Origin: a virus
Taxonomy: Duplodnaviria; Caudoviricetes
IMG/VR virus record: IMGVR_UViG_3300042291_000844
Coordinates: 160,001-224,000 of that record
Length of the DNA stretch: 64,000 nucleotides
Direction: 5' to 3' (one strand)
In this document: in pieces, positions 1 to 64,000 of the stretch
Position numbering within the stretch: position 1 is the stretch's first letter
How the letters are laid out: every line of letters begins with the position of its first letter
Translations under genes and position numbers: made by a program
The notes under the pieces: generated by a model
The model's input: the letters and a program-made list of their open reading frames with translations, nothing else
The model's database searches: none
Told to the model about the DNA's origin: nothing

Positions 1-116
1 ATTCAGTAAGTAACACTTTCTCCGGCCGGATGGTGGTCTACCCCATATTACTTACCTATCTCGTTCTCACCACCCCCGAGACAGGAGGGCTTGTCTGCCA
101 ATTTCAACACCTTACA
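1..116 (-). tRNA. Atypical tRNA-like element (Leu-type D arm, GTC loop, long insertion); 3' part lies outside the window
   Basis: Minus strand reads TGTAAGG-TG-TTGAAATTGGCAGACAA-G-CCCTC-CTGTCTC-GGGGG, followed by more than 70 nt with no T arm before the window edge. Confidence 0.5.
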
Positions 117-211
117 ATTTTGAACTAACTCACTGGAAACCTTATAATTGAATTTAATCAACTTATGGGTTAAGTACTCCGTTTATGTTAGTTCCTCGTA
201 CTCCAAGTTTG

Positions 212-296
212 CAGAGAGTTAGGGATTCGAACCCCAGATACCTTTCAGTATGCCAGTTTTCAAGACTGGTGCCATCAACCACTCGGCCAACTCTCT
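212..296 (-). tRNA. tRNA-Ser(TGA), CCA not encoded
   Basis: Full cloverleaf: AGAGAGT/ACTCTCT acceptor, GCCGAGTGG D arm, CCAGT-CTTGAAA-ACTGG anticodon arm, long variable arm, GGTTCGAATCC T arm, G discriminator. Confidence 0.95.
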
Positions 297-304
297 GTTT
301 AATA

Positions 305-574
305 TTATTGAATATGAGTTTCTTCGTTTCGAAGTGCTCTCACATCTAATGTAATATTTGATTGTCTTCTTCTTGCTTCTTCAGCTTCTTTGTACCAACG
401 AATCCAAGTTAAGGATACATCGATTGGTGCAAGAACCCACGCCATTACCACTACCATAATAGTATCCAATTCAGGAGAACCACCAGTAGGGTCATTGCTG
501 TATCTTTTATCTAAATTTTTAAATAATTGATAGAAACAATAAAGAACACAAATAATGTAATACGTTAAAAACAT
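305..574 (-). CDS. Hypothetical membrane protein
   Basis: 89 aa with two hydrophobic segments. Confidence 0.7.
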   Translation of the reverse strand: MFLTYYIICVLYCFYQLFKNLDKRYSNDPTGGSPELDTIMVVVMAWVLAPIDVSLTWIRWYKEAEEARRRQSNITLDVRALRNEETHIQ

Positions 575-588
575 ATATTAAATTTTAA

Positions 589-789
589 TTAAACGCCTGA
601 AGTTTTTACATCAACTAAAAAATGTTTTAATCTTTCTAATTTTTCAATTGTTGTAGTAGTCCCTGCGATTGGATTTAGTTCCAAAATAATATCATCTAAT
701 GATGCTGCCGTTACTAAAAGGGCATCGTCTTTAGAATTTAAAAAGTTGTCTGAAATCCTGTACTTTTTGCAAATTTCCTGTAAGTTCAT
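589..789 (-). CDS. Hypothetical protein
   Basis: 66 aa ORF in co-directional run. Confidence 0.7.
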   Translation of the reverse strand: MNLQEICKKYRISDNFLNSKDDALLVTAASLDDIILELNPIAGTTTTIEKLERLKHFLVDVKTSGV

Positions 790-835
790 AATGTTTGGGT
801 TTTATATTATATATGTATATATATATTAAGTTATT

Positions 836-1501
836 TTATTTTGAGTATTCTTCTAATTCTTCTTCGTACCAACCATTATACATTTCTCTAATTTCTAATG
901 GAACTCCTTTTCCAAAGTCATTACTTTCCCAACCATATTGTAAGTACGCTTGAATCTCATCTTTAATAACTGATTCGGTATATCCCATTTCTAATAAATT
1001 CTTTTCAAATATATTATAATTTTCTTTATGTATTAATGCAGTAACGGCATCTGCAGTTGCTTTATAATTAGGATTGGTATAATATAATCCATGACAAACT
1101 TCGTGTTTAAATGTATCCCCTTCGGTATTACCTGCCCCAATAATATATCCATCGGCATCTTCACCATTTAAATCGTATAACTTATGAATGATAGATTCCA
1201 TCACATCATCGTAATCAGTATACCTATCAGTTAGAGTATCATAACAAGTATATGCAATTTCTAATGGTACATTAAATCCACTCCAATCACTTCCATATGT
1301 AAACCCTTTACCATATTCGTTGGTATACCATTTCATATATTCAGAAAAACTAAAATCCTTATTACCTCTAAATGCTGGGTTTGGTGATTCGTAGAATTCT
1401 TGTATTCTTAAAAAGGTCATTGCCCTATCATATGAATCTTCAATGATAACTGCAAAGATTTTTGGTTTAACCTTTTCTATTTTATAGTTTATATCTATCA
1501 T
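836..1501 (-). CDS. Hypothetical protein with HExxH motif (possible Zn metallopeptidase fold)
   Basis: TFKHEVCHGLYY motif in 221 aa ORF. Confidence 0.5.
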   Translation of the reverse strand: MIDINYKIEKVKPKIFAVIIEDSYDRAMTFLRIQEFYESPNPAFRGNKDFSFSEYMKWYTNEYGKGFTYGSDWSGFNVPLEIAYTCYDTLTDRYTDYDDVMESIIHKLYDLNGEDADGYIIGAGNTEGDTFKHEVCHGLYYTNPNYKATADAVTALIHKENYNIFEKNLLEMGYTESVIKDEIQAYLQYGWESNDFGKGVPLEIREMYNGWYEEELEEYSK

Positions 1502-1504
1502 TTA

Positions 1505-1702
1505 TTATCTTTTAAATTTTATTTGATGTAGCAATCCCATTGGAACGATTGCCCATGCTAATAACATTGATGGGAAAATCTTAGCAATAACTTCCATTAA
1601 AGTAAAATCTTCTTTATCTTCAAATCTTGATGGATGGGCTATTAACCAATACACTCCATATATTGTTGTTAGCATCCAATACGCAATTAATATGTTTATC
1701 AT
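1505..1702 (-). CDS. Small membrane protein
   Basis: 65 aa, two hydrophobic helices. Confidence 0.65.
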   Translation of the reverse strand: MINILIAYWMLTTIYGVYWLIAHPSRFEDKEDFTLMEVIAKIFPSMLLAWAIVPMGLLHQIKFKR

Positions 1703-1720
1703 AGTTTAAATTTTGTAAAG

Positions 1721-1752
1721 CTAAATTACGATAAATTAGTGAGATTTCCAAA
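1721..1752 (-). promoter_or_regulatory. Bacteroidota sigma70-type promoter
   Basis: TTTG-N20-TAATTTAG(CTTT). Confidence 0.75.
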
Positions 1753-1930
1753 TTTATTTTATTGTATTTCTGGAGGATTGATTATCAACATATTATGAAT
1801 ATTCAAAATGTTAATAACTTTTTTAAAAAAACCTTGTTAAATTTTCTGAAAAGCTTATAATTATAAAAGAGCTTTAAAACTAGAAGCTGATATAGTTAAG
1901 AAAAGAGTATAAGTAAGAGTTTATAGCTAA

Positions 1931-2179
1931 TTAGCTTTTCCACTTACCTCCATCTTTAATCCATTCATTTCTTAATTTTTTTAAGAGTTCTTGTTCATCA
2001 CTCGCTTCTCGATACCATCCCTTTTCATGTAGATGTGCTAAAAAAGTTCTAGCGGCCATTATAGTATCAACATCCATTATAGGGGTTGTTGACTCCATCA
2101 TTTCATCTCGCAACCATTCATCAATTAAATTAATTAATTTTAATTGGTCTTTATCTAAATAGATTACACTACCTTTCAT
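1931..2179 (-). CDS. Hypothetical protein
   Basis: 82 aa ORF. Confidence 0.7.
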   Translation of the reverse strand: MKGSVIYLDKDQLKLINLIDEWLRDEMMESTTPIMDVDTIMAARTFLAHLHEKGWYREASDEQELLKKLRNEWIKDGGKWKS

Positions 2180-2200
2180 ATCGATTTTGAGCGGGCAAGG

Positions 2201-2470
2201 TTAATGAGAAAATGGGTTTCCATATATTGAGGTGTAAATACCTACAATACCCACAATTAACCAAAAGAAATTCAATAGGATATATGGTTTATTATTACGT
2301 TGCCATGCAGCGTAAGTTAAGATAACGGCATCAACTGAATTCCATATCCACATCCAAAGAAATGGAGTATCTGGTCCCATTATTGAAAGAGTTCCAAACG
2401 CTATAATTCTCATTATAACACCAATACCCTCTAATAACTCAATCCTCTTTTCATTCTTTATTGATTTCAT
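2201..2470 (-). CDS. 3-TM membrane protein (CBU_0592/PQ-loop-like)
   Basis: Three hydrophobic helices; LLNFFWLIVG C-terminal pattern. Confidence 0.5.
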   Translation of the reverse strand: MKSIKNEKRIELLEGIGVIMRIIAFGTLSIMGPDTPFLWMWIWNSVDAVILTYAAWQRNNKPYILLNFFWLIVGIVGIYTSIYGNPFSH

Positions 2471-3102
2471 ATTAACTCTAGTTTTTCATTAATTAATAAA
2501 TTATAAAATTTATTTGCTTTATCCATATCTTTTACTAATTCATCCCACAACTCAGGTATACTTTCTTTAATCCAATTTGATAATTTTTGTTTACTTGTAA
2601 ATGCATATTTAAACCGTCCTTTAAGTGCAGGAATTCCATAATCAAATTTATCATGTGGAATATCAACATTACACTTTTCTTTTAAGAATGATGTTAAATC
2701 AGATAAGTGAATAACTTTAATTGTATTGGTATTATCTTTCCAAAAGTTATATAAGATTTCATAATAATTAATATCCCAATGAGTAGTACCACGAGTATTT
2801 GTATCAGTAGTAATAAAGTTTTTAATTAATGGAATTGCGGTTTCAATTGATAATGATTCCTTATTAAGATAATACCACATAAAAATTTCAGTATGTAATG
2901 CCGATTGTAAATGTTCAAATGGTTCTCGTATTACAATAGTAGATATGTTTTTCATATCATATACTCCATTATTTTCCCATATTGAATAATCCTCTGAACT
3001 ATAATTAGCATCTTTAATATCATTTGGATATACTATTTCCAAATAAGTACTACCACATTTAAGTGGAGTTAATATTTGATTATTAAATATTTTAAAAGTC
3101 AT
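2467..3102 (-). CDS. Sulfotransferase-like protein
   Basis: PLKCGSTYL (5'-PSB-like) and IREPFEHLQS (3'-PB-like) motifs. Confidence 0.55.
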   Translation of the reverse strand: MTFKIFNNQILTPLKCGSTYLEIVYPNDIKDANYSSEDYSIWENNGVYDMKNISTIVIREPFEHLQSALHTEIFMWYYLNKESLSIETAIPLIKNFITTDTNTRGTTHWDINYYEILYNFWKDNTNTIKVIHLSDLTSFLKEKCNVDIPHDKFDYGIPALKGRFKYAFTSKQKLSNWIKESIPELWDELVKDMDKANKFYNLLINEKLELI

Positions 3103-3120
3103 TTATATAATTGTTTTATC

Positions 3121-4821
3121 TTATTTACTTAATTCCAACTGTCTTTGTAATAATTCTGCTGCTTCCTTTTCTTTCATTTGTTCTTCGTGTAATTCTTGAT
3201 ATAAGCCTCTATTGTAAATAGAATATGGAATACCTATTTTTTTAAATGATGCTTCAATCTTTTCTAATCTATCTAATCTATCTTTTGGTGTATTATATTT
3301 AGTTGAAAAATTTACACCATTTATATATTCAATCCATTCTTTCTCAGTATCTCTCCATCTAATTAATAAAGGTTGATGTATTAAAAATGCAGAACACGTT
3401 AAAATTTCAGACATAACATCATGATATTCCTCTACAAAATCTACGGTCTGCTGGAAATCTTCTTCAGTCTCATTTAGGTATCCAATAATTAATTGCATTG
3501 CAAACATTAGAGGATATTCGTTTTCTTTATTAATTTGTCTAACATTTTCAAAAATTTGTCTTACCCCATCCATATCGGTATACTTCTTCATATGTTCTAA
3601 TACCGGCTCAGAAGCAGATTCAAATCCTGTAATCATTTTCATTAATCCGGCTTGACGATATAATCGCATCGTATCGATATCTCGCATAATAGATTGTAAT
3701 CTCATATTACCACCCCAAGTGATTCCACCTAATCCACCCCAACCTTTTTCAATAATTCTTTCACAAAAAGTTCTTAACCATTTTGCATTACCATTAATAA
3801 TACTATCATGACAAAAGAAATTTGTTCTGCCTTTATTAATCCAATATTCAATTTCATCAATTACGTTTTCAATATTACGATAACGGAATTCTGGTATGAA
3901 ATCTGGTACTGAACAAAATGAACATCTATAAGGACAACCCCTACTCATTACTAATGGCACATTATGTTGATATACCGATTTATAATAATAGTTATCTTCT
4001 AAGGATGAGTAATCAGGGAATGGTAGTAAATTCATATCCACATTTGCACGAGTAGAGTTATGGATAAGAACTCCATTTAATCTCCAAACAATTCCTTTTA
4101 TTTTTAAAAGTGATTCCTCACTCATATCAGATTTTAGAATTTCAACAAACGTTACTTCACCATCACCTCTAGATATTATATCTATGAAATGATAATCATG
4201 TGTTTTATAATTTGAATTTGGTAATTTACCAAAATCTAATACTTCTACCCCATTACCACCTAAAAGAATTTTAACGTGTGGATATTTTTCTTTAACCAAT
4301 CTTGCTATAGCTAATGAGGCATCTATATTACCATCAATGATACTAAATCCGATAAACGCCGGATTTGCTTTTTCAATATACCTACCCACATATCCATACG
4401 CCATATCATAAATTTCTTTATGATTATATAGGAGTTCATATTGCCCTTGTTTTGAATAAGTGTTAAATAGATTAAAAAACTCACTTCCTTTATCAGGGGG
4501 ATTCAAAAAGAAATAATCTATAATAGGGTCTATGATTGCGACTCTTAAATCTGGATGAAATTTATCTATATATGATTTCAATCCAACAATACCGGAGTAA
4601 TAACCTGATTCATTTATATTTGGTACTTGCAATAATAAACAATCTTGTTCCTCAATATCTTCAAATAAAAATTTATGTTGAACTTCGATATGACTATTAA
4701 CTGCAATGTTTTGTTGACGGATGTATTGTAAAAGGTCAACCTTTACATCCATAACAGCCTTACCACTTTCTATTTGTTCTTTTAACCGCTTTTCGGTTTT
4801 TTTTATCTCCTCTTCAGACAT
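3121..4821 (-). CDS. B12-binding radical SAM protein (class B methyltransferase-like)
   Basis: SRGCPYRCSFC CxxxCxxC motif; upstream cobalamin-binding domain (GFS...ILLGG...GDGE); GFES motif; start moved to MSEEEIK to avoid overlap with the upstream gene. Confidence 0.88.
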   Translation of the reverse strand: MSEEEIKKTEKRLKEQIESGKAVMDVKVDLLQYIRQQNIAVNSHIEVQHKFLFEDIEEQDCLLLQVPNINESGYYSGIVGLKSYIDKFHPDLRVAIIDPIIDYFFLNPPDKGSEFFNLFNTYSKQGQYELLYNHKEIYDMAYGYVGRYIEKANPAFIGFSIIDGNIDASLAIARLVKEKYPHVKILLGGNGVEVLDFGKLPNSNYKTHDYHFIDIISRGDGEVTFVEILKSDMSEESLLKIKGIVWRLNGVLIHNSTRANVDMNLLPFPDYSSLEDNYYYKSVYQHNVPLVMSRGCPYRCSFCSVPDFIPEFRYRNIENVIDEIEYWINKGRTNFFCHDSIINGNAKWLRTFCERIIEKGWGGLGGITWGGNMRLQSIMRDIDTMRLYRQAGLMKMITGFESASEPVLEHMKKYTDMDGVRQIFENVRQINKENEYPLMFAMQLIIGYLNETEEDFQQTVDFVEEYHDVMSEILTCSAFLIHQPLLIRWRDTEKEWIEYINGVNFSTKYNTPKDRLDRLEKIEASFKKIGIPYSIYNRGLYQELHEEQMKEKEAAELLQRQLELSK

Positions 4822-4834
4822 ATATATTTTATAA

Positions 4835-5095
4835 TTACCATTTACCAATTGGACATTGAGAACCGCGAGATAGTGTTTTTGCTGATATGTTACAACCACA
4901 ACCAAACTTTCGTTCACCGGTTGTTATATGGATTCCCCATTTGTTTGGGTCACACGAATTACCTGTTCTAATTAAACATTTATCACAATGTAATAAACGA
5001 TTAGATGCTAAGTCCTGAGTATCAGAATCTAAGATATCAAATTGCTGTCTAACATAATTACCCCAACCCTCTAAGATATGTATAATGTTAGCCAT
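4835..5095 (-). CDS. Small Cys-rich protein (DUF6171-like)
   Basis: CxxC...C...GCGC...AK...CPxGKW pattern. Confidence 0.6.
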   Translation of the reverse strand: MANIIHILEGWGNYVRQQFDILDSDTQDLASNRLLHCDKCLIRTGNSCDPNKWGIHITTGERKFGCGCNISAKTLSRGSQCPIGKW

Positions 5096-5212
5096 TTACT
5101 TTTTTATTTTTTTAGTTAAATCTTTTTTTGCTATTCTAGCTAACCAAACAAAAAATGCACCTGCTATGAATGCACCTCCTGCGTTTACTATTTGATTTAT
5201 ATCCATATAATT

Positions 5213-5392
5213 TTATTTTATCCAATCATCGTATGCGTATTGATATGAATCAACCGCTGAGTGACCTTCTGATAAATATCCTTCTGCAGAAATTTCCACT
5301 TCCGCTCTAAGACCCCATGCAGATGCTTCTAATAAAATCATTTCGATTTCTTGTAAATCACCAATTGTAAGGTTTTCTTTTTCAGTTTTCAT
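5213..5392 (-). CDS. Hypothetical acidic protein (59 aa, not in ORF track)
   Basis: Manual translation MKTEKENLTIGDL...YDDWIK. Confidence 0.6.
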   Translation of the reverse strand: MKTEKENLTIGDLQEIEMILLEASAWGLRAEVEISAEGYLSEGHSAVDSYQYAYDDWIK

Positions 5393-5541
5393 TTATGTTT
5401 ATTTTTTGTAATCAAATCGTTTATAATCCTTATAGACCAATAAAGCCATAATTCCTATTATACCAAATAATACTATTAATTCAATAGTTGCTAAGGTGTA
5501 ATCCACCCATGTATATATATGTTCCATAAATATTTATATGT

Positions 5542-5796
5542 TTAAATAAAACAATTCTTACTACACATTGCCAATAAGAAAATGTTATTTTTACAATCGG
5601 TATCTGCTCTACTAAGTGATAGATATAAATTGTTGGCAACTACTGCTTCTACAAACCCACCACCTGCATAAGATGATTTATCACGGGTACACATAATCGA
5701 TACCATAATATCTAAGATGTGTTCACTTACGTTATCACAATTCCACTCTTTAGCGAATTGAATCGCACGTTCTTTACATTGTTCTCTGATGTCCAT
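5542..5796 (-). CDS. Hypothetical protein
   Basis: 84 aa ORF. Confidence 0.7.
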   Translation of the reverse strand: MDIREQCKERAIQFAKEWNCDNVSEHILDIMVSIMCTRDKSSYAGGGFVEAVVANNLYLSLSRADTDCKNNIFLLAMCSKNCFI

Positions 5797-5824
5797 ATTT
5801 TATATTTTAAAGTTTACTAATTAA

Positions 5825-6043
5825 TTATCTAACTACCTCACCACGATTTAACCAGAATATATCATTCCTTCTGGCATTCAATTCCCATTTAGCAAGGTCA
5901 AACATTTCATCACTAATCAATCCCCTCTCAAAAAAATAATCCATATTCAAATCAAATGGAGAAACACGCAAATGCATTGCACGATTCACTACAAAATCAC
6001 AATACTCATTAACACTCATACCACGTATATCTAACAATTCCAT
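5825..6043 (-). CDS. Hypothetical protein
   Basis: Likely ATG start MELLDIR within the track ORF. Confidence 0.6.
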   Translation of the reverse strand: MELLDIRGMSVNEYCDFVVNRAMHLRVSPFDLNMDYFFERGLISDEMFDLAKWELNARRNDIFWLNRGEVVR

Positions 6044-6175
6044 AATATTATTGTTTAGGTTTGAAACAAATTTCGGTTTTAGGAAGGTGGTCAACCTCAA
6101 TAGCGGTAACACGTAATCGACAAGGATGGTCGGTTACCATTAAGAACACAATCAAAGCAATCAATCTCTCTCTCA

Positions 6176-6234
6176 TTACAAAGCTAAACTACAAAATAAA
6201 GCTGATATTTCCAAATTTTTTATCATTTATTTTT
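6176..6234 (-). repeat. Promoter cassette, copy A of a 59-bp direct repeat
   Basis: TTTG-N20-TAGTTTAG at 6184-6215; 4 mismatches to 6496-6554. Confidence 0.85.
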
Positions 6235-6481
6235 GGATAAAGTTAATAGTATATTGAATTCGGTTAATGATATTAGTAGGTAATCCTAATTGTTTAGCGG
6301 ATTCTAACATCTCGGTATAAAGGTAACCATCCCATACACCACATAACATATTGTAAACTTCGTTGAACCACGACTCATTTTGGTTCATATGGAAATCCTC
6401 AACCATTCGTAGGGTGGTACTATGATAGTTCATCATTTCTTTGGTGAACAATTGGTGGCGGTTAAATCTTAGAGTATTCAT
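6227..6481 (-). CDS. Hypothetical protein flanked by direct repeats
   Basis: 84 aa ORF between two cassette copies. Confidence 0.7.
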   Translation of the reverse strand: MNTLRFNRHQLFTKEMMNYHSTTLRMVEDFHMNQNESWFNEVYNMLCGVWDGYLYTEMLESAKQLGLPTNIINRIQYTINFIQK

Positions 6482-6495
6482 ATCTTATCGTTTTA

Positions 6496-6554
6496 TTACA
6501 TAGCTAAACTACAAAATAAAGCTCACATTTCCAAATTTTTCATCATTTATTTTT
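6496..6554 (-). repeat. Promoter cassette, copy B of a 59-bp direct repeat
   Basis: TTTG-N20-TAGTTTAG at 6504-6535. Confidence 0.85.
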
Positions 6555-6560
6555 AATTAA

Positions 6561-6568
6561 ATATTTAT
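6561..6568 (+). promoter_or_regulatory. Putative late-promoter motif ATATTTAT
   Basis: Lies 4 nt before the ATG of the + strand island; same motif precedes genes at 8277, 50222, 58845, 59405 and 61778. Confidence 0.5.
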
Positions 6569-6572
6569 AGGT

Positions 6573-7115
6573 ATGATACGATTACGAGATTTGCTAACTG
6601 AACGACCAATAGATATCCCAAAGAATACGTGGACTCCCATTATGCGTTCTGAACTACCAGATTTCAAGCAACAAATATACGATTTAATTGCCACTGCCTA
6701 TGCTCCAATTGGTGGTCATTCTAATGTGAAGGATAAAGAAGACCTACCTGGTGAGGGTGATTTCTTTGATGTAATAGATGTGGACGGTGATGATGAAATT
6801 GATGCAGCAACTGTAGCTAAATATAAATCGGCTGGTAAAAAGTTTATTGCATTAGGGCACGATGGTTCTTCATCAGGTAAATCAGCAGCGGTGAATCATC
6901 AAGTGGATAAACTAAAGAAGGGTGGATATTATGTAGAGGTATCCGGTAAGATGCGAGATATATTTATAGGTAAAGGATTAGAACCTGTTACCGATGAAGA
7001 GTCAGTTCGTAGGGCGTTAAAAGGAAAAGATATTAAATGGAATGGAGATGGTTCATACGATAGAAAAATTGGTGGTGCTATTCACACTAAAATGATGTTT
7101 GGAAAAGTAAGATAA
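6573..7115 (+). CDS. Putative internal virion protein, paralog of 7433..7981
   Basis: MIRLRDLLTE N-terminus; DVDGDD loop; aligns by eye with 7433..7981. Confidence 0.6.
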   Translation: MIRLRDLLTERPIDIPKNTWTPIMRSELPDFKQQIYDLIATAYAPIGGHSNVKDKEDLPGEGDFFDVIDVDGDDEIDAATVAKYKSAGKKFIALGHDGSSSGKSAAVNHQVDKLKKGGYYVEVSGKMRDIFIGKGLEPVTDEESVRRALKGKDIKWNGDGSYDRKIGGAIHTKMMFGKVR

Positions 7116-7432
7116 TGATAAAGTTAAAAGATATATTAAAAGAGGAAGTAGTCGAAGATATTGATTTTGTAAATAACAGAATGAATGGAGCTGCAAAAAT
7201 AACTCAAACTGCAAAAGAGAAAGGTGGAGATGCACTATTAACATACCATCACTTTGTTGTAAAGTTACCATACTATGAGAAGGCAAAAAATGGTGAATTA
7301 GATATTGATGTTGCTAAAAAAGAATTCATAGAAACATTAGGTAAAATATCCTTAGATATGGACCAGACTACTTTTCAAACCGAAGTAGGTAGATTAGAAG
7401 TGTTAGGTGAATTATTTATAAATAATAAATAA
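7115..7432 (+). CDS. Putative internal virion protein
   Basis: MIKLKDILKE N-terminus; translationally coupled (TAATG). Confidence 0.55.
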   Translation: MIKLKDILKEEVVEDIDFVNNRMNGAAKITQTAKEKGGDALLTYHHFVVKLPYYEKAKNGELDIDVAKKEFIETLGKISLDMDQTTFQTEVGRLEVLGELFINNK

Positions 7433-7981
7433 ATGATTAAGTTACTAGAGATATTACAAGAATTTGAAATACCATCAGGTCAATGGGTTAACTACGATTT
7501 ACAAAAAGTAGATAAAGATGGTATGGATATCATTTGGGATATGTATAAATCATCTTACCTTAAACAAGGAATGGATTTATCTGCTAACTCAGCAGGGGAG
7601 ATGCAATCCAAATATAAAGCAGTTCGTTTAAAGGATATCGATAATGATAATGTACCCGATGAGTTTATCATATATAAGGTAACTAAGTTTGGTAATAAGA
7701 TTGCACTACTTGCAACTAATGGTAAACCCGAAGCAAAAAGAGATTTAGTTAAGCAAACTATTAAGTTAACTAAAACTGCAGGATGGTTTATTGAGGCTAG
7801 TTTAAAGATGGAGGAAATTCTATCTTCAGCTGGTGCACCATTTGTTACTGATGAGAATAAAATAATTGATATCATAGGTAAGGATAAAGAACCACAGTTT
7901 ATTGGTAATGGATATTATACTCGCTCACTATCTAAGGTGAGTAAAAGAATTACAAAAAGAATATACGGCAAACCTCGCTAA
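7433..7981 (+). CDS. Putative internal virion protein, paralog of 6573..7115
   Basis: MIKLLEILQE N-terminus; DIDNDN loop; shared VTDE and G(D/N)GxYxR motifs. Confidence 0.6.
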   Translation: MIKLLEILQEFEIPSGQWVNYDLQKVDKDGMDIIWDMYKSSYLKQGMDLSANSAGEMQSKYKAVRLKDIDNDNVPDEFIIYKVTKFGNKIALLATNGKPEAKRDLVKQTIKLTKTAGWFIEASLKMEEILSSAGAPFVTDENKIIDIIGKDKEPQFIGNGYYTRSLSKVSKRITKRIYGKPR

Positions 7982-7984
7982 ATA

Positions 7985-8005
7985 CAAAAAACCCCAATTG
8001 GGGTT
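7985..8005. terminator. Intrinsic terminator between convergent genes
   Basis: AACCCC-AATT-GGGGTT hairpin with an adjacent A tract. Confidence 0.6.
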
Positions 8006-8028
8006 CTTCGGCACGGCATGCAAGATTT

Positions 8029-8277
8029 TTAAATAGCTCCTTCGGTATGAGCCTTATTATCATCCCAATCATCCCAACCATCACGGCCAGTTAGATTATT
8101 GATGACAGATTCATTAAGTGATTTGTTAACCGGTCTTGTGTAACGATTCTCTCTATCGTGTAACCAAGTCTCTAATTCAAAATCGATATCACATAATGTG
8201 ATATCATTTCTTTTTTTGGAAAACAAACCAGATTTACCTTTGGATGCTAAACTTGTCTTTAGAAGTTTGAACAACAT
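8029..8277 (-). CDS. Hypothetical protein
   Basis: 82 aa ORF preceded by ATATTTAT. Confidence 0.55.
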   Translation of the reverse strand: MLFKLLKTSLASKGKSGLFSKKRNDITLCDIDFELETWLHDRENRYTRPVNKSLNESVINNLTGRDGWDDWDDNKAHTEGAI

Positions 8278-8331
8278 GGTAGGTGGAATTGGGTTTAGGT
8301 AAAAGTATATATTCGTATATAAATATAAATA

Positions 8332-8676
8332 TTATTTCCAAAAAAGCTGTATTGATAATATACTAAGTGCCAACATTAAACAAACCAAAGTTTTCAATGA
8401 AACTGGCTCTTTAAATAATATGACACTAAGTGCTATAAATACTACTATACCAATCCCAAACCCAATCAATCTACTCGGCCATAACTGACCATTAAATAGT
8501 AATACTAATGCTTCTACCGATTTTAAATAAAACCACGATGCCGGAATTGATGCTAATAGGGTTAGCATTGGGTAATCTTTATACCATCCATATTTTACAC
8601 TCCCTTGCAATTGCATGAAAGATAATATCTGTCCCATAATTCCATATAGGATTCCGTAGAATAGATTAGGATTCAT
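8332..8676 (-). CDS. 4-TM membrane protein (SMR/EamA-like)
   Basis: Four hydrophobic helices; LFKEPVSLKTLVCL resembles the DMT C-terminal pattern. Confidence 0.55.
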   Translation of the reverse strand: MNPNLFYGILYGIMGQILSFMQLQGSVKYGWYKDYPMLTLLASIPASWFYLKSVEALVLLFNGQLWPSRLIGFGIGIVVFIALSVILFKEPVSLKTLVCLMLALSILSIQLFWK

Positions 8677-8969
8677 TATTCCGTTTCGTGATTTAAATAA
8701 TCATCAAACTCTTTTGCAGCTGATGGGTTTACTTCATATAGATGTTCTAACGCTAGTTCATATCTACCATTAGTAGATTGTAAATTAAATAATTCACTAT
8801 TCAATGAATCAATGATATTTGCTTTTTGTATATCACCACCTTGTATAAATTGTTGATTCTTCAATTCCTTAATCTGAGAGCGTTGTTGTGCTGTTAATAA
8901 TAGTAATATACATGCTCCACCGATTGTAAAATACTTTTGATTGTTTTTAATAAAGTTAATCATTTTCAT
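8676..8969 (-). CDS. Membrane-anchored coiled-coil protein
   Basis: N-terminal hydrophobic stretch followed by heptads. Confidence 0.6.
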   Translation of the reverse strand: MKMINFIKNNQKYFTIGGACILLLLTAQQRSQIKELKNQQFIQGGDIQKANIIDSLNSELFNLQSTNGRYELALEHLYEVNPSAAKEFDDYLNHETE

Positions 8970-9123
8970 TTTCTTTTTTTATTTCGTTATCAAATATTCC
9001 AAATAAATCATCACCCGTATAATCTGGGTGATTCTCTTTCATATAGTCTATACCAACTACCCATCTCCAAGAGATAAATCCGATAATCACTATCATTATA
9101 CCAACCACACCTAAGTACCCCAT
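8956..9123 (-). CDS. Small membrane protein (55 aa, not in track)
   Basis: Manual translation MGYLGVVGIMIVIIGFISWRWVVGIDYMKENHPDY... Confidence 0.6.
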   Translation of the reverse strand: MGYLGVVGIMIVIIGFISWRWVVGIDYMKENHPDYTGDDLFGIFDNEIKKENEND

Positions 9124-9659
9124 ATTATGTTTGTTTTCTTTTTATAATTTTCAATTACTATATCTTCTTGAGTTTTTAATCTTCCGTATCCACGAATCAT
9201 TTGTTTGTAACGAGGTTCATCTATACTACTAATCTTTACACCTTCGTATTTATTTGCAGCATGTATAAAATAACTATTACCAATATATGTACCAGTATGC
9301 CAACCCGATGGAGATGCTTTACTTCTAAAAAATATCAAATCTCCTATAACCAAACTATCTTTTTTTATTCTTTGAGTTTGTGCCCATTGTTTATACGCTA
9401 CTTCTGCTAATGTTTTATTATAAACATCTTTATATAAACGTTTGTTGAATTGTGAGCAATCGATTCCTCTTTCACTATTCCCTCCCAACTTATATGGTTT
9501 ACCTATCCAATATAACATAAACTTATTTAATAAGGAATCTGATGTTAGAATTTCATCACTAATAGCAGGTTTAGTAAAATCAGTATATTTGTTTTTTACT
9601 TGTGACATTGAGGTCATACCCAGCACGACCAAAATGGATGTAATTATAAGTTGTTTCAT
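9111..9659 (-). CDS. NlpC/P60 (C40) peptidoglycan endopeptidase with signal peptide
   Basis: GKPYKLGG...GIDCS, GDLIFF, HTGTYIG, FIHA motifs; hydrophobic N-terminus. Confidence 0.92.
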   Translation of the reverse strand: MKQLIITSILVVLGMTSMSQVKNKYTDFTKPAISDEILTSDSLLNKFMLYWIGKPYKLGGNSERGIDCSQFNKRLYKDVYNKTLAEVAYKQWAQTQRIKKDSLVIGDLIFFRSKASPSGWHTGTYIGNSYFIHAANKYEGVKISSIDEPRYKQMIRGYGRLKTQEDIVIENYKKKTNIIWGT

Positions 9660-9663
9660 TTTA

Positions 9664-10308
9664 TCAATCCCACCATGTTCTCATATCTGAACCATCAGAC
9701 CATTTCCATTGTGCCTCAAATTTTCCTTCAGTATTTAATTTAGTATAATCTTCAGTTTTAATATAATCTTTCCAATGTTCATCCGTCTGAAGTCCACTAA
9801 TGATTGCCCATATTTCTACCCATTCGGTTTTCTCTAATTTTCGAGCATGGGCAAAAACCTTTTTCATATGTTTTTTTTCTGCTGGGGTATCGTTATCTAC
9901 TAATCGATGCGAATCAGTTCCTTCTATATCCTCCCACTCAAATGGTTTCCATGCGATTTCGCCTAATACCTTTTGTGCCCTTTCTATATAATCATCATCT
10001 AATTTATGCTTAAGTAATTCTAATACCCTACGAAGATTTTTTAATTTCTTATCTCTACTTTCAGGTACTTCCATTCCATCTTTAGACAATCCCTTTTCTA
10101 AAATAGTTAGGGAACGATATAATATTTCTAAGGTATATCGATAATCCCACCATTGGTGTGAATATAATTCTTTACGGAAACGCCATATATTCTTAAAGAA
10201 CAATGGAATATCAATAGTAATAGTTTCCCATACTTTCCAAAGTTTAGTATCATACCAAACCATTTTTTCTACACTCTCAAAGAATGAGTCTTTAAATTCT
10301 ACTTTCAT
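9664..10308 (-). CDS. Hypothetical phage protein
   Basis: 214 aa, Trp-rich, ends ..MRTWWD. Confidence 0.75.
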   Translation of the reverse strand: MKVEFKDSFFESVEKMVWYDTKLWKVWETITIDIPLFFKNIWRFRKELYSHQWWDYRYTLEILYRSLTILEKGLSKDGMEVPESRDKKLKNLRRVLELLKHKLDDDYIERAQKVLGEIAWKPFEWEDIEGTDSHRLVDNDTPAEKKHMKKVFAHARKLEKTEWVEIWAIISGLQTDEHWKDYIKTEDYTKLNTEGKFEAQWKWSDGSDMRTWWD

Positions 10309-10323
10309 AATATTAATAGGTGG

Positions 10324-10500
10324 TTATCTTCCATACCCCATAGATTCGGCGTATTTTGCTAATTGGATGCGTTCAATTAAATTCCGTTTTTCCGGTGTAT
10401 CTGCAAACCACATACTTGAAACTCTATATTTCTTAGCCCAATGATTAAATTCTAACTTAGATACGTTAATTGTTGATTGTGTTTTTGCGTGTGTTTTCAT
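10324..10500 (-). CDS. Hypothetical protein (58 aa, not in track)
   Basis: MKTHAKTQSTINVSK..., directly downstream of a promoter. Confidence 0.6.
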   Translation of the reverse strand: MKTHAKTQSTINVSKLEFNHWAKKYRVSSMWFADTPEKRNLIERIQLAKYAESMGYGR

Positions 10501-10522
10501 TTTTTATCTTATTGTTTATACT

Positions 10523-10554
10523 CAAATATACGAATAAAAATCGGTATTTCCAAA
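10523..10554 (-). promoter_or_regulatory. Bacteroidota sigma70-type promoter
   Basis: TTTG-N20-TATATTTG (perfect consensus). Confidence 0.85.
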
Positions 10555-10580
10555 TTTAAAATTAACTGATTGATTATCAA

Positions 10581-10967
10581 TTACTTAATGAATCCATGAG
10601 GAGTAGGTTTACCATCCTTATCCACTACTACGAATACTATCTTGTCTACCTTAACAATTGTTTGTTGTGTGTTCTTATTACGAACCTCACATGCAAAGGT
10701 GATTGAGGTTGTACCAAAACCTATTAACCCACACCCGATTTCGATTATATCACCCTGTTTAGCAGTATTAACAAAATCAATTTCTGATATAATTTTTGTT
10801 ACTATACTATTAGTATGTGGTGTATTTGCTGAGGTTGTTAATTGACATATAGCAAAGATTGCTGCTTCCTCATCTATCCACTTTAATAACTGACCACCGA
10901 ATAAAGTACCCCTTGCGTTTAGGTCTACTGGTTTAATTAATTTTCTAGTTTTATATTTTATTTCCAT
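10581..10967 (-). CDS. Acyl-CoA thioesterase (HotDog fold, YciA-like)
   Basis: PVDLNARGTLFGGQLLKWIDE motif. Confidence 0.9.
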   Translation of the reverse strand: MEIKYKTRKLIKPVDLNARGTLFGGQLLKWIDEEAAIFAICQLTTSANTPHTNSIVTKIISEIDFVNTAKQGDIIEIGCGLIGFGTTSITFACEVRNKNTQQTIVKVDKIVFVVVDKDGKPTPHGFIK

Positions 10968-10968
10968 A

Positions 10969-11583
10969 TTATTCAGAACCGCCTAATTCAAATTCGGCTT
11001 CGTTTTGTTTTACACTTTTTGGTTTTCTTTTTTTAGAAATGACTGGGGTGTGTTCCCTTGCATAATCAGTTTGTGTTTTTGGTTTAGTACCAATTGAACC
11101 CATAATCTCATTAGAGATAGTTTCAGTATTAATTCGGATATCCTCTCTTGCAATATCTGCCATCTTTTGTTTACCCTCATTGGATACTCTACTTAATGGA
11201 ATTTGTGCTAGTGGGTCATTATCGTTGCCAAAGTTTGTATTGATTGTAGTTATCTTTGTGGTCTTCACTGGTATTGATTGGTCTGGTTCAGGAAACCCAT
11301 CCTTACTCCACTTATCTGCCAACTCTTTTAATAAATCAGTATTAGTAGTATCTGCAGATTTTGGTATTCCAATTCCTGCTAATTTTTTAAATGCATCCTT
11401 ATCAACAAACACATCTTCGTTTTTTGTTGGTGTTTGTTTTTTAAACAAATCACTAAACTTCTTTTCTGGTCGTAGAGTTGTCCAACTACCATCTTCATTT
11501 TCCCTCATAAGAGGTGAGGCCCAACCTGAGTATCCCATCCATAATACAAATACGATACCTGCGATAATACATAATGTTATCAT
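10969..11583 (-). CDS. Membrane-anchored hypothetical protein
   Basis: N-terminal TM followed by polar low-complexity body. Confidence 0.7.
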   Translation of the reverse strand: MITLCIIAGIVFVLWMGYSGWASPLMRENEDGSWTTLRPEKKFSDLFKKQTPTKNEDVFVDKDAFKKLAGIGIPKSADTTNTDLLKELADKWSKDGFPEPDQSIPVKTTKITTINTNFGNDNDPLAQIPLSRVSNEGKQKMADIAREDIRINTETISNEIMGSIGTKPKTQTDYAREHTPVISKKRKPKSVKQNEAEFELGGSE

Positions 11584-11598
11584 AACTTTCTTTTTTTT

Positions 11599-12021
11599 TT
11601 AAATTATATGTTCAATTTTAACTCTGATACAAGTTTGTGGTAATCTACAATTTTTTAAATAGTTGTTTACATACCCCATAATATTTGCAGAACCAATTGG
11701 ATTGGCTGAATGGGTGTATATTTGTGGTAATGGTATTTTACTATTCATACTTTCAGCCACCAACCATTTAGCACAATCTAATCCAGTTTTTTCCAATATG
11801 TTATTGTAATCCAATTGGTAATTAGGTGATACATTATTAAAATATTCCTTTTGTGCTGTATCTCCTAAATCGTGGTCTAAACTGATTACTTCATATTTAT
11901 CTAATCCATTTAATCTGATGTGTGATACCAACTCATCATAATTTCTTACTACATGCCAATCATCACTATTTGGTGTTCTTATATCATCCAAATATAATTG
12001 TATTTTATTAGTTATCATCAT
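11599..12021 (-). CDS. Cyclic-phosphate-processing receiver (cREC) domain protein
   Basis: LYLDDIRTP, ISLDHDLG, TGLDCAKWL, HSANP motifs. Confidence 0.8.
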   Translation of the reverse strand: MMITNKIQLYLDDIRTPNSDDWHVVRNYDELVSHIRLNGLDKYEVISLDHDLGDTAQKEYFNNVSPNYQLDYNNILEKTGLDCAKWLVAESMNSKIPLPQIYTHSANPIGSANIMGYVNNYLKNCRLPQTCIRVKIEHII

Positions 12022-12778
12022 CTATAAAATCTATTTCTCTTGTTGTAAAATTGTAATCAAATGTTATTGGATTGTTAATGGGGTCATATGTTAAATCACA
12101 AGTAGACCCATTAAACGTATACCCCCAATTGGTTTCTTTATATCCATACCCTTCGTGGATATGACCTGCAAAGTGTAAGTGAGGGGATACTTCATTTAAT
12201 CTATAATACAATTCATTACAACCTACACTTTCATTGGTTCTATATGTTCTATCACAATATCCATAAATTGGACTATGTGTAATAACAATATCAATATCAT
12301 TGGGTATACCATCCCATACTTTATTTATTTCATGTCCTCTGTCTTTATTGAACCCCCAACCATAACCAAATGTAGGACTGATGGGTGAACCCCATATCTT
12401 AATATCATCTAACATTACAAAGCTATTCTCTAAATAGAATACGTTTGGATTTAATCCAGATATAAGTAAATTATCTAACCACTCTGGCTTACCTTCAGCA
12501 CATTCGGTATCATATTCAGTTCTACCTTCAAAGTGTGCCAATTTATCTCTCAATAATTGTTCTCTATCAAATGTCATATCGTGGTTACCGGCAATAAAGA
12601 TTTTATTAGTATAGTTGTCTATACCATTAAACCATTTAACAAATCTTACAACCTCATCTTTTCTACCTAATGACGTAATGTCTCCACTATGAATTAATAA
12701 GTCACCACCGGGTAATTTACCATTCAGTTGATTGTGTTTGTTGTGTGTGTCACTAATGTGTGTTATTCTCATCTTCAT
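12008..12778 (-). CDS. Calcineurin-like metallophosphoesterase
   Basis: DTH, GD, GNHD, THSP, GHIHE motifs. Confidence 0.92.
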   Translation of the reverse strand: MKMRITHISDTHNKHNQLNGKLPGGDLLIHSGDITSLGRKDEVVRFVKWFNGIDNYTNKIFIAGNHDMTFDREQLLRDKLAHFEGRTEYDTECAEGKPEWLDNLLISGLNPNVFYLENSFVMLDDIKIWGSPISPTFGYGWGFNKDRGHEINKVWDGIPNDIDIVITHSPIYGYCDRTYRTNESVGCNELYYRLNEVSPHLHFAGHIHEGYGYKETNWGYTFNGSTCDLTYDPINNPITFDYNFTTREIDFIDDDN

Positions 12779-13031
12779 AACTATCTTCTTTATTTCCTAC
12801 TAATTGATACGCATCCCATAATTGTCCTACTGCATATTCTATTTGAAACTTTATATCTTTATCTGATTGTGTTAATGGGTGGTCTATACAATGGTCATTA
12901 AGTGTACACATTACAATATGTAATCTATCCATTAATTCAAGGTAATGACCTTTATTTATCGAATTCTTTTTTTGTTTCTTTGATGACATCTGATACTGAT
13001 TTAGTCGGGTTGGCCTGTGCGTTTCTAGCAA
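12753..13031 (-). CDS. Hypothetical protein
   Basis: ORF; true start probably MSSKKQ. Confidence 0.6.
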   Translation of the reverse strand: MLETHRPTRLNQYQMSSKKQKKNSINKGHYLELMDRLHIVMCTLNDHCIDHPLTQSDKDIKFQIEYAVGQLWDAYQLVGNKEDSYEDENNTH

Positions 13032-13123
13032 CTCTAATAATGAATTCTGCCAGTAGATGTTTCTTATCTATTTTTTTAATTAGGTCGATAAGGGTTTCTA
13101 AGTCTTCGTAAAACTTTCCCATA

Positions 13124-13528
13124 TTATTTTATTATAAATCTCTTATATTGTTTCTCAGCCCTCTTAGATGCTAATTCATATGGATGAGTTTTATAAGTAT
13201 GACCCATCTTATAATATCGTGTCATCCATTTAGGTGATTGTAGGTAATGTTGATATTCATGTAATAAAGTTTTTATAAAATCGATTTTTGAATCTATATT
13301 ATCAACAACTAATACAATGATATTAGGTTCGGGGTCAAACCACCCTTCCATATTTTTAATATCCTTTTTTTTCAAAGGACCATCTGCAAACTCTTGTTTA
13401 ATTATATTTTTTGATTTAATAAATTGAAGTTTAGGAGTACGGGTATAATGACTACTTTTACCATATCGTTTTTTAATCAACTCAAAACTGCTCTTTACCT
13501 CTTTTATTAATTTTTTAGTTTTACCCAT
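13124..13528 (-). CDS. Putative Zn metallopeptidase (HExxH)
   Basis: TLLHEYQH followed by HPYELAS (third ligand Glu). Confidence 0.7.
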   Translation of the reverse strand: MGKTKKLIKEVKSSFELIKKRYGKSSHYTRTPKLQFIKSKNIIKQEFADGPLKKKDIKNMEGWFDPEPNIIVLVVDNIDSKIDFIKTLLHEYQHYLQSPKWMTRYYKMGHTYKTHPYELASKRAEKQYKRFIIK

Positions 13529-13546
13529 ATTGATTTACTTTATAAG

Positions 13547-13578
13547 TAAAGATACGAAATAACTTTGGTAATACCAAA
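13547..13578 (-). promoter_or_regulatory. Bacteroidota sigma70-type promoter
   Basis: TTTG-N20-TATCTTTA. Confidence 0.75.
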
Positions 13579-13582
13579 TTTA

Positions 13583-13807
13583 TTATAGTATATTATTTTT
13601 TTTAGTTATATGTTTAACAAACCACCATAAATGTATCAACATTATTAAACAATTTACTAATATGATTGGGGTATCCCATTGTATAATGCCGTATAGTATC
13701 CATAGTATACAGCCAAATGTATTAGTAACACGCAATCGAAACATATCCGTAATCAGAAACGAAGCCATTGTTACCAACGTTGCAAGGTATCCTAATAGAT
13801 TTACCAT
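13583..13807 (-). CDS. YgjV-like 3-TM membrane protein
   Basis: GYLAT...SF...RLRVTN..GC.LW..YG pattern. Confidence 0.65.
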   Translation of the reverse strand: MVNLLGYLATLVTMASFLITDMFRLRVTNTFGCILWILYGIIQWDTPIILVNCLIMLIHLWWFVKHITKKNNIL

Positions 13808-14031
13808 GTTATAAGTTCTTCGTTTTTAACTTCCTTATAATACTGAGTCCTTAAATCATTTAATACTTCCTGCTGTGATACATTATATTTCCCATAGGTA
13901 AGAATATACTTTAAAATATCAGTTGAATCAGTAATATTTATTTTTGGACTACTTGTAGTTGGTAACCATCCCAATAGTATTAATAATCCTTTTGTTTGTT
14001 CTGCTGTTAATTTAAACAATTTTTCTTTCAT
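13801..14031 (-). CDS. Hypothetical protein
   Basis: 76 aa ORF. Confidence 0.65.
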   Translation of the reverse strand: MKEKLFKLTAEQTKGLLILLGWLPTTSSPKINITDSTDILKYILTYGKYNVSQQEVLNDLRTQYYKEVKNEELITW

Positions 14032-14032
14032 A

Positions 14033-14533
14033 TTAATATTTTATTTGTTGCCATTCATTGTTTATAAACTTCCAATGTTGTATGTGATTAATCCCCACTT
14101 CAAATGGTATACTGATAAAGGATGCTTGAATATCGGTATAACCTTTTTTCTTTAATCCTTCCCACACTACTCTATTGTTCTTATAGTGTTCTATTATTCG
14201 ATATGGATACCACAATAACTCAGTTGTAGAGTTATCACTAAATTGAATATAATCTACTTTCCAATCTCCGTAATCGCCGGTATCATTCCAATAACGTAAC
14301 TTACGTGCAGGTAATCTAAATATACCCTCTGATTTAAATTGTTCGTAGTGGTTGTATTTATTCATCTCAACATCACATCCTCTTTTATATTGTGGAGCGA
14401 TTAAATCTAAATCCCAATATCCACCATACTCAATACCATACCAACCCCTATCTTCTAAAAACGCCTTAGCAACAATCCTATCGTATGTATCATCGTGATT
14501 TAGTGCTGCGGGTTTGGTTACTACATTATTCAT
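14033..14533 (-). CDS. Hypothetical protein (possible PD-(D/E)xK fold)
   Basis: DLDL...DVEM acidic spacing; weak. Confidence 0.35.
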   Translation of the reverse strand: MNNVVTKPAALNHDDTYDRIVAKAFLEDRGWYGIEYGGYWDLDLIAPQYKRGCDVEMNKYNHYEQFKSEGIFRLPARKLRYWNDTGDYGDWKVDYIQFSDNSTTELLWYPYRIIEHYKNNRVVWEGLKKKGYTDIQASFISIPFEVGINHIQHWKFINNEWQQIKY

Positions 14534-14877
14534 TAGTTAAGATTTATACTTGATTCGAATTTACTCCTTTCAATTGGTTCATATGAATAGGGGGATTCCT
14601 TAATTTGTTTAATCATTTTATACAATACCGCACATTCCTCATACCACTCCACCTCCGTTGCCCATTCTAACATTTCAGTTATATCTGATATCTTTTCATC
14701 CATTGATATTGAGGTATCAGACATCAACTCAGTTCGGAATCTCACATCCATTAACATATGGATAGAATGTTCAAATAATTTATCGCGTAGGGAATTAAGA
14801 GCTTCAAAGTTTTTATCTCCGGTTACCCATTCATTACTTTCGTGTTCATCTGAATTAAACATATCATCCCAAGCCAT
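14533..14877 (-). CDS. Hypothetical protein with UVR-like helical motif
   Basis: LEWATEVEWYEECAVLYKMI. Confidence 0.45.
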   Translation of the reverse strand: MAWDDMFNSDEHESNEWVTGDKNFEALNSLRDKLFEHSIHMLMDVRFRTELMSDTSISMDEKISDITEMLEWATEVEWYEECAVLYKMIKQIKESPYSYEPIERSKFESSINLN

Positions 14878-14880
14878 AAT

Positions 14881-15582
14881 CTATTGTGTTTTAAGTTTCT
14901 TTTTATATTTCTTTGCTGCCTTTATTAATTCCTTATTTAGTGGTTGTGTTTCTACCGAAACCATTACTACTGCACTGCTATCTAATGCGGATAATTTTTC
15001 CTCAAATTCATCAGCCATACCTTCGTAATCATATACCCTATTACCCACATCATCAGTATAAAAGTTTACAGGGACCGTAAAGAATACAGCACCGGTATCT
15101 TGTTTATATGGGTTACCATCAAACCCACCATCAATGGAATCTATATCAAATCCCTCTTCGTGTGCATTATGTTCTGCAATTGCAGCATCTACTGAATCCT
15201 CAGTATACTCGCGTGTCTGCCATTCATCATCATATAATCCCAACTGCTCATCATATTCCATCATTTCTGTCAGACGGGTTCTAACTGATTCCTTTACATC
15301 GCTATGAAAGACAGCGTTTGCAACCTCATCATCTTGCCATTCGGTTAACTTTTCTTTTAACTCTTCGTTATCAGTTTCCCTATACTCATCTGCTCTATCT
15401 AATACCCAATTCTTAAATGATGTTTGATGATATCCTAATCCTACAATGAGGGTTTGGAACGCATCCATCAATTCATCTAAATCAGTATCGCTATGGTCTA
15501 TCTCAACCGATACCTTTGTACCATATTGTTGAGCCGTAATGATTGTGGGCTTTATAAAGTCCGTTATACTTTTGTTATTCAT
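14881..15582 (-). CDS. Acidic hypothetical protein
   Basis: 233 aa, D/E-rich. Confidence 0.7.
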   Translation of the reverse strand: MNNKSITDFIKPTIITAQQYGTKVSVEIDHSDTDLDELMDAFQTLIVGLGYHQTSFKNWVLDRADEYRETDNEELKEKLTEWQDDEVANAVFHSDVKESVRTRLTEMMEYDEQLGLYDDEWQTREYTEDSVDAAIAEHNAHEEGFDIDSIDGGFDGNPYKQDTGAVFFTVPVNFYTDDVGNRVYDYEGMADEFEEKLSALDSSAVVMVSVETQPLNKELIKAAKKYKKKLKTQ

Positions 15583-15729
15583 ATTATTTGTTTTTAATTG
15601 TTTTCATCTAAATCCCAATCGGCCTCGTTGTTATCCCCAATGGTGTTACCCATCTTTACCATCATATAGGTAAATCCTATAACTCCACTAAACCATACTA
15701 CCATTATTATTATTTCCGTTTCCATCTTC

Positions 15730-16344
15730 TTATATTGTTGAACAGTAATTTACTCTCCATAACCCATCAGACCCCTTTACTAAATATCTCCCACATCTCC
15801 TTTTAGCATCTTGTCGCTTCAAATTATGTAGGTGATGTATAAATGAACCTCCCCTTTCTTTGTCGCTAAAACCTCTTATTTTCAATTGATAGTAGTTCTG
15901 CATATCAGTAAATCGAACCCCATTCCCCAATACACCACCAGAGTTGCATTCCACAAAGTCCAGTAGCTCTTGTGCCACCCATCCCCATTCGCCCTTCACT
16001 AGTTTCTCACCACCAGTTATCCGATAGTAATCCGACCTTACCCTATTAAGGAAGTCCGAATAAGTGTTCCAATACTTACCGGCAGTGATTATCATATCTA
16101 ATTCACGCCAGATAACGAAACGGTCTTCAGTCGTGTATCGGGTATTCATCATAACCCAATCACGAAGCCTTAATAGACCCGTAGTATATTCCGGTGTCAG
16201 TTCAGCATATGATATGTAGTAGGGTTCTATACTCGCTAACTCCTCTCTCGTACTCCGTGCTGGGGTATAGGTAGGTGTAGGGTATTGTAGTGTACTACTT
16301 AGTATACTATGTAGTGTAGGAGTATTAAGGCTTGTAGGGTTCAT
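15730..16344 (-). CDS. Hypothetical protein (possible C-terminal winged helix)
   Basis: 204 aa; RFTDMQ...YLVKGSDGLWRV. Confidence 0.5.
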   Translation of the reverse strand: MNPTSLNTPTLHSILSSTLQYPTPTYTPARSTREELASIEPYYISYAELTPEYTTGLLRLRDWVMMNTRYTTEDRFVIWRELDMIITAGKYWNTYSDFLNRVRSDYYRITGGEKLVKGEWGWVAQELLDFVECNSGGVLGNGVRFTDMQNYYQLKIRGFSDKERGGSFIHHLHNLKRQDAKRRCGRYLVKGSDGLWRVNYCSTI

Positions 16345-16358
16345 ATACGCAACGTCGT

Positions 16359-16535
16359 TTAAGGTTTAAATGTTTTTCTTCTTTGTTCTTCGAACCACTT
16401 ATGTAGTTCTTCGTTTCTCTTACGCGGGAATCTTTTATCCTCTTCGGGAAAGTACTTCTCCCATAGAACCAATGCCCACATAATAATGCCAAAGGATACT
16501 AAGGTTATACCTGTTAGTAAATCTGCACGTTCCAT
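16359..16535 (-). CDS. Small membrane protein (58 aa, not in track)
   Basis: MERADLLTGITLVSFGIIMWALVLWEK... Confidence 0.55.
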   Translation of the reverse strand: MERADLLTGITLVSFGIIMWALVLWEKYFPEEDKRFPRKRNEELHKWFEEQRRKTFKP

Positions 16536-17386
16536 TATTCTAAAATGTTTATATTGGTTAACAATGGTTTTAGGTGGAGGTTTTCTTTAAGGTAATCCAT
16601 ATGAATATAGTAGTGTTCAAATTGAACGGCCTTTATATCACTTGAAAAGGGTGAACCTTCATATACCCATTCTTTATATGGACTCTTATATAATTGTCCT
16701 GCATAAGGATTAAACTTTAATAACCCACTATTAGATATCTTTAAATAATCTAAATAAGGATTTTTTATTTTTAAATAAGGTTGGTCATTAAATAACATCG
16801 GTGCGTGATAAATCTCATTTGATTCAAAGTTTATCAAGTTAATTTTATATTTTTTGTTTTCCTTAAAGTATTGTTTGATTATATCTAACTCACATCCTTC
16901 AGTATCTATTGATACCCAATCAATTACCTCCGGTGTTTTGTACTTATCGAATAGAGAACATAGTGTAAGTGTATTAACATCAAACTCACCTACTACCTCC
17001 GACATCCTTGCATCGTTTATCGAACTCTTTAATCCTGAATATGATGGTATCTCCCTACATTCAAATACTGCAGTTCCGTTTGAATCTGATATTGCTTCGG
17101 TACTGATATTACAATTTCTATGTAACTTCAATTCTTCTTTCCAAGTAGGATTTGGTTCTACTACAATACCATTCCACCCCAATGTTCTTTCAAATAAAAA
17201 TGATTGAGACATTCTAATTCCATCCAAAGCACCTACCTCTACAAAATAACCATTTCGTTTATTTCCAAATACCACATCTTTATAAAAGATATCGTTATAC
17301 AAATCATGATAAAATGGTTCGTATATATACTCACCTAATTCGGTATGAGTTTGTCGGTTACTATCTATATCTGATGCGTGTTCCAT
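16535..17386 (-). CDS. FkbM-family SAM methyltransferase
   Basis: YFVEVGALDG, GWNGIVVEPNP, SIDTEGCE motifs; start moved to MEHASD. Confidence 0.9.
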   Translation of the reverse strand: MEHASDIDSNRQTHTELGEYIYEPFYHDLYNDIFYKDVVFGNKRNGYFVEVGALDGIRMSQSFLFERTLGWNGIVVEPNPTWKEELKLHRNCNISTEAISDSNGTAVFECREIPSYSGLKSSINDARMSEVVGEFDVNTLTLCSLFDKYKTPEVIDWVSIDTEGCELDIIKQYFKENKKYKINLINFESNEIYHAPMLFNDQPYLKIKNPYLDYLKISNSGLLKFNPYAGQLYKSPYKEWVYEGSPFSSDIKAVQFEHYYIHMDYLKENLHLKPLLTNINILE

Positions 17387-17580
17387 TATTTCTTTTTTGG
17401 GTTTGGTTTGGTCACATCCCTTAACATCTCCCAATCTTCTTTGGATATGGGTTTAGCAAGGAATATAGATTGTCGTATAAATGGGGATTGTGCTATGTGC
17501 ATGAAATCTGACCTCTTCCTTTCAAATACTTCAACGAACTCATCATACGTCTTTGTTCCTGTTATAATATCTATTGACAT
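17386..17580 (-). CDS. Hypothetical protein
   Basis: 64 aa, directly after a promoter. Confidence 0.7.
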   Translation of the reverse strand: MSIDIITGTKTYDEFVEVFERKRSDFMHIAQSPFIRQSIFLAKPISKEDWEMLRDVTKPNPKKK

Positions 17581-17593
17581 GGTGGTTATTATT

Positions 17594-17634
17594 TAAAGCT
17601 AAGATACGAATAAAAATCCGTATTTCCAAATTTA
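17594..17634 (-). promoter_or_regulatory. Promoter cassette, identical over 41 bp to 23671..23711
   Basis: TTTG-N20-TATCTTAGCTTT. Confidence 0.85.
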
Positions 17635-17636
17635 TT

Positions 17637-17993
17637 TTAAGTTTTTAAGTAGTTCTCCTCTATCAGATGCTTAAAGTAATCCTCTATGGACTTCATAAAC
17701 TCATTAGGGGTTTTCATATTTTTAGGACTAAACCCAAATGTTGGATAGGTGAATGGTGGAAATACTGCATTAGGGCCGGAGGTATCATCCATCAATTGTA
17801 AGGTATAGAATTCACCAACGAAATTATGTTCTAATACCCTATTTAATACCAACCTCATATAATGGTTATAGGTATCCGATTTAATGGCCATATGATAGGA
17901 TTCCGGTATGGGGGTAGTAACCCTAGTGATATGATAATCAGTCCCTATTATATGGGTGTTATTAATTTTTTCTATGTTTCGTATTGTTAACAT
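17637..17993 (-). CDS. Hypothetical protein
   Basis: 118 aa ORF. Confidence 0.65.
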   Translation of the reverse strand: MLTIRNIEKINNTHIIGTDYHITRVTTPIPESYHMAIKSDTYNHYMRLVLNRVLEHNFVGEFYTLQLMDDTSGPNAVFPPFTYPTFGFSPKNMKTPNEFMKSIEDYFKHLIEENYLKT

Positions 17994-18231
17994 ATTGTTT
18001 TATTTTATATACAACCATTACACTCAGTATTAGGATATTGAATGCGTAGTTAAAAAGGAGTGGCATATCTCTTAATGGTATAATGTATATAAACATAAAC
18101 ACTTCACCCAAATACCACATCATAAGGAATGGCCAACCTAAGTGGCATCTCCCATCTTTAATTGTTCTTATCATTTCAGGGAACGCACATACTCCTAAGA
18201 ATATTGCCCCTAAGTAACCCAGTATTTCCAT
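17962..18231 (-). CDS. PQ-loop/SemiSWEET-like 3-TM protein
   Basis: GYLGA...AFPEMIRTIK...PLLFNY pattern. Confidence 0.7.
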   Translation of the reverse strand: MEILGYLGAIFLGVCAFPEMIRTIKDGRCHLGWPFLMMWYLGEVFMFIYIIPLRDMPLLFNYAFNILILSVMVVYKIKQYVNNTKHRKN

Positions 18232-18252
18232 ATTATCGTTTTTGTAGTTTTT

Positions 18253-18666
18253 CTATTTCCTCATCCAGTGAGGTAGGCTGTTTATCATATTATATAGTTG
18301 TGCTGATATAGAGAATGCTGATGATATCGGCGATATCGGCATTGATAGGTTTTCTAAATCTATTAACCTCTCTACCAATAATTCCCAATTCTGTCTGAAC
18401 CCACTTATTGTCCGAATCGCATCGGTTTGGACTTGTATTTGAGTATGTAGTTTATTTTTAGGATTACCCAACCAGATGATATGCTCATGTGGATTTGGAT
18501 TATTAATATGTAAGGATAACTCCCACTTCGGTTTCTGTGGTAAGTTTAGATTCAATACATCTGCAAGGTATTCCGTTTCATACGCATTGTGTATTGGGTT
18601 AACTATACAATAACCTCTATATGTAATACCACTCAATTTCTCCCACCCTTTTATTTTTACTCCCAT
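18253..18666 (-). CDS. Hypothetical protein
   Basis: 137 aa ORF. Confidence 0.65.
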   Translation of the reverse strand: MGVKIKGWEKLSGITYRGYCIVNPIHNAYETEYLADVLNLNLPQKPKWELSLHINNPNPHEHIIWLGNPKNKLHTQIQVQTDAIRTISGFRQNWELLVERLIDLENLSMPISPISSAFSISAQLYNMINSLPHWMRK

Positions 18667-27735: not shown

Positions 27736-27891
27736 ATTACCATCGTTGTTTTTTGTTAACTCCTATCCATGTATCTCGTTTCTTATCGTTTACCTCTTTG
27801 ATTTTTGGACGGGGTTTTAATTTTATTTTTACGGGAGTTTCAATATTCTCCCACTTCTCTATATTGTTGGGGTCGATTCGTGCCATATCGG

Positions 27892-28203
27892 TTACAATAA
27901 AAATTCAGTATCGTCACCGGTTGAATAAGGTATATATTGAGAAACAAATTCTTGATGGTTTCTCCACCTTTCTGCATCTTCTCTTAGTTGACGAATCTCA
28001 TCTCTCAATTCTACTGCTTCTGCATGTAATTGTTGAATCTCTGCTTTTAATCTTTCATTATCTCCTTGTATATTAAGGATTTGCAATTGGTAAACTCTAT
28101 TGTTACCATCTTCATATACTCCCATGTGTTTGTCTATGTTTTGTGTGTAGGTTGTTCCATCACTCAATGGAAAGGTTTTCGTTAAATAATCCTCACGATT
28201 CAT
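27892..28203 (-). CDS. Coiled-coil hypothetical protein
   Basis: Central heptad repeats. Confidence 0.65.
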   Translation of the reverse strand: MNREDYLTKTFPLSDGTTYTQNIDKHMGVYEDGNNRVYQLQILNIQGDNERLKAEIQQLHAEAVELRDEIRQLREDAERWRNHQEFVSQYIPYSTGDDTEFLL

Positions 28204-28349
28204 TTACTTCGTTTCTAATTTATTTATCCAAAGATTTAGTTGTTCACATATTTTTGGATAGTTACCAGTCGATGCAAAGTAAGCCCAAATCTTATATAGT
28301 ATTGCTATTGTTAATTTTTTCATAGTATTGTGTGTTATATTATTAAATA

Positions 28350-29072
28350 TCACCCTAATTCATTTATTAAAAAATTTCCCCATTCTACGTGTGCTTCTGC
28401 AGTTGGGTGGTTACGTGGTAATAATTCTACATGTCCTTGTTTGAAATTATAATCATACATTGTATGTTTTTTAAAATCAGTAGGTAATCCATCCCATAAT
28501 ACTTCCAAATCCAGTTGATAATTAAATCTACTAAACTTATCAATTTTAGTTAGGGGTTCGGTTGGTAATTCATACTGATAAAAAGTATTAAAGAAATAGT
28601 AAGGGATTTTATGTTTAGATAAAAATGCAGATAAGGCAGTAATCTGATTAAAGGTTTTTATATATGATGGTATAATATGGGTTTGATTTAGGACAAACTC
28701 ATCTTCAGTTGTCTTATCCCTATCATTCTCACCCCATTTATCATATCCTACCCATAATCGCTCTTGTTGATATTCCGTACCATTCCACCATTCAAATCGG
28801 GTTGGTGCAGTCCATCCTATTACTATTATCAATTCATCAGATTTTACCCAACCAGTTTCTTCACTCCATATAGTTTTATCGGATAACCAACGGGATACAT
28901 CTCTAATTGTTTGACGATAGATATAATCATTTGAAACTCCGGCAGTTGCATTGTTGCAATCTATCCATCCATAATGTTTTGCAATATGATGTGAAAATCG
29001 TTGGGTTTCTTTATCCTCTAACTCTGCACCCCATACTACGGAATCACCATGTGTGTATAGTACTTTACTCAT
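28350..29072 (-). CDS. SGNH-like hydrolase/acyltransferase (paralog 1)
   Basis: THGDSVVWG, NATAGVSND, NHPTAEAH. Confidence 0.7.
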   Translation of the reverse strand: MSKVLYTHGDSVVWGAELEDKETQRFSHHIAKHYGWIDCNNATAGVSNDYIYRQTIRDVSRWLSDKTIWSEETGWVKSDELIIVIGWTAPTRFEWWNGTEYQQERLWVGYDKWGENDRDKTTEDEFVLNQTHIIPSYIKTFNQITALSAFLSKHKIPYYFFNTFYQYELPTEPLTKIDKFSRFNYQLDLEVLWDGLPTDFKKHTMYDYNFKQGHVELLPRNHPTAEAHVEWGNFLINELG

Positions 29073-29701
29073 TACTGATATATTTTTTGTGTGCTCAAAT
29101 CATTATACAACCAACTACCACCACAATGTGGATTATTTGAATGTATCTTTGATGAATGAAATATTTCTAATCCTCTCTGTGCTTGTTCTGGTGACATGTA
29201 CATATGCCAACCTATACAATCAAACTCATCCTCTTTATATAATTTGTATTTATGTCTGCCATCGTATATCATCGGTCTTGCCCACTCATTGAATTTTTCA
29301 TCATCAGTAAGTATCATACCACCTTGTCCAATATTTAGGATTTTCTTAATGTGAAACGATAATATCATATAATTTTCACCATCGTACATTCCTTGATGAA
29401 ATGCAGTTGCTGCATCTACTATTGGTGCACCATCGAATTTATATAAACCATCCCATTCGTAATCTTCGAATACCGGTTTGTTACCAGATAGGATAATTTG
29501 GTTTGGTACGGATACATAAGTTCGTGCAGGTATTCCAATTTCTTGACCGGTTATACCCAAATAGTGTAATACCAAGCGAATTGCATTAGAATTTGAATCA
29601 CATGCGATACCATACTTTGAACCACAATAATCTGCTATTTCATTTTCAAAGTGGGTAACCCAATCCCAACTATCATTTATTGTATAATCTCTCATATTCA
29701 T
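29072..29701 (-). CDS. DegT/DnrJ/EryC1/StrS-family PLP aminotransferase (short form)
   Basis: FENEIADYCG, VDAA, LSFHIKK..GQGGMILTDD. Confidence 0.85.
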   Translation of the reverse strand: MNMRDYTINDSWDWVTHFENEIADYCGSKYGIACDSNSNAIRLVLHYLGITGQEIGIPARTYVSVPNQIILSGNKPVFEDYEWDGLYKFDGAPIVDAATAFHQGMYDGENYMILSFHIKKILNIGQGGMILTDDEKFNEWARPMIYDGRHKYKLYKEDEFDCIGWHMYMSPEQAQRGLEIFHSSKIHSNNPHCGGSWLYNDLSTQKIYQ

Positions 29702-30485
29702 TTAATATTAATTTTGCAAAATAATTTGATGCGTATTCATTCGGATGACCACCATTACCTTGTGTATATTTGTTATATTTTAAAGGGTCTAATAACATAT
29801 GTACAGCCATTGTGTTTCCATAAAACGATATCCATCGTTCATCGTTAAATATCTTATCAATTACTTCTTGATTTAAAATACACGACATATGACTTGACCG
29901 GATTATTGGTTCATTTAAATGTATATCGACGTGAGTATTTTTTAATATAATTTTATCATTATTAATAACTACTTTACTATCAGCAATTGCATCAAAAAAT
30001 AAATAAGGAATTTTATGTAATTCTAAAAAGTTTTTTAAATTTAACATTGCTACATATGTTTCATATACAGCATAATTCCAAGTTGAAAATAAGGGTGATA
30101 AGATATCTCGATGTTCCATAACATAACCATGATATGAATCAATTCCACGAGATTTCCAATCACCTTTCTGGCCATCATGGATAAAATCTTGAGGACGGAT
30201 TGTTATTATTTCATGATAATCATTTTTATGCAAAAACGTACCCAACATTCTAGTAATTTCTGACCATGCAACTACTACTATTGAATTTGATATTAGTTCT
30301 GGATTAGTGGTTAGATATCCAATTATGCTAGTTGATATATAAGAATTACCCGCACCACCCTGTGCACGATTATGTAATTTCAACCCCATCATTTCACTTA
30401 AATAAGTTGCCCAACTACCTTTTGCTTCTAAGGTATGACCTTTTGTGAATGAACACCCGGATACTATTAAGTTTGTTTTATCCAT
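29673..30485 (-). CDS. SGNH-like protein (paralog 2)
   Basis: VSGCSFT, NRAQGGAGN, GHPN. Confidence 0.65.
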   Translation of the reverse strand: MDKTNLIVSGCSFTKGHTLEAKGSWATYLSEMMGLKLHNRAQGGAGNSYISTSIIGYLTTNPELISNSIVVVAWSEITRMLGTFLHKNDYHEIITIRPQDFIHDGQKGDWKSRGIDSYHGYVMEHRDILSPLFSTWNYAVYETYVAMLNLKNFLELHKIPYLFFDAIADSKVVINNDKIILKNTHVDIHLNEPIIRSSHMSCILNQEVIDKIFNDERWISFYGNTMAVHMLLDPLKYNKYTQGNGGHPNEYASNYFAKLILNEYERLYNK

Positions 30486-31395
30486 ATATTAATGGCATTA
30501 ATTCTTCTTTAACAAATTTTTCCATCATTTGAGGTGATGGATGACCCCAACCATTAGGTTGCTCTTTTAAATATTCCTCAAATGAAATATCCTTTGTTTC
30601 TTGAAATGGATTTATATCTTCGTAATTATCAAGTGTCCATTCTAATAATCCACAATAATTTTTATAGTGCCAGTGGTTTGGGGTATTTATTGGTAATGAA
30701 TCGATATAAGGTTTCAGAACTTCATACTCATTAAACCATAATGATTTAGTTGTTGCATCGGAATCATTATCAGGTGCACCGAAATGACATTGATATGCTT
30801 CCTTTGAATATGGATTTCGCATACTCATATAGTAAGTTTGAATTCCCAACTCTTTACATTCCTTTTCTAATAATGTCCATAATTCTAACCAATGCATTGT
30901 TTGGTTTATGATATTATTCCAATTGATATCCAATTCCCAATATTTTATTGCATTGGGTATATTAAAATATTCAATAGCAGAATCAGGTCCATCAGGTGGA
31001 CAATATCCACCAGTTAAAAAAAAGACACCATTTTCAGTTTCCCATTTTGGAGTGTATACCAATGTATGGCCTAAATGATGTTGTTCTTTTGTAAATTTTT
31101 TAGTTAAATAGATTGATTGTCTTGTAGGGTCAGACCATTGAGTTATTAGAGTTATATCTGTTGGATTAACTCCATCTGATATCAATCGTTTTAAATGATA
31201 TAATTGAATCCTACACATTGATACGTTATCATTAGTTGCACCACCATAATTTAGAACTTCATATTCTCTACCCAATTCTTTACCTAAAAAGTATGGCCAA
31301 GATAGACGATTTTCGTCAAGATTTGATTTTGGATTATTCGGGTCTAATCTTAGATTATTAGTAAATGAACAGCCAGTTGTTATAACATATTTCAT
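30478..31395 (-). CDS. SGNH-like protein (paralog 3)
   Basis: TTGCSFT, NYGGATNDN, GHPS. Confidence 0.65.
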   Translation of the reverse strand: MKYVITTGCSFTNNLRLDPNNPKSNLDENRLSWPYFLGKELGREYEVLNYGGATNDNVSMCRIQLYHLKRLISDGVNPTDITLITQWSDPTRQSIYLTKKFTKEQHHLGHTLVYTPKWETENGVFFLTGGYCPPDGPDSAIEYFNIPNAIKYWELDINWNNIINQTMHWLELWTLLEKECKELGIQTYYMSMRNPYSKEAYQCHFGAPDNDSDATTKSLWFNEYEVLKPYIDSLPINTPNHWHYKNYCGLLEWTLDNYEDINPFQETKDISFEEYLKEQPNGWGHPSPQMMEKFVKEELMPLIYG

Positions 31396-31408
31396 ATAAT
31401 ATTTTTAA

Positions 31409-32257
31409 TTATCCAAGTACACTAATTATCTTATCACTAATACCATAAGTATCTGAAAAGCTGGTATATACAATCTCATTTGGATGTAATCCATACCACA
31501 AATTACCACGTTCTATTGGATTTTCATTATATAAAAATTCATTTCCTTTGAATTTATCTATTGAATATTCATCAATTCCTCCGTAATTATTACCAGGTGT
31601 TTTATGAAAAACAAAATTATCTAAATCAATAATATTCCATAAATAGTTACAATAATCGGACATATCTTTAATATTCAATGTATCAGTTAAATCGGGAGTA
31701 TTTGGGCCGATGGTTGATGAGTAAAGATGTTTAAAATCAGCATACCAACCTTCAAATACATTATTCATCATAAATAAAGTATGACCTATTTTATGCGTTT
31801 TTAAAAATGATTGAAGAATTACAACATTTTCTAAATAAATTTCAAAATTTTGAATTGGTAATCTACTATTATTTATATTAGATATTTGATTTTTTTCCCA
31901 ATCCATAATAGTTTTTTCCATATGGATTAATGAAGTTACCACATGATTTCCTATTTTATAACGAGTCTTATATTCATCGGATAAATCAGATAAAAGATAA
32001 TCAGGGCATTTTACAAATTTTCTTCCAATTTGTGTTAAATTAGTTAATACATAAATTTGAGATGAGCTAACCCCCTTATTTAATAACTCACCAATTTTAT
32101 GTATTATAGATTCTTTAATATATTCAATTGATACTGCTGCAATACCAACCCAATGAACTTCATATCTATTATCAAATATAGGAAGTGTGTGATTAGGAAA
32201 TTCGGTAGGGTTATGTTTCCAATGATAACTACACCCACCAACTATTAAATGTTTCAT
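31409..32257 (-). CDS. SGNH-like protein (paralog 4)
   Basis: Start moved to MKHLIVGGCSY; C-terminal LHPN. Confidence 0.6.
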   Translation of the reverse strand: MKHLIVGGCSYHWKHNPTEFPNHTLPIFDNRYEVHWVGIAAVSIEYIKESIIHKIGELLNKGVSSSQIYVLTNLTQIGRKFVKCPDYLLSDLSDEYKTRYKIGNHVVTSLIHMEKTIMDWEKNQISNINNSRLPIQNFEIYLENVVILQSFLKTHKIGHTLFMMNNVFEGWYADFKHLYSSTIGPNTPDLTDTLNIKDMSDYCNYLWNIIDLDNFVFHKTPGNNYGGIDEYSIDKFKGNEFLYNENPIERGNLWYGLHPNEIVYTSFSDTYGISDKIISVLG

Positions 32258-32258
32258 T

Positions 32259-33062
32259 TTAAATATGTGAGGATGGTAATATATTTTTAGGACTATACCC
32301 ATAATCTTCACCACCTTTACCAACAAAATGTCCACTCCATTCGGCATCTTCATGCAGTTTATGGTGTGAGTAATCATTTGTAGTATAGGTACTTCTATGT
32401 GGTGGATTTTCTTTATCTGGTTCGGATGTTGAAATGTAATAAAAGAAACGTATCGCACATCTACCATATACATCATCGGGGCAATCAACTTTACTTACTG
32501 AATGAACTGGTCCTTTTGGAACATTTTCAGAAATAATAAAACGATTAAAAAGTGGTGCAATAGATTCAACTATTTTTGCATTAGGGTCTAATTCAGGATT
32601 AGTAGTCCATTGTACATTATGCCCACCCCATTCTGATTTCCAATCCGGTGTGATATATAATATGCCTGTAAGTTTTCTATGTAATCTTAATCTATCATTC
32701 CAATTGAAATCAAAGTGTGGAGATAGTATCGTTCCCTTTCTTAAAATAGAATATCCTGCACCAACTAAGTGTGGGTCAGGTAATAATCCTACAATTCCTG
32801 TCATATTTTCAAGTTGATATAAAAACTCACCTGAATGCATTATATCGTATGTAACTCTATGTGCGGTTGGTAATGAAATTAGGTCATTAAACTCCTCCAT
32901 ACGAGAACCGGCACGGGTGAATACCGTCCATCCACCTTTGGGTGCATTCATACACTCCTCATAAAGTTTCATGCAGGTTTCCTGGTCTAAAAAGTTATCA
33001 ATTGTAACTCTAGGAAATCCTTCCTCTTTGTTTCTATCCCATTCTACTTTTTTGTTAATCAT
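32259..33062 (-). CDS. 2OG-Fe(II) oxygenase (prolyl-4-hydroxylase-like)
   Basis: PDPHLVGAG, HFD (HxD), W..EWGG, HSV, distal R. Confidence 0.85.
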   Translation of the reverse strand: MINKKVEWDRNKEEGFPRVTIDNFLDQETCMKLYEECMNAPKGGWTVFTRAGSRMEEFNDLISLPTAHRVTYDIMHSGEFLYQLENMTGIVGLLPDPHLVGAGYSILRKGTILSPHFDFNWNDRLRLHRKLTGILYITPDWKSEWGGHNVQWTTNPELDPNAKIVESIAPLFNRFIISENVPKGPVHSVSKVDCPDDVYGRCAIRFFYYISTSEPDKENPPHRSTYTTNDYSHHKLHEDAEWSGHFVGKGGEDYGYSPKNILPSSHI

Positions 33063-33078
33063 ATTTTTAATTTTGGGG

Positions 33079-33483
33079 TTACCAACTAATTTCCCAGTCT
33101 TTAAAATCAGATGCCAAACAATCTATCTTATAATCTTTTCTACCACCTACCACTTCTTGTATCTTATTCTTTGCAGTATTTCTGATTCCGTTTAATCCAT
33201 GAGTTAAAGTTAATGCGTTTGCACCAGATACTCCGTTTCGTACATTGGATTCATTGTGCCAGATATGTAAATTCATTTGTGCAAGAACTACGATTGCCCT
33301 TACCTGTTCTCCTGTAAGTCTACCATCAGTTTGGTTTAAAATCATTTCAATATCATGTACGATTTCATCAATTTCCTTTGCATATTCCAATTTATGGTCT
33401 GCTATGAATACTTCTTTTAATTGTGAAATTGATAACCTATCTATCAATTCTGCTAATGTGGGTAAATACTTTCTTTCTGACAT
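33079..33483 (-). CDS. Helical hypothetical protein (DUF6165-like)
   Basis: TLAELIDRLSISQLKE N-terminal motif. Confidence 0.45.
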   Translation of the reverse strand: MSERKYLPTLAELIDRLSISQLKEVFIADHKLEYAKEIDEIVHDIEMILNQTDGRLTGEQVRAIVVLAQMNLHIWHNESNVRNGVSGANALTLTHGLNGIRNTAKNKIQEVVGGRKDYKIDCLASDFKDWEISW

Positions 33484-33486
33484 AAT

Positions 33487-34227
33487 TTATATAGTTGATA
33501 CGCCTCTCTTTTGTACTACAAGAGTTGCTTTTTGATTTGCAAATTCTATTGATTCCGATACATCTAATGTTTCTACATATTTGAATACAAATGATGACAT
33601 CCATGTATCACCTGCTCCACTTAAATCACGTACTTCAATTGAATTATCAACTGAGTATCTCTTTCGTTGATACATACAACCTCTTTCAGACATGGTAACT
33701 ATTAATTTACTTTCCCACTCATCATATACTGCACCATGTTTCAAGCAGTTTTCCCACTCTACTTCATTCATTTTAACGAATGTGTAATTTTCAAAGTAAT
33801 TATGTTCTATTACTTTTTTAGTATCAATGAATGATAACTTTGCTCTTTCTGAAATATCTTGAATATCTTTTAGGGTTAGGAATCCCTTATCATAATCCGC
33901 AACTACTACTGCATCATACGAATCAAAATCTACTTTCTTTACATCAAAGGTGTTTCTAACTTTATCATTAGAATCCACTCTTAAAAGCATTTGATTTGAT
34001 TTTTCTTCTACATATCGAGTCTTTGTAATTTGTTCGTGGTTAGATATTAATTCAACTTTTTCCACTCCCAACTTGCGTAGATTTGCAACTACGTTTCCTG
34101 CCATTCCATCGTTGGTAATAGTCTTTGAGGGTTCAAAGACAGGTATTGGTGCTTCCGGACTTAATCGATGACAACGACCATAAATAAACACATCCGTGCA
34201 ATTATCGCCTATAACTAAAATCTTCAT
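33487..34227 (-). CDS. rfaE: HldE/RfaE-type PfkB sugar-phosphate kinase domain
   Basis: VIGD..DVFIYG...RLSPEAPIPV, GMAGNV, DYDKG, DLSGAGDT. Confidence 0.88.
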   Translation of the reverse strand: MKILVIGDNCTDVFIYGRCHRLSPEAPIPVFEPSKTITNDGMAGNVVANLRKLGVEKVELISNHEQITKTRYVEEKSNQMLLRVDSNDKVRNTFDVKKVDFDSYDAVVVADYDKGFLTLKDIQDISERAKLSFIDTKKVIEHNYFENYTFVKMNEVEWENCLKHGAVYDEWESKLIVTMSERGCMYQRKRYSVDNSIEVRDLSGAGDTWMSSFVFKYVETLDVSESIEFANQKATLVVQKRGVSTI

Positions 34228-34287
34228 AACAATATAAATTAAATGTATCTTATATCTTTAAATATTAAAAATATATTTTTTGCCACA

Positions 34288-35292
34288 TTATATATTATGA
34301 AAATAGGACGAATTAATCAATTCTTTGTAATATGAATATTCTTTTTTTAATAAATGAGAGATTGCCTCCATTTTATGGATTTCTCCATTGTGGATTTTAA
34401 CTAAAAAATCATATATATGAGAATTTGATTGCTTAGATTTTATTATTTTACTATAATCCGTACTATAAATAAAATCATTTGTAAATGTATCAAAAAATTC
34501 AAATGCACTTTTTGTATTACATTGATTTAAATCTACTATTTTATTTTTACTATCATCAATTTCAATTAATAGAGATTTTATATTATCTAAATAAGTTTCA
34601 GTATGTACATCTTGCATTAATAAATCCCATTTATATTCAAGAACATATAATAGTATTTTTACGAATGGTTCAATACCTTCAATTGTATCATGCCCCCAAT
34701 CTAATCGTTGATTAAAATTCTCAGCAAAAAACTTATCTGAATTATTACAAATAATTTCAAATTCCTCATCAGATATATCAATTATTTTTTGTATTTTAAT
34801 TTGCTCATTTCTATCGTTGATGATTTCTTTACAAAAACTTGTTAATATTTGAGTTGCACCTGAGAAAAAGCGTTCTACTGGGTTTCTTACAATAAAAATA
34901 AATGGTTTTTTGTTTTTCTTAAAGAAATCAGTTATATTATCAACCTCATTATAATTTAAAAAACTTTCAACGTCTTTCCATTTACCATGATAGTGGTCAA
35001 AATCAAATTCAATAAGATAATTTGTAAGTTTTGTTTTGAAAATTTGATTATATTTTTCAGTTGGAACAATGCCGTCTATTTTAACAAATTTTATATCTAT
35101 TTGTTTTGAGTTATTAAATATCTCATTTGAAGTTGAGGGTAGTTCTGCTAATACATGAAAAAATCTTGTACCAACTTTTTTATAATTAACAACTATAACG
35201 TTATCAAAAATAGTAAGAGTTGGTTCAAATACTATATGACTCAGGGAATTAACCCTATCCTCAATTGTATTGTTTATTGAATTAGAATTCAT
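34288..35292 (-). CDS. Sulfotransferase-like protein
   Basis: YKKVGTRFF and VRNPVERFFSG. Confidence 0.6.
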   Translation of the reverse strand: MNSNSINNTIEDRVNSLSHIVFEPTLTIFDNVIVVNYKKVGTRFFHVLAELPSTSNEIFNNSKQIDIKFVKIDGIVPTEKYNQIFKTKLTNYLIEFDFDHYHGKWKDVESFLNYNEVDNITDFFKKNKKPFIFIVRNPVERFFSGATQILTSFCKEIINDRNEQIKIQKIIDISDEEFEIICNNSDKFFAENFNQRLDWGHDTIEGIEPFVKILLYVLEYKWDLLMQDVHTETYLDNIKSLLIEIDDSKNKIVDLNQCNTKSAFEFFDTFTNDFIYSTDYSKIIKSKQSNSHIYDFLVKIHNGEIHKMEAISHLLKKEYSYYKELINSSYFHNI

Positions 35293-35614
35293 TTATTTTT
35301 TTATTTGTATAGTTTTTTAATTCAGTAACTCGCTGACACATTTCATATTCTTCATTTTCTAATGCCCATTCCATTATTTTATCTAATGTTTCATCATACC
35401 CATCTTTATAAATTGAAAAATCATATGCCATATGTTTCCCTCTTACAAATGCTTCAACTCTTAGGCATTTAACCTCATTTAACTCATTATATAATAATTC
35501 TTCACACCCAATCAATAATTCAGACATTAATACTGATTTACCTCTATCAGTTGCCCATTCAAAAATATCAGAATTACCTATATAAATTGTTAATATTTCT
35601 TTTGGTTCATCCAT
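35282..35614 (-). CDS. Hypothetical protein with C-terminal UVR-like motif
   Basis: EWALENEEYEMCQRVTEL. Confidence 0.5.
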   Translation of the reverse strand: MDEPKEILTIYIGNSDIFEWATDRGKSVLMSELLIGCEELLYNELNEVKCLRVEAFVRGKHMAYDFSIYKDGYDETLDKIMEWALENEEYEMCQRVTELKNYTNKKINEF

Positions 35615-36486
35615 TAGTGTTTTAAATCTAGCAATTCATTATACGCATCTAATTCGTGCACTAGAAATGCTTGAATACTATCAATTAACGTATCTATGTT
35701 AAATTTGTTTTCATTAATTAACCAATTATTTAAATATTTTTTATTCGATGGTTGAAGTATTACTGGAAATACTGACATATCCTCTTTATTATCTAAATCT
35801 ATTATTTTTATTTTAGATTCTAATCTATATTTTTTTACAAATTTGCTTAAAAAAATATGCCAACCTGATGCATGTTCATCTCTAACCAAATCTGGACCAG
35901 TTGTTAATGCATACTCATTCAAAATTTTGTTAATACTTTCAGTTGATAATTGATTAAAATTATACCCATTAGAAGGTGTAATTATTATTTGAAAATATTT
36001 TTGGAAAATATCTCTTGAAAAAGGATGTATCATTGAATTTGAAAAATATGCATCACAATTTTCTATAAAAGCAGTTAATGTGCGTTTAATCGGTTCTCTT
36101 ACAATAGCAACTAATTGCCATTGATTTAATACATCATCACTTATTATCTCTGATATTTTTTTTATTTTTAATTTTGAGAAAAATGAATCAACGGTTAAAT
36201 ATGATTTTGACGATACATCAAAATAATAATTATCAAAAATTAATCTAGAATCAAAATTAGGGTCTGTTTTTTGACTATCAGTATATCTTAAAATTTTAAA
36301 TTCTATTGTAGTAGGATTATCTGTTCCTTGATTTGGTTTTGTAATATCTTCAAAATATCTACTACCTATTTTTTTTGTTGTAAAAATCATTTGACTTGCA
36401 AATAACGATATACACAATATAGGTAATTCTGAGCCTTCTTTAAAAAGAATGTCTCTTTTTATTTCATCAATATTTTGTTGATTCAT
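35614..36486 (-). CDS. Sulfotransferase-like protein
   Basis: TKKIGSRYF and VREPIKRTLTAF. Confidence 0.55.
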   Translation of the reverse strand: MNQQNIDEIKRDILFKEGSELPILCISLFASQMIFTTKKIGSRYFEDITKPNQGTDNPTTIEFKILRYTDSQKTDPNFDSRLIFDNYYFDVSSKSYLTVDSFFSKLKIKKISEIISDDVLNQWQLVAIVREPIKRTLTAFIENCDAYFSNSMIHPFSRDIFQKYFQIIITPSNGYNFNQLSTESINKILNEYALTTGPDLVRDEHASGWHIFLSKFVKKYRLESKIKIIDLDNKEDMSVFPVILQPSNKKYLNNWLINENKFNIDTLIDSIQAFLVHELDAYNELLDLKH

Positions 36487-36706
36487 ATAACTTTACTTTT
36501 TTAAGTCTTTTTTTTTATTACGGAAATAATATTCTATGACATCCTTACGAGTTTCTCCAAATTGTTTATAATACAAATCTATATATTTTCTAGTTGCATC
36601 TATTTGTAATATATTAGACATTGAATTTATCACTTTTAGTAGTTTTTTCATATCAGTTTGATTATATCATATTCCTATAATATATATCTAACATTTAATT
36701 TTTACA

Positions 36707-37198
36707 CTAAAATAGGTGTGATAAACCTCGTGTGTTAGCCCTTTTGAATTGGATATCTATTTCAGATTTAGTGGTTGCCTCTTTAACCTGTTTCTTATAC
36801 CAATAGTATAAATTTTCTAATGTACCCTTACCTCTCTGACGTTCTAATGATTTTTCCCAAAGGTCTTTACCAAACTCTTGTGTTAATTCTTTTCGTAATT
36901 TCCAAAGGATTCTATTTTCATCTGCAAAGGCTTCTAATTCTAATTTAATAGCCTTAATTCGCTTCATCCTTCCAGCCTCCAAAGAAGCCTCATTACGATT
37001 TTTGATATCCGTACCCCCATAATTATTATAAGCATCCTCACTAGCTTTCTTGGCACTCTCTTTAACTTCCCTAGCTTCACTAAACATATAAGAATAATCA
37101 AAGTCACCATTTCGTATCTTTAATAAAAGTGGGGCATCTGAATGAAGTGGTTTATTTGGTCTTCCCTTCGTATACCATCTGAATTTATTGTAACTCAT
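36707..37198 (-). CDS. Hypothetical protein
   Basis: 163 aa ORF. Confidence 0.7.
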   Translation of the reverse strand: MSYNKFRWYTKGRPNKPLHSDAPLLLKIRNGDFDYSYMFSEAREVKESAKKASEDAYNNYGGTDIKNRNEASLEAGRMKRIKAIKLELEAFADENRILWKLRKELTQEFGKDLWEKSLERQRGKGTLENLYYWYKKQVKEATTKSEIDIQFKRANTRGLSHLF

Positions 37199-37716
37199 CT
37201 ATTTAATTTTTTAACACATTCATCAATCTTATCTCTCAATTTACCACCATTACCCCAATCACCACTAACTTGTACGTGATGAAATTGTGCGATACCTAAT
37301 GATTTGTAACCATAATTTAATTGCATATCATCAATAGAAATCCAATTAGTAGGTTTGAATGATTTAACCCATGTCTCAATCTCACACGCCCTATCCCATT
37401 GATTTGATGAACTCATTTTCTTTTTAGGATTGAAATGGGTTGTAGTATCCATTACATTCCATCTACCAATACCATAATGTTCAAATATCATAGCCAACTG
37501 AAGAATACCGAAATGTTTTTTCCAATCGGATGATACTACTAAACTGGCATCGGTTTGTTTTATGATTTCACTCAACGCATCACAATCTTCTTTAACCCAC
37601 GGGTATGGTATTGTGAATTCGGTTGGAGTTCCTTCCATTATTTTGACTTTACCTTCATCCCAAGTCCCCCATGCCAAAGGGCCATCAACATCTATAAAAA
37701 TTACTTTGCCTGACAT
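37195..37716 (-). CDS. HAD phosphatase, Swiss-army-knife RNA-repair type
   Basis: IFIDVDGPL, VVSSDWK, EI..WV, WISIDD. Confidence 0.8.
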   Translation of the reverse strand: MSGKVIFIDVDGPLAWGTWDEGKVKIMEGTPTEFTIPYPWVKEDCDALSEIIKQTDASLVVSSDWKKHFGILQLAMIFEHYGIGRWNVMDTTTHFNPKKKMSSSNQWDRACEIETWVKSFKPTNWISIDDMQLNYGYKSLGIAQFHHVQVSGDWGNGGKLRDKIDECVKKLNR

Positions 37717-37719
37717 GGA

Positions 37720-37983
37720 TTATAATTTTTCAACGCGTTCCATTACATCGGTTACATCCTCTGGCCTTAGGTAACCAATGACATCATCCGTAATAGGAGT
37801 GTCATAACATATATCACCATCTTTGAAAATAGCCAATTCGTACAATCCCTTAGCACCACCATATGAATGTGGGCTTTTTACTACGGATACTTCATACCCA
37901 TTATCGAATTGAGTTCTACTTACAATTCCATATTCAGAACCCATTGGGTTTATTTTGAATTGGATATCTTTAAATGTTTTCAT
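37720..37983 (-). CDS. Conserved phage hypothetical protein
   Basis: FDNGYEVSVV..SYGG..GLYELA..YDTPITDDVIGYL. Confidence 0.75.
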   Translation of the reverse strand: MKTFKDIQFKINPMGSEYGIVSRTQFDNGYEVSVVKSPHSYGGAKGLYELAIFKDGDICYDTPITDDVIGYLRPEDVTDVMERVEKL

Positions 37984-38011
37984 AACTTTTTAGTTTAAAT
38001 TTTAAAAATTT

Positions 38012-38054
38012 GAGTGGAGTAGGGATTCGAACCCTACACTCCTAAAGCTCCACT
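38012..38054 (-). ncRNA. tRNA minihelix (acceptor stem plus T arm only)
   Basis: AGTGGAG/CTCCACT 7-bp stem; TAGGG-TTCGAAT-CCCTA T arm; 11-nt linker replaces the D and anticodon arms. Confidence 0.7.
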
Positions 38055-38057
38055 TAA

Positions 38058-38228
38058 TTACTTCACTGCTGAAGTAGAATCAACTACTGGTGTAGATGTA
38101 GAATCAACTGCTACTGCAGAAGAATCGGTTACTACTGTCGTTGAATCAGTTGTAGCTTCAGTCGAAGCGTTACCACCACATGCAGTTAAACCTGCTGCGA
38201 TGAAAAGTGCAAATAGTACTTTTTTCAT
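38058..38228 (-). CDS. 56-aa Ser/Thr-rich lipoprotein
   Basis: MKK + hydrophobic core + LTAC lipobox; D-S-T repeats. Confidence 0.85.
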   Translation of the reverse strand: MKKVLFALFIAAGLTACGGNASTEATTDSTTVVTDSSAVAVDSTSTPVVDSTSAVK

Positions 38229-38324
38229 ATTGTTGTTTTTTTTAGTCCCTTTGATTAACAATTATTCAAACTTAATTATGGCGGGACGTGAACCACAATC
38301 TCATTTGATGTTTTTATTTATATG

Positions 38325-38356
38325 TAAATATACGAAATTATTTTTAATCTACCAAA
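38325..38356 (-). promoter_or_regulatory. Bacteroidota sigma70-type promoter
   Basis: TTTG-N20-TATATTTA. Confidence 0.7.
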
Positions 38357-38904
38357 TATTTATTCAATTCTTTTATAAATAGTTCAGCCCCTAAGTGGTG
38401 GTTCTCCTCCCAATCATCTGGATTACCATCATCTGAGATAAATTTATAGGATACAAAATTATACCCATATATCTTACAAACCTTTGCCAGGGCATATGCT
38501 TCCATATCAAATACCCCATTTTTAGGGTTTTGTTCAAAGTGGTCTTGTGTATGACAGAGATACCCACCTGCCCCAAATATAATCGGTTCATCGCCTATTT
38601 GTGGATACATTTCCTTATCAAATGGTGTAGTTTTTAGGGGTGAAAATGGTCTACCATCCATATCCTCTTGAATAAATACCTTACACTCTACCAAAGAATG
38701 GGTTGGTGTGGATTTTGAGCCGGCAGAACCATAGTTTAACACTATTGTATTAGTATTGTATACTTGATATGCAGGTGATAGGACTTCGGTTGCTTTTATT
38801 GCAGCATTAACCTTTCCCACTCCGGTATAAAATACCTCCACTCCTTCTGGTATCAGTTCTTTTGGTAATTCACTCTCTAATGCAACGAATAACTTAATCT
38901 TCAT
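38344..38904 (-). CDS. mtnN: MTA/SAH nucleosidase-like protein (PNP_UDP family)
   Basis: TGVGKVNAA, NYGSAG, DMEAYALAKVC, KFISD. Confidence 0.85.
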   Translation of the reverse strand: MKIKLFVALESELPKELIPEGVEVFYTGVGKVNAAIKATEVLSPAYQVYNTNTIVLNYGSAGSKSTPTHSLVECKVFIQEDMDGRPFSPLKTTPFDKEMYPQIGDEPIIFGAGGYLCHTQDHFEQNPKNGVFDMEAYALAKVCKIYGYNFVSYKFISDDGNPDDWEENHHLGAELFIKELNKYLVD

Positions 38905-39391
38905 AGTATATTAAACTTTTAACATCTGGTCTATCTACGATACCAATATCCACCAAACATAATTTACCGATAACTTTCAACCCCTCTGCCTTACATAATA
39001 ATTCGGCAGTATCAATTGTACCACCGGTTGCAAGGACATCATCTACAATAACTGCGGTTGAACCATCGTTACCAAACTTAGACATTTCTAACATATCAGT
39101 GCCATATTCCAAATTGTATGGTAATCCCCAATTATCTTTAGTTGGCAATTTCCCTTTCTTGCGTATCATTCGGATACCACCACCAAACTTATAAGATAGT
39201 GCAGATGCAAAAAGAAATCCTCTTGCTTCTACTGCCACCCAATAATCAGGTATCTCTACCAATGTACCCATTCGTTTGATTGCCTCTTTAAATACATTTT
39301 GATTAGCAAGTAATGGTTGGATATCTCTATACATAATTCCTTCCTTTGGAAAATCAGGAATTGTTTGTATGTAATCCTTAAAATTTATCAT
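38894..39391 (-). CDS. apt: Adenine phosphoribosyltransferase
   Basis: IPDFPKEGIMYRD, EARGF, RKKGKLP, LEYG, VDDVLATGGT. Confidence 0.95.
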   Translation of the reverse strand: MINFKDYIQTIPDFPKEGIMYRDIQPLLANQNVFKEAIKRMGTLVEIPDYWVAVEARGFLFASALSYKFGGGIRMIRKKGKLPTKDNWGLPYNLEYGTDMLEMSKFGNDGSTAVIVDDVLATGGTIDTAELLCKAEGLKVIGKLCLVDIGIVDRPDVKSLIYYED

Positions 39392-39686
39392 AACGAATTT
39401 TATTTAAATGTTCTTCTACTTTTTCAATGAATAAAATATCGTATACATCTTTACCAATATCAGTTGGCTCTACGTTGATTGCAGATTTAGCCCAATCACA
39501 TGCATTTTTTATATCTTCAGTTGAAAATACTGGTTTAGTTTCTGCTAATTGTTCATTTACAAAATGGATATATTCAGCTGAATTAATCCATTCTTGATAT
39601 CGTTGTTCTTCATCACTCATTTCTTGTAGTGTGTAGAAGTCATCTTCACTAAGATTGTTTACTAGGTTTTCCTTTATCTTTCCCAT
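39378..39686 (-). CDS. Hypothetical protein
   Basis: 102 aa ORF. Confidence 0.7.
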   Translation of the reverse strand: MGKIKENLVNNLSEDDFYTLQEMSDEEQRYQEWINSAEYIHFVNEQLAETKPVFSTEDIKNACDWAKSAINVEPTDIGKDVYDILFIEKVEEHLNKIRYDKF

Positions 39687-39803
39687 TTTGGATAATTTTT
39701 ATTTGTGATTCGGTTAGAATCTTGTTTGATTTAATTTCTTCTTGTTTTGGTACGTGGTAATTTTTTACCAACTTTTCTAGCCAGTTTTCGTTTATAGGTT
39801 TAC

Positions 39804-40022
39804 TCATTTATTATATTGTTTTTGAATTTTTAAATCTTGCAGTTTCGATTTTGTTTTTAAAATTAGCATATTAAGGTTAGCAATTTTAAATTTTTTAAAT
39901 AGTTTACCAAACCAATTGGTTGGGTTAGTTGATTCTATTTTTTGTAATGCTAATTGTAATTTTTTTAAATCTTTTTTAAGAGGCATTGTTAATGATATTT
40001 TGGGTTTGGGTGATTGTTTCAT
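39804..40022 (-). CDS. Basic hypothetical protein
   Basis: 72 aa, Lys-rich. Confidence 0.45.
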   Translation of the reverse strand: MKQSPKPKISLTMPLKKDLKKLQLALQKIESTNPTNWFGKLFKKFKIANLNMLILKTKSKLQDLKIQKQYNK

Positions 40023-40269
40023 CTGCAGTATTTACTTTTGCTCTATACATCATACGAATAATCGTACCCAATTCTTCATCAGTAGTATCGTCATCCATTA
40101 TGATTTCTTTTCTAACTAATAAAGATTCTTTACCTTCTCTTGCAAGTTTAATGATTTGTTTTAAATAATGGGTATTCATATAATTGTTTTTTAATAGCCA
40201 ACCATGTCCTCTAATAATTCTGGTACATACCCATCTCGTACTAAATCTGGATATTCTCCATTCAACCAA
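39976..40269 (-). CDS. Hypothetical protein
   Basis: True start probably MNTHYLK. Confidence 0.55.
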   Translation of the reverse strand: MVEWRISRFSTRWVCTRIIRGHGWLLKNNYMNTHYLKQIIKLAREGKESLLVRKEIIMDDDTTDEELGTIIRMMYRAKVNTADETITQTQNIINNAS

Positions 40270-40526
40270 TAGTTTTCAGAATTCTCAATTCCTAATATAG
40301 TTTCATCATATATATCATCAATCTCATATCCACTACCATATCCATGTGCAACTACTGCCTTAGAAATTTCTCTTAATGATTTCTCATCATCTTCACTATA
40401 TGCTTTTATCAAAGCCTTTTTAATATTGGTTTTCATTATCTCACCAATCTTTTCGTTATGAGTATACATATCCTGATTCCAGGGCTTTGTAATATTAATT
40501 CCGTATTTAGTTCCTAATGTTTTCAT
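40191..40526 (-). CDS. Hypothetical protein
   Basis: 111 aa ORF. Confidence 0.7.
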   Translation of the reverse strand: MKTLGTKYGINITKPWNQDMYTHNEKIGEIMKTNIKKALIKAYSEDDEKSLREISKAVVAHGYGSGYEIDDIYDETILGIENSENYWLNGEYPDLVRDGYVPELLEDMVGY

Positions 40527-40732
40527 ATTGATTTATAATTTAAATAAACGTCTCTAATTGCATTTAATCTAAGTTGAACATCATCGCCATAAAATCCAAG
40601 TGAGTGGTCATATAAATCATATAAAAATTGATAATCCGCTTTACTAATATGATTTAGTCCATCTACCCAATACCAAGCTATTAATGTTTGTAATGCTTGT
40701 TTTCGTTCTTCGGTCATTTCATTCTTCACCAT
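40523..40732 (-). CDS. Hypothetical protein
   Basis: 69 aa ORF. Confidence 0.65.
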   Translation of the reverse strand: MVKNEMTEERKQALQTLIAWYWVDGLNHISKADYQFLYDLYDHSLGFYGDDVQLRLNAIRDVYLNYKSI

Positions 40733-40754
40733 AATCTAGTTATTTTAAGGTTAA

Positions 40755-40783
40755 ATAAAAGAAGGAGGGGAGAAACTCCCCCC
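40755..40783 (-). terminator. Intrinsic terminator
   Basis: GGGGAG-TTT-CTCCCC stem followed by a pyrimidine tract, downstream of the ATPase gene. Confidence 0.55.
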
Positions 40784-40807
40784 ATTCAGTTGTAATAATG
40801 ATTAACC

Positions 40808-42025
40808 CTAAAACTGTGGAATCTCATCCACATTATCTTCAGTCTTCGCTTCGAAAAGCGGAGAACCATTTTCATCCTTTTCGTACTTTTGAACTAATTG
40901 CTTAACATAAGTTCTTTCAGAATCAACCCCACCATCGTTAGAGAAGAAAGGAAAGATTGAAATCTCTGCAGCTTCAAACAAATTGAATCCATCATAAACC
41001 AAACTCGCCATTTCAACCGATGCTCTGGTAGAAACCATTGAGGATAACTTTCCACTATCACTCATTGATTGAGTTCTTGTGTGGTGAGAAATCTCGGAGA
41101 TTGCTTTCAAATCATCTTCAGCAACTTCTGGGAACATATATTTAAGTAATTCAAATTCCTGTACATCATTCAACACATCCATTTCAATTGTTACGAAACG
41201 GTCTAACATTGCTCGGTCAATAACACGAGTAGAGGTATATTCAGAACCAATATTGGCAGTTGCGATAAAGGTAACCCCGTCTGCAACATTTACAATTGGT
41301 GAACCTTCTGCCTCGTCCAATCGTAAGTATCTTTGACCTTGGTCTAAAACACTCATTAAGATATTCCAAGCATCTGGGTGAGCTCTACTTAACTCATCCA
41401 ATAAGATAACTGCGTTTGGTGTCTTAATGGCTTTAACGAAAGCCGATTCTGAGAAGAACGTTCCCTTGCCTTGGTCAAAGTGAGTATTACCAATTAAGGT
41501 CGCTCTCGGGTCTTGAGTTGCACCTAAGTTGAAATAATAATCAGGTCTCTCTAATGATTTAACCAACGCCTTTGCGGCTAATGTTTTACCACAACCAGCA
41601 GGGCCGGTCATCATAATATTCTTAGCACGAACTGCTGAACGAATTAAGTATTTCCACTTAAGGTCTGTCATCACCAACTCACGTGGTTTTAATGATACCG
41701 AACCCTTATGGATGAAATCCTTAACTGCATTGTGGTCTGCGGATTCCTCAATTTGGATACCACCATCTGCAGTATTCATTGGGATAATCATCGCGTTATA
41801 TACACCCATATCTACTTTACGATAGGTTTTTTTACCTGTCTTATCTACATATGCTTGAACCGCTTTACCTTCGTTGAAGGCTTGTTTACGGGTTAAGGAT
41901 GTACCTAATGTACCAACCTTGTTACCGGCAGTGTCAATCATTTTGAAAGTACTACCAAATTTTTCTACTTTGTAGATTTCGTTAGCAACGAACCCTACCA
42001 CATTTAAATCGAGATTTTTTTTCAT
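40808..42025 (-). CDS. MoxR/CbbQ/CobS-type AAA+ ATPase
   Basis: Walker A GPAGCGKT, Walker B ILLDEL, ATAN, AMLDRF. Confidence 0.92.
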   Translation of the reverse strand: MKKNLDLNVVGFVANEIYKVEKFGSTFKMIDTAGNKVGTLGTSLTRKQAFNEGKAVQAYVDKTGKKTYRKVDMGVYNAMIIPMNTADGGIQIEESADHNAVKDFIHKGSVSLKPRELVMTDLKWKYLIRSAVRAKNIMMTGPAGCGKTLAAKALVKSLERPDYYFNLGATQDPRATLIGNTHFDQGKGTFFSESAFVKAIKTPNAVILLDELSRAHPDAWNILMSVLDQGQRYLRLDEAEGSPIVNVADGVTFIATANIGSEYTSTRVIDRAMLDRFVTIEMDVLNDVQEFELLKYMFPEVAEDDLKAISEISHHTRTQSMSDSGKLSSMVSTRASVEMASLVYDGFNLFEAAEISIFPFFSNDGGVDSERTYVKQLVQKYEKDENGSPLFEAKTEDNVDEIPQF

Positions 42026-42060
42026 TGTTTTAAGTTTTAATGTTATCAATTATTACAAAG

Positions 42061-42092
42061 CTAATATACGACCTTTTATTGAGATTTCCAAA
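42061..42092 (-). promoter_or_regulatory. Promoter cassette
   Basis: TTTG-N20-TATATTAGCTTTGTAA. Confidence 0.8.
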
Positions 42093-42127
42093 TATATTGC
42101 CATTTATTTTTAAAGTTTTTTTATGAA

Positions 42128-42157
42128 TAAAAACAAGCCATTGAAACCCAATGGCTT
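42128..42157 (-). terminator. Hairpin terminator with TTGA-N3-CCAA apex
   Basis: AAGCCATTG-N5-CAATGGCTT followed by GTTTTT on the minus strand. Confidence 0.7.
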
Positions 42158-42162
42158 ATATA

Positions 42163-44256
42163 TTATTTAGAAAGAAAGAGTGAATTCATTGTTTTGGTGA
42201 TTTGTGAAACGTTTGTCACATCAATACATTCAGCACCCTTACCATACATCGTTTTAAACCCGTGACTAACTCTACCTGAACTACTTTCCTCAACAAAGTA
42301 AGAAAGTGTTTTAATACCCATTCCTTCTATTTGCTTAACCATCTTTTGAGTATGTTTATAAGCAGGTCCACCTTGATATTCAAATTTACTGCAGTTAAAG
42401 AAAGGTTCACCATCTGATATGTTTAAGAAATAAGAATCCATATCGTTATTAGATGGAACTAACAATTTCATAATTGCTTCGTAACATAATCCTTCCGGTG
42501 TAGTACCCCCTGCGTTTAAGCCAGGGAATAAACTTTTCACTTTTGAAATCTTATCAACTCGTGAATCATAAGCAATAACTACATAAGGTTTTGAATCGGT
42601 TGTGGTTCTGATTGAAATCTGAATTGAAAGATTTTGAATCATATCAACTGCCTTACATAAAGCGGTTACGTTGGTAAGAGTTTCCACCCATTTTCTACCA
42701 CTCATTGAACCAGATGCATCAATCGAAACGTGCAAGTTAGCCTTTTTGTATGAATCAATCTCAGTAAATTGGAAAACGTTTTCGTTTCCGAATCCTAATG
42801 ATGAAATCATTCTCTTATCAATACGACCAACTTTTTGTCTATTAAAGACCGTCGTTCTATCTTCACCTCGTACCTGTAATCTCTTACCTAACAAAGTTCC
42901 GATACGAATTCCGTTGTCAATTGCAGCCTGATTATATTTGTGAAATTCCTTAGTTTCCCAATTTACATAACTAAGAGGGAACGTGTCGGTATTCATCAAT
43001 GCCGTAGTTAATTTATTAACCACAATACATTCAACACCTCGTTGTGGAGTACCCCAACCATTTGGCATATCCACACCCACCGATTTAATTTCAGAACCAG
43101 ATTCTTCAATTGAGTTAAGGTCGGTCAATTCTCTATTACTAATACCCTTCTTATGGATATTACCACGTAAGAAATCCTTTTGTTTTTCTATTTTCTTTTT
43201 TAATAACTTTTTCTGAGTTTCTGATAATTCGGTAGCCGATTTTGAACTACCCTCTGAATCAGATGTAGATGGCTTACCACCTTCCATTGGAGATGATGCA
43301 GACATCGATGAACCTCCCATTGAATTTTCATCTTCATCGCCAACCATTTCAGTTTTACCATTTTCAGAATCAGAATCAGATTCATCCGATTCATCATTTG
43401 ATTGACCAGAACCACCACCACCTTCACCTTCTTCGTCTCCATTTTCTCCCTCACCGGTTTCACCTTGTGTAGAATTAGATTGGTCTTGTGCTTTAGTTGC
43501 GATAGGTAAGTTAGTTAAAATCTCTTCAAAGATACTCAATGCAACATCAAACGCATCTTTTGTAGATTGTAAACGGCTGATATTACCCAACCCAACCAAT
43601 TTGTAAATGGCTTTAAGACCATTCAACTTATTAAGGTCAGCGTTTTTATTATGAAGATTGATAATTCTGAACATATATGATTCAATAGTTTCCTCATTAT
43701 ATTCATCACTTTTCAATGCCTTATCAATTAAAGGGTCATTAAAGTACTTATCATACATTGAACGATAATACTCTCTATAACCAGGTGCCTGATTAAATAC
43801 ATACCAGTCAATTCGTCTATCTTCAACATAGTTCCAAATATCCTTTACGATTGATATCGGATTCATAATCCCTTTTTTAATTGCGGAATCAGAAACCGAA
43901 GCGGGAATCATTGAATGAATATCTCTCAATAATTCAAAGTTAGATAATTTAATGTGAGAACCCTCGTGTAACGCCAATCCAACTGCCACGTCAAAATCCT
44001 TTGGTTCAACTACATTAGAACCAATTACCACTGCTTTACCATCAGTATAGGAATTACCCTTACCGGAGAATTTCACAGGGATTGATTTGTTAGTAACAAT
44101 GTTTACGAAGTTTGAAATCGCCCTCTTTGCAGTGGCTAATTTATAAAGGTCATGTGATTTACGCTCAACATCATTCATGTTGGTAACTAAGATGTCATCA
44201 TCTTCCCAATCGCGTAACCAGTAAGAGGCGTGGGGTTTATAAGAATATTTACTCAT
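42163..44256 (-). CDS. vWA (CobT-like) protein with N-terminal HExxH domain
   Basis: MIDAS IDASGSM, TPEG, ISDGEP; GLALHEGSH; acidic Gly/Ser linker. Confidence 0.85.
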   Translation of the reverse strand: MSKYSYKPHASYWLRDWEDDDILVTNMNDVERKSHDLYKLATAKRAISNFVNIVTNKSIPVKFSGKGNSYTDGKAVVIGSNVVEPKDFDVAVGLALHEGSHIKLSNFELLRDIHSMIPASVSDSAIKKGIMNPISIVKDIWNYVEDRRIDWYVFNQAPGYREYYRSMYDKYFNDPLIDKALKSDEYNEETIESYMFRIINLHNKNADLNKLNGLKAIYKLVGLGNISRLQSTKDAFDVALSIFEEILTNLPIATKAQDQSNSTQGETGEGENGDEEGEGGGGSGQSNDESDESDSDSENGKTEMVGDEDENSMGGSSMSASSPMEGGKPSTSDSEGSSKSATELSETQKKLLKKKIEKQKDFLRGNIHKKGISNRELTDLNSIEESGSEIKSVGVDMPNGWGTPQRGVECIVVNKLTTALMNTDTFPLSYVNWETKEFHKYNQAAIDNGIRIGTLLGKRLQVRGEDRTTVFNRQKVGRIDKRMISSLGFGNENVFQFTEIDSYKKANLHVSIDASGSMSGRKWVETLTNVTALCKAVDMIQNLSIQISIRTTTDSKPYVVIAYDSRVDKISKVKSLFPGLNAGGTTPEGLCYEAIMKLLVPSNNDMDSYFLNISDGEPFFNCSKFEYQGGPAYKHTQKMVKQIEGMGIKTLSYFVEESSSGRVSHGFKTMYGKGAECIDVTNVSQITKTMNSLFLSK

Positions 44257-44291
44257 ATGTTTATGTTTTAATGTTATCAATTACTACAAAG

Positions 44292-44323
44292 CTAAACTAC
44301 TAATAAAAATCGGTATTTCCAAA
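44292..44323 (-). promoter_or_regulatory. Promoter cassette
   Basis: TTTG-N20-TAGTTTAGCTTTGTA. Confidence 0.8.
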
Positions 44324-44393
44324 TTTTTACCCATTTATTTTTAAATTATTTTGGGTCGTATTATTAGGGGTGTTGTCTCTCATTGTTATAAAG

Positions 44394-44425
44394 CTAAACT
44401 ACACATTATTTACCACATTTCCAAA
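44394..44425 (-). promoter_or_regulatory. Promoter cassette (tandem, upstream copy)
   Basis: TTTG-N20-TAGTTTAGCTTT followed by ATGAGAGA. Confidence 0.8.
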
Positions 44426-44442
44426 TATTTTACCAATTATTT

Positions 44443-44478
44443 TAAAAAAAAATAACCTATTGGTTATCAATAGGTTAT
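44443..44478 (-). terminator. Hairpin terminator with TTGG-N3-TCAA apex
   Basis: ATAACCTATTG-N5-CAATAGGTTAT followed by a U run on the minus strand. Confidence 0.7.
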
Positions 44479-44738
44479 ATATAATTTTTTTAAGATGAGT
44501 ATAAATTGTATTATACGAGGAAGTTACGTCAACTTATTAGGAAAATCCTATTTTTGTTAGTTTTTTACTATTATGAGTGATAGTTATATAAAAATAACAC
44601 AACAAACTCAATTATTATGCTTAACTTATTTATAGGATTATTCTTATTATGTGCCTCTTTAGGGGTAGGAATTTCTAAAACTACCAAAGATTATGGGGTT
44701 AAAAAACAAAGAGAACACAAAGAACCACTTAGGTTAGA

Positions 44739-45149
44739 TTAATGTAAACTTTCTTCAAATACCAATTGTTCTAATCCTTGCTTTTGTCTATAATCATTTA
44801 TTGCAGATTTAATAGCATCTTCTGCCAATACTGAACAATGTATCTTAACTGGTGGTAATGATAGTTCCTCTACCAATTCCATATTATCCATTTTGATTGC
44901 ATCATCTATTGACATTCCCTTCAACCATTCAGTTGCTAGGGATGATGCTGCTATTGCAGAACCACATCCAAAGGTTTTAAATTTAGCATCAGTAATGATA
45001 TTATCATTAACTTCTATTTGTAATCTCATTACATCACCACATTCGGGTGCACCCACTAATCCCGTACCTACATTGGATTTACTTTTATCCAAAGTACCTA
45101 CGTTACGTGGGTTATTGAAATGGTCTATTACTTTATCGCCGTATGCCAT
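44739..45149 (-). CDS. iscU: Fe-S cluster scaffold IscU/NifU
   Basis: DHFNNPRNVG, APECGD, KTFGCGSAIA, LPPVKIHCS. Confidence 0.97.
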   Translation of the reverse strand: MAYGDKVIDHFNNPRNVGTLDKSKSNVGTGLVGAPECGDVMRLQIEVNDNIITDAKFKTFGCGSAIAASSLATEWLKGMSIDDAIKMDNMELVEELSLPPVKIHCSVLAEDAIKSAINDYRQKQGLEQLVFEESLH

Positions 45150-45152
45150 AAT

Positions 45153-45386
45153 TTATTTTTTATTTAAGTATCTCGTAAGAAATATATACACCAACCAAAA
45201 AGAGCCTGAAATTGAGTAGAAGATAACGTCTGCTCCCCAATACGAACCTGTCAGTTCCATCATTAGTTTGAATAGTGCATCGTAACCAAGTGGTAGAAAG
45301 AACATCGCTAACATTAGTGATGTATCTTTGTAAAACATCAATCGATGTTCCTTTTCCTTTAATTTGTTTAGTTTTTTTACTATCAC
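45153..45386 (-). CDS. 2-TM membrane protein
   Basis: 77 aa, two hydrophobic helices. Confidence 0.6.
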   Translation of the reverse strand: MIVKKLNKLKEKEHRLMFYKDTSLMLAMFFLPLGYDALFKLMMELTGSYWGADVIFYSISGSFWLVYIFLTRYLNKK

Positions 45387-45446
45387 CTTCGTTCATTTAT
45401 AAGTTAGTTTCGTGAATAATGCGTAACCTTTTATATAAGTATCATT

Positions 45447-46775
45447 CTAATCAATATAAACAAAATCCAAATATTTATCAGATTTTAATTTTTGGCGAAT
45501 TCTTTCATCTGAACATTTGAAATGATTTGCTGCTTCTAACAACGAATAAAACTCCATACCTTCACAACTAATTATCGGCACTTCTATACGAATTGTGCCG
45601 TTCCATAGTTTTTCCATTTCATCATATGTAATATCCCATTCATCAGTTTTTTTCCAATGACGGTATTTTAAGTTACCAGAATCTATAAAATTACGAGCTC
45701 GTTGTTCACTAAAATCTCCACCAATTAGTTCTGATATTTGTTTAGGGGTTTCAAATGGAATACCATCCACCTCATATCGAATTGTGGGTTTAGTTTCTGC
45801 TCCTACTATTTGCCAATCTTTGTATTTTGATTTAGTAGATTTGCATCTACGTTCTATCTCCGTTGCAACTAATTCATTTGGGTCTATTGATATTGCTGCT
45901 TCTCTGAATGATTTATATCTAATCCCATCTACAATACATTTATACGAACCATCCCAATTAATATCTTCAGTTGCTAAATCAGGATTACCCTTTACAAATA
46001 CTAATATGTTTTGATGAACCGATGCTATTTTTCGATTTCTATCAAAATATGTTTTGGATATTTTAGATGCCTGATGTTGTGAATTAAATAACACCATATC
46101 GTTATAAAAACTAAAACCAATTTCCTCACATCCCATTATTGTTTTAGCAACTAAGTTTCGATACTTACCGATTTTATAATTCCCTGTCTTAGATACCTCA
46201 CGGGTTTCTGATAGAACTATACAAAAGAATCTATTATCTTTTAGTTTAGAATAGGACTCAGTTAAAATGTGTGCATATGCATCATCAAAATCCTCATCAT
46301 CCATATTTGATAAATCGTTTTCATTATCAGAATATATTTCTAAATCGTAGTAAGGTGGACATGTAAATACAAAATCATAGGTTTCATCATCAAGTGTTTC
46401 CAATATCTCTGCACTATCACCTACTATCCAATTTGGTTTTTCAGATTGTTTTTGATTTGCAAGGATTTGAGTTTCCGATATATCAATGCCGGTGTAATTG
46501 TATCCCATTTCTGATGCAACTATACCTCTAACACTGCCTCCTGCAAATGGGTCTAATATAGTTCCGCCTTTGGGACAAAACCATTCATACATCAATTCAC
46601 ATAATGTAGCATCAAATATTGATACGGAAGGTTCTTCAGTATCCCAAAAATTTGTTTTGGAAATAGTTTGTTCTCTACCTAATTCAGATTGAATTTTATA
46701 GGTATTAATCCACCATCTCTTTCTATCTTGCCACTCTTTTGTACGAGTGTCTAAAATAGAGAAAGGTTTAATCAT
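45447..46775 (-). CDS. Amino (N6A/N4C) DNA methyltransferase with C-terminal NUMOD1-like repeats
   Basis: LDPFAGGS motif I, TCPPYY motif IV; three (V/C)(D/E)G...(Y/F).S/T..(E/Q).A-type repeats. Confidence 0.8.
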   Translation of the reverse strand: MIKPFSILDTRTKEWQDRKRWWINTYKIQSELGREQTISKTNFWDTEEPSVSIFDATLCELMYEWFCPKGGTILDPFAGGSVRGIVASEMGYNYTGIDISETQILANQKQSEKPNWIVGDSAEILETLDDETYDFVFTCPPYYDLEIYSDNENDLSNMDDEDFDDAYAHILTESYSKLKDNRFFCIVLSETREVSKTGNYKIGKYRNLVAKTIMGCEEIGFSFYNDMVLFNSQHQASKISKTYFDRNRKIASVHQNILVFVKGNPDLATEDINWDGSYKCIVDGIRYKSFREAAISIDPNELVATEIERRCKSTKSKYKDWQIVGAETKPTIRYEVDGIPFETPKQISELIGGDFSEQRARNFIDSGNLKYRHWKKTDEWDITYDEMEKLWNGTIRIEVPIISCEGMEFYSLLEAANHFKCSDERIRQKLKSDKYLDFVYID

Positions 46776-46947
46776 TTTGTTTTGATTTGTAATATTCCTC
46801 TATCTTCATATCAAGATAATCAATAGAGCCAGTATGTGTACTAGAAAACCCTTCATACTTTAAATACCTTTTAATCGCATCAGAATTTTCTTCTAATTCC
46901 GATTTTAATTTTTTTAATTCCGGTAGGTGTGCAGTAATATAGGTCAT
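46768..46947 (-). CDS. Hypothetical protein (59 aa, not in track)
   Basis: MTYITAHLPELKKLK... Confidence 0.55.
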   Translation of the reverse strand: MTYITAHLPELKKLKSELEENSDAIKRYLKYEGFSSTHTGSIDYLDMKIEEYYKSKQND

Positions 46948-46963
46948 AACTTATTTATTTTTA

Positions 46964-47125
46964 TTAATATTCGCCAGAATCGAATCCATTAGATTTTCTT
47001 TCTAAGTCTTCGTATAGAGCATCCATCTCCTTTAAGACAAGTTTTACCTGTCTCCAATCTTGCTCATCTATTGCATCTTCTAAAATATTACAATATTTTC
47101 CAATAAGTGTTGTTAAATCATCCAT
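46964..47125 (-). CDS. Hypothetical protein (53 aa, not in track)
   Basis: MDDLTTLIGKYCNILEDAIDEQDW... Confidence 0.55.
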   Translation of the reverse strand: MDDLTTLIGKYCNILEDAIDEQDWRQVKLVLKEMDALYEDLERKSNGFDSGEY

Positions 47126-47177
47126 AATTATTTCGTTGGTTTATTTATAAATTAAATATACCTTATTTAAAAAAAAG

Positions 47178-48044
47178 TTAGTTTTCCATATATTCAATAA
47201 TAGAATCTGCTATATATTGATGTTGTAATAGGGTTGGGTGGCCATTTTCAGTATTTGGAAATTCATATTGAATACGTGAGTAAGGAAATGTATTTTCCCA
47301 TTCCTTCCATTTTTTATAATACTTACCATCATATCCTTTTAATGGAATTAAATACTTTTCTATCATTGGATGTGATGCTAATATTTCAGAAGTCAATCCA
47401 TCCCAAGAATCTATTAAATATACATTAGTAGTTTCCAACCATTTTTTTAAATGTTTATCTATAAAAACATCCAAATTTCGTTTAAACATTTCAATGAATA
47501 AATGATATATGTGTTCAATGTTAATTATATGTTGCGTTCCTATAATTGGAATATTTTCATATTTTTCTAACCAATTTAAAAAAAACATATCTCTTTCTGA
47601 TAGTGGAATATTTTCTAATTGTTTATTCATGCACTCTAAATAAAACATAATTGGTCTAATATTTCCATATTTAGTCTTACAAAATTCACAAGGACACTCA
47701 TCATCATAGTGTAAAAGCATTCTATCAAATATTGTAAATTGATATACAACTGCTTTAGGATTTTTATCTAAATTATCAGTAATTAATTCAGCAGGGGCAT
47801 TAAACCCACCACCATTGTAATCTAATGTTATTTGATTACAGTTAAATTTACTAGAAACAATACCAGCAAATCTATTAGATTCTCTAAATATAATACCATC
47901 TAACGTTTGCTTTGGTTCTAATTCATTCCATCCATTTAAATTATGTCTTTCATTAATCCAAAATGGGGTATCTAAATATAATTCTAACCCCTCACCCCAA
48001 GTGAAAGAATCGCCACCAAAAACCATTATATTCTTATTTTCCAT
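47178..48044 (-). CDS. SGNH-like protein (paralog 5)
   Basis: FGGDSFTWGEGLE, GHPTLLQH. Confidence 0.7.
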   Translation of the reverse strand: MENKNIMVFGGDSFTWGEGLELYLDTPFWINERHNLNGWNELEPKQTLDGIIFRESNRFAGIVSSKFNCNQITLDYNGGGFNAPAELITDNLDKNPKAVVYQFTIFDRMLLHYDDECPCEFCKTKYGNIRPIMFYLECMNKQLENIPLSERDMFFLNWLEKYENIPIIGTQHIINIEHIYHLFIEMFKRNLDVFIDKHLKKWLETTNVYLIDSWDGLTSEILASHPMIEKYLIPLKGYDGKYYKKWKEWENTFPYSRIQYEFPNTENGHPTLLQHQYIADSIIEYMEN

Positions 48045-48924
48045 CTAAATGTGTTATTATTGATTTTGCCAAATATTGGTGTTGTAACAGAGTTGGGTGA
48101 CCATTCCATGTTTCTGGAAATTCGTTTATAATTCGTTTATGTGGAAATGTAGTTTCCCATTCCAAATAATTTGTATAATAGGTGTTATCAAACCCCAATA
48201 AAGGAATCATTCTTTTACTAAATTCAGGTAGTTCGTTAATTACATTAGATGAATTTTCATCCCAAGAATCTATGAAATATACTGGTGCTATAGTTTCCCA
48301 TTTAGATACATAGTCTTTCATGAACAAATTTAAATTTCGTATAAACAGTGGTTTAAACCAATTATCAATTTGTTGAAATAAAGTACTATAATCTAAATTT
48401 TTATAAGGAATATTTTCATTTTTTTCCAACCATCTTAAAGCCCAATAATCAGTATCAGTTATAACATCATTATTAATATGTTTATGTATGTATTTGGTAT
48501 AGATATTCCATGGTTTTTCAAATCCTGTTGTAACACAAAATTTACATTTACAATCTTTATCTAAATGTAATGACATTCTTTGAATAGTTGTAAATTGTAA
48601 AATTATACATTTTATTTTATTAGGTCTGAACCCTACATCATTTTGTATATTTCTTTCAATATGTACAATTGGAGTTTCAAACTGACCTCCATTGAATTCA
48701 AAAACCCGCGGGTCAACATTAAAATAATTTGATACTATGGCTGGAAATCGATTTGATTCTCTAAATTTTTGAGATTCATAATCTTGTTTTTGATATAATT
48801 GAGTCCAACCATTTATTTTGGTTCGCTCATCAATCCATTTTGGGGTATCTAAATATAATTCTAGACCTTCACCCCACGTAAAGGAATCTCCACCAAAAAT
48901 GATTACATCATTTGTATTACTCAT
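48034..48924 (-). CDS. SGNH-like protein (paralog 6; tandem duplicate of paralog 5)
   Basis: Shares FGGDSFTWGEGLELYLDTP and NGHPTLLQHQY with 47178..48044. Confidence 0.7.
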   Translation of the reverse strand: MSNTNDVIIFGGDSFTWGEGLELYLDTPKWIDERTKINGWTQLYQKQDYESQKFRESNRFPAIVSNYFNVDPRVFEFNGGQFETPIVHIERNIQNDVGFRPNKIKCIILQFTTIQRMSLHLDKDCKCKFCVTTGFEKPWNIYTKYIHKHINNDVITDTDYWALRWLEKNENIPYKNLDYSTLFQQIDNWFKPLFIRNLNLFMKDYVSKWETIAPVYFIDSWDENSSNVINELPEFSKRMIPLLGFDNTYYTNYLEWETTFPHKRIINEFPETWNGHPTLLQHQYLAKSIITHLDGK

Positions 48925-48945
48925 TTGTAACCAATTTAATTAAAT

Positions 48946-49071
48946 TTATCTACCTTGACCACGATAATTCTTTTCTTTCCTATCGTGTCTATTAGTAGTT
49001 TTAGATGCCTTACCGGATTTTCGTTTTCCGAATGTTACTTTTGATGTAGTTAAGGATTTTCCTTTTGCCAT
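48946..49071 (-). CDS. 41-aa basic peptide ending YRGQGR (not in track)
   Basis: MAKGKSLTTSKVTFGKRKSGKASKTTNRHDRKEKNYRGQGR; TAATG coupling. Confidence 0.7.
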   Translation of the reverse strand: MAKGKSLTTSKVTFGKRKSGKASKTTNRHDRKEKNYRGQGR

Positions 49072-49952
49072 TATTTGATAAACCCTGCGGATTTCAATGC
49101 CCTAGCATTTAATACCCACTGTTTTCCTATTGGGTTGTAAATAGGTTTGCGTAAAAATTGGTCAATAGATGTTTGAATGTTTCGTGCGATGGGTTTATCA
49201 GATGTTACAACCTTTCCGGCTTTTTTATCCTTAAAACTATAAATGTTTTTACTATAATTAGTATTATCAACAATTACAAAATTTCCACCAAACATACCTT
49301 GAAATGCACCTAAATTATTTTGACAATCCTTCCAGATTTTATTTACTAAATCATCGGATAATGTCCTATCTCTTTCTGCATTTCTCTTTAACGCAACCTC
49401 CAGCGAAGTATTTACGAATACCATATAACAATCGTATCCTAAACTTTCTGCATGTTCTTTCTTTTTCTTTATTTTAGTAACCTCATCACCAGTACCATCG
49501 ATAACCATACCCAATCTACCTGCTTCATAAAAAGCTCTTTGTTTATTGGTTAAGTTTTTTGCATGGTTTCTAATTGAGTTTTTATTATCCTCTCCTGCAA
49601 TCATATCCCAAAGTTCAGGATTTTCTTTTTCAATCGTACCTAAATCTTTTGAATTGATTCCGTTATCCTTTAATCCCTTTTCAAATAGACTATCAGAGTT
49701 AACTAATTTTAATCCCCCAGCAGATACTGCTGACATTGTTTTATGCGATACCCCAAAAATCTCATTTGCAATGAAAGATTTACCACTACCTGGTCCACCT
49801 GCCATAAATACACATTTTAGGATGCCGGGGTCATCTACACCTTCAAGTATTAAATGTTCAATAATAGATTCCTTTATGGACATCATTTCAGATTCCATAT
49901 CAAACATATTATCAACTATAACTGCTTCTGCAATTAATTTCTTAATACTCAT
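49071..49952 (-). CDS. Zeta-toxin/AAA_33-like P-loop kinase
   Basis: FMAGGPGSGKS, VNSD, MVIDGTG, VNTSLEVALKRN..R. Confidence 0.8.
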   Translation of the reverse strand: MSIKKLIAEAVIVDNMFDMESEMMSIKESIIEHLILEGVDDPGILKCVFMAGGPGSGKSFIANEIFGVSHKTMSAVSAGGLKLVNSDSLFEKGLKDNGINSKDLGTIEKENPELWDMIAGEDNKNSIRNHAKNLTNKQRAFYEAGRLGMVIDGTGDEVTKIKKKKEHAESLGYDCYMVFVNTSLEVALKRNAERDRTLSDDLVNKIWKDCQNNLGAFQGMFGGNFVIVDNTNYSKNIYSFKDKKAGKVVTSDKPIARNIQTSIDQFLRKPIYNPIGKQWVLNARALKSAGFIK

Positions 49953-49961
49953 AAGTTCTCC

Positions 49962-50222
49962 TTATTTCTTAGTAGCAGTTTTTTTAGCCTTTACTGATTT
50001 AGCAACTGTCTCTACTACATTAATTGCAGTTTCGTTTTGAGTAGCAATTTCTTGTCCTTGTTTAGTTACTTTTTTTGCTTTAGCAATTCCAGTTTTAACT
50101 TTATCAGTTACTTTCTTTGCTTCCGGTGCAATTACTTCCACTTCGTTTACAAATTTTTCAACTGAATTTTCAATCTGTTCTGCTTTAGAGAAAAGATTCT
50201 TAATGAATGCGAATAATCCCAT
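49962..50222 (-). CDS. Ala/Lys-rich hypothetical protein
   Basis: 86 aa, preceded by ATATTTAT. Confidence 0.7.
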   Translation of the reverse strand: MGLFAFIKNLFSKAEQIENSVEKFVNEVEVIAPEAKKVTDKVKTGIAKAKKVTKQGQEIATQNETAINVVETVAKSVKAKKTATKK

Positions 50223-50272
50223 AATTTTTGGTTTTTGGTTTGTTAATAAATATAAATATAAAATTTTAAAAG

Positions 50273-50548
50273 TTATTCTTCACCATATAATGACCATTTT
50301 TTCTCTGGTTCTGGTTGTATAACTCTCTCTTCGGTATCTATAATGTACGTGAATCCTTCTCTAGCATCCATATAGAACTGCGTATTACCGGTCTTTTGGT
50401 AAACATACTCCAATACTTCAGTTAGGGATTGTAGTGTGACTTGAGGGTTGTCAAGAGGTTGCCACCTATCTCCAGGTGGAACTCTCTTAGCAATTTTTGT
50501 TTTAACCTCTTCTTGTATGATTTCTAATTGTTTTCCCATACTATTCAA
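50273..50548 (-). CDS. Hypothetical protein
   Basis: 91 aa ORF. Confidence 0.7.
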   Translation of the reverse strand: MNSMGKQLEIIQEEVKTKIAKRVPPGDRWQPLDNPQVTLQSLTEVLEYVYQKTGNTQFYMDAREGFTYIIDTEERVIQPEPEKKWSLYGEE

Positions 50549-50753
50549 TTACTCTTAGTACTCTACTTTCTTTAGCACCACTTACTTTGTAATCAATTTG
50601 AACACCTGCTTTTTCAAAATCCTTAACAACTCTTGCTTCCGCTTCGGTTACTGATTGTGCATCTACTAAATAAATTTCTTTATTTTTCTTTTCTTTACCA
50701 TTTTTAAGTGTGGCAACCACCACTTCAACTGCAACTTCAAAATACTTGTTCAT
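50541..50753 (-). CDS. DUF4494-family protein
   Basis: YFEV...NGKEKK.KE.YLVDA.S.TEAEAR. Confidence 0.8.
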   Translation of the reverse strand: MNKYFEVAVEVVVATLKNGKEKKNKEIYLVDAQSVTEAEARVVKDFEKAGVQIDYKVSGAKESRVLRVIE

Positions 50754-50786
50754 ACGTTTTTTTGTTTAAATTATTAATTATAAGTC

Positions 50787-50818
50787 CAAAGATACGAAAT
50801 CTTTTTCAATTTTCCAAA
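50787..50818 (-). promoter_or_regulatory. Bacteroidota sigma70-type promoter
   Basis: TTTG-N20-TATCTTTG. Confidence 0.85.
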
Positions 50819-50819
50819 T

Positions 50820-51140
50820 TTATTTTATAGGTTTTTTCCAAGTCATACCATAAAACCCATAATTTATTTGAATAGATTCTTCATCCCCCAATGCTACAGC
50901 TTCTCTTTCATCTCTATAAATTGCATCCACAGGACATTCAGGTACACATGCACCACAATCTATACATTCAGCTGGGTTGATGTATAATTGTTTACCTACC
51001 TTTTCTTCATCAGTTAATGATAAGGCATCTTGTCCTCTATCATCAATTCTAAATGGTCCGTTGATTACATCTACGGGACATACTGTTACACACGCTCCAT
51101 CTATACAACTTATACACGCTTTACCTATTATATAACTCAT
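50820..51140 (-). CDS. Dicluster (7Fe/8Fe) ferredoxin, FdxA-like
   Basis: CISCIDGACVTVCP and INPAECIDCGACVPECP. Confidence 0.93.
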   Translation of the reverse strand: MSYIIGKACISCIDGACVTVCPVDVINGPFRIDDRGQDALSLTDEEKVGKQLYINPAECIDCGACVPECPVDAIYRDEREAVALGDEESIQINYGFYGMTWKKPIK

Positions 51141-51703
51141 TAATATTCGTATTCTTTTTTCGGACCAGTTAAGTTACCATTTAATAAGAATGAACAATTA
51201 AAACATAGCATTCTTAAATTATCATATTTGTGATTACATCTATTACCATCTGCGAAATCTAATACCAATGGAACTTTACCATCAGTAATTCTTTTTTCCT
51301 CAAACCCACAACTATTACATTTTTCTAACATATAACCATTTAGTAGTAATCTTTGTTTTAATTTCCAAATTGGATAATCTGGATATTTACCTGCTACAAT
51401 ATCATCTAATGAAAATTTACCTCTTTTGATATTAAATCCTTTACGAATTCCTTTACCATCGGGATTCTTTAGATTTTCAAAAATACCATATTGTCTTGCG
51501 TATTTTTTATAGGTGTTATATGATATACCTAACACCCTTGCTGCTTCCATTGCAGAACGAGCCTTTGATTGTGCATCTTTGATTTCGGATTCCATTATAG
51601 GTTTAGCACCCAATCCTCTTTTCATTCTCCTACTATTACCAGCCAAAGAAAGATTCTTAGTTGGGTCAAAGTTAGGGAATATCTTTTCCTCATTATTTTC
51701 CAT
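51140..51703 (-). CDS. HTH plus degenerate HNH/Zn-finger protein
   Basis: SAMEAARVLGISYNT HTH; CxxC...LDFADGN..N..NLRMLCFNCS. Confidence 0.7.
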   Translation of the reverse strand: MENNEEKIFPNFDPTKNLSLAGNSRRMKRGLGAKPIMESEIKDAQSKARSAMEAARVLGISYNTYKKYARQYGIFENLKNPDGKGIRKGFNIKRGKFSLDDIVAGKYPDYPIWKLKQRLLLNGYMLEKCNSCGFEEKRITDGKVPLVLDFADGNRCNHKYDNLRMLCFNCSFLLNGNLTGPKKEYEY

Positions 51704-51767
51704 AGTAACTATATTTTATTATAAGTATAGTGTAGAATAATTTTTGTATGAAAATGAGTAAAATATA

Positions 51768-52916
51768 TTATAATAGTATTGTTTTGTGAAATTTATTTAG
51801 CATATCAAAACCTTTATTTGATATTTCATATGCTAATAATGAATTGTGTAATAATCTATTTTTATTTTGATTTCTGAATTCTAAAATATCTAATTCTGAT
51901 ACTCGTTTTAATTCCTTGCACATTTCTTTTAAACGTTGATGTGGATTTACTATATTTTCATATGAGTTATGATTTATAAAATCATCAAATAAATCAAACC
52001 CAAAATTTCTCAATATAGTATTCAATCCTTTTAGTCCATATATCATAGGAAGTTGATAAGCAAGAAATGGTTTTATTGTTTTTTCAGTAAAGGTTATTAA
52101 TCCATATTCAGAATTATCGCCCTTTACTAATCCAGTTACATTTTCCGTAATAAAATTTAAAGGTAAATTATAACTATTATCTATTTTATTTTGAATCCAT
52201 ATTGGTTCACTTGAATCGTAATCTAATATCTTTGGAACTTGTTCTTTTTTTAATATTGTATAATCTGATTCAGTTATATAATTATTTTCTAATAATTCAA
52301 TTAACATTTCATCATATACTTTTTTATTAAATTGATATCCACCTGTTGGATTACTCGTATAAAATAAAAATGATGTGTGGGCGTTATTGATATTATGTTT
52401 TTTCATTTCTAAAAAAAATAATATTCTTTGCATTCTAAGACTTCCATTAAATGACATAAACCCATTTTTCATTTTATTCTCTTGATGATTTTTTTCAACT
52501 TTTATATATGAATCAGATGATGTATTCATGAATCCATAAAACGTCAATTCATGTCCATAAATACATTCATATTTAACATTAACTTTATTTAAATAATTAG
52601 ATAAATCACTATCTACAAATAGATAAAATTTATTAGGAATGGAATCCGTTAGTTCTTTAAAATAATCTAAAAATATTTGTAAGTTACCACTTTCAGTAGT
52701 TATATCAACTACAAATTTAGTAGTATCTTTCGTGTATTTTTTTATATTTTCAAAATTATCCTGCACACCTTCTCTATGTAAATGAATAATATCATATTGA
52801 CCGGTGGCAGTATCAATATCATCATAATCAATATAAAATCGTGCAAATATTCGATTTAGTTGATTGTTTACATCTAATATTCTTATATCTGAATTAGTTA
52901 TCATCTCTAACAACAT
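51768..52916 (-). CDS. Glycosyltransferase-like (GT-B) protein, paralog of 18666..19832
   Basis: FMSFNG, FITEN, TEKTIKPF, GFDLFDD. Confidence 0.5.
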   Translation of the reverse strand: MLLEMITNSDIRILDVNNQLNRIFARFYIDYDDIDTATGQYDIIHLHREGVQDNFENIKKYTKDTTKFVVDITTESGNLQIFLDYFKELTDSIPNKFYLFVDSDLSNYLNKVNVKYECIYGHELTFYGFMNTSSDSYIKVEKNHQENKMKNGFMSFNGSLRMQRILFFLEMKKHNINNAHTSFLFYTSNPTGGYQFNKKVYDEMLIELLENNYITESDYTILKKEQVPKILDYDSSEPIWIQNKIDNSYNLPLNFITENVTGLVKGDNSEYGLITFTEKTIKPFLAYQLPMIYGLKGLNTILRNFGFDLFDDFINHNSYENIVNPHQRLKEMCKELKRVSELDILEFRNQNKNRLLHNSLLAYEISNKGFDMLNKFHKTILL

Positions 52917-53925
52917 CTAATGTTACGCAATGTGGTCCACCACTAAACGTTCTAGCATGTCTCATTTTTACAGGGATTGATTCAATACCCCATTTTTTTA
53001 ATTCCCTCATTAATAATGCTTGGTTTTCTTCAACCATACATAATCTATCATTAATAGGTAATATATTCATACCCAACCACGGGGAAGCAGGACACCAATC
53101 TTCCATTACTTGAGTTGCGTATGGTTCTGGTGCCCAAATTTTATCAAAATCATTTAACATCTGAGGACAGTTTGTCCAATTCACCCTTGATGGGTTAAGC
53201 ATCACTAATCCTTCTCTTAGGAATACAAAAGTTGTATCAATATGAATGTATGCATAAACATTTTCAGCAGTATGAACTTTATATTCATTACCAAATGTTT
53301 CTTTACAATAATTTTCTAACCAAATTGCACCATCTTTATTTCCAGTATTACTTACTAAATATAATAAATCATTATTGTGTTTAATAACGTTTGCTGCATC
53401 AAAGACGGGTTCACCATTTAATAGAGTGGGTATTTTTAAATTATCTCTCTGATAAATAGAATCTAATAATTTTGGTTTAGGTGCTTCCACCCAATGATTC
53501 GGGTCAAATAATCTTTTACAAGTTTCTGCTTCATTTGAACGATGACGGAGTGTCATAGGAGTTGCGATTACTTTATCATTAATAACCAACATTGAATCGC
53601 GAGGACAATAATTATAGTAACCATCCACTTCCCAATCATCGGTCTTAATTGGTTGTGAGAAATCTCTTTCATCTGGTCTATGTACTTTTATACCAAGTGA
53701 TTGTAAAGTTCTTGCTATTTCATTTAAATCCTGCTCGGTTTCCTCCATTATTTTTTCAGGATATGGACCAGAGGGTCTTTTAGCAAATTCTTCATTCGAT
53801 AAATGTGCATAATCTATACTATGTAAACATTTATCACCAATTGTTGGTACTTGTGCACCAATTGGACTACCTACGATGATTTCACGTAATTGACCCCATT
53901 CGTTTCGTACTTGTGGCTTTATCAT
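52894..53925 (-). CDS. Amidinotransferase (glycine/inosamine-phosphate type)
   Basis: NEW..LREIIVG, CPRD, FDAAN, HIDT, GGPHCVTLD.R catalytic Asp/His/Cys. Confidence 0.92.
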   Translation of the reverse strand: MIKPQVRNEWGQLREIIVGSPIGAQVPTIGDKCLHSIDYAHLSNEEFAKRPSGPYPEKIMEETEQDLNEIARTLQSLGIKVHRPDERDFSQPIKTDDWEVDGYYNYCPRDSMLVINDKVIATPMTLRHRSNEAETCKRLFDPNHWVEAPKPKLLDSIYQRDNLKIPTLLNGEPVFDAANVIKHNNDLLYLVSNTGNKDGAIWLENYCKETFGNEYKVHTAENVYAYIHIDTTFVFLREGLVMLNPSRVNWTNCPQMLNDFDKIWAPEPYATQVMEDWCPASPWLGMNILPINDRLCMVEENQALLMRELKKWGIESIPVKMRHARTFSGGPHCVTLDVVRDDN

Positions 53926-54788
53926 ATTATTTTAGTTTTTAGTTTAAAATCTTTTAATTCTTTCCAATTTATATCTATCTTTTCTAAATTAATCAATCCT
54001 AACTCAATTAAAGTATTATAAATAGTCATTGCAACAATTTTATTACTTACATATCCATTATGTAAATCCCCATCAATTCCATCGGTTTCACATTTTATTG
54101 ATAAATTATTATAAGCTGAAAATTGATTAAAATCATTTGATTTTTTAAAATATTCACCATCTCCAAATATAAAGTTTTTACCAATATTTCCTTCAAACAC
54201 ATCACTAACGTAAAAATAATTCAATTGGTGTAGTTTTAAATAACTAGAAAAGAATTCAATATTTTGAAAAAGTAATTTATGTTCCTTTTGTAAATCTAAT
54301 GTATGTTGAAAAAATTCTAAAAACATTGATTTATAGTTTTTTAGATTATTTTCCACTTCAAAGGTTTCATAACCATATGAATTAGCTAAATTAACTTCAT
54401 CTTTAAGTTTACCAGTATTCCAATCAAACCAATAATTTAATACTATATAATCTTGTATTGGGTTAAACCAATATTCGGTTCTACCTAATCCAGCGTATTC
54501 AATTATAAAAATATGTTCATCTTTGTTAAAATCTGGAGTGTTAATTATTTGATAAATTTGTCTGAATGTTCTATCATTTCCATATCCATTTTTAGCATAG
54601 TTAATAACTTTAATATCCTTATTTAATATTTTTTTAAGTTGACCAGGATATGAAAAATTAAATTGAGTTAATGGGGTTTCTAATCCTTCATATAAATTAT
54701 TACGTGGATTTTTATGGCCATCAAATTCAAACCCACCACCTGCGGTGAATGATGTACCAAAACAATTGATATATTTAATTTTTGACAT
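53922..54788 (-). CDS. SGNH-like protein (paralog 7)
   Basis: CFGTSFTAGGG, NYAKNGYGND, DLHNG. Confidence 0.6.
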   Translation of the reverse strand: MSKIKYINCFGTSFTAGGGFEFDGHKNPRNNLYEGLETPLTQFNFSYPGQLKKILNKDIKVINYAKNGYGNDRTFRQIYQIINTPDFNKDEHIFIIEYAGLGRTEYWFNPIQDYIVLNYWFDWNTGKLKDEVNLANSYGYETFEVENNLKNYKSMFLEFFQHTLDLQKEHKLLFQNIEFFSSYLKLHQLNYFYVSDVFEGNIGKNFIFGDGEYFKKSNDFNQFSAYNNLSIKCETDGIDGDLHNGYVSNKIVAMTIYNTLIELGLINLEKIDINWKELKDFKLKTKII

Positions 54789-54999
54789 TGGTTTTTTTCA
54801 ATCCGTATTTAATCCAACGATACCAAATTCTTTCGTGTATATAATATTGGATGGGTTTATAAATCAATTCTGCCACTCCAAATGCAGTTCCAATTTTAAT
54901 TGAACCACTTATCCACCACATCAACAAGAACCCAATTAAGGTACTTAAAATTCGATATGAGATGGTTTTAGCAATGTGTCTTCTTTTATCTACGGTCAT
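54775..54999 (-). CDS. DUF2061 membrane protein
   Basis: RHIAKTISYR...YYIHERIW. Confidence 0.88.
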   Translation of the reverse strand: MTVDKRRHIAKTISYRILSTLIGFLLMWWISGSIKIGTAFGVAELIYKPIQYYIHERIWYRWIKYGLKKTNVKN

Positions 55000-55394
55000 A
55001 ACTTACCATCTGTTTTCAATTGTTCTCTGATAGCAGTTGCAGATATTTCCTTTATCTCATCCGGAGGACAATGTTCTATCACATCATATCCAACTCCTCT
55101 GCCAATATTGATTGATTCAATATCAGGTATGATAATAATTTTAACTTTACCTTCTTGAATTATATCTAATAATTCATGTGTAAGATTTTGTAATACTTCT
55201 AATGGAGTCCACGGGTTTTTCTCATCTGGTTCTACATCTCTAATACAAATTAGAACTTTCTTACCCTCATTCAATCTTTGGTCGATTAACCAACGATGTC
55301 CTGCATGCCAGGGTTGCCATCTACCAATGTACATTGAATACTTTACATCATTTGATGATGATTTAAACGCTGCTTGTGCTAGATACTTTTTCAT
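54996..55394 (-). CDS. HIGH-family nucleotidyltransferase (candidate minimal ATP sulfurylase)
   Basis: GRWQPWHAGH, NP, IGRGVGY, ISATAIR. Confidence 0.8.
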   Translation of the reverse strand: MKKYLAQAAFKSSSNDVKYSMYIGRWQPWHAGHRWLIDQRLNEGKKVLICIRDVEPDEKNPWTPLEVLQNLTHELLDIIQEGKVKIIIIPDIESINIGRGVGYDVIEHCPPDEIKEISATAIREQLKTDGKL

Positions 55395-56185
55395 TGTAAT
55401 TTATTTTTTATTTTATTATATATTTCTACGGCTATCGATTCGTGCCCTTTAATATTTGGATGATAATCATTTGAATCTTTTATAATATCAATTATACGTT
55501 CATTTTTATTTGATACAAATGATGATAACCCATGTTGTTGACCATAATTTACCTTACTATTATTTTTTGTCATAAAGATAGAATTATCAATAATAACAGG
55601 TTCATCATAAATACCCATCCAAAATGGATTTTCAAGATAAATAACCATAAAATTAATTTTTTTGTACAATAATTTATATAATAAATTTACAAATTGTTTA
55701 TCTCTACTAATTAAAAAATCTTTTTCATTAAAATGAGTTTCTAAAAATTTCTCCCACAACTTAAATTCGATTGGTTCTAACTGCATACCATATGTGTAAT
55801 CAGTTGTCATCATTACTGAGTATCCTTCATTCTTTGGGTCTTTCCCATCAGTTGGACCCCAATTAGTTACGATGTATTGATTTCTAGTAGAATCCCATAA
55901 TTCAGTTCTACCCCAACCTGAATACTCTAATATAAGTAATTTATCAGAAACATCTTCATTTTCGATTATTTCTTCAACATTGCGAATTAGGTAATCAATG
56001 CCACTCCCACACTTACCTAAATTTCTAACTATTGTATTTGATATTTTATTTAAATGAGATGGCCAAGATACCTCCGATTGTTTATCGTATATTATATTTT
56101 GTTTTTTATAATATTCTTTTACTAATGGGTCGTATAACCCACCGCCTTCAGTATATGATGTACCAATACAAATAATTTCCTTCAT
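55391..56185 (-). CDS. SGNH-like protein (paralog 8)
   Basis: CIGTSYTEGGG, NLGKCGSG, DYHPN. Confidence 0.65.
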   Translation of the reverse strand: MKEIICIGTSYTEGGGLYDPLVKEYYKKQNIIYDKQSEVSWPSHLNKISNTIVRNLGKCGSGIDYLIRNVEEIIENEDVSDKLLILEYSGWGRTELWDSTRNQYIVTNWGPTDGKDPKNEGYSVMMTTDYTYGMQLEPIEFKLWEKFLETHFNEKDFLISRDKQFVNLLYKLLYKKINFMVIYLENPFWMGIYDEPVIIDNSIFMTKNNSKVNYGQQHGLSSFVSNKNERIIDIIKDSNDYHPNIKGHESIAVEIYNKIKNKLQ

Positions 56186-56195
56186 TATAAATAAA

Positions 56196-56666
56196 TTATA
56201 ATTTATTAATTTTATTGAGATTATTTATTAATTTTGAAAATGAGGTATCCGGTGAATCCTTTGTAGTATTAATATCAATAAAGTTCACTTGTGGTTGTTC
56301 GTAGTTAGAAACGTGAAAATGGTCTCTTTCTCTTGCTTCGGTAGTATGTACAAATATTTCAACAATATCTTTACCGATTTTATCTTTGAATTCTTCTCTT
56401 AAATCTAAATATGGAGCTACTAATGATACTACCACATCACATTCGCATGTATGTAAGTATTCTACTAATGCTTGTGCATTTTTAATATTAGTACGTCTAC
56501 CTTGCTCTGAATAATCTTTATTTTGGTAGATTTCCCTTAGATGGTCACCATCAACATGGAAAACTGATTTTCTCCAATTACGTTTTTCAGTTTGTAAAAA
56601 CTTATGTAACTTACCACCTAAAACTGTCTTTCCTGCTGCAGGTTGACCTGTAAACCAATATATCAT
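56196..56666 (-). CDS. cysC: Adenylyl-sulfate (APS) kinase
   Basis: WFTGQPAAGKT, DGDHLR, DYS..GR..NI, VVSLVAPY, YEQP. Confidence 0.85.
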   Translation of the reverse strand: MIYWFTGQPAAGKTVLGGKLHKFLQTEKRNWRKSVFHVDGDHLREIYQNKDYSEQGRRTNIKNAQALVEYLHTCECDVVVSLVAPYLDLREEFKDKIGKDIVEIFVHTTEARERDHFHVSNYEQPQVNFIDINTTKDSPDTSFSKLINNLNKINKL

Positions 56667-57448
56667 AACTTATTCTCTCTTTTTATTTTATATCCTTTTA
56701 TGTGATATGCTTTATCATGTGATTCACACACAATATAATTACCATCAAAAAATTCATGTACTGCTTTAACAACACCAACGTGAATTTTAGTATCGCCAAA
56801 AAGATAAGTATCATTTTTTAACATTTCTTCAGTTGTATTTTTCATATCATATTGTTCATACGAATCCATACCCCCACTAAAATCATCAAAAATCATTATA
56901 CCACCATCTTTTAATTTATTATATCCGTTTTCTACATCAGATTTAACAATATCATACTCGTGACCACCGTCAATGAATACAATATCATAATAATTGTTTT
57001 CAACATTATGAATTTGTTCTCTTGAATCTCCTTCAAATACTGTAATGATATCATCTACTTTGAATTTTCTTGCTTCTGACCATAGATGTGCTTTCCATGT
57101 TTCTGGGTTACTCTCATCGTATGCCCATTCTTCTTCAATATCGACGGTGAGATTACCTTTAAACCAATCAATGATATGAAGTTCTCCATTAATCATTGGT
57201 AATTTTAATATCTTTGCATTCTCAACTGCATCCCATCCTTGAGCACATCCAATTTGTAATACTCTTGGTTTGTTGTATGTATTATTATCATCTACTCCCC
57301 AAAATTTAGCAACTAAATGGGTATAGATAAACGCAGAAATCCACGGAAGTGGTAAGTTCCAATCATTAGGATGAAAGGTTTTTCGTTCATTTGCAGTAAC
57401 AAAATACTCACTCATATCTAATGGTGGTATTGTTTTAAATCTTGACAT
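56663..57448 (-). CDS. Class I SAM methyltransferase (Methyltransf_24-like)
   Basis: QIGCAQG, EGDS, FIDGGHEYD, LKDGGIMIFDD. Confidence 0.85.
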   Translation of the reverse strand: MSRFKTIPPLDMSEYFVTANERKTFHPNDWNLPLPWISAFIYTHLVAKFWGVDDNNTYNKPRVLQIGCAQGWDAVENAKILKLPMINGELHIIDWFKGNLTVDIEEEWAYDESNPETWKAHLWSEARKFKVDDIITVFEGDSREQIHNVENNYYDIVFIDGGHEYDIVKSDVENGYNKLKDGGIMIFDDFSGGMDSYEQYDMKNTTEEMLKNDTYLFGDTKIHVGVVKAVHEFFDGNYIVCESHDKAYHIKGYKIKRENKL

Positions 57449-57464
57449 AACTTATTTTATTTAT

Positions 57465-58313
57465 CTATGATAGTAGCGAATAATATTCTTTAAAGTGTTT
57501 TATTCTGTCTGGTAATCCAATTGTACCACCATTTACTCTTTTAGTAATTTTTGTTACTACTGCATCACTAGCTCCTTCATCTGCAATCTTATGTAATCCA
57601 TTTTTAGAAAAGAACCATGCTGCTGATGCAAGTGCATATTGTGATGCAACTAACTCTGGATTAGCACACACATCTACTCCGATTGATTTACCAAATGCAG
57701 TATAGTTTTCTTTTCCTGTTAATTGAATGTATCCTCTACCACAAAACTTTGCACCTTCACCACTTGCTTCCGTTCCATTACCCATTCTATTTGAGTAAAC
57801 TTTGTTTGCAATCTTTGCAGGTTGTCTTTCGTATGCTTTAGCTAGGGCTTCAGTTGGGAAATACTTTTTGAATATACCCATTAATCCCTTTGCAGAATAG
57901 TTTAGATTTTCTTTTGTTAAACGGAATCCACCGCTCTCATGTCCACATTGTGCAAGAAAGTGTGCTACTCTTAATGGAGTATTAATACTAAACTTAGTTG
58001 CCACTTCTGGAATTGAATCAATTACTGATTGAGGAACGTGTCCTTTAAGTTTATCTAATTTCAATCCACTTGTAGATGGAGTTGATATCGGAGTTGATAC
58101 TACTGGTTTTGGTGTTACTTCAACACTCTCACCCATAATCATTTTCCATGTCTTATCACCAACTATACCATCGGGTGTCAATCCATTTTTTGTTTGAAAT
58201 GCTTTTACTGCCTCTTCGGTTTTAGGACCAAAATTGGTAACTGCTGGAGATATCCCCAACTTTTCTTGCATTAATTTTACATTTTCGTTATTGTCACCTT
58301 TTTTTAATAACAT
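57465..58313 (-). CDS. Endolysin: PG-binding domain plus GH19 muramidase
   Basis: FGPKTEEAVKAFQ..NGL.PDGIVG; HFLAQCGHES, GRGYIQLTG, TKRVNGG..GL.DR. Confidence 0.95.
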   Translation of the reverse strand: MLLKKGDNNENVKLMQEKLGISPAVTNFGPKTEEAVKAFQTKNGLTPDGIVGDKTWKMIMGESVEVTPKPVVSTPISTPSTSGLKLDKLKGHVPQSVIDSIPEVATKFSINTPLRVAHFLAQCGHESGGFRLTKENLNYSAKGLMGIFKKYFPTEALAKAYERQPAKIANKVYSNRMGNGTEASGEGAKFCGRGYIQLTGKENYTAFGKSIGVDVCANPELVASQYALASAAWFFSKNGLHKIADEGASDAVVTKITKRVNGGTIGLPDRIKHFKEYYSLLS

Positions 58314-58329
58314 ACATATCTCCTATTCT

Positions 58330-58845
58330 TTAATCTAAGTTTGATTTTAATTTACTACTAATTCTACCTAATTCCATTTTATCAATACCCAATCCATCAA
58401 TTATTTTTGCCAATAATTTAATTTTTTGATTATAAGATAATTCTTTACCATTCATTAATTCTAATGCTTTCTCAAATTTTATTTTGATTGCTGCCGGAAT
58501 TACTGCTGTGTTTATTTCATCAGCACCTTCCATAATTTTTTTTAGTTTCATAATTTTACTTTCTCCATATTGTTCATCTTCATCATCTAACCCCATAGCA
58601 ACAGCTGCAGGTTGTACATGATGGTTTGGTAACATTAAACCATATTCGGTTTTTAATTTATTAAGAATTTCTTTTTTAATATGATTTGGTAACCCTTTAT
58701 GCGATGTGGATGCAAAATCCTTGGCATCTTTATCAGTCATATCCTTTGCCACCTTTGCAACTTCTGGACTTGCAGGTTTCTCGCCTTTTTGTGTAGCGTG
58801 AACCATACCCATAAATCGTTGTTGTGCTTTAGATACTGATGGCAT
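58330..58845 (-). CDS. DUF3008-like protein with C-terminal extension
   Basis: MPSVSKAQQRFMG..QKGE...DFAST.HKGLP. Confidence 0.65.
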   Translation of the reverse strand: MPSVSKAQQRFMGMVHATQKGEKPASPEVAKVAKDMTDKDAKDFASTSHKGLPNHIKKEILNKLKTEYGLMLPNHHVQPAAVAMGLDDEDEQYGESKIMKLKKIMEGADEINTAVIPAAIKIKFEKALELMNGKELSYNQKIKLLAKIIDGLGIDKMELGRISSKLKSNLD

Positions 58846-58877
58846 ATTTCTTCCTTATTTAGTATAAATATAGAATT

Positions 58878-59405
58878 TTAATGTTTTATATGTTGAACTC
58901 TCCACTTAACGTTCTTAGTTCTCAACATTTGTTTTGCTGCTGATACATTTTTCTCCGAATCATCTACAAAGTAAATATCATCATAACCTTCATTATCAAT
59001 CATATTTTCAATCCAATCTGCTTTATCTTTTGGATTATTAGATGCAAGTGCAACCACATAAATTTTTTTAGAATTTATACCTATATCACTTAAATATTTT
59101 TTGATTGGTTGGTATGATGCTCGTGCTGTAAGGATATACACCACCTCTTTACTTTTTTGAACGATACCTCTAAGGATTTTAGTTATCTTTTGTATCTCTT
59201 GTGGTTCTTTTACCTGTTCAAAATCTTTAAAATCATAAACATCGCCAGGTTTTTCAGTATACACTGCATATTGGCCGGGTGTCAGTTTACTCTTCATTCC
59301 ATTATTATGGGTGACGTAGATATAAGAGTTTGTTTTGACAAGAGTATCATCAAAATCAAATATTCGTAAATTTTTACTTTCAGTAAATAAATTTCTTGAA
59401 ATCAT
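58878..59405 (-). CDS. HAD-family phosphatase
   Basis: IFDFDDTL, ILTAR, FVDDS. Confidence 0.8.
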   Translation of the reverse strand: MISRNLFTESKNLRIFDFDDTLVKTNSYIYVTHNNGMKSKLTPGQYAVYTEKPGDVYDFKDFEQVKEPQEIQKITKILRGIVQKSKEVVYILTARASYQPIKKYLSDIGINSKKIYVVALASNNPKDKADWIENMIDNEGYDDIYFVDDSEKNVSAAKQMLRTKNVKWRVQHIKH

Positions 59406-59440
59406 AGATGTATATAAATATTACTAACCTTTTTAATGAG

Positions 59441-59472
59441 TAAAGATACGAAAAAAAGCTTAGATTTCCAAA
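59441..59472 (-). promoter_or_regulatory. Bacteroidota sigma70-type promoter
   Basis: TTTG-N20-TATCTTTA. Confidence 0.7.
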
Positions 59473-59482
59473 TTTATTTATA

Positions 59483-60103
59483 CTAACTATTTAAGAAATT
59501 GGATAAGAAACCAGATAAACGATTAGCCCTTTCCATAAAGAACCCCTTCTCTTCGTTTGTAAGTTTTTTTGGTTTGATATAATCAATTCCAACTATACCA
59601 ATACATGCTTCAGTTTTTATATCAAAAAGTGCTATACAATAAGCTGCTTTTGTACCACCTACTTCTGCTCCTGGTTTTAATCCGAATGTTGCTATGGTTG
59701 GGTCCTCAAAATTAGGAATAAAAATATAACCAGTTTTAAGTATTTCATCAATTGATTTTGCAAATAGAGAAAGGGGTATATTTGTAAATGTATGTGCTAT
59801 TTTAGCAACTCCTGGTCTTTCTACTTCATGTACTATTGAAAATTTTTGAATAGATTTATTGGTATGTAGATAGTTCCCTCCATTATGAAACATTGATATC
59901 CAAACTCTATCACCTTTAAGTTCTTCTCTGATGTTTTCGATTTCCTCTTCAATAACAAGTCCTTGTTGACATCCTTTTTTAATAGGGTCTTCTTTGTCTT
60001 TCTTAGATAATTTAATCTTAACCCATTCTAATACGATTGGACCGATTACTGCTGTTATCAAAGCAATTATAATTGTAGCAAATATTTCCATTTGGTGTGA
60101 CAT
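59483..60103 (-). CDS. Single-TM protein with GAF-like domain (T4 holin T-like candidate)
   Basis: N-terminal TM; FHNGG, KFSIVHE, GIVGIDY alpha/beta pattern; near the endolysin. Confidence 0.5.
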   Translation of the reverse strand: MSHQMEIFATIIIALITAVIGPIVLEWVKIKLSKKDKEDPIKKGCQQGLVIEEEIENIREELKGDRVWISMFHNGGNYLHTNKSIQKFSIVHEVERPGVAKIAHTFTNIPLSLFAKSIDEILKTGYIFIPNFEDPTIATFGLKPGAEVGGTKAAYCIALFDIKTEACIGIVGIDYIKPKKLTNEEKGFFMERANRLSGFLSNFLNS

Positions 60104-60124
60104 TACTTTTGAACCTTTAATTTA

Positions 60125-60424
60125 TTATTGTTCCTTGTCAAACCCGTAGTTGGCTTGGTTGATGTAATTTTGGGATTTTGAGATATGGTCTTGTATCCAT
60201 GCGGCTACATTAAATTCACTATCACCCATTTTTTGTTTTAATTCTGTTGCAGACTTGATTATATCATCTAATTGTTTTTGTGCCATAGATACTTCATAAT
60301 CGGAATCCTCACCCTCTTTAAGAGGTTTAAATGCATTTGCGTAAGGATTACTATACACCTTACCCAACTCCACCTTACGACCGTTCCAGTCCATTCCAGT
60401 CATTATATTTTTTAAACTTATCAT
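60125..60424 (-). CDS. Putative internal virion protein
   Basis: MISLKNIM N-terminus; LKEGE..YEVSMA..QL...WIQDHI. Confidence 0.5.
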   Translation of the reverse strand: MISLKNIMTGMDWNGRKVELGKVYSNPYANAFKPLKEGEDSDYEVSMAQKQLDDIIKSATELKQKMGDSEFNVAAWIQDHISKSQNYINQANYGFDKEQ

Positions 60425-60428
60425 ATGA

Positions 60429-61778
60429 TTATCCTATATAGCAGTTTAATTCGTATTTGGTTTTCATTCCATATACTTGGATTTGTAGCATTTTTCGTTG
60501 AACCTTACCATCTTTAGATAATTCAATACTAAATCTATTAGTCTTACCTTCCGATGGTTTTTTTGGACCCATTCCTATTTTTGTGAATGAATCATCATCG
60601 TTAATAGTATATCCTTGCTTCTCTGCATATTCTTTAGCTGCGGTGATAGCTGAAGTATATGAGTTATGGTATACTTCATACTTTGCTTCGTTTATTTTTG
60701 ATTCACTAAAAGCTTTGATAATACCTTGTGCGTATTTATTATTAGCTTTACCTACAATAGCAGTCGAAATATCCATTCTATTACTCAATGTATGCGGGCC
60801 TTTCATTTTAAGAAATGCAAATAATTTTCTAGCATGAATATTATTATCATCAATAAACTTTTGAACCGCATCTCCTCTAAGACCTGTTAGTGCTGCAATT
60901 CCCATTGCTTCTACACTTGCAGCTTCGTTTACTGATTCGTTATTTATTTTTTTGATTCCCAATCCACTCTTTATTTTAGTAAGGGTTTGTAGAGCGTTTT
61001 TTAATCTTTGTTGGATTAGATTTTTTTGAGTTGATGATTTGGTTGAATTCATCTTATCTCTCAATGCTTTAATTCTATCATTAAGTTTTTGTATTCTATC
61101 ACCCTCTACTGATTCTTGTATGTTTAATTCGTCTTGATATTGTGTTATTTGATTATAATCTGAATCTAATAATTCCTCTTCAATATCACGTCTTGATGCT
61201 TTTGAATTTCTACATACTATAACTGCTACTTTCTTTTTTGTGAATGAACCACCTCTATCATACATTTTCATTATTTCTTTAAAATGTACATCGTTTCTAC
61301 TCATTTCATTTACTGATTCACCAAACTCACCTCTACCATCTTTTTCTGCTGCTCTCATTGCACTACTGCTATTTCTCATATCAGGAGATGCGTTTTTAAG
61401 ATATTTAATAACTTGAATTTGTTTTGCTAATAAATCTTTATATATTTTAGCGTATTCTTCTTTAGAAACTAAACCATTTTTTAATAAGAATAATACAAGT
61501 GCAGGTTGTTTACCCCTAGTCTTTACATCTGATTGGGTAGTACCAGTTAATTTAGCTAAATCATTTGCTACATATATTCTATGTCCTAATGTTTTACCTA
61601 CTAATTTTGTTATGGGTTCATTAACATAAGCCATTGCTAAATCCAAAATTTCGGTTGGTGTCATATTTTTATCGGTATATTGTTTTTTACCGAAATCATA
61701 TGTTGCTTCTGATATTGATTGGTGGAAATTTTCACGAATCAATTTTGCAATTACCTTTTTTAAATCATCCATTTTCAT
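60429..61778 (-). CDS. Putative multi-domain internal-head polyprotein
   Basis: Five (E/Q)S-x(1-3)-E junctions (SISE, ESVNE, ESVE, ESVNE, ESKINE); preceded by ATATTTAT. Confidence 0.5.
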   Translation of the reverse strand: MKMDDLKKVIAKLIRENFHQSISEATYDFGKKQYTDKNMTPTEILDLAMAYVNEPITKLVGKTLGHRIYVANDLAKLTGTTQSDVKTRGKQPALVLFLLKNGLVSKEEYAKIYKDLLAKQIQVIKYLKNASPDMRNSSSAMRAAEKDGRGEFGESVNEMSRNDVHFKEIMKMYDRGGSFTKKKVAVIVCRNSKASRRDIEEELLDSDYNQITQYQDELNIQESVEGDRIQKLNDRIKALRDKMNSTKSSTQKNLIQQRLKNALQTLTKIKSGLGIKKINNESVNEAASVEAMGIAALTGLRGDAVQKFIDDNNIHARKLFAFLKMKGPHTLSNRMDISTAIVGKANNKYAQGIIKAFSESKINEAKYEVYHNSYTSAITAAKEYAEKQGYTINDDDSFTKIGMGPKKPSEGKTNRFSIELSKDGKVQRKMLQIQVYGMKTKYELNCYIG

Positions 61779-61813
61779 ACTTCTATTATTTTAATATATC
61801 AATAAATATTGAA

Positions 61814-62461
61814 TTATTTTTTTAATCGGATTTTCCAATAAACTCCTGCACCAACATATGGTTTAAATTCACCATTTACTCCATCGATTGTTGAGTTTGT
61901 AACTCCTAAATTAACTTGATATATCTTATCTTTTTTAGTTTTTAATATTACTCCAGTACTAAGACCATTAATAAAATCAGCCTTATTAAATTGACCACCG
62001 AATCCAAAATAAAGTTGATTCTTAGGTAATTCTTTTACTATTGTAGTTTCTTTAATAACTCTTTGTTTAACATTTGCATTAAAAGTTCTGCCAAATATTT
62101 TGTTTTGTGAAATTGTATCAGTTACTGCAACTGTTCCTAATGAATCAGGTAATACTAATACATCTTTGTATAATACTTTTGTATAGTATTCTTTTAGGAT
62201 TGCGTTAGTATCTACGTTTGCAGGTACTCTAACCTCTTTTTCAACGATTGTCTCGTGGTAAATATCTTCACCTTTTTTAGTTACTACTTTTGTCTTAACT
62301 ACTTCAATTGTATCAATTTCATGTTTAATAAGTTCATACTTTTTACCATCTACTTTTACAATTTCACCCGTTCCTTTTTTGTTTCCACCACATTGTTGGA
62401 ATACAACAATTACAATTAATAATAATAATGCAATGTTTTTGATGTTTAATAATTTTTTCAT
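61814..62461 (-). CDS. Lipoprotein/membrane protein with C-terminal beta strands (spanin-like candidate)
   Basis: Hydrophobic signal ending FQQC; C-terminus YVGAGVYWKI. Confidence 0.45.
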   Translation of the reverse strand: MKKLLNIKNIALLLLIVIVVFQQCGGNKKGTGEIVKVDGKKYELIKHEIDTIEVVKTKVVTKKGEDIYHETIVEKEVRVPANVDTNAILKEYYTKVLYKDVLVLPDSLGTVAVTDTISQNKIFGRTFNANVKQRVIKETTIVKELPKNQLYFGFGGQFNKADFINGLSTGVILKTKKDKIYQVNLGVTNSTIDGVNGEFKPYVGAGVYWKIRLKK

Positions 62462-62491
62462 AAAATTTTGTTGTTTGTATTACTATAAGTA

Positions 62492-64000
62492 TTAGAATGT
62501 CATTTTAGAACCAATTTGGAAGTTATGTAATAAACTAAATTCGGGTACGAACGCTATGTTTGCTTTATATCCAAAGTTAAATCCAAATCTTTTACTAATT
62601 CTATAATCAATAGCAGTTCCTAATAATGCACCCGGTGTTCTACTTACAGCAGTTCCACCAGTCACTGTGTTATATGCAATGGGTGCTGACATTACAAACA
62701 CCTGTGGTGAAATTGTAAGTTTTTTTGAGTATTGATATGGTTTAGTCCAAAATACTACTACTGAGGTTGAAAGTGATGTATTATATTTCATTTCAGTACC
62801 TTGCATCATTAAGGTAATTACACCTAAGTTATATCCAAACGTACCTAATGTTGGGTGCGGTTTAATCCAAGTATATCCCAATAACCCCATCAACGTACCT
62901 TTAAGATATGCGGTGGTGAACGAGTAACTATTAAGTGCTTTTAATTTACCATCCTCAATTACCATTTTAGTAACTCCAGTTGATAGTGCGAATTGGTCAA
63001 ATGTAGACCATATCAACGCAGATGCTGAATAAGATTTATCACCCATTAAGGATGATTTAGATACTCCTACTGACATCATTGCTGCATACTCACCATCTGC
63101 ACTTTCAGTTCCTGCTAAATCAGATGATAGCATCATTGGATTTGTAACTGCAGCTTTTTTCTTTTCTTTCTTTTCCTCTTTCTTCTCTTCCTTTTTTTCT
63201 TCTTTCTTTTCCTCTTTGGACTCTTCCTTTTTTTCTTCTTTCTTTTCTTCCGATTTACTTTCCTCTTTCTTTTCCTCTTTACTTTCAGATTTAGTTTCCT
63301 CTTTCTTTTCCTCTGATTTAGTTTCGGTTTTCTTTTCTTCAGTTTTTGATTCGGTTTTAGCTTCAGTCTTACTTTCCGTTTTAGTTTCGGTCTTACTCTC
63401 CGTAGATGAAGATGATGAAGAACTACTCGATGAAGATGAAGATGAAGAACTACTACTTGATGATGAAGAACTACTTGCAGGTGGAGGTGTTGAACTACTA
63501 CTTGCAGGTGGAGGTGTTGATGCAGGTGGTGGAGTTGCTACCGATGAAGTTGCTGCTGTTGCAGATGAACTTGCTGCGGATGATGCGGATGATGATGCGG
63601 CACCACTCGCGGATGAACTTGCTGCTTTTGCTGCTGCTTCTGCTGCTGCTTTCGCTGCTGCATCGGATGCTGCTTTTGCTGCTGCATCTGCTGCTGCTTG
63701 TGCGGCGGCGGATGCTGCTGCGGCTGCTGCTTGTGCTGCAGCCTGACTTACTGCTTGTTGGACGGTTTGTTGAACTACTACATTAGTTGGACATCCTAAT
63801 GTGGAATATGCTAAATAGGTAGTTTGTAACCATGCATTTAATATACCACTTTGTACTTCTAAAGGAGTGAATGTTCGAACTTGATTATAAAATGAAACTA
63901 CTGCATTACCACCTACATAAGTGGTGGATGCAATTTTTATTTCACCAGTACATTTATCTATGAATGTTTGCGTGAATACTTGAGCATTTACTTTTTGTGC
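62492..64000 (-). CDS. Secreted/outer-membrane protein with Ala-, Pro/Ser- and Glu/Lys-rich linkers and a C-terminal beta-rich domain (5' end beyond the window)
   Basis: Frame is open from 64000 to 62492 (AQKVNAQVFTQTFIDKC...); the track only reported the part after the first Met. Confidence 0.8.
   Translation of the reverse strand, partial: AQKVNAQVFTQTFIDKCTGEIKIASTTYVGGNAVVSFYNQVRTFTPLEVQSGILNAWLQTTYLAYSTLGCPTNVVVQQTVQQAVSQAAAQAAAAAASAAAQAAADAAAKAASDAAAKAAAEAAAKAASSSASGAASSSASSAASSSATAATSSVATPPPASTPPPASSSSTPPPASSSSSSSSSSSSSSSSSSSSSSSSTESKTETKTESKTEAKTESKTEEKKTETKSEEKKEETKSESKEEKKEESKSEEKKEEKKEESKEEKKEEKKEEKKEEKKEKKKAAVTNPMMLSSDLAGTESADGEYAAMMSVGVSKSSLMGDKSYSASALIWSTFDQFALSTGVTKMVIEDGKLKALNSYSFTTAYLKGTLMGLLGYTWIKPHPTLGTFGYNLGVITLMMQGTEMKYNTSLSTSVVVFWTKPYQYSKKLTISPQVFVMSAPIAYNTVTGGTAVSRTPGALLGTAIDYRISKRFGFNFGYKANIAFVPEFSLLHNFQIGSKMTF

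Follow-up and report, generated by a model that had tools for sequence, protein, structure and literature searches.

A giant-armed, Asp-type tRNA-shaped RNA gene in Bacteroidota and their phages

The first 116 bases of a 64,000-nucleotide stretch of viral DNA (IMGVR_UViG_3300042291_000844:160001-224000, the whole of which is referred to here as the window) are almost certainly the 5′ three-quarters of a gene, read from 116..1 on the minus strand, for an RNA of about 149 nt that has the shape of an Asp-type tRNA and carries a giant arm. Its architecture is that of a full cloverleaf, composed of a 7-bp acceptor stem, a D arm of the type typical of tRNA-Leu, a 5-bp stem of anticodon type, and a T arm; a conserved, covarying arm of 77 nt takes the place of the variable loop. 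The gene belongs to a family of RNAs, apparently undescribed, of Bacteroidota bacteria and their phages.

Only part of this gene lies within the window. In the numbering used here, RNA position p corresponds to window base 117-p; the 5′ end of the RNA is at window base 116 on the minus strand, and the gene leaves the window at base 1. A covariance model (R1) built from 101 viral relatives matches window 116..1 along positions 1-122 of the model's 156, with a score of 103.4 bits (E 2.5e-27), and the match is flagged as 3′-truncated. The remainder was read from L128, the single metagenome contig matched by a window-specific 52-mer, whose copy is 100% identical to all 116 window bases. Past the window edge this contig continues as CG-CAUC-GU-GGUGG-UUCGAGU-CCAUC-UCUUACA-G, which provides the closing strand of the arm (the partner of GGUG), the T arm, the 3′ strand of the acceptor stem, and the discriminator G73; these approximately 33 nt (L128:2584-2616) bring the full gene to 149 nt. 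The T arm, acceptor 3′ strand, and G73 are likewise present in all full-length relatives, and for the window copy they fall outside the window. The initial annotation had remarked that no T arm follows in the sequence available to it; the T arm lies outside the window, the edge of which interrupts the gene at RNA position 116. The parts of the RNA that can be placed on window coordinates are collected in Table 1.

Table 1. Elements of the giant-armed RNA located in the window, listed in 5′ to 3′ order of the RNA.
Element	Window position	Strand	Remarks
Acceptor stem, 5′ strand UGUAAGG	110..116	-	RNA 1-7; begins U1, G2, U3; pairs with UCUUACA in L128
U8, G9, then D arm	91..109	-	3-bp D stem UUG/CAA; D loop AAAUUGGCAGA, tRNA-Leu type, with G18, G19
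D arm UUGAAAUUGGCAGACAA	107-91	-	From sequence
Anticodon-type arm, stem CCCUC/GGGGG, loop CUGUCUC	73..89	-	GUC at 82-80; U at 37, C at 38
Giant variable arm, base stem 5′ strand GGUG	68..71	-	Partner CAUC past window edge, seen in L128
Conserved internal loop, 5′ side AGAACGAGAUAG	56..67	-	Family consensus A..A.GAAAUAG
Long arm helix, 5′ strand GUAAGUAAUA	46..55	-	Pairs with window 15-6
Invariant motif GGGGUAGACCACC, family consensus GGGUNGACCAC	32..44	-	From conservation
Arm tip, 10-nt perfect palindrome UCCGGCCGGA	21..30	-	From palindrome statistics
Long arm helix, 3′ strand UGUUACUUAC	6..15	-	Partner of 46..55
Conserved internal loop, 3′ side UGAAU	1..5	-	A114, A115 invariant; window edge cuts gene here

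All that the initial annotation had recognized is present in the window, on the minus strand. The class II D arm of Leu type, the hairpin CCCUC/CUGUCUC/GGGGG that places U at position 37, and the TCC-GGCC-GGA hairpin are all present, and the 8-bp stem that it drew between 6-13 and 48-55 is real, reaching 10 bp (46-55 with 6-15) by way of an invariant U.G and A-U. The structured insertion that it described is real as well, with a length of 77 nt (RNA 46-122), but it is situated at the variable-arm position after a complete hairpin rather than inside the anticodon loop, starting 1 base past the anticodon-type hairpin and stopping 2 bases before the T stem. Among the 72 bases that follow this hairpin in the window are the 10-bp helix, GGGGUAGACCACC, and UCCGGCCGGA, the last of which can be read as a hairpin or as a palindrome. 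An A-rich internal loop is among the invariant parts of the arm; in the subfamily to which the window copy belongs it sets GAAAUAG opposite UGAAUC, and on the 5′ side of this loop A is invariant at RNA positions 58 and 60. Residues G74, G75, G76, U77, G79, A80, C81, C82, A83, and C84 of the arm motif are invariant across the 101 viral copies, partly by construction, as GGGUNGACCAC belonged to the search pattern. The motif is retained in most bacterial copies and is probably a hairpin of 3-4 bp that is capped by a UNGA loop and has one A bulged out.

The fold is strongly supported by covariation. The 101 distinct full-length viral copies were aligned with MAFFT, an alignment not fitted to structure, and the structure was written from the L128 copy; 95.6% of cells are paired, as compared with 42-58% when the partners are slid by 1-3 columns, and 32 of the 41 pairs vary on both sides (718 cells), values reached by none of 500 shuffles. 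The bacterial set gives a closely similar picture, with 93.1% of cells paired (47-63% slid) and variation on both sides in 33 of 40 pairs. In the acceptor stem all seven pairs vary on both sides and 99.9% of cells in the 101 viral copies are paired, and the anticodon-type stem does the same at five of five pairs with 100% of cells paired. The base stem of the arm has four pairs, three of them varying on both sides, with 99.8% of cells paired; for the long arm helix the count is 8 of 10, for the D stem two of three, and for the T stem, which has a bulged base in about half of the copies, three of five. The pair type of the closing U.G and A-U of the long arm helix never changes, T102 and G103 being invariant, and both pairs are formed in 90 of the 101 rows of the MAFFT alignment. 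Single-sequence minimum free energy folding does not recover the covariation-supported structure (z = -1.2, not significant); it joins ACCACCA to the T stem, an alternative that shows no covariation in the family. Pairing between the GUC of the anticodon-type loop and the GAC of the invariant arm motif is, by inspection, unsupported, both being invariant and their flanks showing no covariation.

The distribution of the family is wide among the Bacteroidota and in uncultured viral sequences. A 35-mer taken from the D and anticodon arms has exact matches in 10 IMG/VR contigs. A looser pattern (GGGUNGACCAC, 30-60 nt, GGUUCGAAUCC), searched in IMG/VR and in a species-representative genome set, gives at least 120 matches in IMG/VR viral contigs and at least 120 in the species-representative genomes, where nearly all of the matches listed are from Bacteroidota. 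Carriers among the matches listed include Saprospiraceae, Dyadobacter, Aquirufa, Runella, Chitinophagaceae, Puia, Niastella, and Flammeovirga, and Flammeovirga pacifica has a tandem array of five copies. When the R1 model was applied to 100 bacterial loci, approximately 117 family copies were found among 120 matches. In an even sample of Bacteroidota genomes, 14 of 151, or about one in ten, are carriers, counting members that score at least 83 bits. Among 50,697 cultured phage records, a query taken from this end of the window matched only the neighboring tRNA-Ser and a full-length relative matched nothing, so that, as far as that collection goes, all phage members of the family come from uncultured phages.

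Standard searches return little from these loci. No family of Rfam 15 matches the window copy or its full-length relatives, even at E<=10, and the same result was obtained with RF00005; the models for group I introns and GOLLD, for which the initial annotation had suggested a check, were equally without a match at E<=10. The Rfam models of GOLLD, ROOL, and other large phage RNAs also gave no match at the gathering score in the window or in 10 related loci. ARAGORN calls no tRNA on the intact gene. When the arm is deleted in silico, it calls tRNA-Asp(gtc) in 47 of 101 copies, with most of the misses being copies with D-loop inserts. The only call made in the window by ARAGORN and Rfam 15 is the neighboring tRNA-Ser(UGA) at 211-296, upstream of the giant-armed gene and 94 nt away. 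Literature searches found no description of a giant-armed tRNA-Asp-like family.

The surroundings of the gene are those of tRNA genes. The window gene sits in a phage tRNA cluster and shares its strand with the tRNAs; more broadly, tRNA genes occur less than 1 kb away at 73 of the 101 viral loci, all 189 of them on the same strand as the RNA gene, and in 25 viral loci a tRNA-Ser is the direct upstream neighbor within 200 nt. A census in which the open reading frames within 4 kb of 102 loci (the 101 viral loci and L128) were clustered found no universal protein neighbor. The commonest, and the best candidate for a conserved partner, was a PF04308 RNase H-like protein at 23 of the 102 loci; a 2H phosphoesterase followed at 11, and a metallophosphatase and a family B DNA polymerase at 10 each.

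Positions that are invariant or nearly so across the family include U1-A72 (100 of 101 viral and 109 of 110 bacterial copies), G2-C71, U8, G9, A14, G18, G19, A21, the T loop, G73, and C74, and within the D-arm region of the 101 viral copies the invariant set consists of U8, G9, G12, A14, A15, G18, G19, A21, and C24. C74 follows G73 in every copy, and CCA is fully encoded in only nine of 102 copies. In the anticodon-type loop, G34, U35, and C36 are invariant, as is G73, and C38 is present in 99 of the 101 viral copies. These are the five strong aspartate determinants (PMC9976931), which make up the bacterial Asp identity set; the loop of the window copy is CUGUCUC. Other traits of tRNA-Asp are absent or not conserved, namely G1-C72, G10, U33, a purine at position 37, and a short variable loop. 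The first of these is strictly conserved in bacterial tRNA-Asp, where it helps to position the acceptor end in AspRS and prevents amidation, and U1-A72 is a determinant for amidation of Asp-tRNAAsn by GatCAB (PMC9976931). Position 10 varies, with no conservation of G10. The loops of the 101 viral copies are CUGUCUC (55), UCGUCUC (24), UUGUCUC (8), CCGUCUC (5), CAGUCCC (4), and others (5); at position 33, 64 copies have U, 31 have C, five A, and one G, so that 37% depart from U, and at position 37 a pyrimidine, U or C, stands in 100 of the 101. U33 and a purine at 37 are near-universal needs of decoding tRNAs. As the AspRS determinants are invariant and the decoding bases are not kept, the RNA is most likely charged or bound by AspRS without being a routine decoder of GAY codons.

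Comparison with the identity sets of other long-armed tRNAs gives a less complete correspondence. The discriminator G73 departs from the Leu set, which calls for A73 and a Leu anticodon context. Of the bacterial Ser set (G73, C72, G2-C71, C11-G24, and a large variable region), G73, G2-C71, and the large arm are present, but A stands in place of C72, and U-A in place of C11-G24 in 74 of 101 copies; because part of the identity set of SerRS is thus fitted, serylation is possible. Canonical genes for tRNA-Asp, which have a CUGUCAC loop and a short variable loop, coexist with the family in the three carrier genomes tested, where they number two (Dyadobacter sp. 32), four (Flammeovirga pacifica), and one (D. 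psychrophilus). In the DNA fetched for the 101 viral loci, 19 loci have one as well.

From these patterns in the sequences, the explanation that we favor, and to which we would give about an even chance, is that the RNA is processed as a tRNA and charged or bound by AspRS without taking part in decoding, that its arm serves as a handle, and that the phage copies form dimers. Such an RNA would be co-transcribed with the neighboring tRNAs, its ends would be trimmed by RNase P and 3′ processing enzymes, and the CCA-adding enzyme would finish its 3′ end; an intact acceptor/T minihelix with an encoded G73-C74 is what tRNA processing enzymes need. The anticodon-type loop and the discriminator would be presented to AspRS as a protein that reads tRNA-Asp, with the RNA most likely charged, or at least bound, by this enzyme and with no routine GAY decoding. 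The arm, through its GGGUNGACCAC hairpin and internal loop, would offer a handle or binding surface to a putative partner, and the self-complementary arm tips of the phage copies would probably pair two molecules tip to tip. Several observations count against this explanation. U1-A72 is found in place of G1-C72, G10 is not conserved, and part of the SerRS identity set is fitted as well. In the yeast AspRS-tRNA structure, AspRS approaches from the variable-loop side, and by analogy the 77-nt arm could clash with the enzyme. The tandem arrays in bacteria, moreover, look like the behavior of ordinary tRNA genes.

Phage and bacterial copies differ in the arm tip. In phage copies the arm ends, after the GGGUNGACCAC motif, in a tip hairpin whose whole sequence is a perfect palindrome, TCCGGCCGGA in the window copy, where UCCGGCCGGA can be drawn either as a 3-bp hairpin with a self-complementary GGCC loop or as the self-pairing site of two molecules. 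Others include GCUUGCAAGC, GCCGGCCGGC, AGCCGGCU, GCAUGCAUGC, and GCUAGCUAGC. A perfect tip palindrome of at least 8 nt is present in 82 of the 101 viral copies as against 4% of shuffled segments. Among distinct 4-nt hairpin loops, 41 of 42 are palindromic in phage copies, where chance would give 1 in 16, and only one of 25 is palindromic in bacterial copies. In the latter the tip is mostly absent, and a hairpin is found 5′ of the motif instead, with ordinary loops such as GCAA, GAAA, and UAA. The many different palindromes argue against a single sequence-specific protein or restriction site as their cause, and as a hairpin does not need a self-complementary loop, the simplest reading is pairing of two RNAs tip to tip. 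The palindrome statistics thus suggest that phage copies form RNA dimers through the arm tip, although selection acting on the DNA could account for the palindromes instead. RNAcofold energies for dimer versus monomer (medians of -16 kcal/mol for viral and -9 for bacterial copies) do not discriminate between these states, because a symmetric dimer is energetically favorable for any arm rich in hairpins. A hairpin insert in the D loop, which the window copy lacks, is present in 54 of the 101 phage copies, and one insert type carries a conserved loop, CUCAGUU. Some of the inserts are palindromic, including 20-mers that need G.U pairs and therefore act at the RNA level.

Several other explanations have to be weighed against an AspRS-bound, non-decoding RNA. 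The initial annotation had offered, as one of two possibilities, a group I intron interrupting a tRNA after U33, with a decayed tRNA fragment as the outcome should no T arm, acceptor strand, or covariation be found. That the gene is a tRNA gene with a group I or other intron, or a decayed fragment, is hardly credible, for the excess length and the lack of a T arm in the window are all that speak for it. Group I introns, even the smallest, measure about 200 nt. The extra segment here is 77 nt long, occupies the place of a variable arm, opens with a 4-bp stem that itself covaries, and follows an intact, covarying anticodon hairpin; no Rfam intron family (RF00028 included) matches at E<=10, and ARAGORN with introns allowed makes calls in one of 12 cases at default stringency and mutually inconsistent anticodon calls at low stringency. 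An intron of either kind is thus rejected on size, position, covariation, Rfam, and ARAGORN -i; the sequence of the arm is also more conserved than an intron requires. A decayed fragment is rejected in turn on the complete and identical copy in L128, where the T arm and acceptor strand lie just past the window edge, on the strength of the covariation, and on the hundreds of intact homologues. Another alternative is that the RNA is a true decoding isoacceptor of tRNA-Asp with a very long variable arm; AspRS would charge it, EF-Tu would carry it, and it would serve at GAC and GAU codons. The complete cloverleaf, the invariant GUC in a 7-nt loop, the same-strand tRNA arrays and the tandem copies in bacteria, and the calls of tRNA-Asp by ARAGORN after removal of the arm are all in keeping with this, and the ribosome tolerates long variable arms, as class II tRNAs show. 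We nevertheless consider it unlikely, since U33 is missing in more than a third of the copies, position 37 is almost always a pyrimidine, about half of the copies have a bulge in the T stem, canonical tRNA-Asp genes coexist, and the invariant motifs of the arm exceed what a passive extension would need. Use of such a decoder might perhaps be restricted to special conditions or to phage genes.

A different type of explanation dispenses with charging altogether. The RNA would then be an uncharged mimic, whether a decoy, a sponge, or a regulator, that titrates or redirects a reader of the anticodon loop of tRNA-Asp; candidate targets are an anticodon nuclease, a modification enzyme, and AspRS, and phage dimers would suit dimeric partners. 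The initial annotation had considered a decoy or a tRNA-like domain of a larger noncoding RNA, a view that survives in spirit as to the tRNA likeness, but the gene is complete and stands alone at approximately 149 nt. Retention of the protein-read bases G34, U35, C36, and C38 with loss of the decoding bases, the phage-specific self-complementary tip, and the RNA-repair-type genes near phage loci (the 2H phosphoesterase, metallophosphatase, and PF04308 genes, at the frequencies given above) all point toward a mimic. It is an improbable explanation all the same, as the strict retention of G73, C74, and a perfect acceptor stem would make sense for an RNA whose 3′ end is used but is more than a pure anticodon-loop decoy requires; moreover, no partner gene is universally linked, and the one to five copies in free-living bacteria are left unexplained. 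In a more elaborate proposal, which is quite unlikely and which draws on the palindromes, the phage would make dimers or chains of an AspRS-readable mimic that clamp both sites of a dimeric host reader of tRNA-Asp, which could be AspRS, an anticodon nuclease, or a modification enzyme, and so rewire or protect the Asp/Asn tRNA metabolism of the host during infection. The sticky ends in such a scheme would be the arm tip and some of the D-loop insert hairpins. Finally, as a special case of the explanation favored here, the RNA may be a platform for making asparagine, charged with Asp by AspRS and amidated to Asn by GatCAB off the ribosome. The near-invariance of U1-A72, the GatCAB determinant (PMC9976931), is consistent with this proposal, as is the presence of gatB in all 14 carriers among the 151 Bacteroidota sampled and in the genomes G002 and G003. 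The proposal is very improbable, however, as gatB is found in 126 of the 151 sampled genomes (83%), which gives 14 of 14 a p of approximately 0.07 that is confounded by phylogeny and makes the co-occurrence uninformative, and the carriers also have AsnRS.

Comparison with known systems illustrates which features of the family are shared and which set it apart. With tRNA-Asp(GUC) (RF00005) it has in common a cloverleaf whose acceptor/T branch is 7/5, a 7-nt loop that contains GUC, location in tRNA arrays, C38, G73, G2-C71, and the T loop UUCGAAU. The canonical tRNA differs in having a variable loop of 4-5 nt in place of the 77-nt arm, G1-C72 in place of U1-A72, and a conserved U33 and A37 where the family has no conserved U33 and a pyrimidine at 37; the giant-armed RNA, moreover, has a 3-bp D arm of Leu type and, in many copies, D-loop inserts and a T-stem bulge. 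Class II tRNAs share with it a helical extra arm between the anticodon and T stems, and tRNA-Leu in particular shares the 3-bp D stem and a D loop close to the GAAAUUGGCAGAC of this RNA. The class II arms are, however, about 10-25 nt long, as compared with a range of 45-150 nt in the family, whose arms are branched and contain invariant motifs, and tRNA-Leu has A73 in contrast to the G73 and anticodon GUC found here.

The nearest published objects are the allo-tRNAs (Mukai et al. 2017, PMC5389517), which are also non-canonical, long-armed, and found in metagenomes and phages, with GUC among their predominant anticodons, and for which roles as missense suppressors or as regulatory RNAs have been suggested (PMC5389517). 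They are distinguished by an 8/4 or 9/3 acceptor/T branch (12 bp), by serine identity, and by having been reported mainly outside the Bacteroidota (PMC5389517), whereas the RNAs described here have a 7/5 branch in which both stems covary, an arm several times longer, and neither U33 nor R37 kept. The tRNA genes with group I introns, such as cyanobacterial tRNA-Leu(UAA), resemble the family in being over-long, but the intron is located inside the anticodon loop, is about 200 nt or longer, and has a P1-P9 core. The tRNA-like domain of tmRNA and the YrlA RNA (PMC4201824) show that a tRNA-shaped module can be used beyond ordinary decoding, and phages encode such RNAs too. These either lack an anticodon arm or form a tRNA mimic within a larger RNA, in contrast to the present family, in which four arms are kept and the RNA's own ends form the acceptor stem. 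With respect to the arm tip, the HIV-1 DIS offers a comparison of how the RNA may work, not a family assignment, as a palindromic tip in which the sequence varies and self-complementarity is kept. The self-assembling phage RNAs GOLLD and ROOL, phage-encoded and found beside tRNA genes, are likewise compared only as to how the RNA may work. There is no sequence or structure relation to any of these three, and dimerization here is read from palindrome statistics.

Variable arms longer than about 25 nt are, to our knowledge, absent from the textbook picture of tRNA, the shape of which is among the most constrained in biology. The family described here has a conserved, covarying arm of 45-150 nt on an otherwise complete tRNA in which the bases read by AspRS are kept and those needed by the ribosome are dropped. 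Annotation of Bacteroidota and phage genomes omits the gene, as standard tRNA finders and Rfam 15 miss the family. The self-complementary tip specific to the phage copies provides a simple and testable handle on its function. If the RNA is charged but does not decode, it would be a new case of aminoacyl-tRNA chemistry off the ribosome; if it is instead a mimic, it would point to a tRNA-Asp-reading pathway that is manipulated by phages. And if phage dimers of an AspRS-readable mimic do clamp a host protein, they would represent a new type of phage RNA effector derived from a tRNA-like RNA of the host.

The genomic setting of the giant-armed RNA, a tRNA-Asp-like molecule with homologues in Bacteroidota and their phages, includes both ordinary tRNA genes and some recurring protein genes. 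An ordinary tRNA-Ser gene lies 94 nt upstream of it on the same strand in the window, and a tRNA-Ser gene is likewise the direct upstream neighbour of the family gene in 25 related loci. Among the protein genes no more than 4 kb from it in 102 loci, three kinds recur, mostly on the strand of the RNA gene: a PF04308 RNase H-like protein is encoded in 23 loci, an Acb1/LigT-type 2H phosphoesterase in 11 and a metallophosphatase in 10.

Other unusual tRNA-type genes are found in the phage tRNA clusters. A second over-long tRNA-like gene occurs in the same clusters as the giant-armed RNA at two loci; it has a Leu-type D arm and A73, its D and T arms are separated by some 45 additional bases, and its anticodon arm is not obvious. 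This gene may represent a further type of expanded tRNA. In a further phage, a cluster of 22 tRNAs encloses a permuted tmRNA of the two-piece type and also carries the giant-armed RNA.

Structural variation within the family extends to the D loop. A subset of phage copies carries an inserted hairpin there with a covarying stem and a conserved 7-nt loop, CUCAGUU, and it therefore looks like a second anticodon-like loop. Other copies have D-loop hairpins that are palindromic, some being 20-mers that require G.U pairs. In the metagenome copy that is identical to the window copy over its 116 nt (L128), the invariant arm sequence ACCACCA can pair without mismatch with UGGUGGU in the T stem, a duplex that folding of the single sequence favours. 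As the pairing shows no covariation across the family, it is probably incidental, though it could still permit an alternative fold in this subfamily.

Features of the window phage and of related loci (L-numbers)
Feature	Location	Strand	Details
B12-binding radical SAM protein	window 3121-4917	-	598 aa
DNA N6/N4 methylase fused to I-TevI-type DNA-binding domain	window 45447-46775	-	
tRNA-Ser(UGA)	window 211-296	-	RF00005, 55.9 bits
ACCACCA/UGGUGGU	L128:2584-2732	-	RNA 80-86/124-130
Recurring neighbour genes, examples	L065:3436-3897; L114:9985-10515; L070:1547-2299	+; -; +	
Copies with D-loop hairpin (CUCAGUU)	L013:2645-2814; L016, L023, L069, L081, L124, L127	+ (L013)	D-loop region
Second over-long tRNA-like gene	L002:6143-6262; L009:9201-9320	-; -	120 nt; RF00005, 37 bits
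Permuted tmRNA	L010:634-855	-	RF04321, 54.4 bits
Five-copy tandem array, Flammeovirga pacifica	L204:3688-4630	-	spacing ~197 nt
Short family members	L134:3384-3504; L134:3611-3731; L174:6171-6286; L185:1512-1630; L200:4047-4160		

In bacterial genomes the giant-armed RNA also occurs in tandem arrays (L204, L148, L134, L181 and L129). Some members of the family are short (114-121 nt), lack the GGGUNGACCAC motif and have as their arm a simple hairpin of roughly 40-45 nt. They adjoin long members within the same genomes, which suggests that arm lengths in the family form a series from short to giant.

Follow-up and report, generated by a model that had tools for sequence, protein, structure and literature searches.

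How a large, uncultured phage that carries an APS kinase gene might obtain APS is the question raised by the window analysed here, which is the whole 64,000-nucleotide stretch of virus record IMGVR_UViG_3300042291_000844 from position 160,001 to 224,000. A sequence-only reading of this DNA had described an APS kinase, a 132-aa HIGH-family nucleotidyltransferase (hereafter NT) and a DUF2061 protein in one operon, together with three sulfotransferase-like genes elsewhere and no canonical sat or cysDN, and had proposed that NT is a stripped-down Sat supplying APS to the kinase.

Gene organisation of the phage module

Predicted ORFs, Pfam matches and gene overlaps agreed in placing the kinase, NT and DUF2061 genes in one operon, as had been claimed (Table 1). 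The minus-strand genes from 57448 down to 51768 follow one another with overlaps of 4-23 nt or gaps of 10 nt, and this spacing points to a single, translationally coupled operon. The stop of the methyltransferase gene overlaps the start of the kinase gene by 4 nt, while the start of the DUF2061 gene shares 4 nt with the stop of NT. An identical gene order was found in at least four independent metagenome samples, and is therefore due neither to chance nor to misassembly. The closest PDB match of the amidinotransferase was the inosamine-phosphate amidinotransferase 1bwd (phmmer, E 6.9e-85), with further matches to HsvA, SxtG and AGAT.

Table 1. Genes of the phage module and candidate sulfotransferases in the window
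Feature	Position	Strand	Basis
Methyltransf_24 methyltransferase	56663..57448	-	PF13578, 59.2 bits; first gene of the coupled operon
Short-form APS kinase, 156 aa	56196..56666	-	PF01583, 54.1 bits
Protein of a virus-only family, 264 aa	55391..56185	-	Lies between kinase and NT; paralogue of 53922-54788
HIGH-superfamily nucleotidyltransferase (NT), 132 aa, candidate miniature ATP sulfurylase	54996..55394	-	PF01467, motifs, AF2 fold, context
DUF2061 small membrane protein, 74 aa	54775..54999	-	PF09834, 56.4 bits
StrB1-like amidinotransferase, same coupled operon	52894..53925	-	phmmer against PDB; phrog_25854
Sulfotransferase-fold protein, 334 aa, likely PAPS consumer	34288..35292	-	AF2 fold and motifs
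Second sulfotransferase-like protein, 290 aa, weak support	35614..36486	-	Weak paralogue of 34288-35292; no Pfam match
Third sulfotransferase-like candidate, 211 aa	2467..3102	-	Motifs only (P-L-K-C-G-S-T, I-R-E-P); no Pfam match at E 0.01

The 264-aa ORF that separates the kinase from NT was absent from the sequence-only reading. Its product had no Pfam, NCBIfam or PHROG match, was similar to its paralogue at 53922-54788 (BLASTP, E 5e-15), and had exclusively viral Atlas neighbours with a faint link to DUF6071. The kinase gene directly abuts NT in the majority of related viral loci, and the 264-aa protein probably has no part in PAPS synthesis proper. Megablast of the region 50000-62000 against cultured phages gave no match, and the only tblastn matches of a 705-aa ORF were in Microcystis phage Mel-JY01 and in an uncultured phage of 484 kb.

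Absence of a canonical ATP sulfurylase

No Sat or CysD was found in the window by any of three approaches, in agreement with the sequence-only reading. An HMM built from five Sat domains had no match in the six-frame translation, tblastn with Sat and CysD gave only short pieces with a best E of 0.05, and the Pfam matches of 63 window ORFs included no Sat or CysD family. Sat was likewise absent from all 20 long viral records found to carry the kinase-NT pair, seven of which are at least 90% complete.

Sequence, fold and descent of the nucleotidyltransferase

NT matched PF01467 (CTP_transf_like) at 21.9 bits against a cut-off of 21, and with its H-x-G-H and I-S-x-T motifs and Rossmann-like fold it belongs to the HIGH superfamily. 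The AF2 model is a single domain with a pLDDT of 88.5. Residues invariant across the family are G24, R25, Q27, P28, H30, G32, H33, R52, D53, N60, P61, G98, R99, V101, G102, Y103, S118, T120 and R123. The family comprises 1,062 clusters at 50% identity and is encoded on more than 500 viral stretches.

The claim that NT is a stripped-down Sat was not borne out. In a profile search of the PDB the archaeal NMN adenylyltransferase MJ0541 (1f9a) was matched at E 7e-12 and no Sat appeared up to E 10, and there was no match between NT and PF01747. VIA-wide structural comparison gave Z 9.9 for NMNAT (rmsd 2.9 over 112 residues), 9.6 for PPAT (4nah), 9.3 for NadM and at most 7.5 for Sat, and a Foldseek search of the PDB with the NT model returned no Sat among its top 50 matches. 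The architecture also differs, as NT consists of one domain of 132 aa, without the N-terminal PUA-like domain and the catalytic domain of about 210 aa found in Sat. Descent from Sat was therefore rejected on profile, fold, Foldseek and hhalign evidence.

The motifs on which that claim had relied are present in NT, namely HAGH (residues 30-33), IGRGVGY (97-103) and ISAT (117-120), but their proposed equivalence with Sat held only in part. HxGH and ISxT are common to the whole superfamily. NT has the NMNAT-form G-R-W-Q-P-W-H-A-G-H and lacks the Sat motifs Q-x-R-N-P-x-H-x-x-H and G-R-D-H-A-G; the hhalign alignment with Sat, at a probability of 14%, paired the Sat GRD with the I-R-D of NT (residues 51-53) and not with GRGVGY, so that the match of GRGVGY to GRDHAG is unsupported and the sulfate-binding motifs of Sat have no mappable counterpart in NT.

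The nearest relatives of NT by sequence and fold are the archaeal/NadM NMN adenylyltransferases, from which it differs by deletion of the acceptor-binding segment. The profile alignment with MJ0541 spans only residues 4-76 and 110-137; residues 77-109, which carry the NMN site, have no counterpart in NT and are deleted across the whole family. Scores against the NMNAT equivalogs fell below their cut-offs (TIGR01527, 33 bits against 181.2; NF002243, 33.3 against 127), as did those of cellular members. In each of five NT-bearing genomes that were checked, 3-6 further and stronger PF01467 matches (about 56-85 bits) were present, which argues that NT is neither the housekeeping NMNAT nor the PPAT.

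The APS kinase partner

The kinase exceeded the PF01583 cut-off of 21.1 bits (E 2.4e-14), and its nearest PDB structures by sequence were APS kinases (5cb6, E 2.5e-8). In alignment with canonical CysC it retains the P-loop GQPAAGKT, D-G-D-x-x-R, Y-S-x-x-G-R-x-x-N-I, A-P-Y and Y-E-x-P, while comparison with two CysC proteins (L060 and L006) revealed a deletion of about 24 residues that includes the canonical R-D-x-K-G-L-Y segment. It reached 53 bits against the TIGR00455 equivalog, which has a cut-off of 138.7. Due to this missing segment and the sub-cut-off score, the substrate of the phage kinase is less certain than that of its full-length counterparts. The same short form adjoins NT in SAR406, MGIII archaea and Patescibacteria. 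Two full-length stand-alone partners of NT scored 276.7 and 249.8 bits against TIGR00455, and kinases fused to NT scored 159-200 bits; judged by sequence, the full-length partner is a true CysC.

Genomic linkage of NT to sulfate activation

The neighbourhood of NT was analysed in 80 cellular loci, 79 of which had an NT ORF, and in 80 viral loci. An APS kinase was fused to NT or lay within 3 kb of it in 145 of 159 loci. The cellular loci included five kinase-NT fusions, 55 cases with an APS kinase within 300 bp and eight more within 3 kb, while in the viral loci the kinase was within 300 bp in 66/80 and within 3 kb in 77/80. Fusions, of which phrog_10255 is one, are known in both domain orders, and their kinase halves have canonical CysC motifs. 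The NT-kinase pair thus recurs, as linked or fused genes, in different domains of life and in viruses.

The distribution of NT was then compared with that of known sulfurylases, mostly in MAGs or SAGs. Among 151 Flavobacteriales genomes of at least 80% completeness, 71 carried CysC; CysD without NT was found in 65 of these, and in the other six NT lay about 150 bp from CysC, with neither CysD nor Sat present. These six genomes may represent a single clade and hence one evolutionary event. Four of the first five NT genomes examined lacked both Sat and CysD, and the sole APS kinase there adjoins NT. Neither sulfurylase was detected in 20/26 further, diverse NT-bearing genomes. The exclusion is not absolute, as Sat with intact motifs accompanies NT in three genomes (G005, G259 and G264) and a CysD-like gene does so in a fourth (G258).

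In Nitrospiraceae, NT follows genes for an Rrf2 regulator, a sulfite reductase-TusA and a PAPS_reduct protein (CysH). The Sat-like domain in these bacteria, within a frame of 582-588 aa, has lost GRDHAG in all three genomes (GWDYAS, EPNYAA and GQDYAS). NT therefore sits in assimilatory sulfate-reduction operons, and it takes the place of CysD/Sat where genomes have retained CysC and sulfotransferases. A phylum-level search of Marinimicrobia located NT in only 3/101 genomes, all of about 1 Mb. No description of the NT family was found in the literature on DUF2061, on combinations of ATP sulfurylase, APS kinase and NMNAT, on Marinimicrobia or on phage AMGs.

DUF2061

The DUF2061 protein covers 51 of 52 positions of PF09834, well above the cut-off of 23.1 bits. 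A DUF2061 gene was present within 300 bp of NT in 35/80 viral loci and within 3 kb in 42/80. In 29 of 50 Flavobacteriales genomes that contain DUF2061, its gene also immediately precedes canonical cysC-cysD or cysD, which ties the family to sulfate activation independently of NT and upholds the suggestion that it is sulfate-related. DUF2061 may thus be a small membrane protein of sulfate-activation operons generally; sulfate entry or membrane anchoring would be guesses at its role.

Candidate consumers of PAPS

The three sulfotransferase-like genes that had been claimed were found to differ in their support. The AF2 model of the 334-aa protein (pLDDT 79) had PAPS-dependent sulfotransferases as all of its top 22 VIA-wide matches, at middling Z scores of 8.3-5.7 with about 200 residues aligned, and Atlas led to Sulfotransfer_2 and NKWYS. 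It has conserved K-x-G-T (5'-PSB) and R-N-P-x-x-R-x-x-S (3'-PB) motifs, with K39, G41, R43, P138, R141, S144 and G145 invariant. No Pfam family, including PF00685, PF03567 and PF13469, was matched at E 0.001, none was precomputed on its homologues, and Foldseek returned nothing significant (best E 0.24). The 290-aa protein is similar to it at E 1e-4 (BLASTP) across the K-x-G-S-R and V-R-E-P-x-x-R motifs, and the 211-aa candidate was recognised by its motifs; none of the three had a Pfam match. PF03567 was matched in just 2/20 related viral records. As judged from sequence, the phage sulfotransferases, if present, are divergent.

Sulfotransferases were present in 23/31 NT-bearing genomes compared with 2-3 of 14 control genomes. 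One NT genome (G004) encodes 13-14 of them, five of which lie 4-11 kb from cysC-NT.

Proposed function of the module

Taken together, the fusion or adjacency of NT to APS kinase, its CysD-complementary distribution, the cysI-cysH-NT operons and the DUF2061-cysC-cysD operons favour reading NT as a small ATP sulfurylase. The proposal of an undescribed small sulfurylase feeding the APS kinase is therefore the best-supported reading, although the Sat-motif reasoning that first led to it did not stand. On the sequence evidence the operon probably encodes an undescribed type of PAPS synthase that is self-contained and made up of two enzymes, with NT as the candidate ATP sulfurylase. MgATP would be bound by NT through G-R25, H30-x-G-H33 and I-S118-x-T120-x-x-R123, and the short loop that replaces the 33-residue acceptor segment of NMNAT, and includes G-R99-G-V-G-Y103, would leave a small sulfate pocket. 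Sulfate would then attack the alpha-phosphate of ATP to give APS and pyrophosphate. By homology, the trimmed kinase would phosphorylate the 3'-OH of APS, and this conversion to PAPS would pull the unfavourable first step forward. The PAPS may be consumed by the phage sulfotransferase-fold protein or proteins.

An unlikely alternative is that NT adenylylates a phosphorylated organic acceptor, such as NMN/NaMN, 4'-phosphopantetheine or a sugar or cyclitol phosphate. The APS-kinase-like protein would then either phosphorylate the 3'-OH of the product, in the manner of PPAT and dephospho-CoA kinase, or make the phospho-acceptor first, in the manner of the NadR NR-kinase/NMNAT; in the phage, the product would pass to the enzymes of nearby tailoring genes, among them the amidinotransferase and the methyltransferase. 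The closeness of NT to NadM/archaeal NMNAT and PPAT in sequence and fold is consistent with such an activity, as is the naming of many NT members as nicotinamide mononucleotide adenylyltransferase by JGI; set against these are the family-wide loss of the NMN-site segment and NMNAT equivalog scores far under their cut-offs. The kinase-NT fusion adjoins a NADAR/COG3236 gene, an NAD-related context, in Salvo-type phages, and the model substrate of the StrB1-like amidinotransferase in the operon is an inosamine phosphate, but the links to cysI-cysH, to DUF2061-cys operons and to sulfotransferases are specific to sulfate. The phage kinase is itself divergent (53 bits for TIGR00455), whereas full-length partners are bona fide CysC and the sole APS kinase in genomes without any sulfurylase. 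The stronger PF01467 matches in 5/5 genomes also argue against an organic acceptor.

It is less probable still that NT has a non-catalytic or regulatory role beside the APS kinase, as a scaffold or an ATP or APS sensor, or that it converts APS and pyrophosphate to ATP and sulfate, with sulfate activation coming from another, unrecognised source. Inactive partners of this kind are known from the Sat-like domain fused to APS kinase in Thiobacillus denitrificans (PDB 3cr8), the degenerate Sat domains of Nitrospiraceae are similar, and some genomes do contain both Sat and NT. Against this, R25, H30, H33, S118, T120 and R123 show little or no variation among divergent members, which would be unexpected for a dead domain, and 20/26 NT genomes have no other candidate sulfurylase. 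The sulfurylase reaction is reversible, so a "reverse" NT would be the same enzyme. Activation of another oxyanion (selenate, molybdate, thiosulfate or a phosphonate-type compound), or use of a non-ATP nucleotide, to give a PAPS analogue is very improbable: known sulfurylases do accept group-VI oxyanions, but nothing specific favours this reading, and sulfate is indicated by the canonical CysC partners, by the PAPS-type sulfotransferases and by the cysH/cysI neighbours alike.

Beyond the phage, the data lean modestly towards NT having arisen independently, from an NMNAT-like ancestor, as a third class of ATP sulfurylase. Its core of about 112-130 aa would make it the smallest one known. With APS kinase or CysH it would activate sulfate in SAR406, marine Flavobacteriales, Marine Group II/III archaea, some CPR bacteria and Nitrospiraceae, abundant lineages apparently without that step; on more than 500 viral contigs it would fuel phage sulfotransferases, with DUF2061 as a dedicated membrane component. 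If so, scoring of sulfate assimilation or sulfation by sat/cysDN would give wrong results for many phages and for several ocean lineages of very high abundance, and a textbook reaction would gain a new enzyme class. At about 115-130 aa, the enzyme would also offer a compact component to those engineering a supply of PAPS. Large phages would carry a complete sulfate-donor pathway along with sulfotransferases, implying that a phage or host molecule is sulfated in the course of infection.

Comparison with known systems

NT shares with Sat and the PAPS synthases (PF01747; human PAPSS1 1x6v, Aquifex 2gks, fungal Sat) the HIGH-signature alpha/beta phosphodiesterase superfamily, a motif order with H-x-x-H first and I-S-x-T-x-x-R last, the proposed reaction, and coupling to APS kinase by adjacency or by fusion in both domain orders. 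Unlike them, NT has only about a third of the length of a Sat catalytic core with its PUA-like domain, and it has neither a PF01747 match nor Q-T-R-N-P or G-R-D-H-A-G; with a Z of 7.5, under its NMNAT and PPAT matches, it is not a Sat by descent. CysD/CysN occupy the same slot beside cysC, and CysD and NT are mutually exclusive among CysC-bearing Flavobacteriales, but their fold is unrelated (a PAPS-reductase-like ATP pyrophosphatase with a GTPase). As NT has no GTPase partner, its reaction would have only the kinase and pyrophosphatase to drive it.

Archaeal and NadM NMNATs (MJ0541 1f9a; M. thermautotrophicus 1ej2; NadM 2qjo and 2qjt) resemble NT in G-R-x-Q-P-x-H-x-G-H, N-P-F-T, D-I-E and S-x-T-x-I-R. 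In NT, unlike these enzymes, the approximately 33 residues between D-I-E and G-Y-E are replaced by a short loop with G-R-x-V-G-Y, equivalog scores are far below cut-offs, and the context is sulfate rather than NAD metabolism. The pairing of CoaD with CoaE (PPAT and dephospho-CoA kinase, or bifunctional CoA synthase) is also similar, in that a small adenylyltransferase of the HIGH type acts before a P-loop kinase that phosphorylates an adenosine 3'-OH, and the PPAT 4nah was a top structural match (Z 9.6). The kinase beside NT is of the APS kinase family, unlike CoaE, and the NT genomes checked already contain stronger PF01467 matches, some of them CoaD-sized.

The T. denitrificans protein 3cr8, a two-domain APS kinase with an inactive Sat-like domain, likewise partners an APS kinase with a HIGH-fold domain, and the Sat-like domains of Nitrospiraceae resemble it. 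Its partner domain has lost the catalytic motifs, whereas in the NT family these are invariant.

Operon structure and phage context

Between 57448 and 51768 every gene is on the minus strand, and the ORF coordinates leave overlaps of 4-23 nt or a 10-nt gap between neighbours (see table), which bears out the sequence-only reading in placing the APS kinase homologue, the 132-aa nucleotidyltransferase (NT) and DUF2061 in one operon. Its statement that the window has no canonical sat or cysDN also held: neither Sat nor CysD was found in a Pfam tally of 63 ORFs, or with a Sat HMM and tblastn on the six-frame translation. The window appears to come from a large phage; its GC content is approximately 31%, it encodes an endolysin that combines PG_binding_1 with GH19, the NT sequence recurs unchanged on contigs as long as 237,724 bp, and the operon gene order recurs in at least 4 metagenome samples. 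The Pfam tally also returned an unusual auxiliary set, comprising NifU_N (E 1e-49), DegT aminotransferase, PfkB, FkbM methyltransferase, cREC_REC, HAD_SAK_2 (RNA-repair 'Swiss Army Knife' domains), 2OG-Fe(II) oxygenase, ferredoxin and a B12-binding radical SAM protein.

Features of the window, with the operon in gene order followed by genes elsewhere
Feature	Position	Strand	Remarks
Methyltransf_24 methyltransferase	56663-57448	-	first in gene order
APS kinase homologue, 156 aa (short kinase)	56196-56666	-	PF01583, 54.1 bits
264-aa protein	55391-56185	-	no family; between kinase and NT
NT, 132 aa	54996-55394	-	PF01467, 21.9 bits
DUF2061	54775-54999	-	56.4 bits
288-aa paralogue of 264-aa protein	53922-54788	-	BLASTP E 5e-15
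Amidinotransferase, 343 aa	52894-53925	-	StrB1 (1bwd), E 6.9e-85
382-aa protein		-	last, after amidinotransferase; no assigned function
Further members of the 264-305-aa family	47178-48044, 48034-48924, 29673-30485, 30478-31395	-	
Sulfotransferase-like ORF A	34288-35292	-	
Sulfotransferase-like ORF B	35614-36486	-	weak paralogue of A
Sulfotransferase-like ORF C	2467-3102	-	sulfotransferase motifs only
B12-binding radical SAM protein	3121-4917	-	

Three sulfotransferase-like genes had been proposed, and they fared unequally. ORF A had no Pfam match, and the first 22 structural matches to its model (pLDDT 79) were all PAPS-dependent sulfotransferases (Z 8.3-5.7, approximately 200 residues aligned); its family keeps a 5'-PSB-like K-x-G-T-R and a 3'-PB-like R-N-P-x-x-R-F-F-S-G. 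ORFs B and C are linked to this class by weak paralogy and by motifs, respectively.

The amidinotransferase, also without a Pfam match, is a close homologue of the inosamine-phosphate amidinotransferase StrB1 and also matches HsvA, SxtG and AGAT; it lies beside a methyltransferase and the PAPS module, which points to a product that is guanidinylated and possibly also sulfated. The 264-aa and 288-aa proteins of the operon belong to a set of six ORFs, 264-305 aa long, which each open with G-x-S-[FY]-T-x-G and mostly close with G-H-P or H-P, motifs by which they look SGNH-like. Their atlas neighbours are viral only, with a faint DUF6071 link, and they constitute an expanded phage family of unassigned function.

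Ancestry and fold of the nucleotidyltransferase

The best NCBIfam models for NT were NadM/archaeal NMNAT, at 33 bits far below the cut-off of 181, and the closest PDB sequences were NadM (2qjo) and archaeal NMNATs. A family-profile search of the PDB recovered the archaeal NMNAT MJ0541 at E 7e-12 and no Sat up to E 10. The sequence-only reading had proposed a Foldseek comparison with Sat; in the structure search the AF2 model (pLDDT 88.5) matched NMNAT 1f9a (Z 9.9, rmsd 2.9 over 112 residues), PPAT 4nah (Z 9.6) and NadM (Z 9.3) above Sat 1v47 (Z 7.5, rank 8). In the profile alignment, nothing in NT corresponds to residues 77-109 of MJ0541, which are replaced by a short loop including an invariant G-R-x-V-G-Y. 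Against five Sat catalytic domains, hhalign gave a probability of 14% and aligned the Sat G-R-D to I-R52-D53 of NT, not to G-R99. On these profile, fold and hhalign comparisons NT is a reduced NMNAT-like enzyme, and the proposed descent from Sat, as a stripped-down form of it, is ruled out. The three motifs said to match Sat are present, but two are superfamily signatures and the Sat correspondence of the third is unsupported.

Distribution and linkage to APS kinase

A search for the NT family yielded 5,104 proteins at 90% clustering (1,062 clusters at 50% identity), with relatives encoded on more than 500 viral stretches and on at least 105 stretches in species-representative genomes; a literature search found no description of it. 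Among these species-representative genomes are SAR406/Marinimicrobia, marine Flavobacteriales and other Bacteroidota, Marinoscillum, Marine Group II/III archaea, Nitrospiraceae, Patescibacteria, Ignavibacteria and Pyrinomonadaceae.

Neighbourhood statistics with cysC, proposed in the sequence-only reading, came out in its favour. Among 80 cellular loci fetched, 79 carried NT, with a kinase within 300 bp in 55 and within 3 kb in 68 (including 5 fusions); the corresponding figures for 80 NT-bearing viral loci were 66 and 77, with no fusions. Many homologues are NT-APS kinase fusions, in both domain orders, and their kinase part has L-G-F-S-x-x-D-R-x-E-N, S-P-Y and R-D-x-K-G-L-Y in canonical form. 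On the NCBI equivalog model (cut-off 138.7 bits) full-length partners qualify as true CysC, at 276.7 and 249.8 bits, and fused kinases scored 159-200 bits. The short kinases of phage, SAR406, MGIII and Patescibacteria lack approximately 24 residues around R-D-x-K-G-L-Y and retain the P-loop, D-G-D-x-x-R, S-x-x-x-R-x-x-N-I, P-Y and Y-E-x-P. A kinase-NT fusion from Salvo-type Xylella and Xanthomonas phages constitutes phrog_10255; in these siphophages, as in Xylella phage Bacata (LR743524.1, 29138-30314), it is annotated 'Adenylylsulfate kinase' and overlaps a gene annotated as COG3236/NADAR-like, a setting unlike that of the marine and freshwater phages.

DUF2061 was located within 300 bp of NT in 35 of 80 viral loci (42 within 3 kb) and near it in only 4 of 79 cellular loci. 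Among 50 DUF2061-bearing sampled Flavobacteriales, 29 have it directly upstream of cysC-cysD or cysD (same strand, within 1 kb), single or as a tandem duplication, often in one ORF of 130-170 aa; at one locus (L175, G056:C8:2300-4400) two DUF2061 copies, cysC and cysD follow one another, with a gap of 5 nt and an overlap of 8 nt. This links DUF2061 with canonical sulfate activation by a route separate from NT, an undescribed association. The suggestion of a sulfate-related membrane component is supported as regards sulfate; the association does not itself give the protein's role.

Genomes without a recognised ATP sulfurylase

Among 151 Flavobacteriales genomes (completeness at least 80%), CysC was present in 71, CysD in 104, Sat in none and NT in 6. 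All 65 CysC-bearing genomes without NT carry CysD, mostly adjoining cysC; all six with NT have CysC approximately 150 bp from it and neither CysD nor Sat, and as these six may form one clade the argument is the pathway hole, not independent counts. One of them (G004, 1.6 Mb) has 13-14 sulfotransferase genes, five within 4-11 kb of cysC-NT; since CysC and these PAPS users are present and CysD and Sat are absent, it has no recognised route to APS. Neither Sat nor CysD was present in 20 of another 26 NT genomes, which span many phyla, and Sulfotransfer_3 matches occurred in 18 of the 26 compared to 2 of 14 control genomes. In a Patescibacteria MAG (G256; CPR, approximately 1 Mb), where Sat and CysD were not found, a short kinase-NT pair on contig 7 (L007) has a Sulfotransfer_3 gene (G256:C7:82337-82915) approximately 2.5 kb away. 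Five genomes checked each hold 3-6 other, stronger PF01467 matches, so NT is not their housekeeping NMNAT/PPAT.

Proposed function

The kinase-NT pair very likely acts in sulfate activation and, judging from genomic context, NT itself is probably an ATP sulfurylase; the function first proposed thus remains likely and the observation behind it sound, without the Sat ancestry. NT would form APS from ATP and sulfate, the short kinase, by homology, would convert APS to PAPS, and a phage sulfotransferase would consume it. Coupling to the kinase would draw the unfavourable first step forward, and the frequent fusions fit this. The principal alternative is that NT adenylylates an organic phosphate, as its NMNAT-like descent, the amidinotransferase in the phage operon and, in Salvo-type phages, the NADAR neighbour would favour; the acceptor segment is, however, deleted in NT, and every cellular setting examined argues against this activity.

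NT also occurs in a second context that does not involve the kinase. In Nitrospiraceae no kinase adjoins NT; an Rrf2 regulator, a sulfite reductase-TusA fusion, PAPS_reduct (CysH) and NT follow in this order on one strand, within an assimilatory sulfate-reduction operon. The three genomes (G275, G273 and G272) also encode a Sat-like domain (L170, L171 and L173) within frames of 582-588 aa, in which G-R-D-H-A-G has decayed in all three (G-W-D-Y-A-S, E-P-N-Y-A-A and G-Q-D-Y-A-S) and Q-T-R-N-P-x-H-x-x-H is changed in two. As these domains are probably catalytically dead, NT would be left as the sole intact candidate for adenylylating sulfate in these Nitrospiraceae. The APS kinase of T. denitrificans (PDB 3cr8), with its inactive Sat-like domain, is a comparable case.
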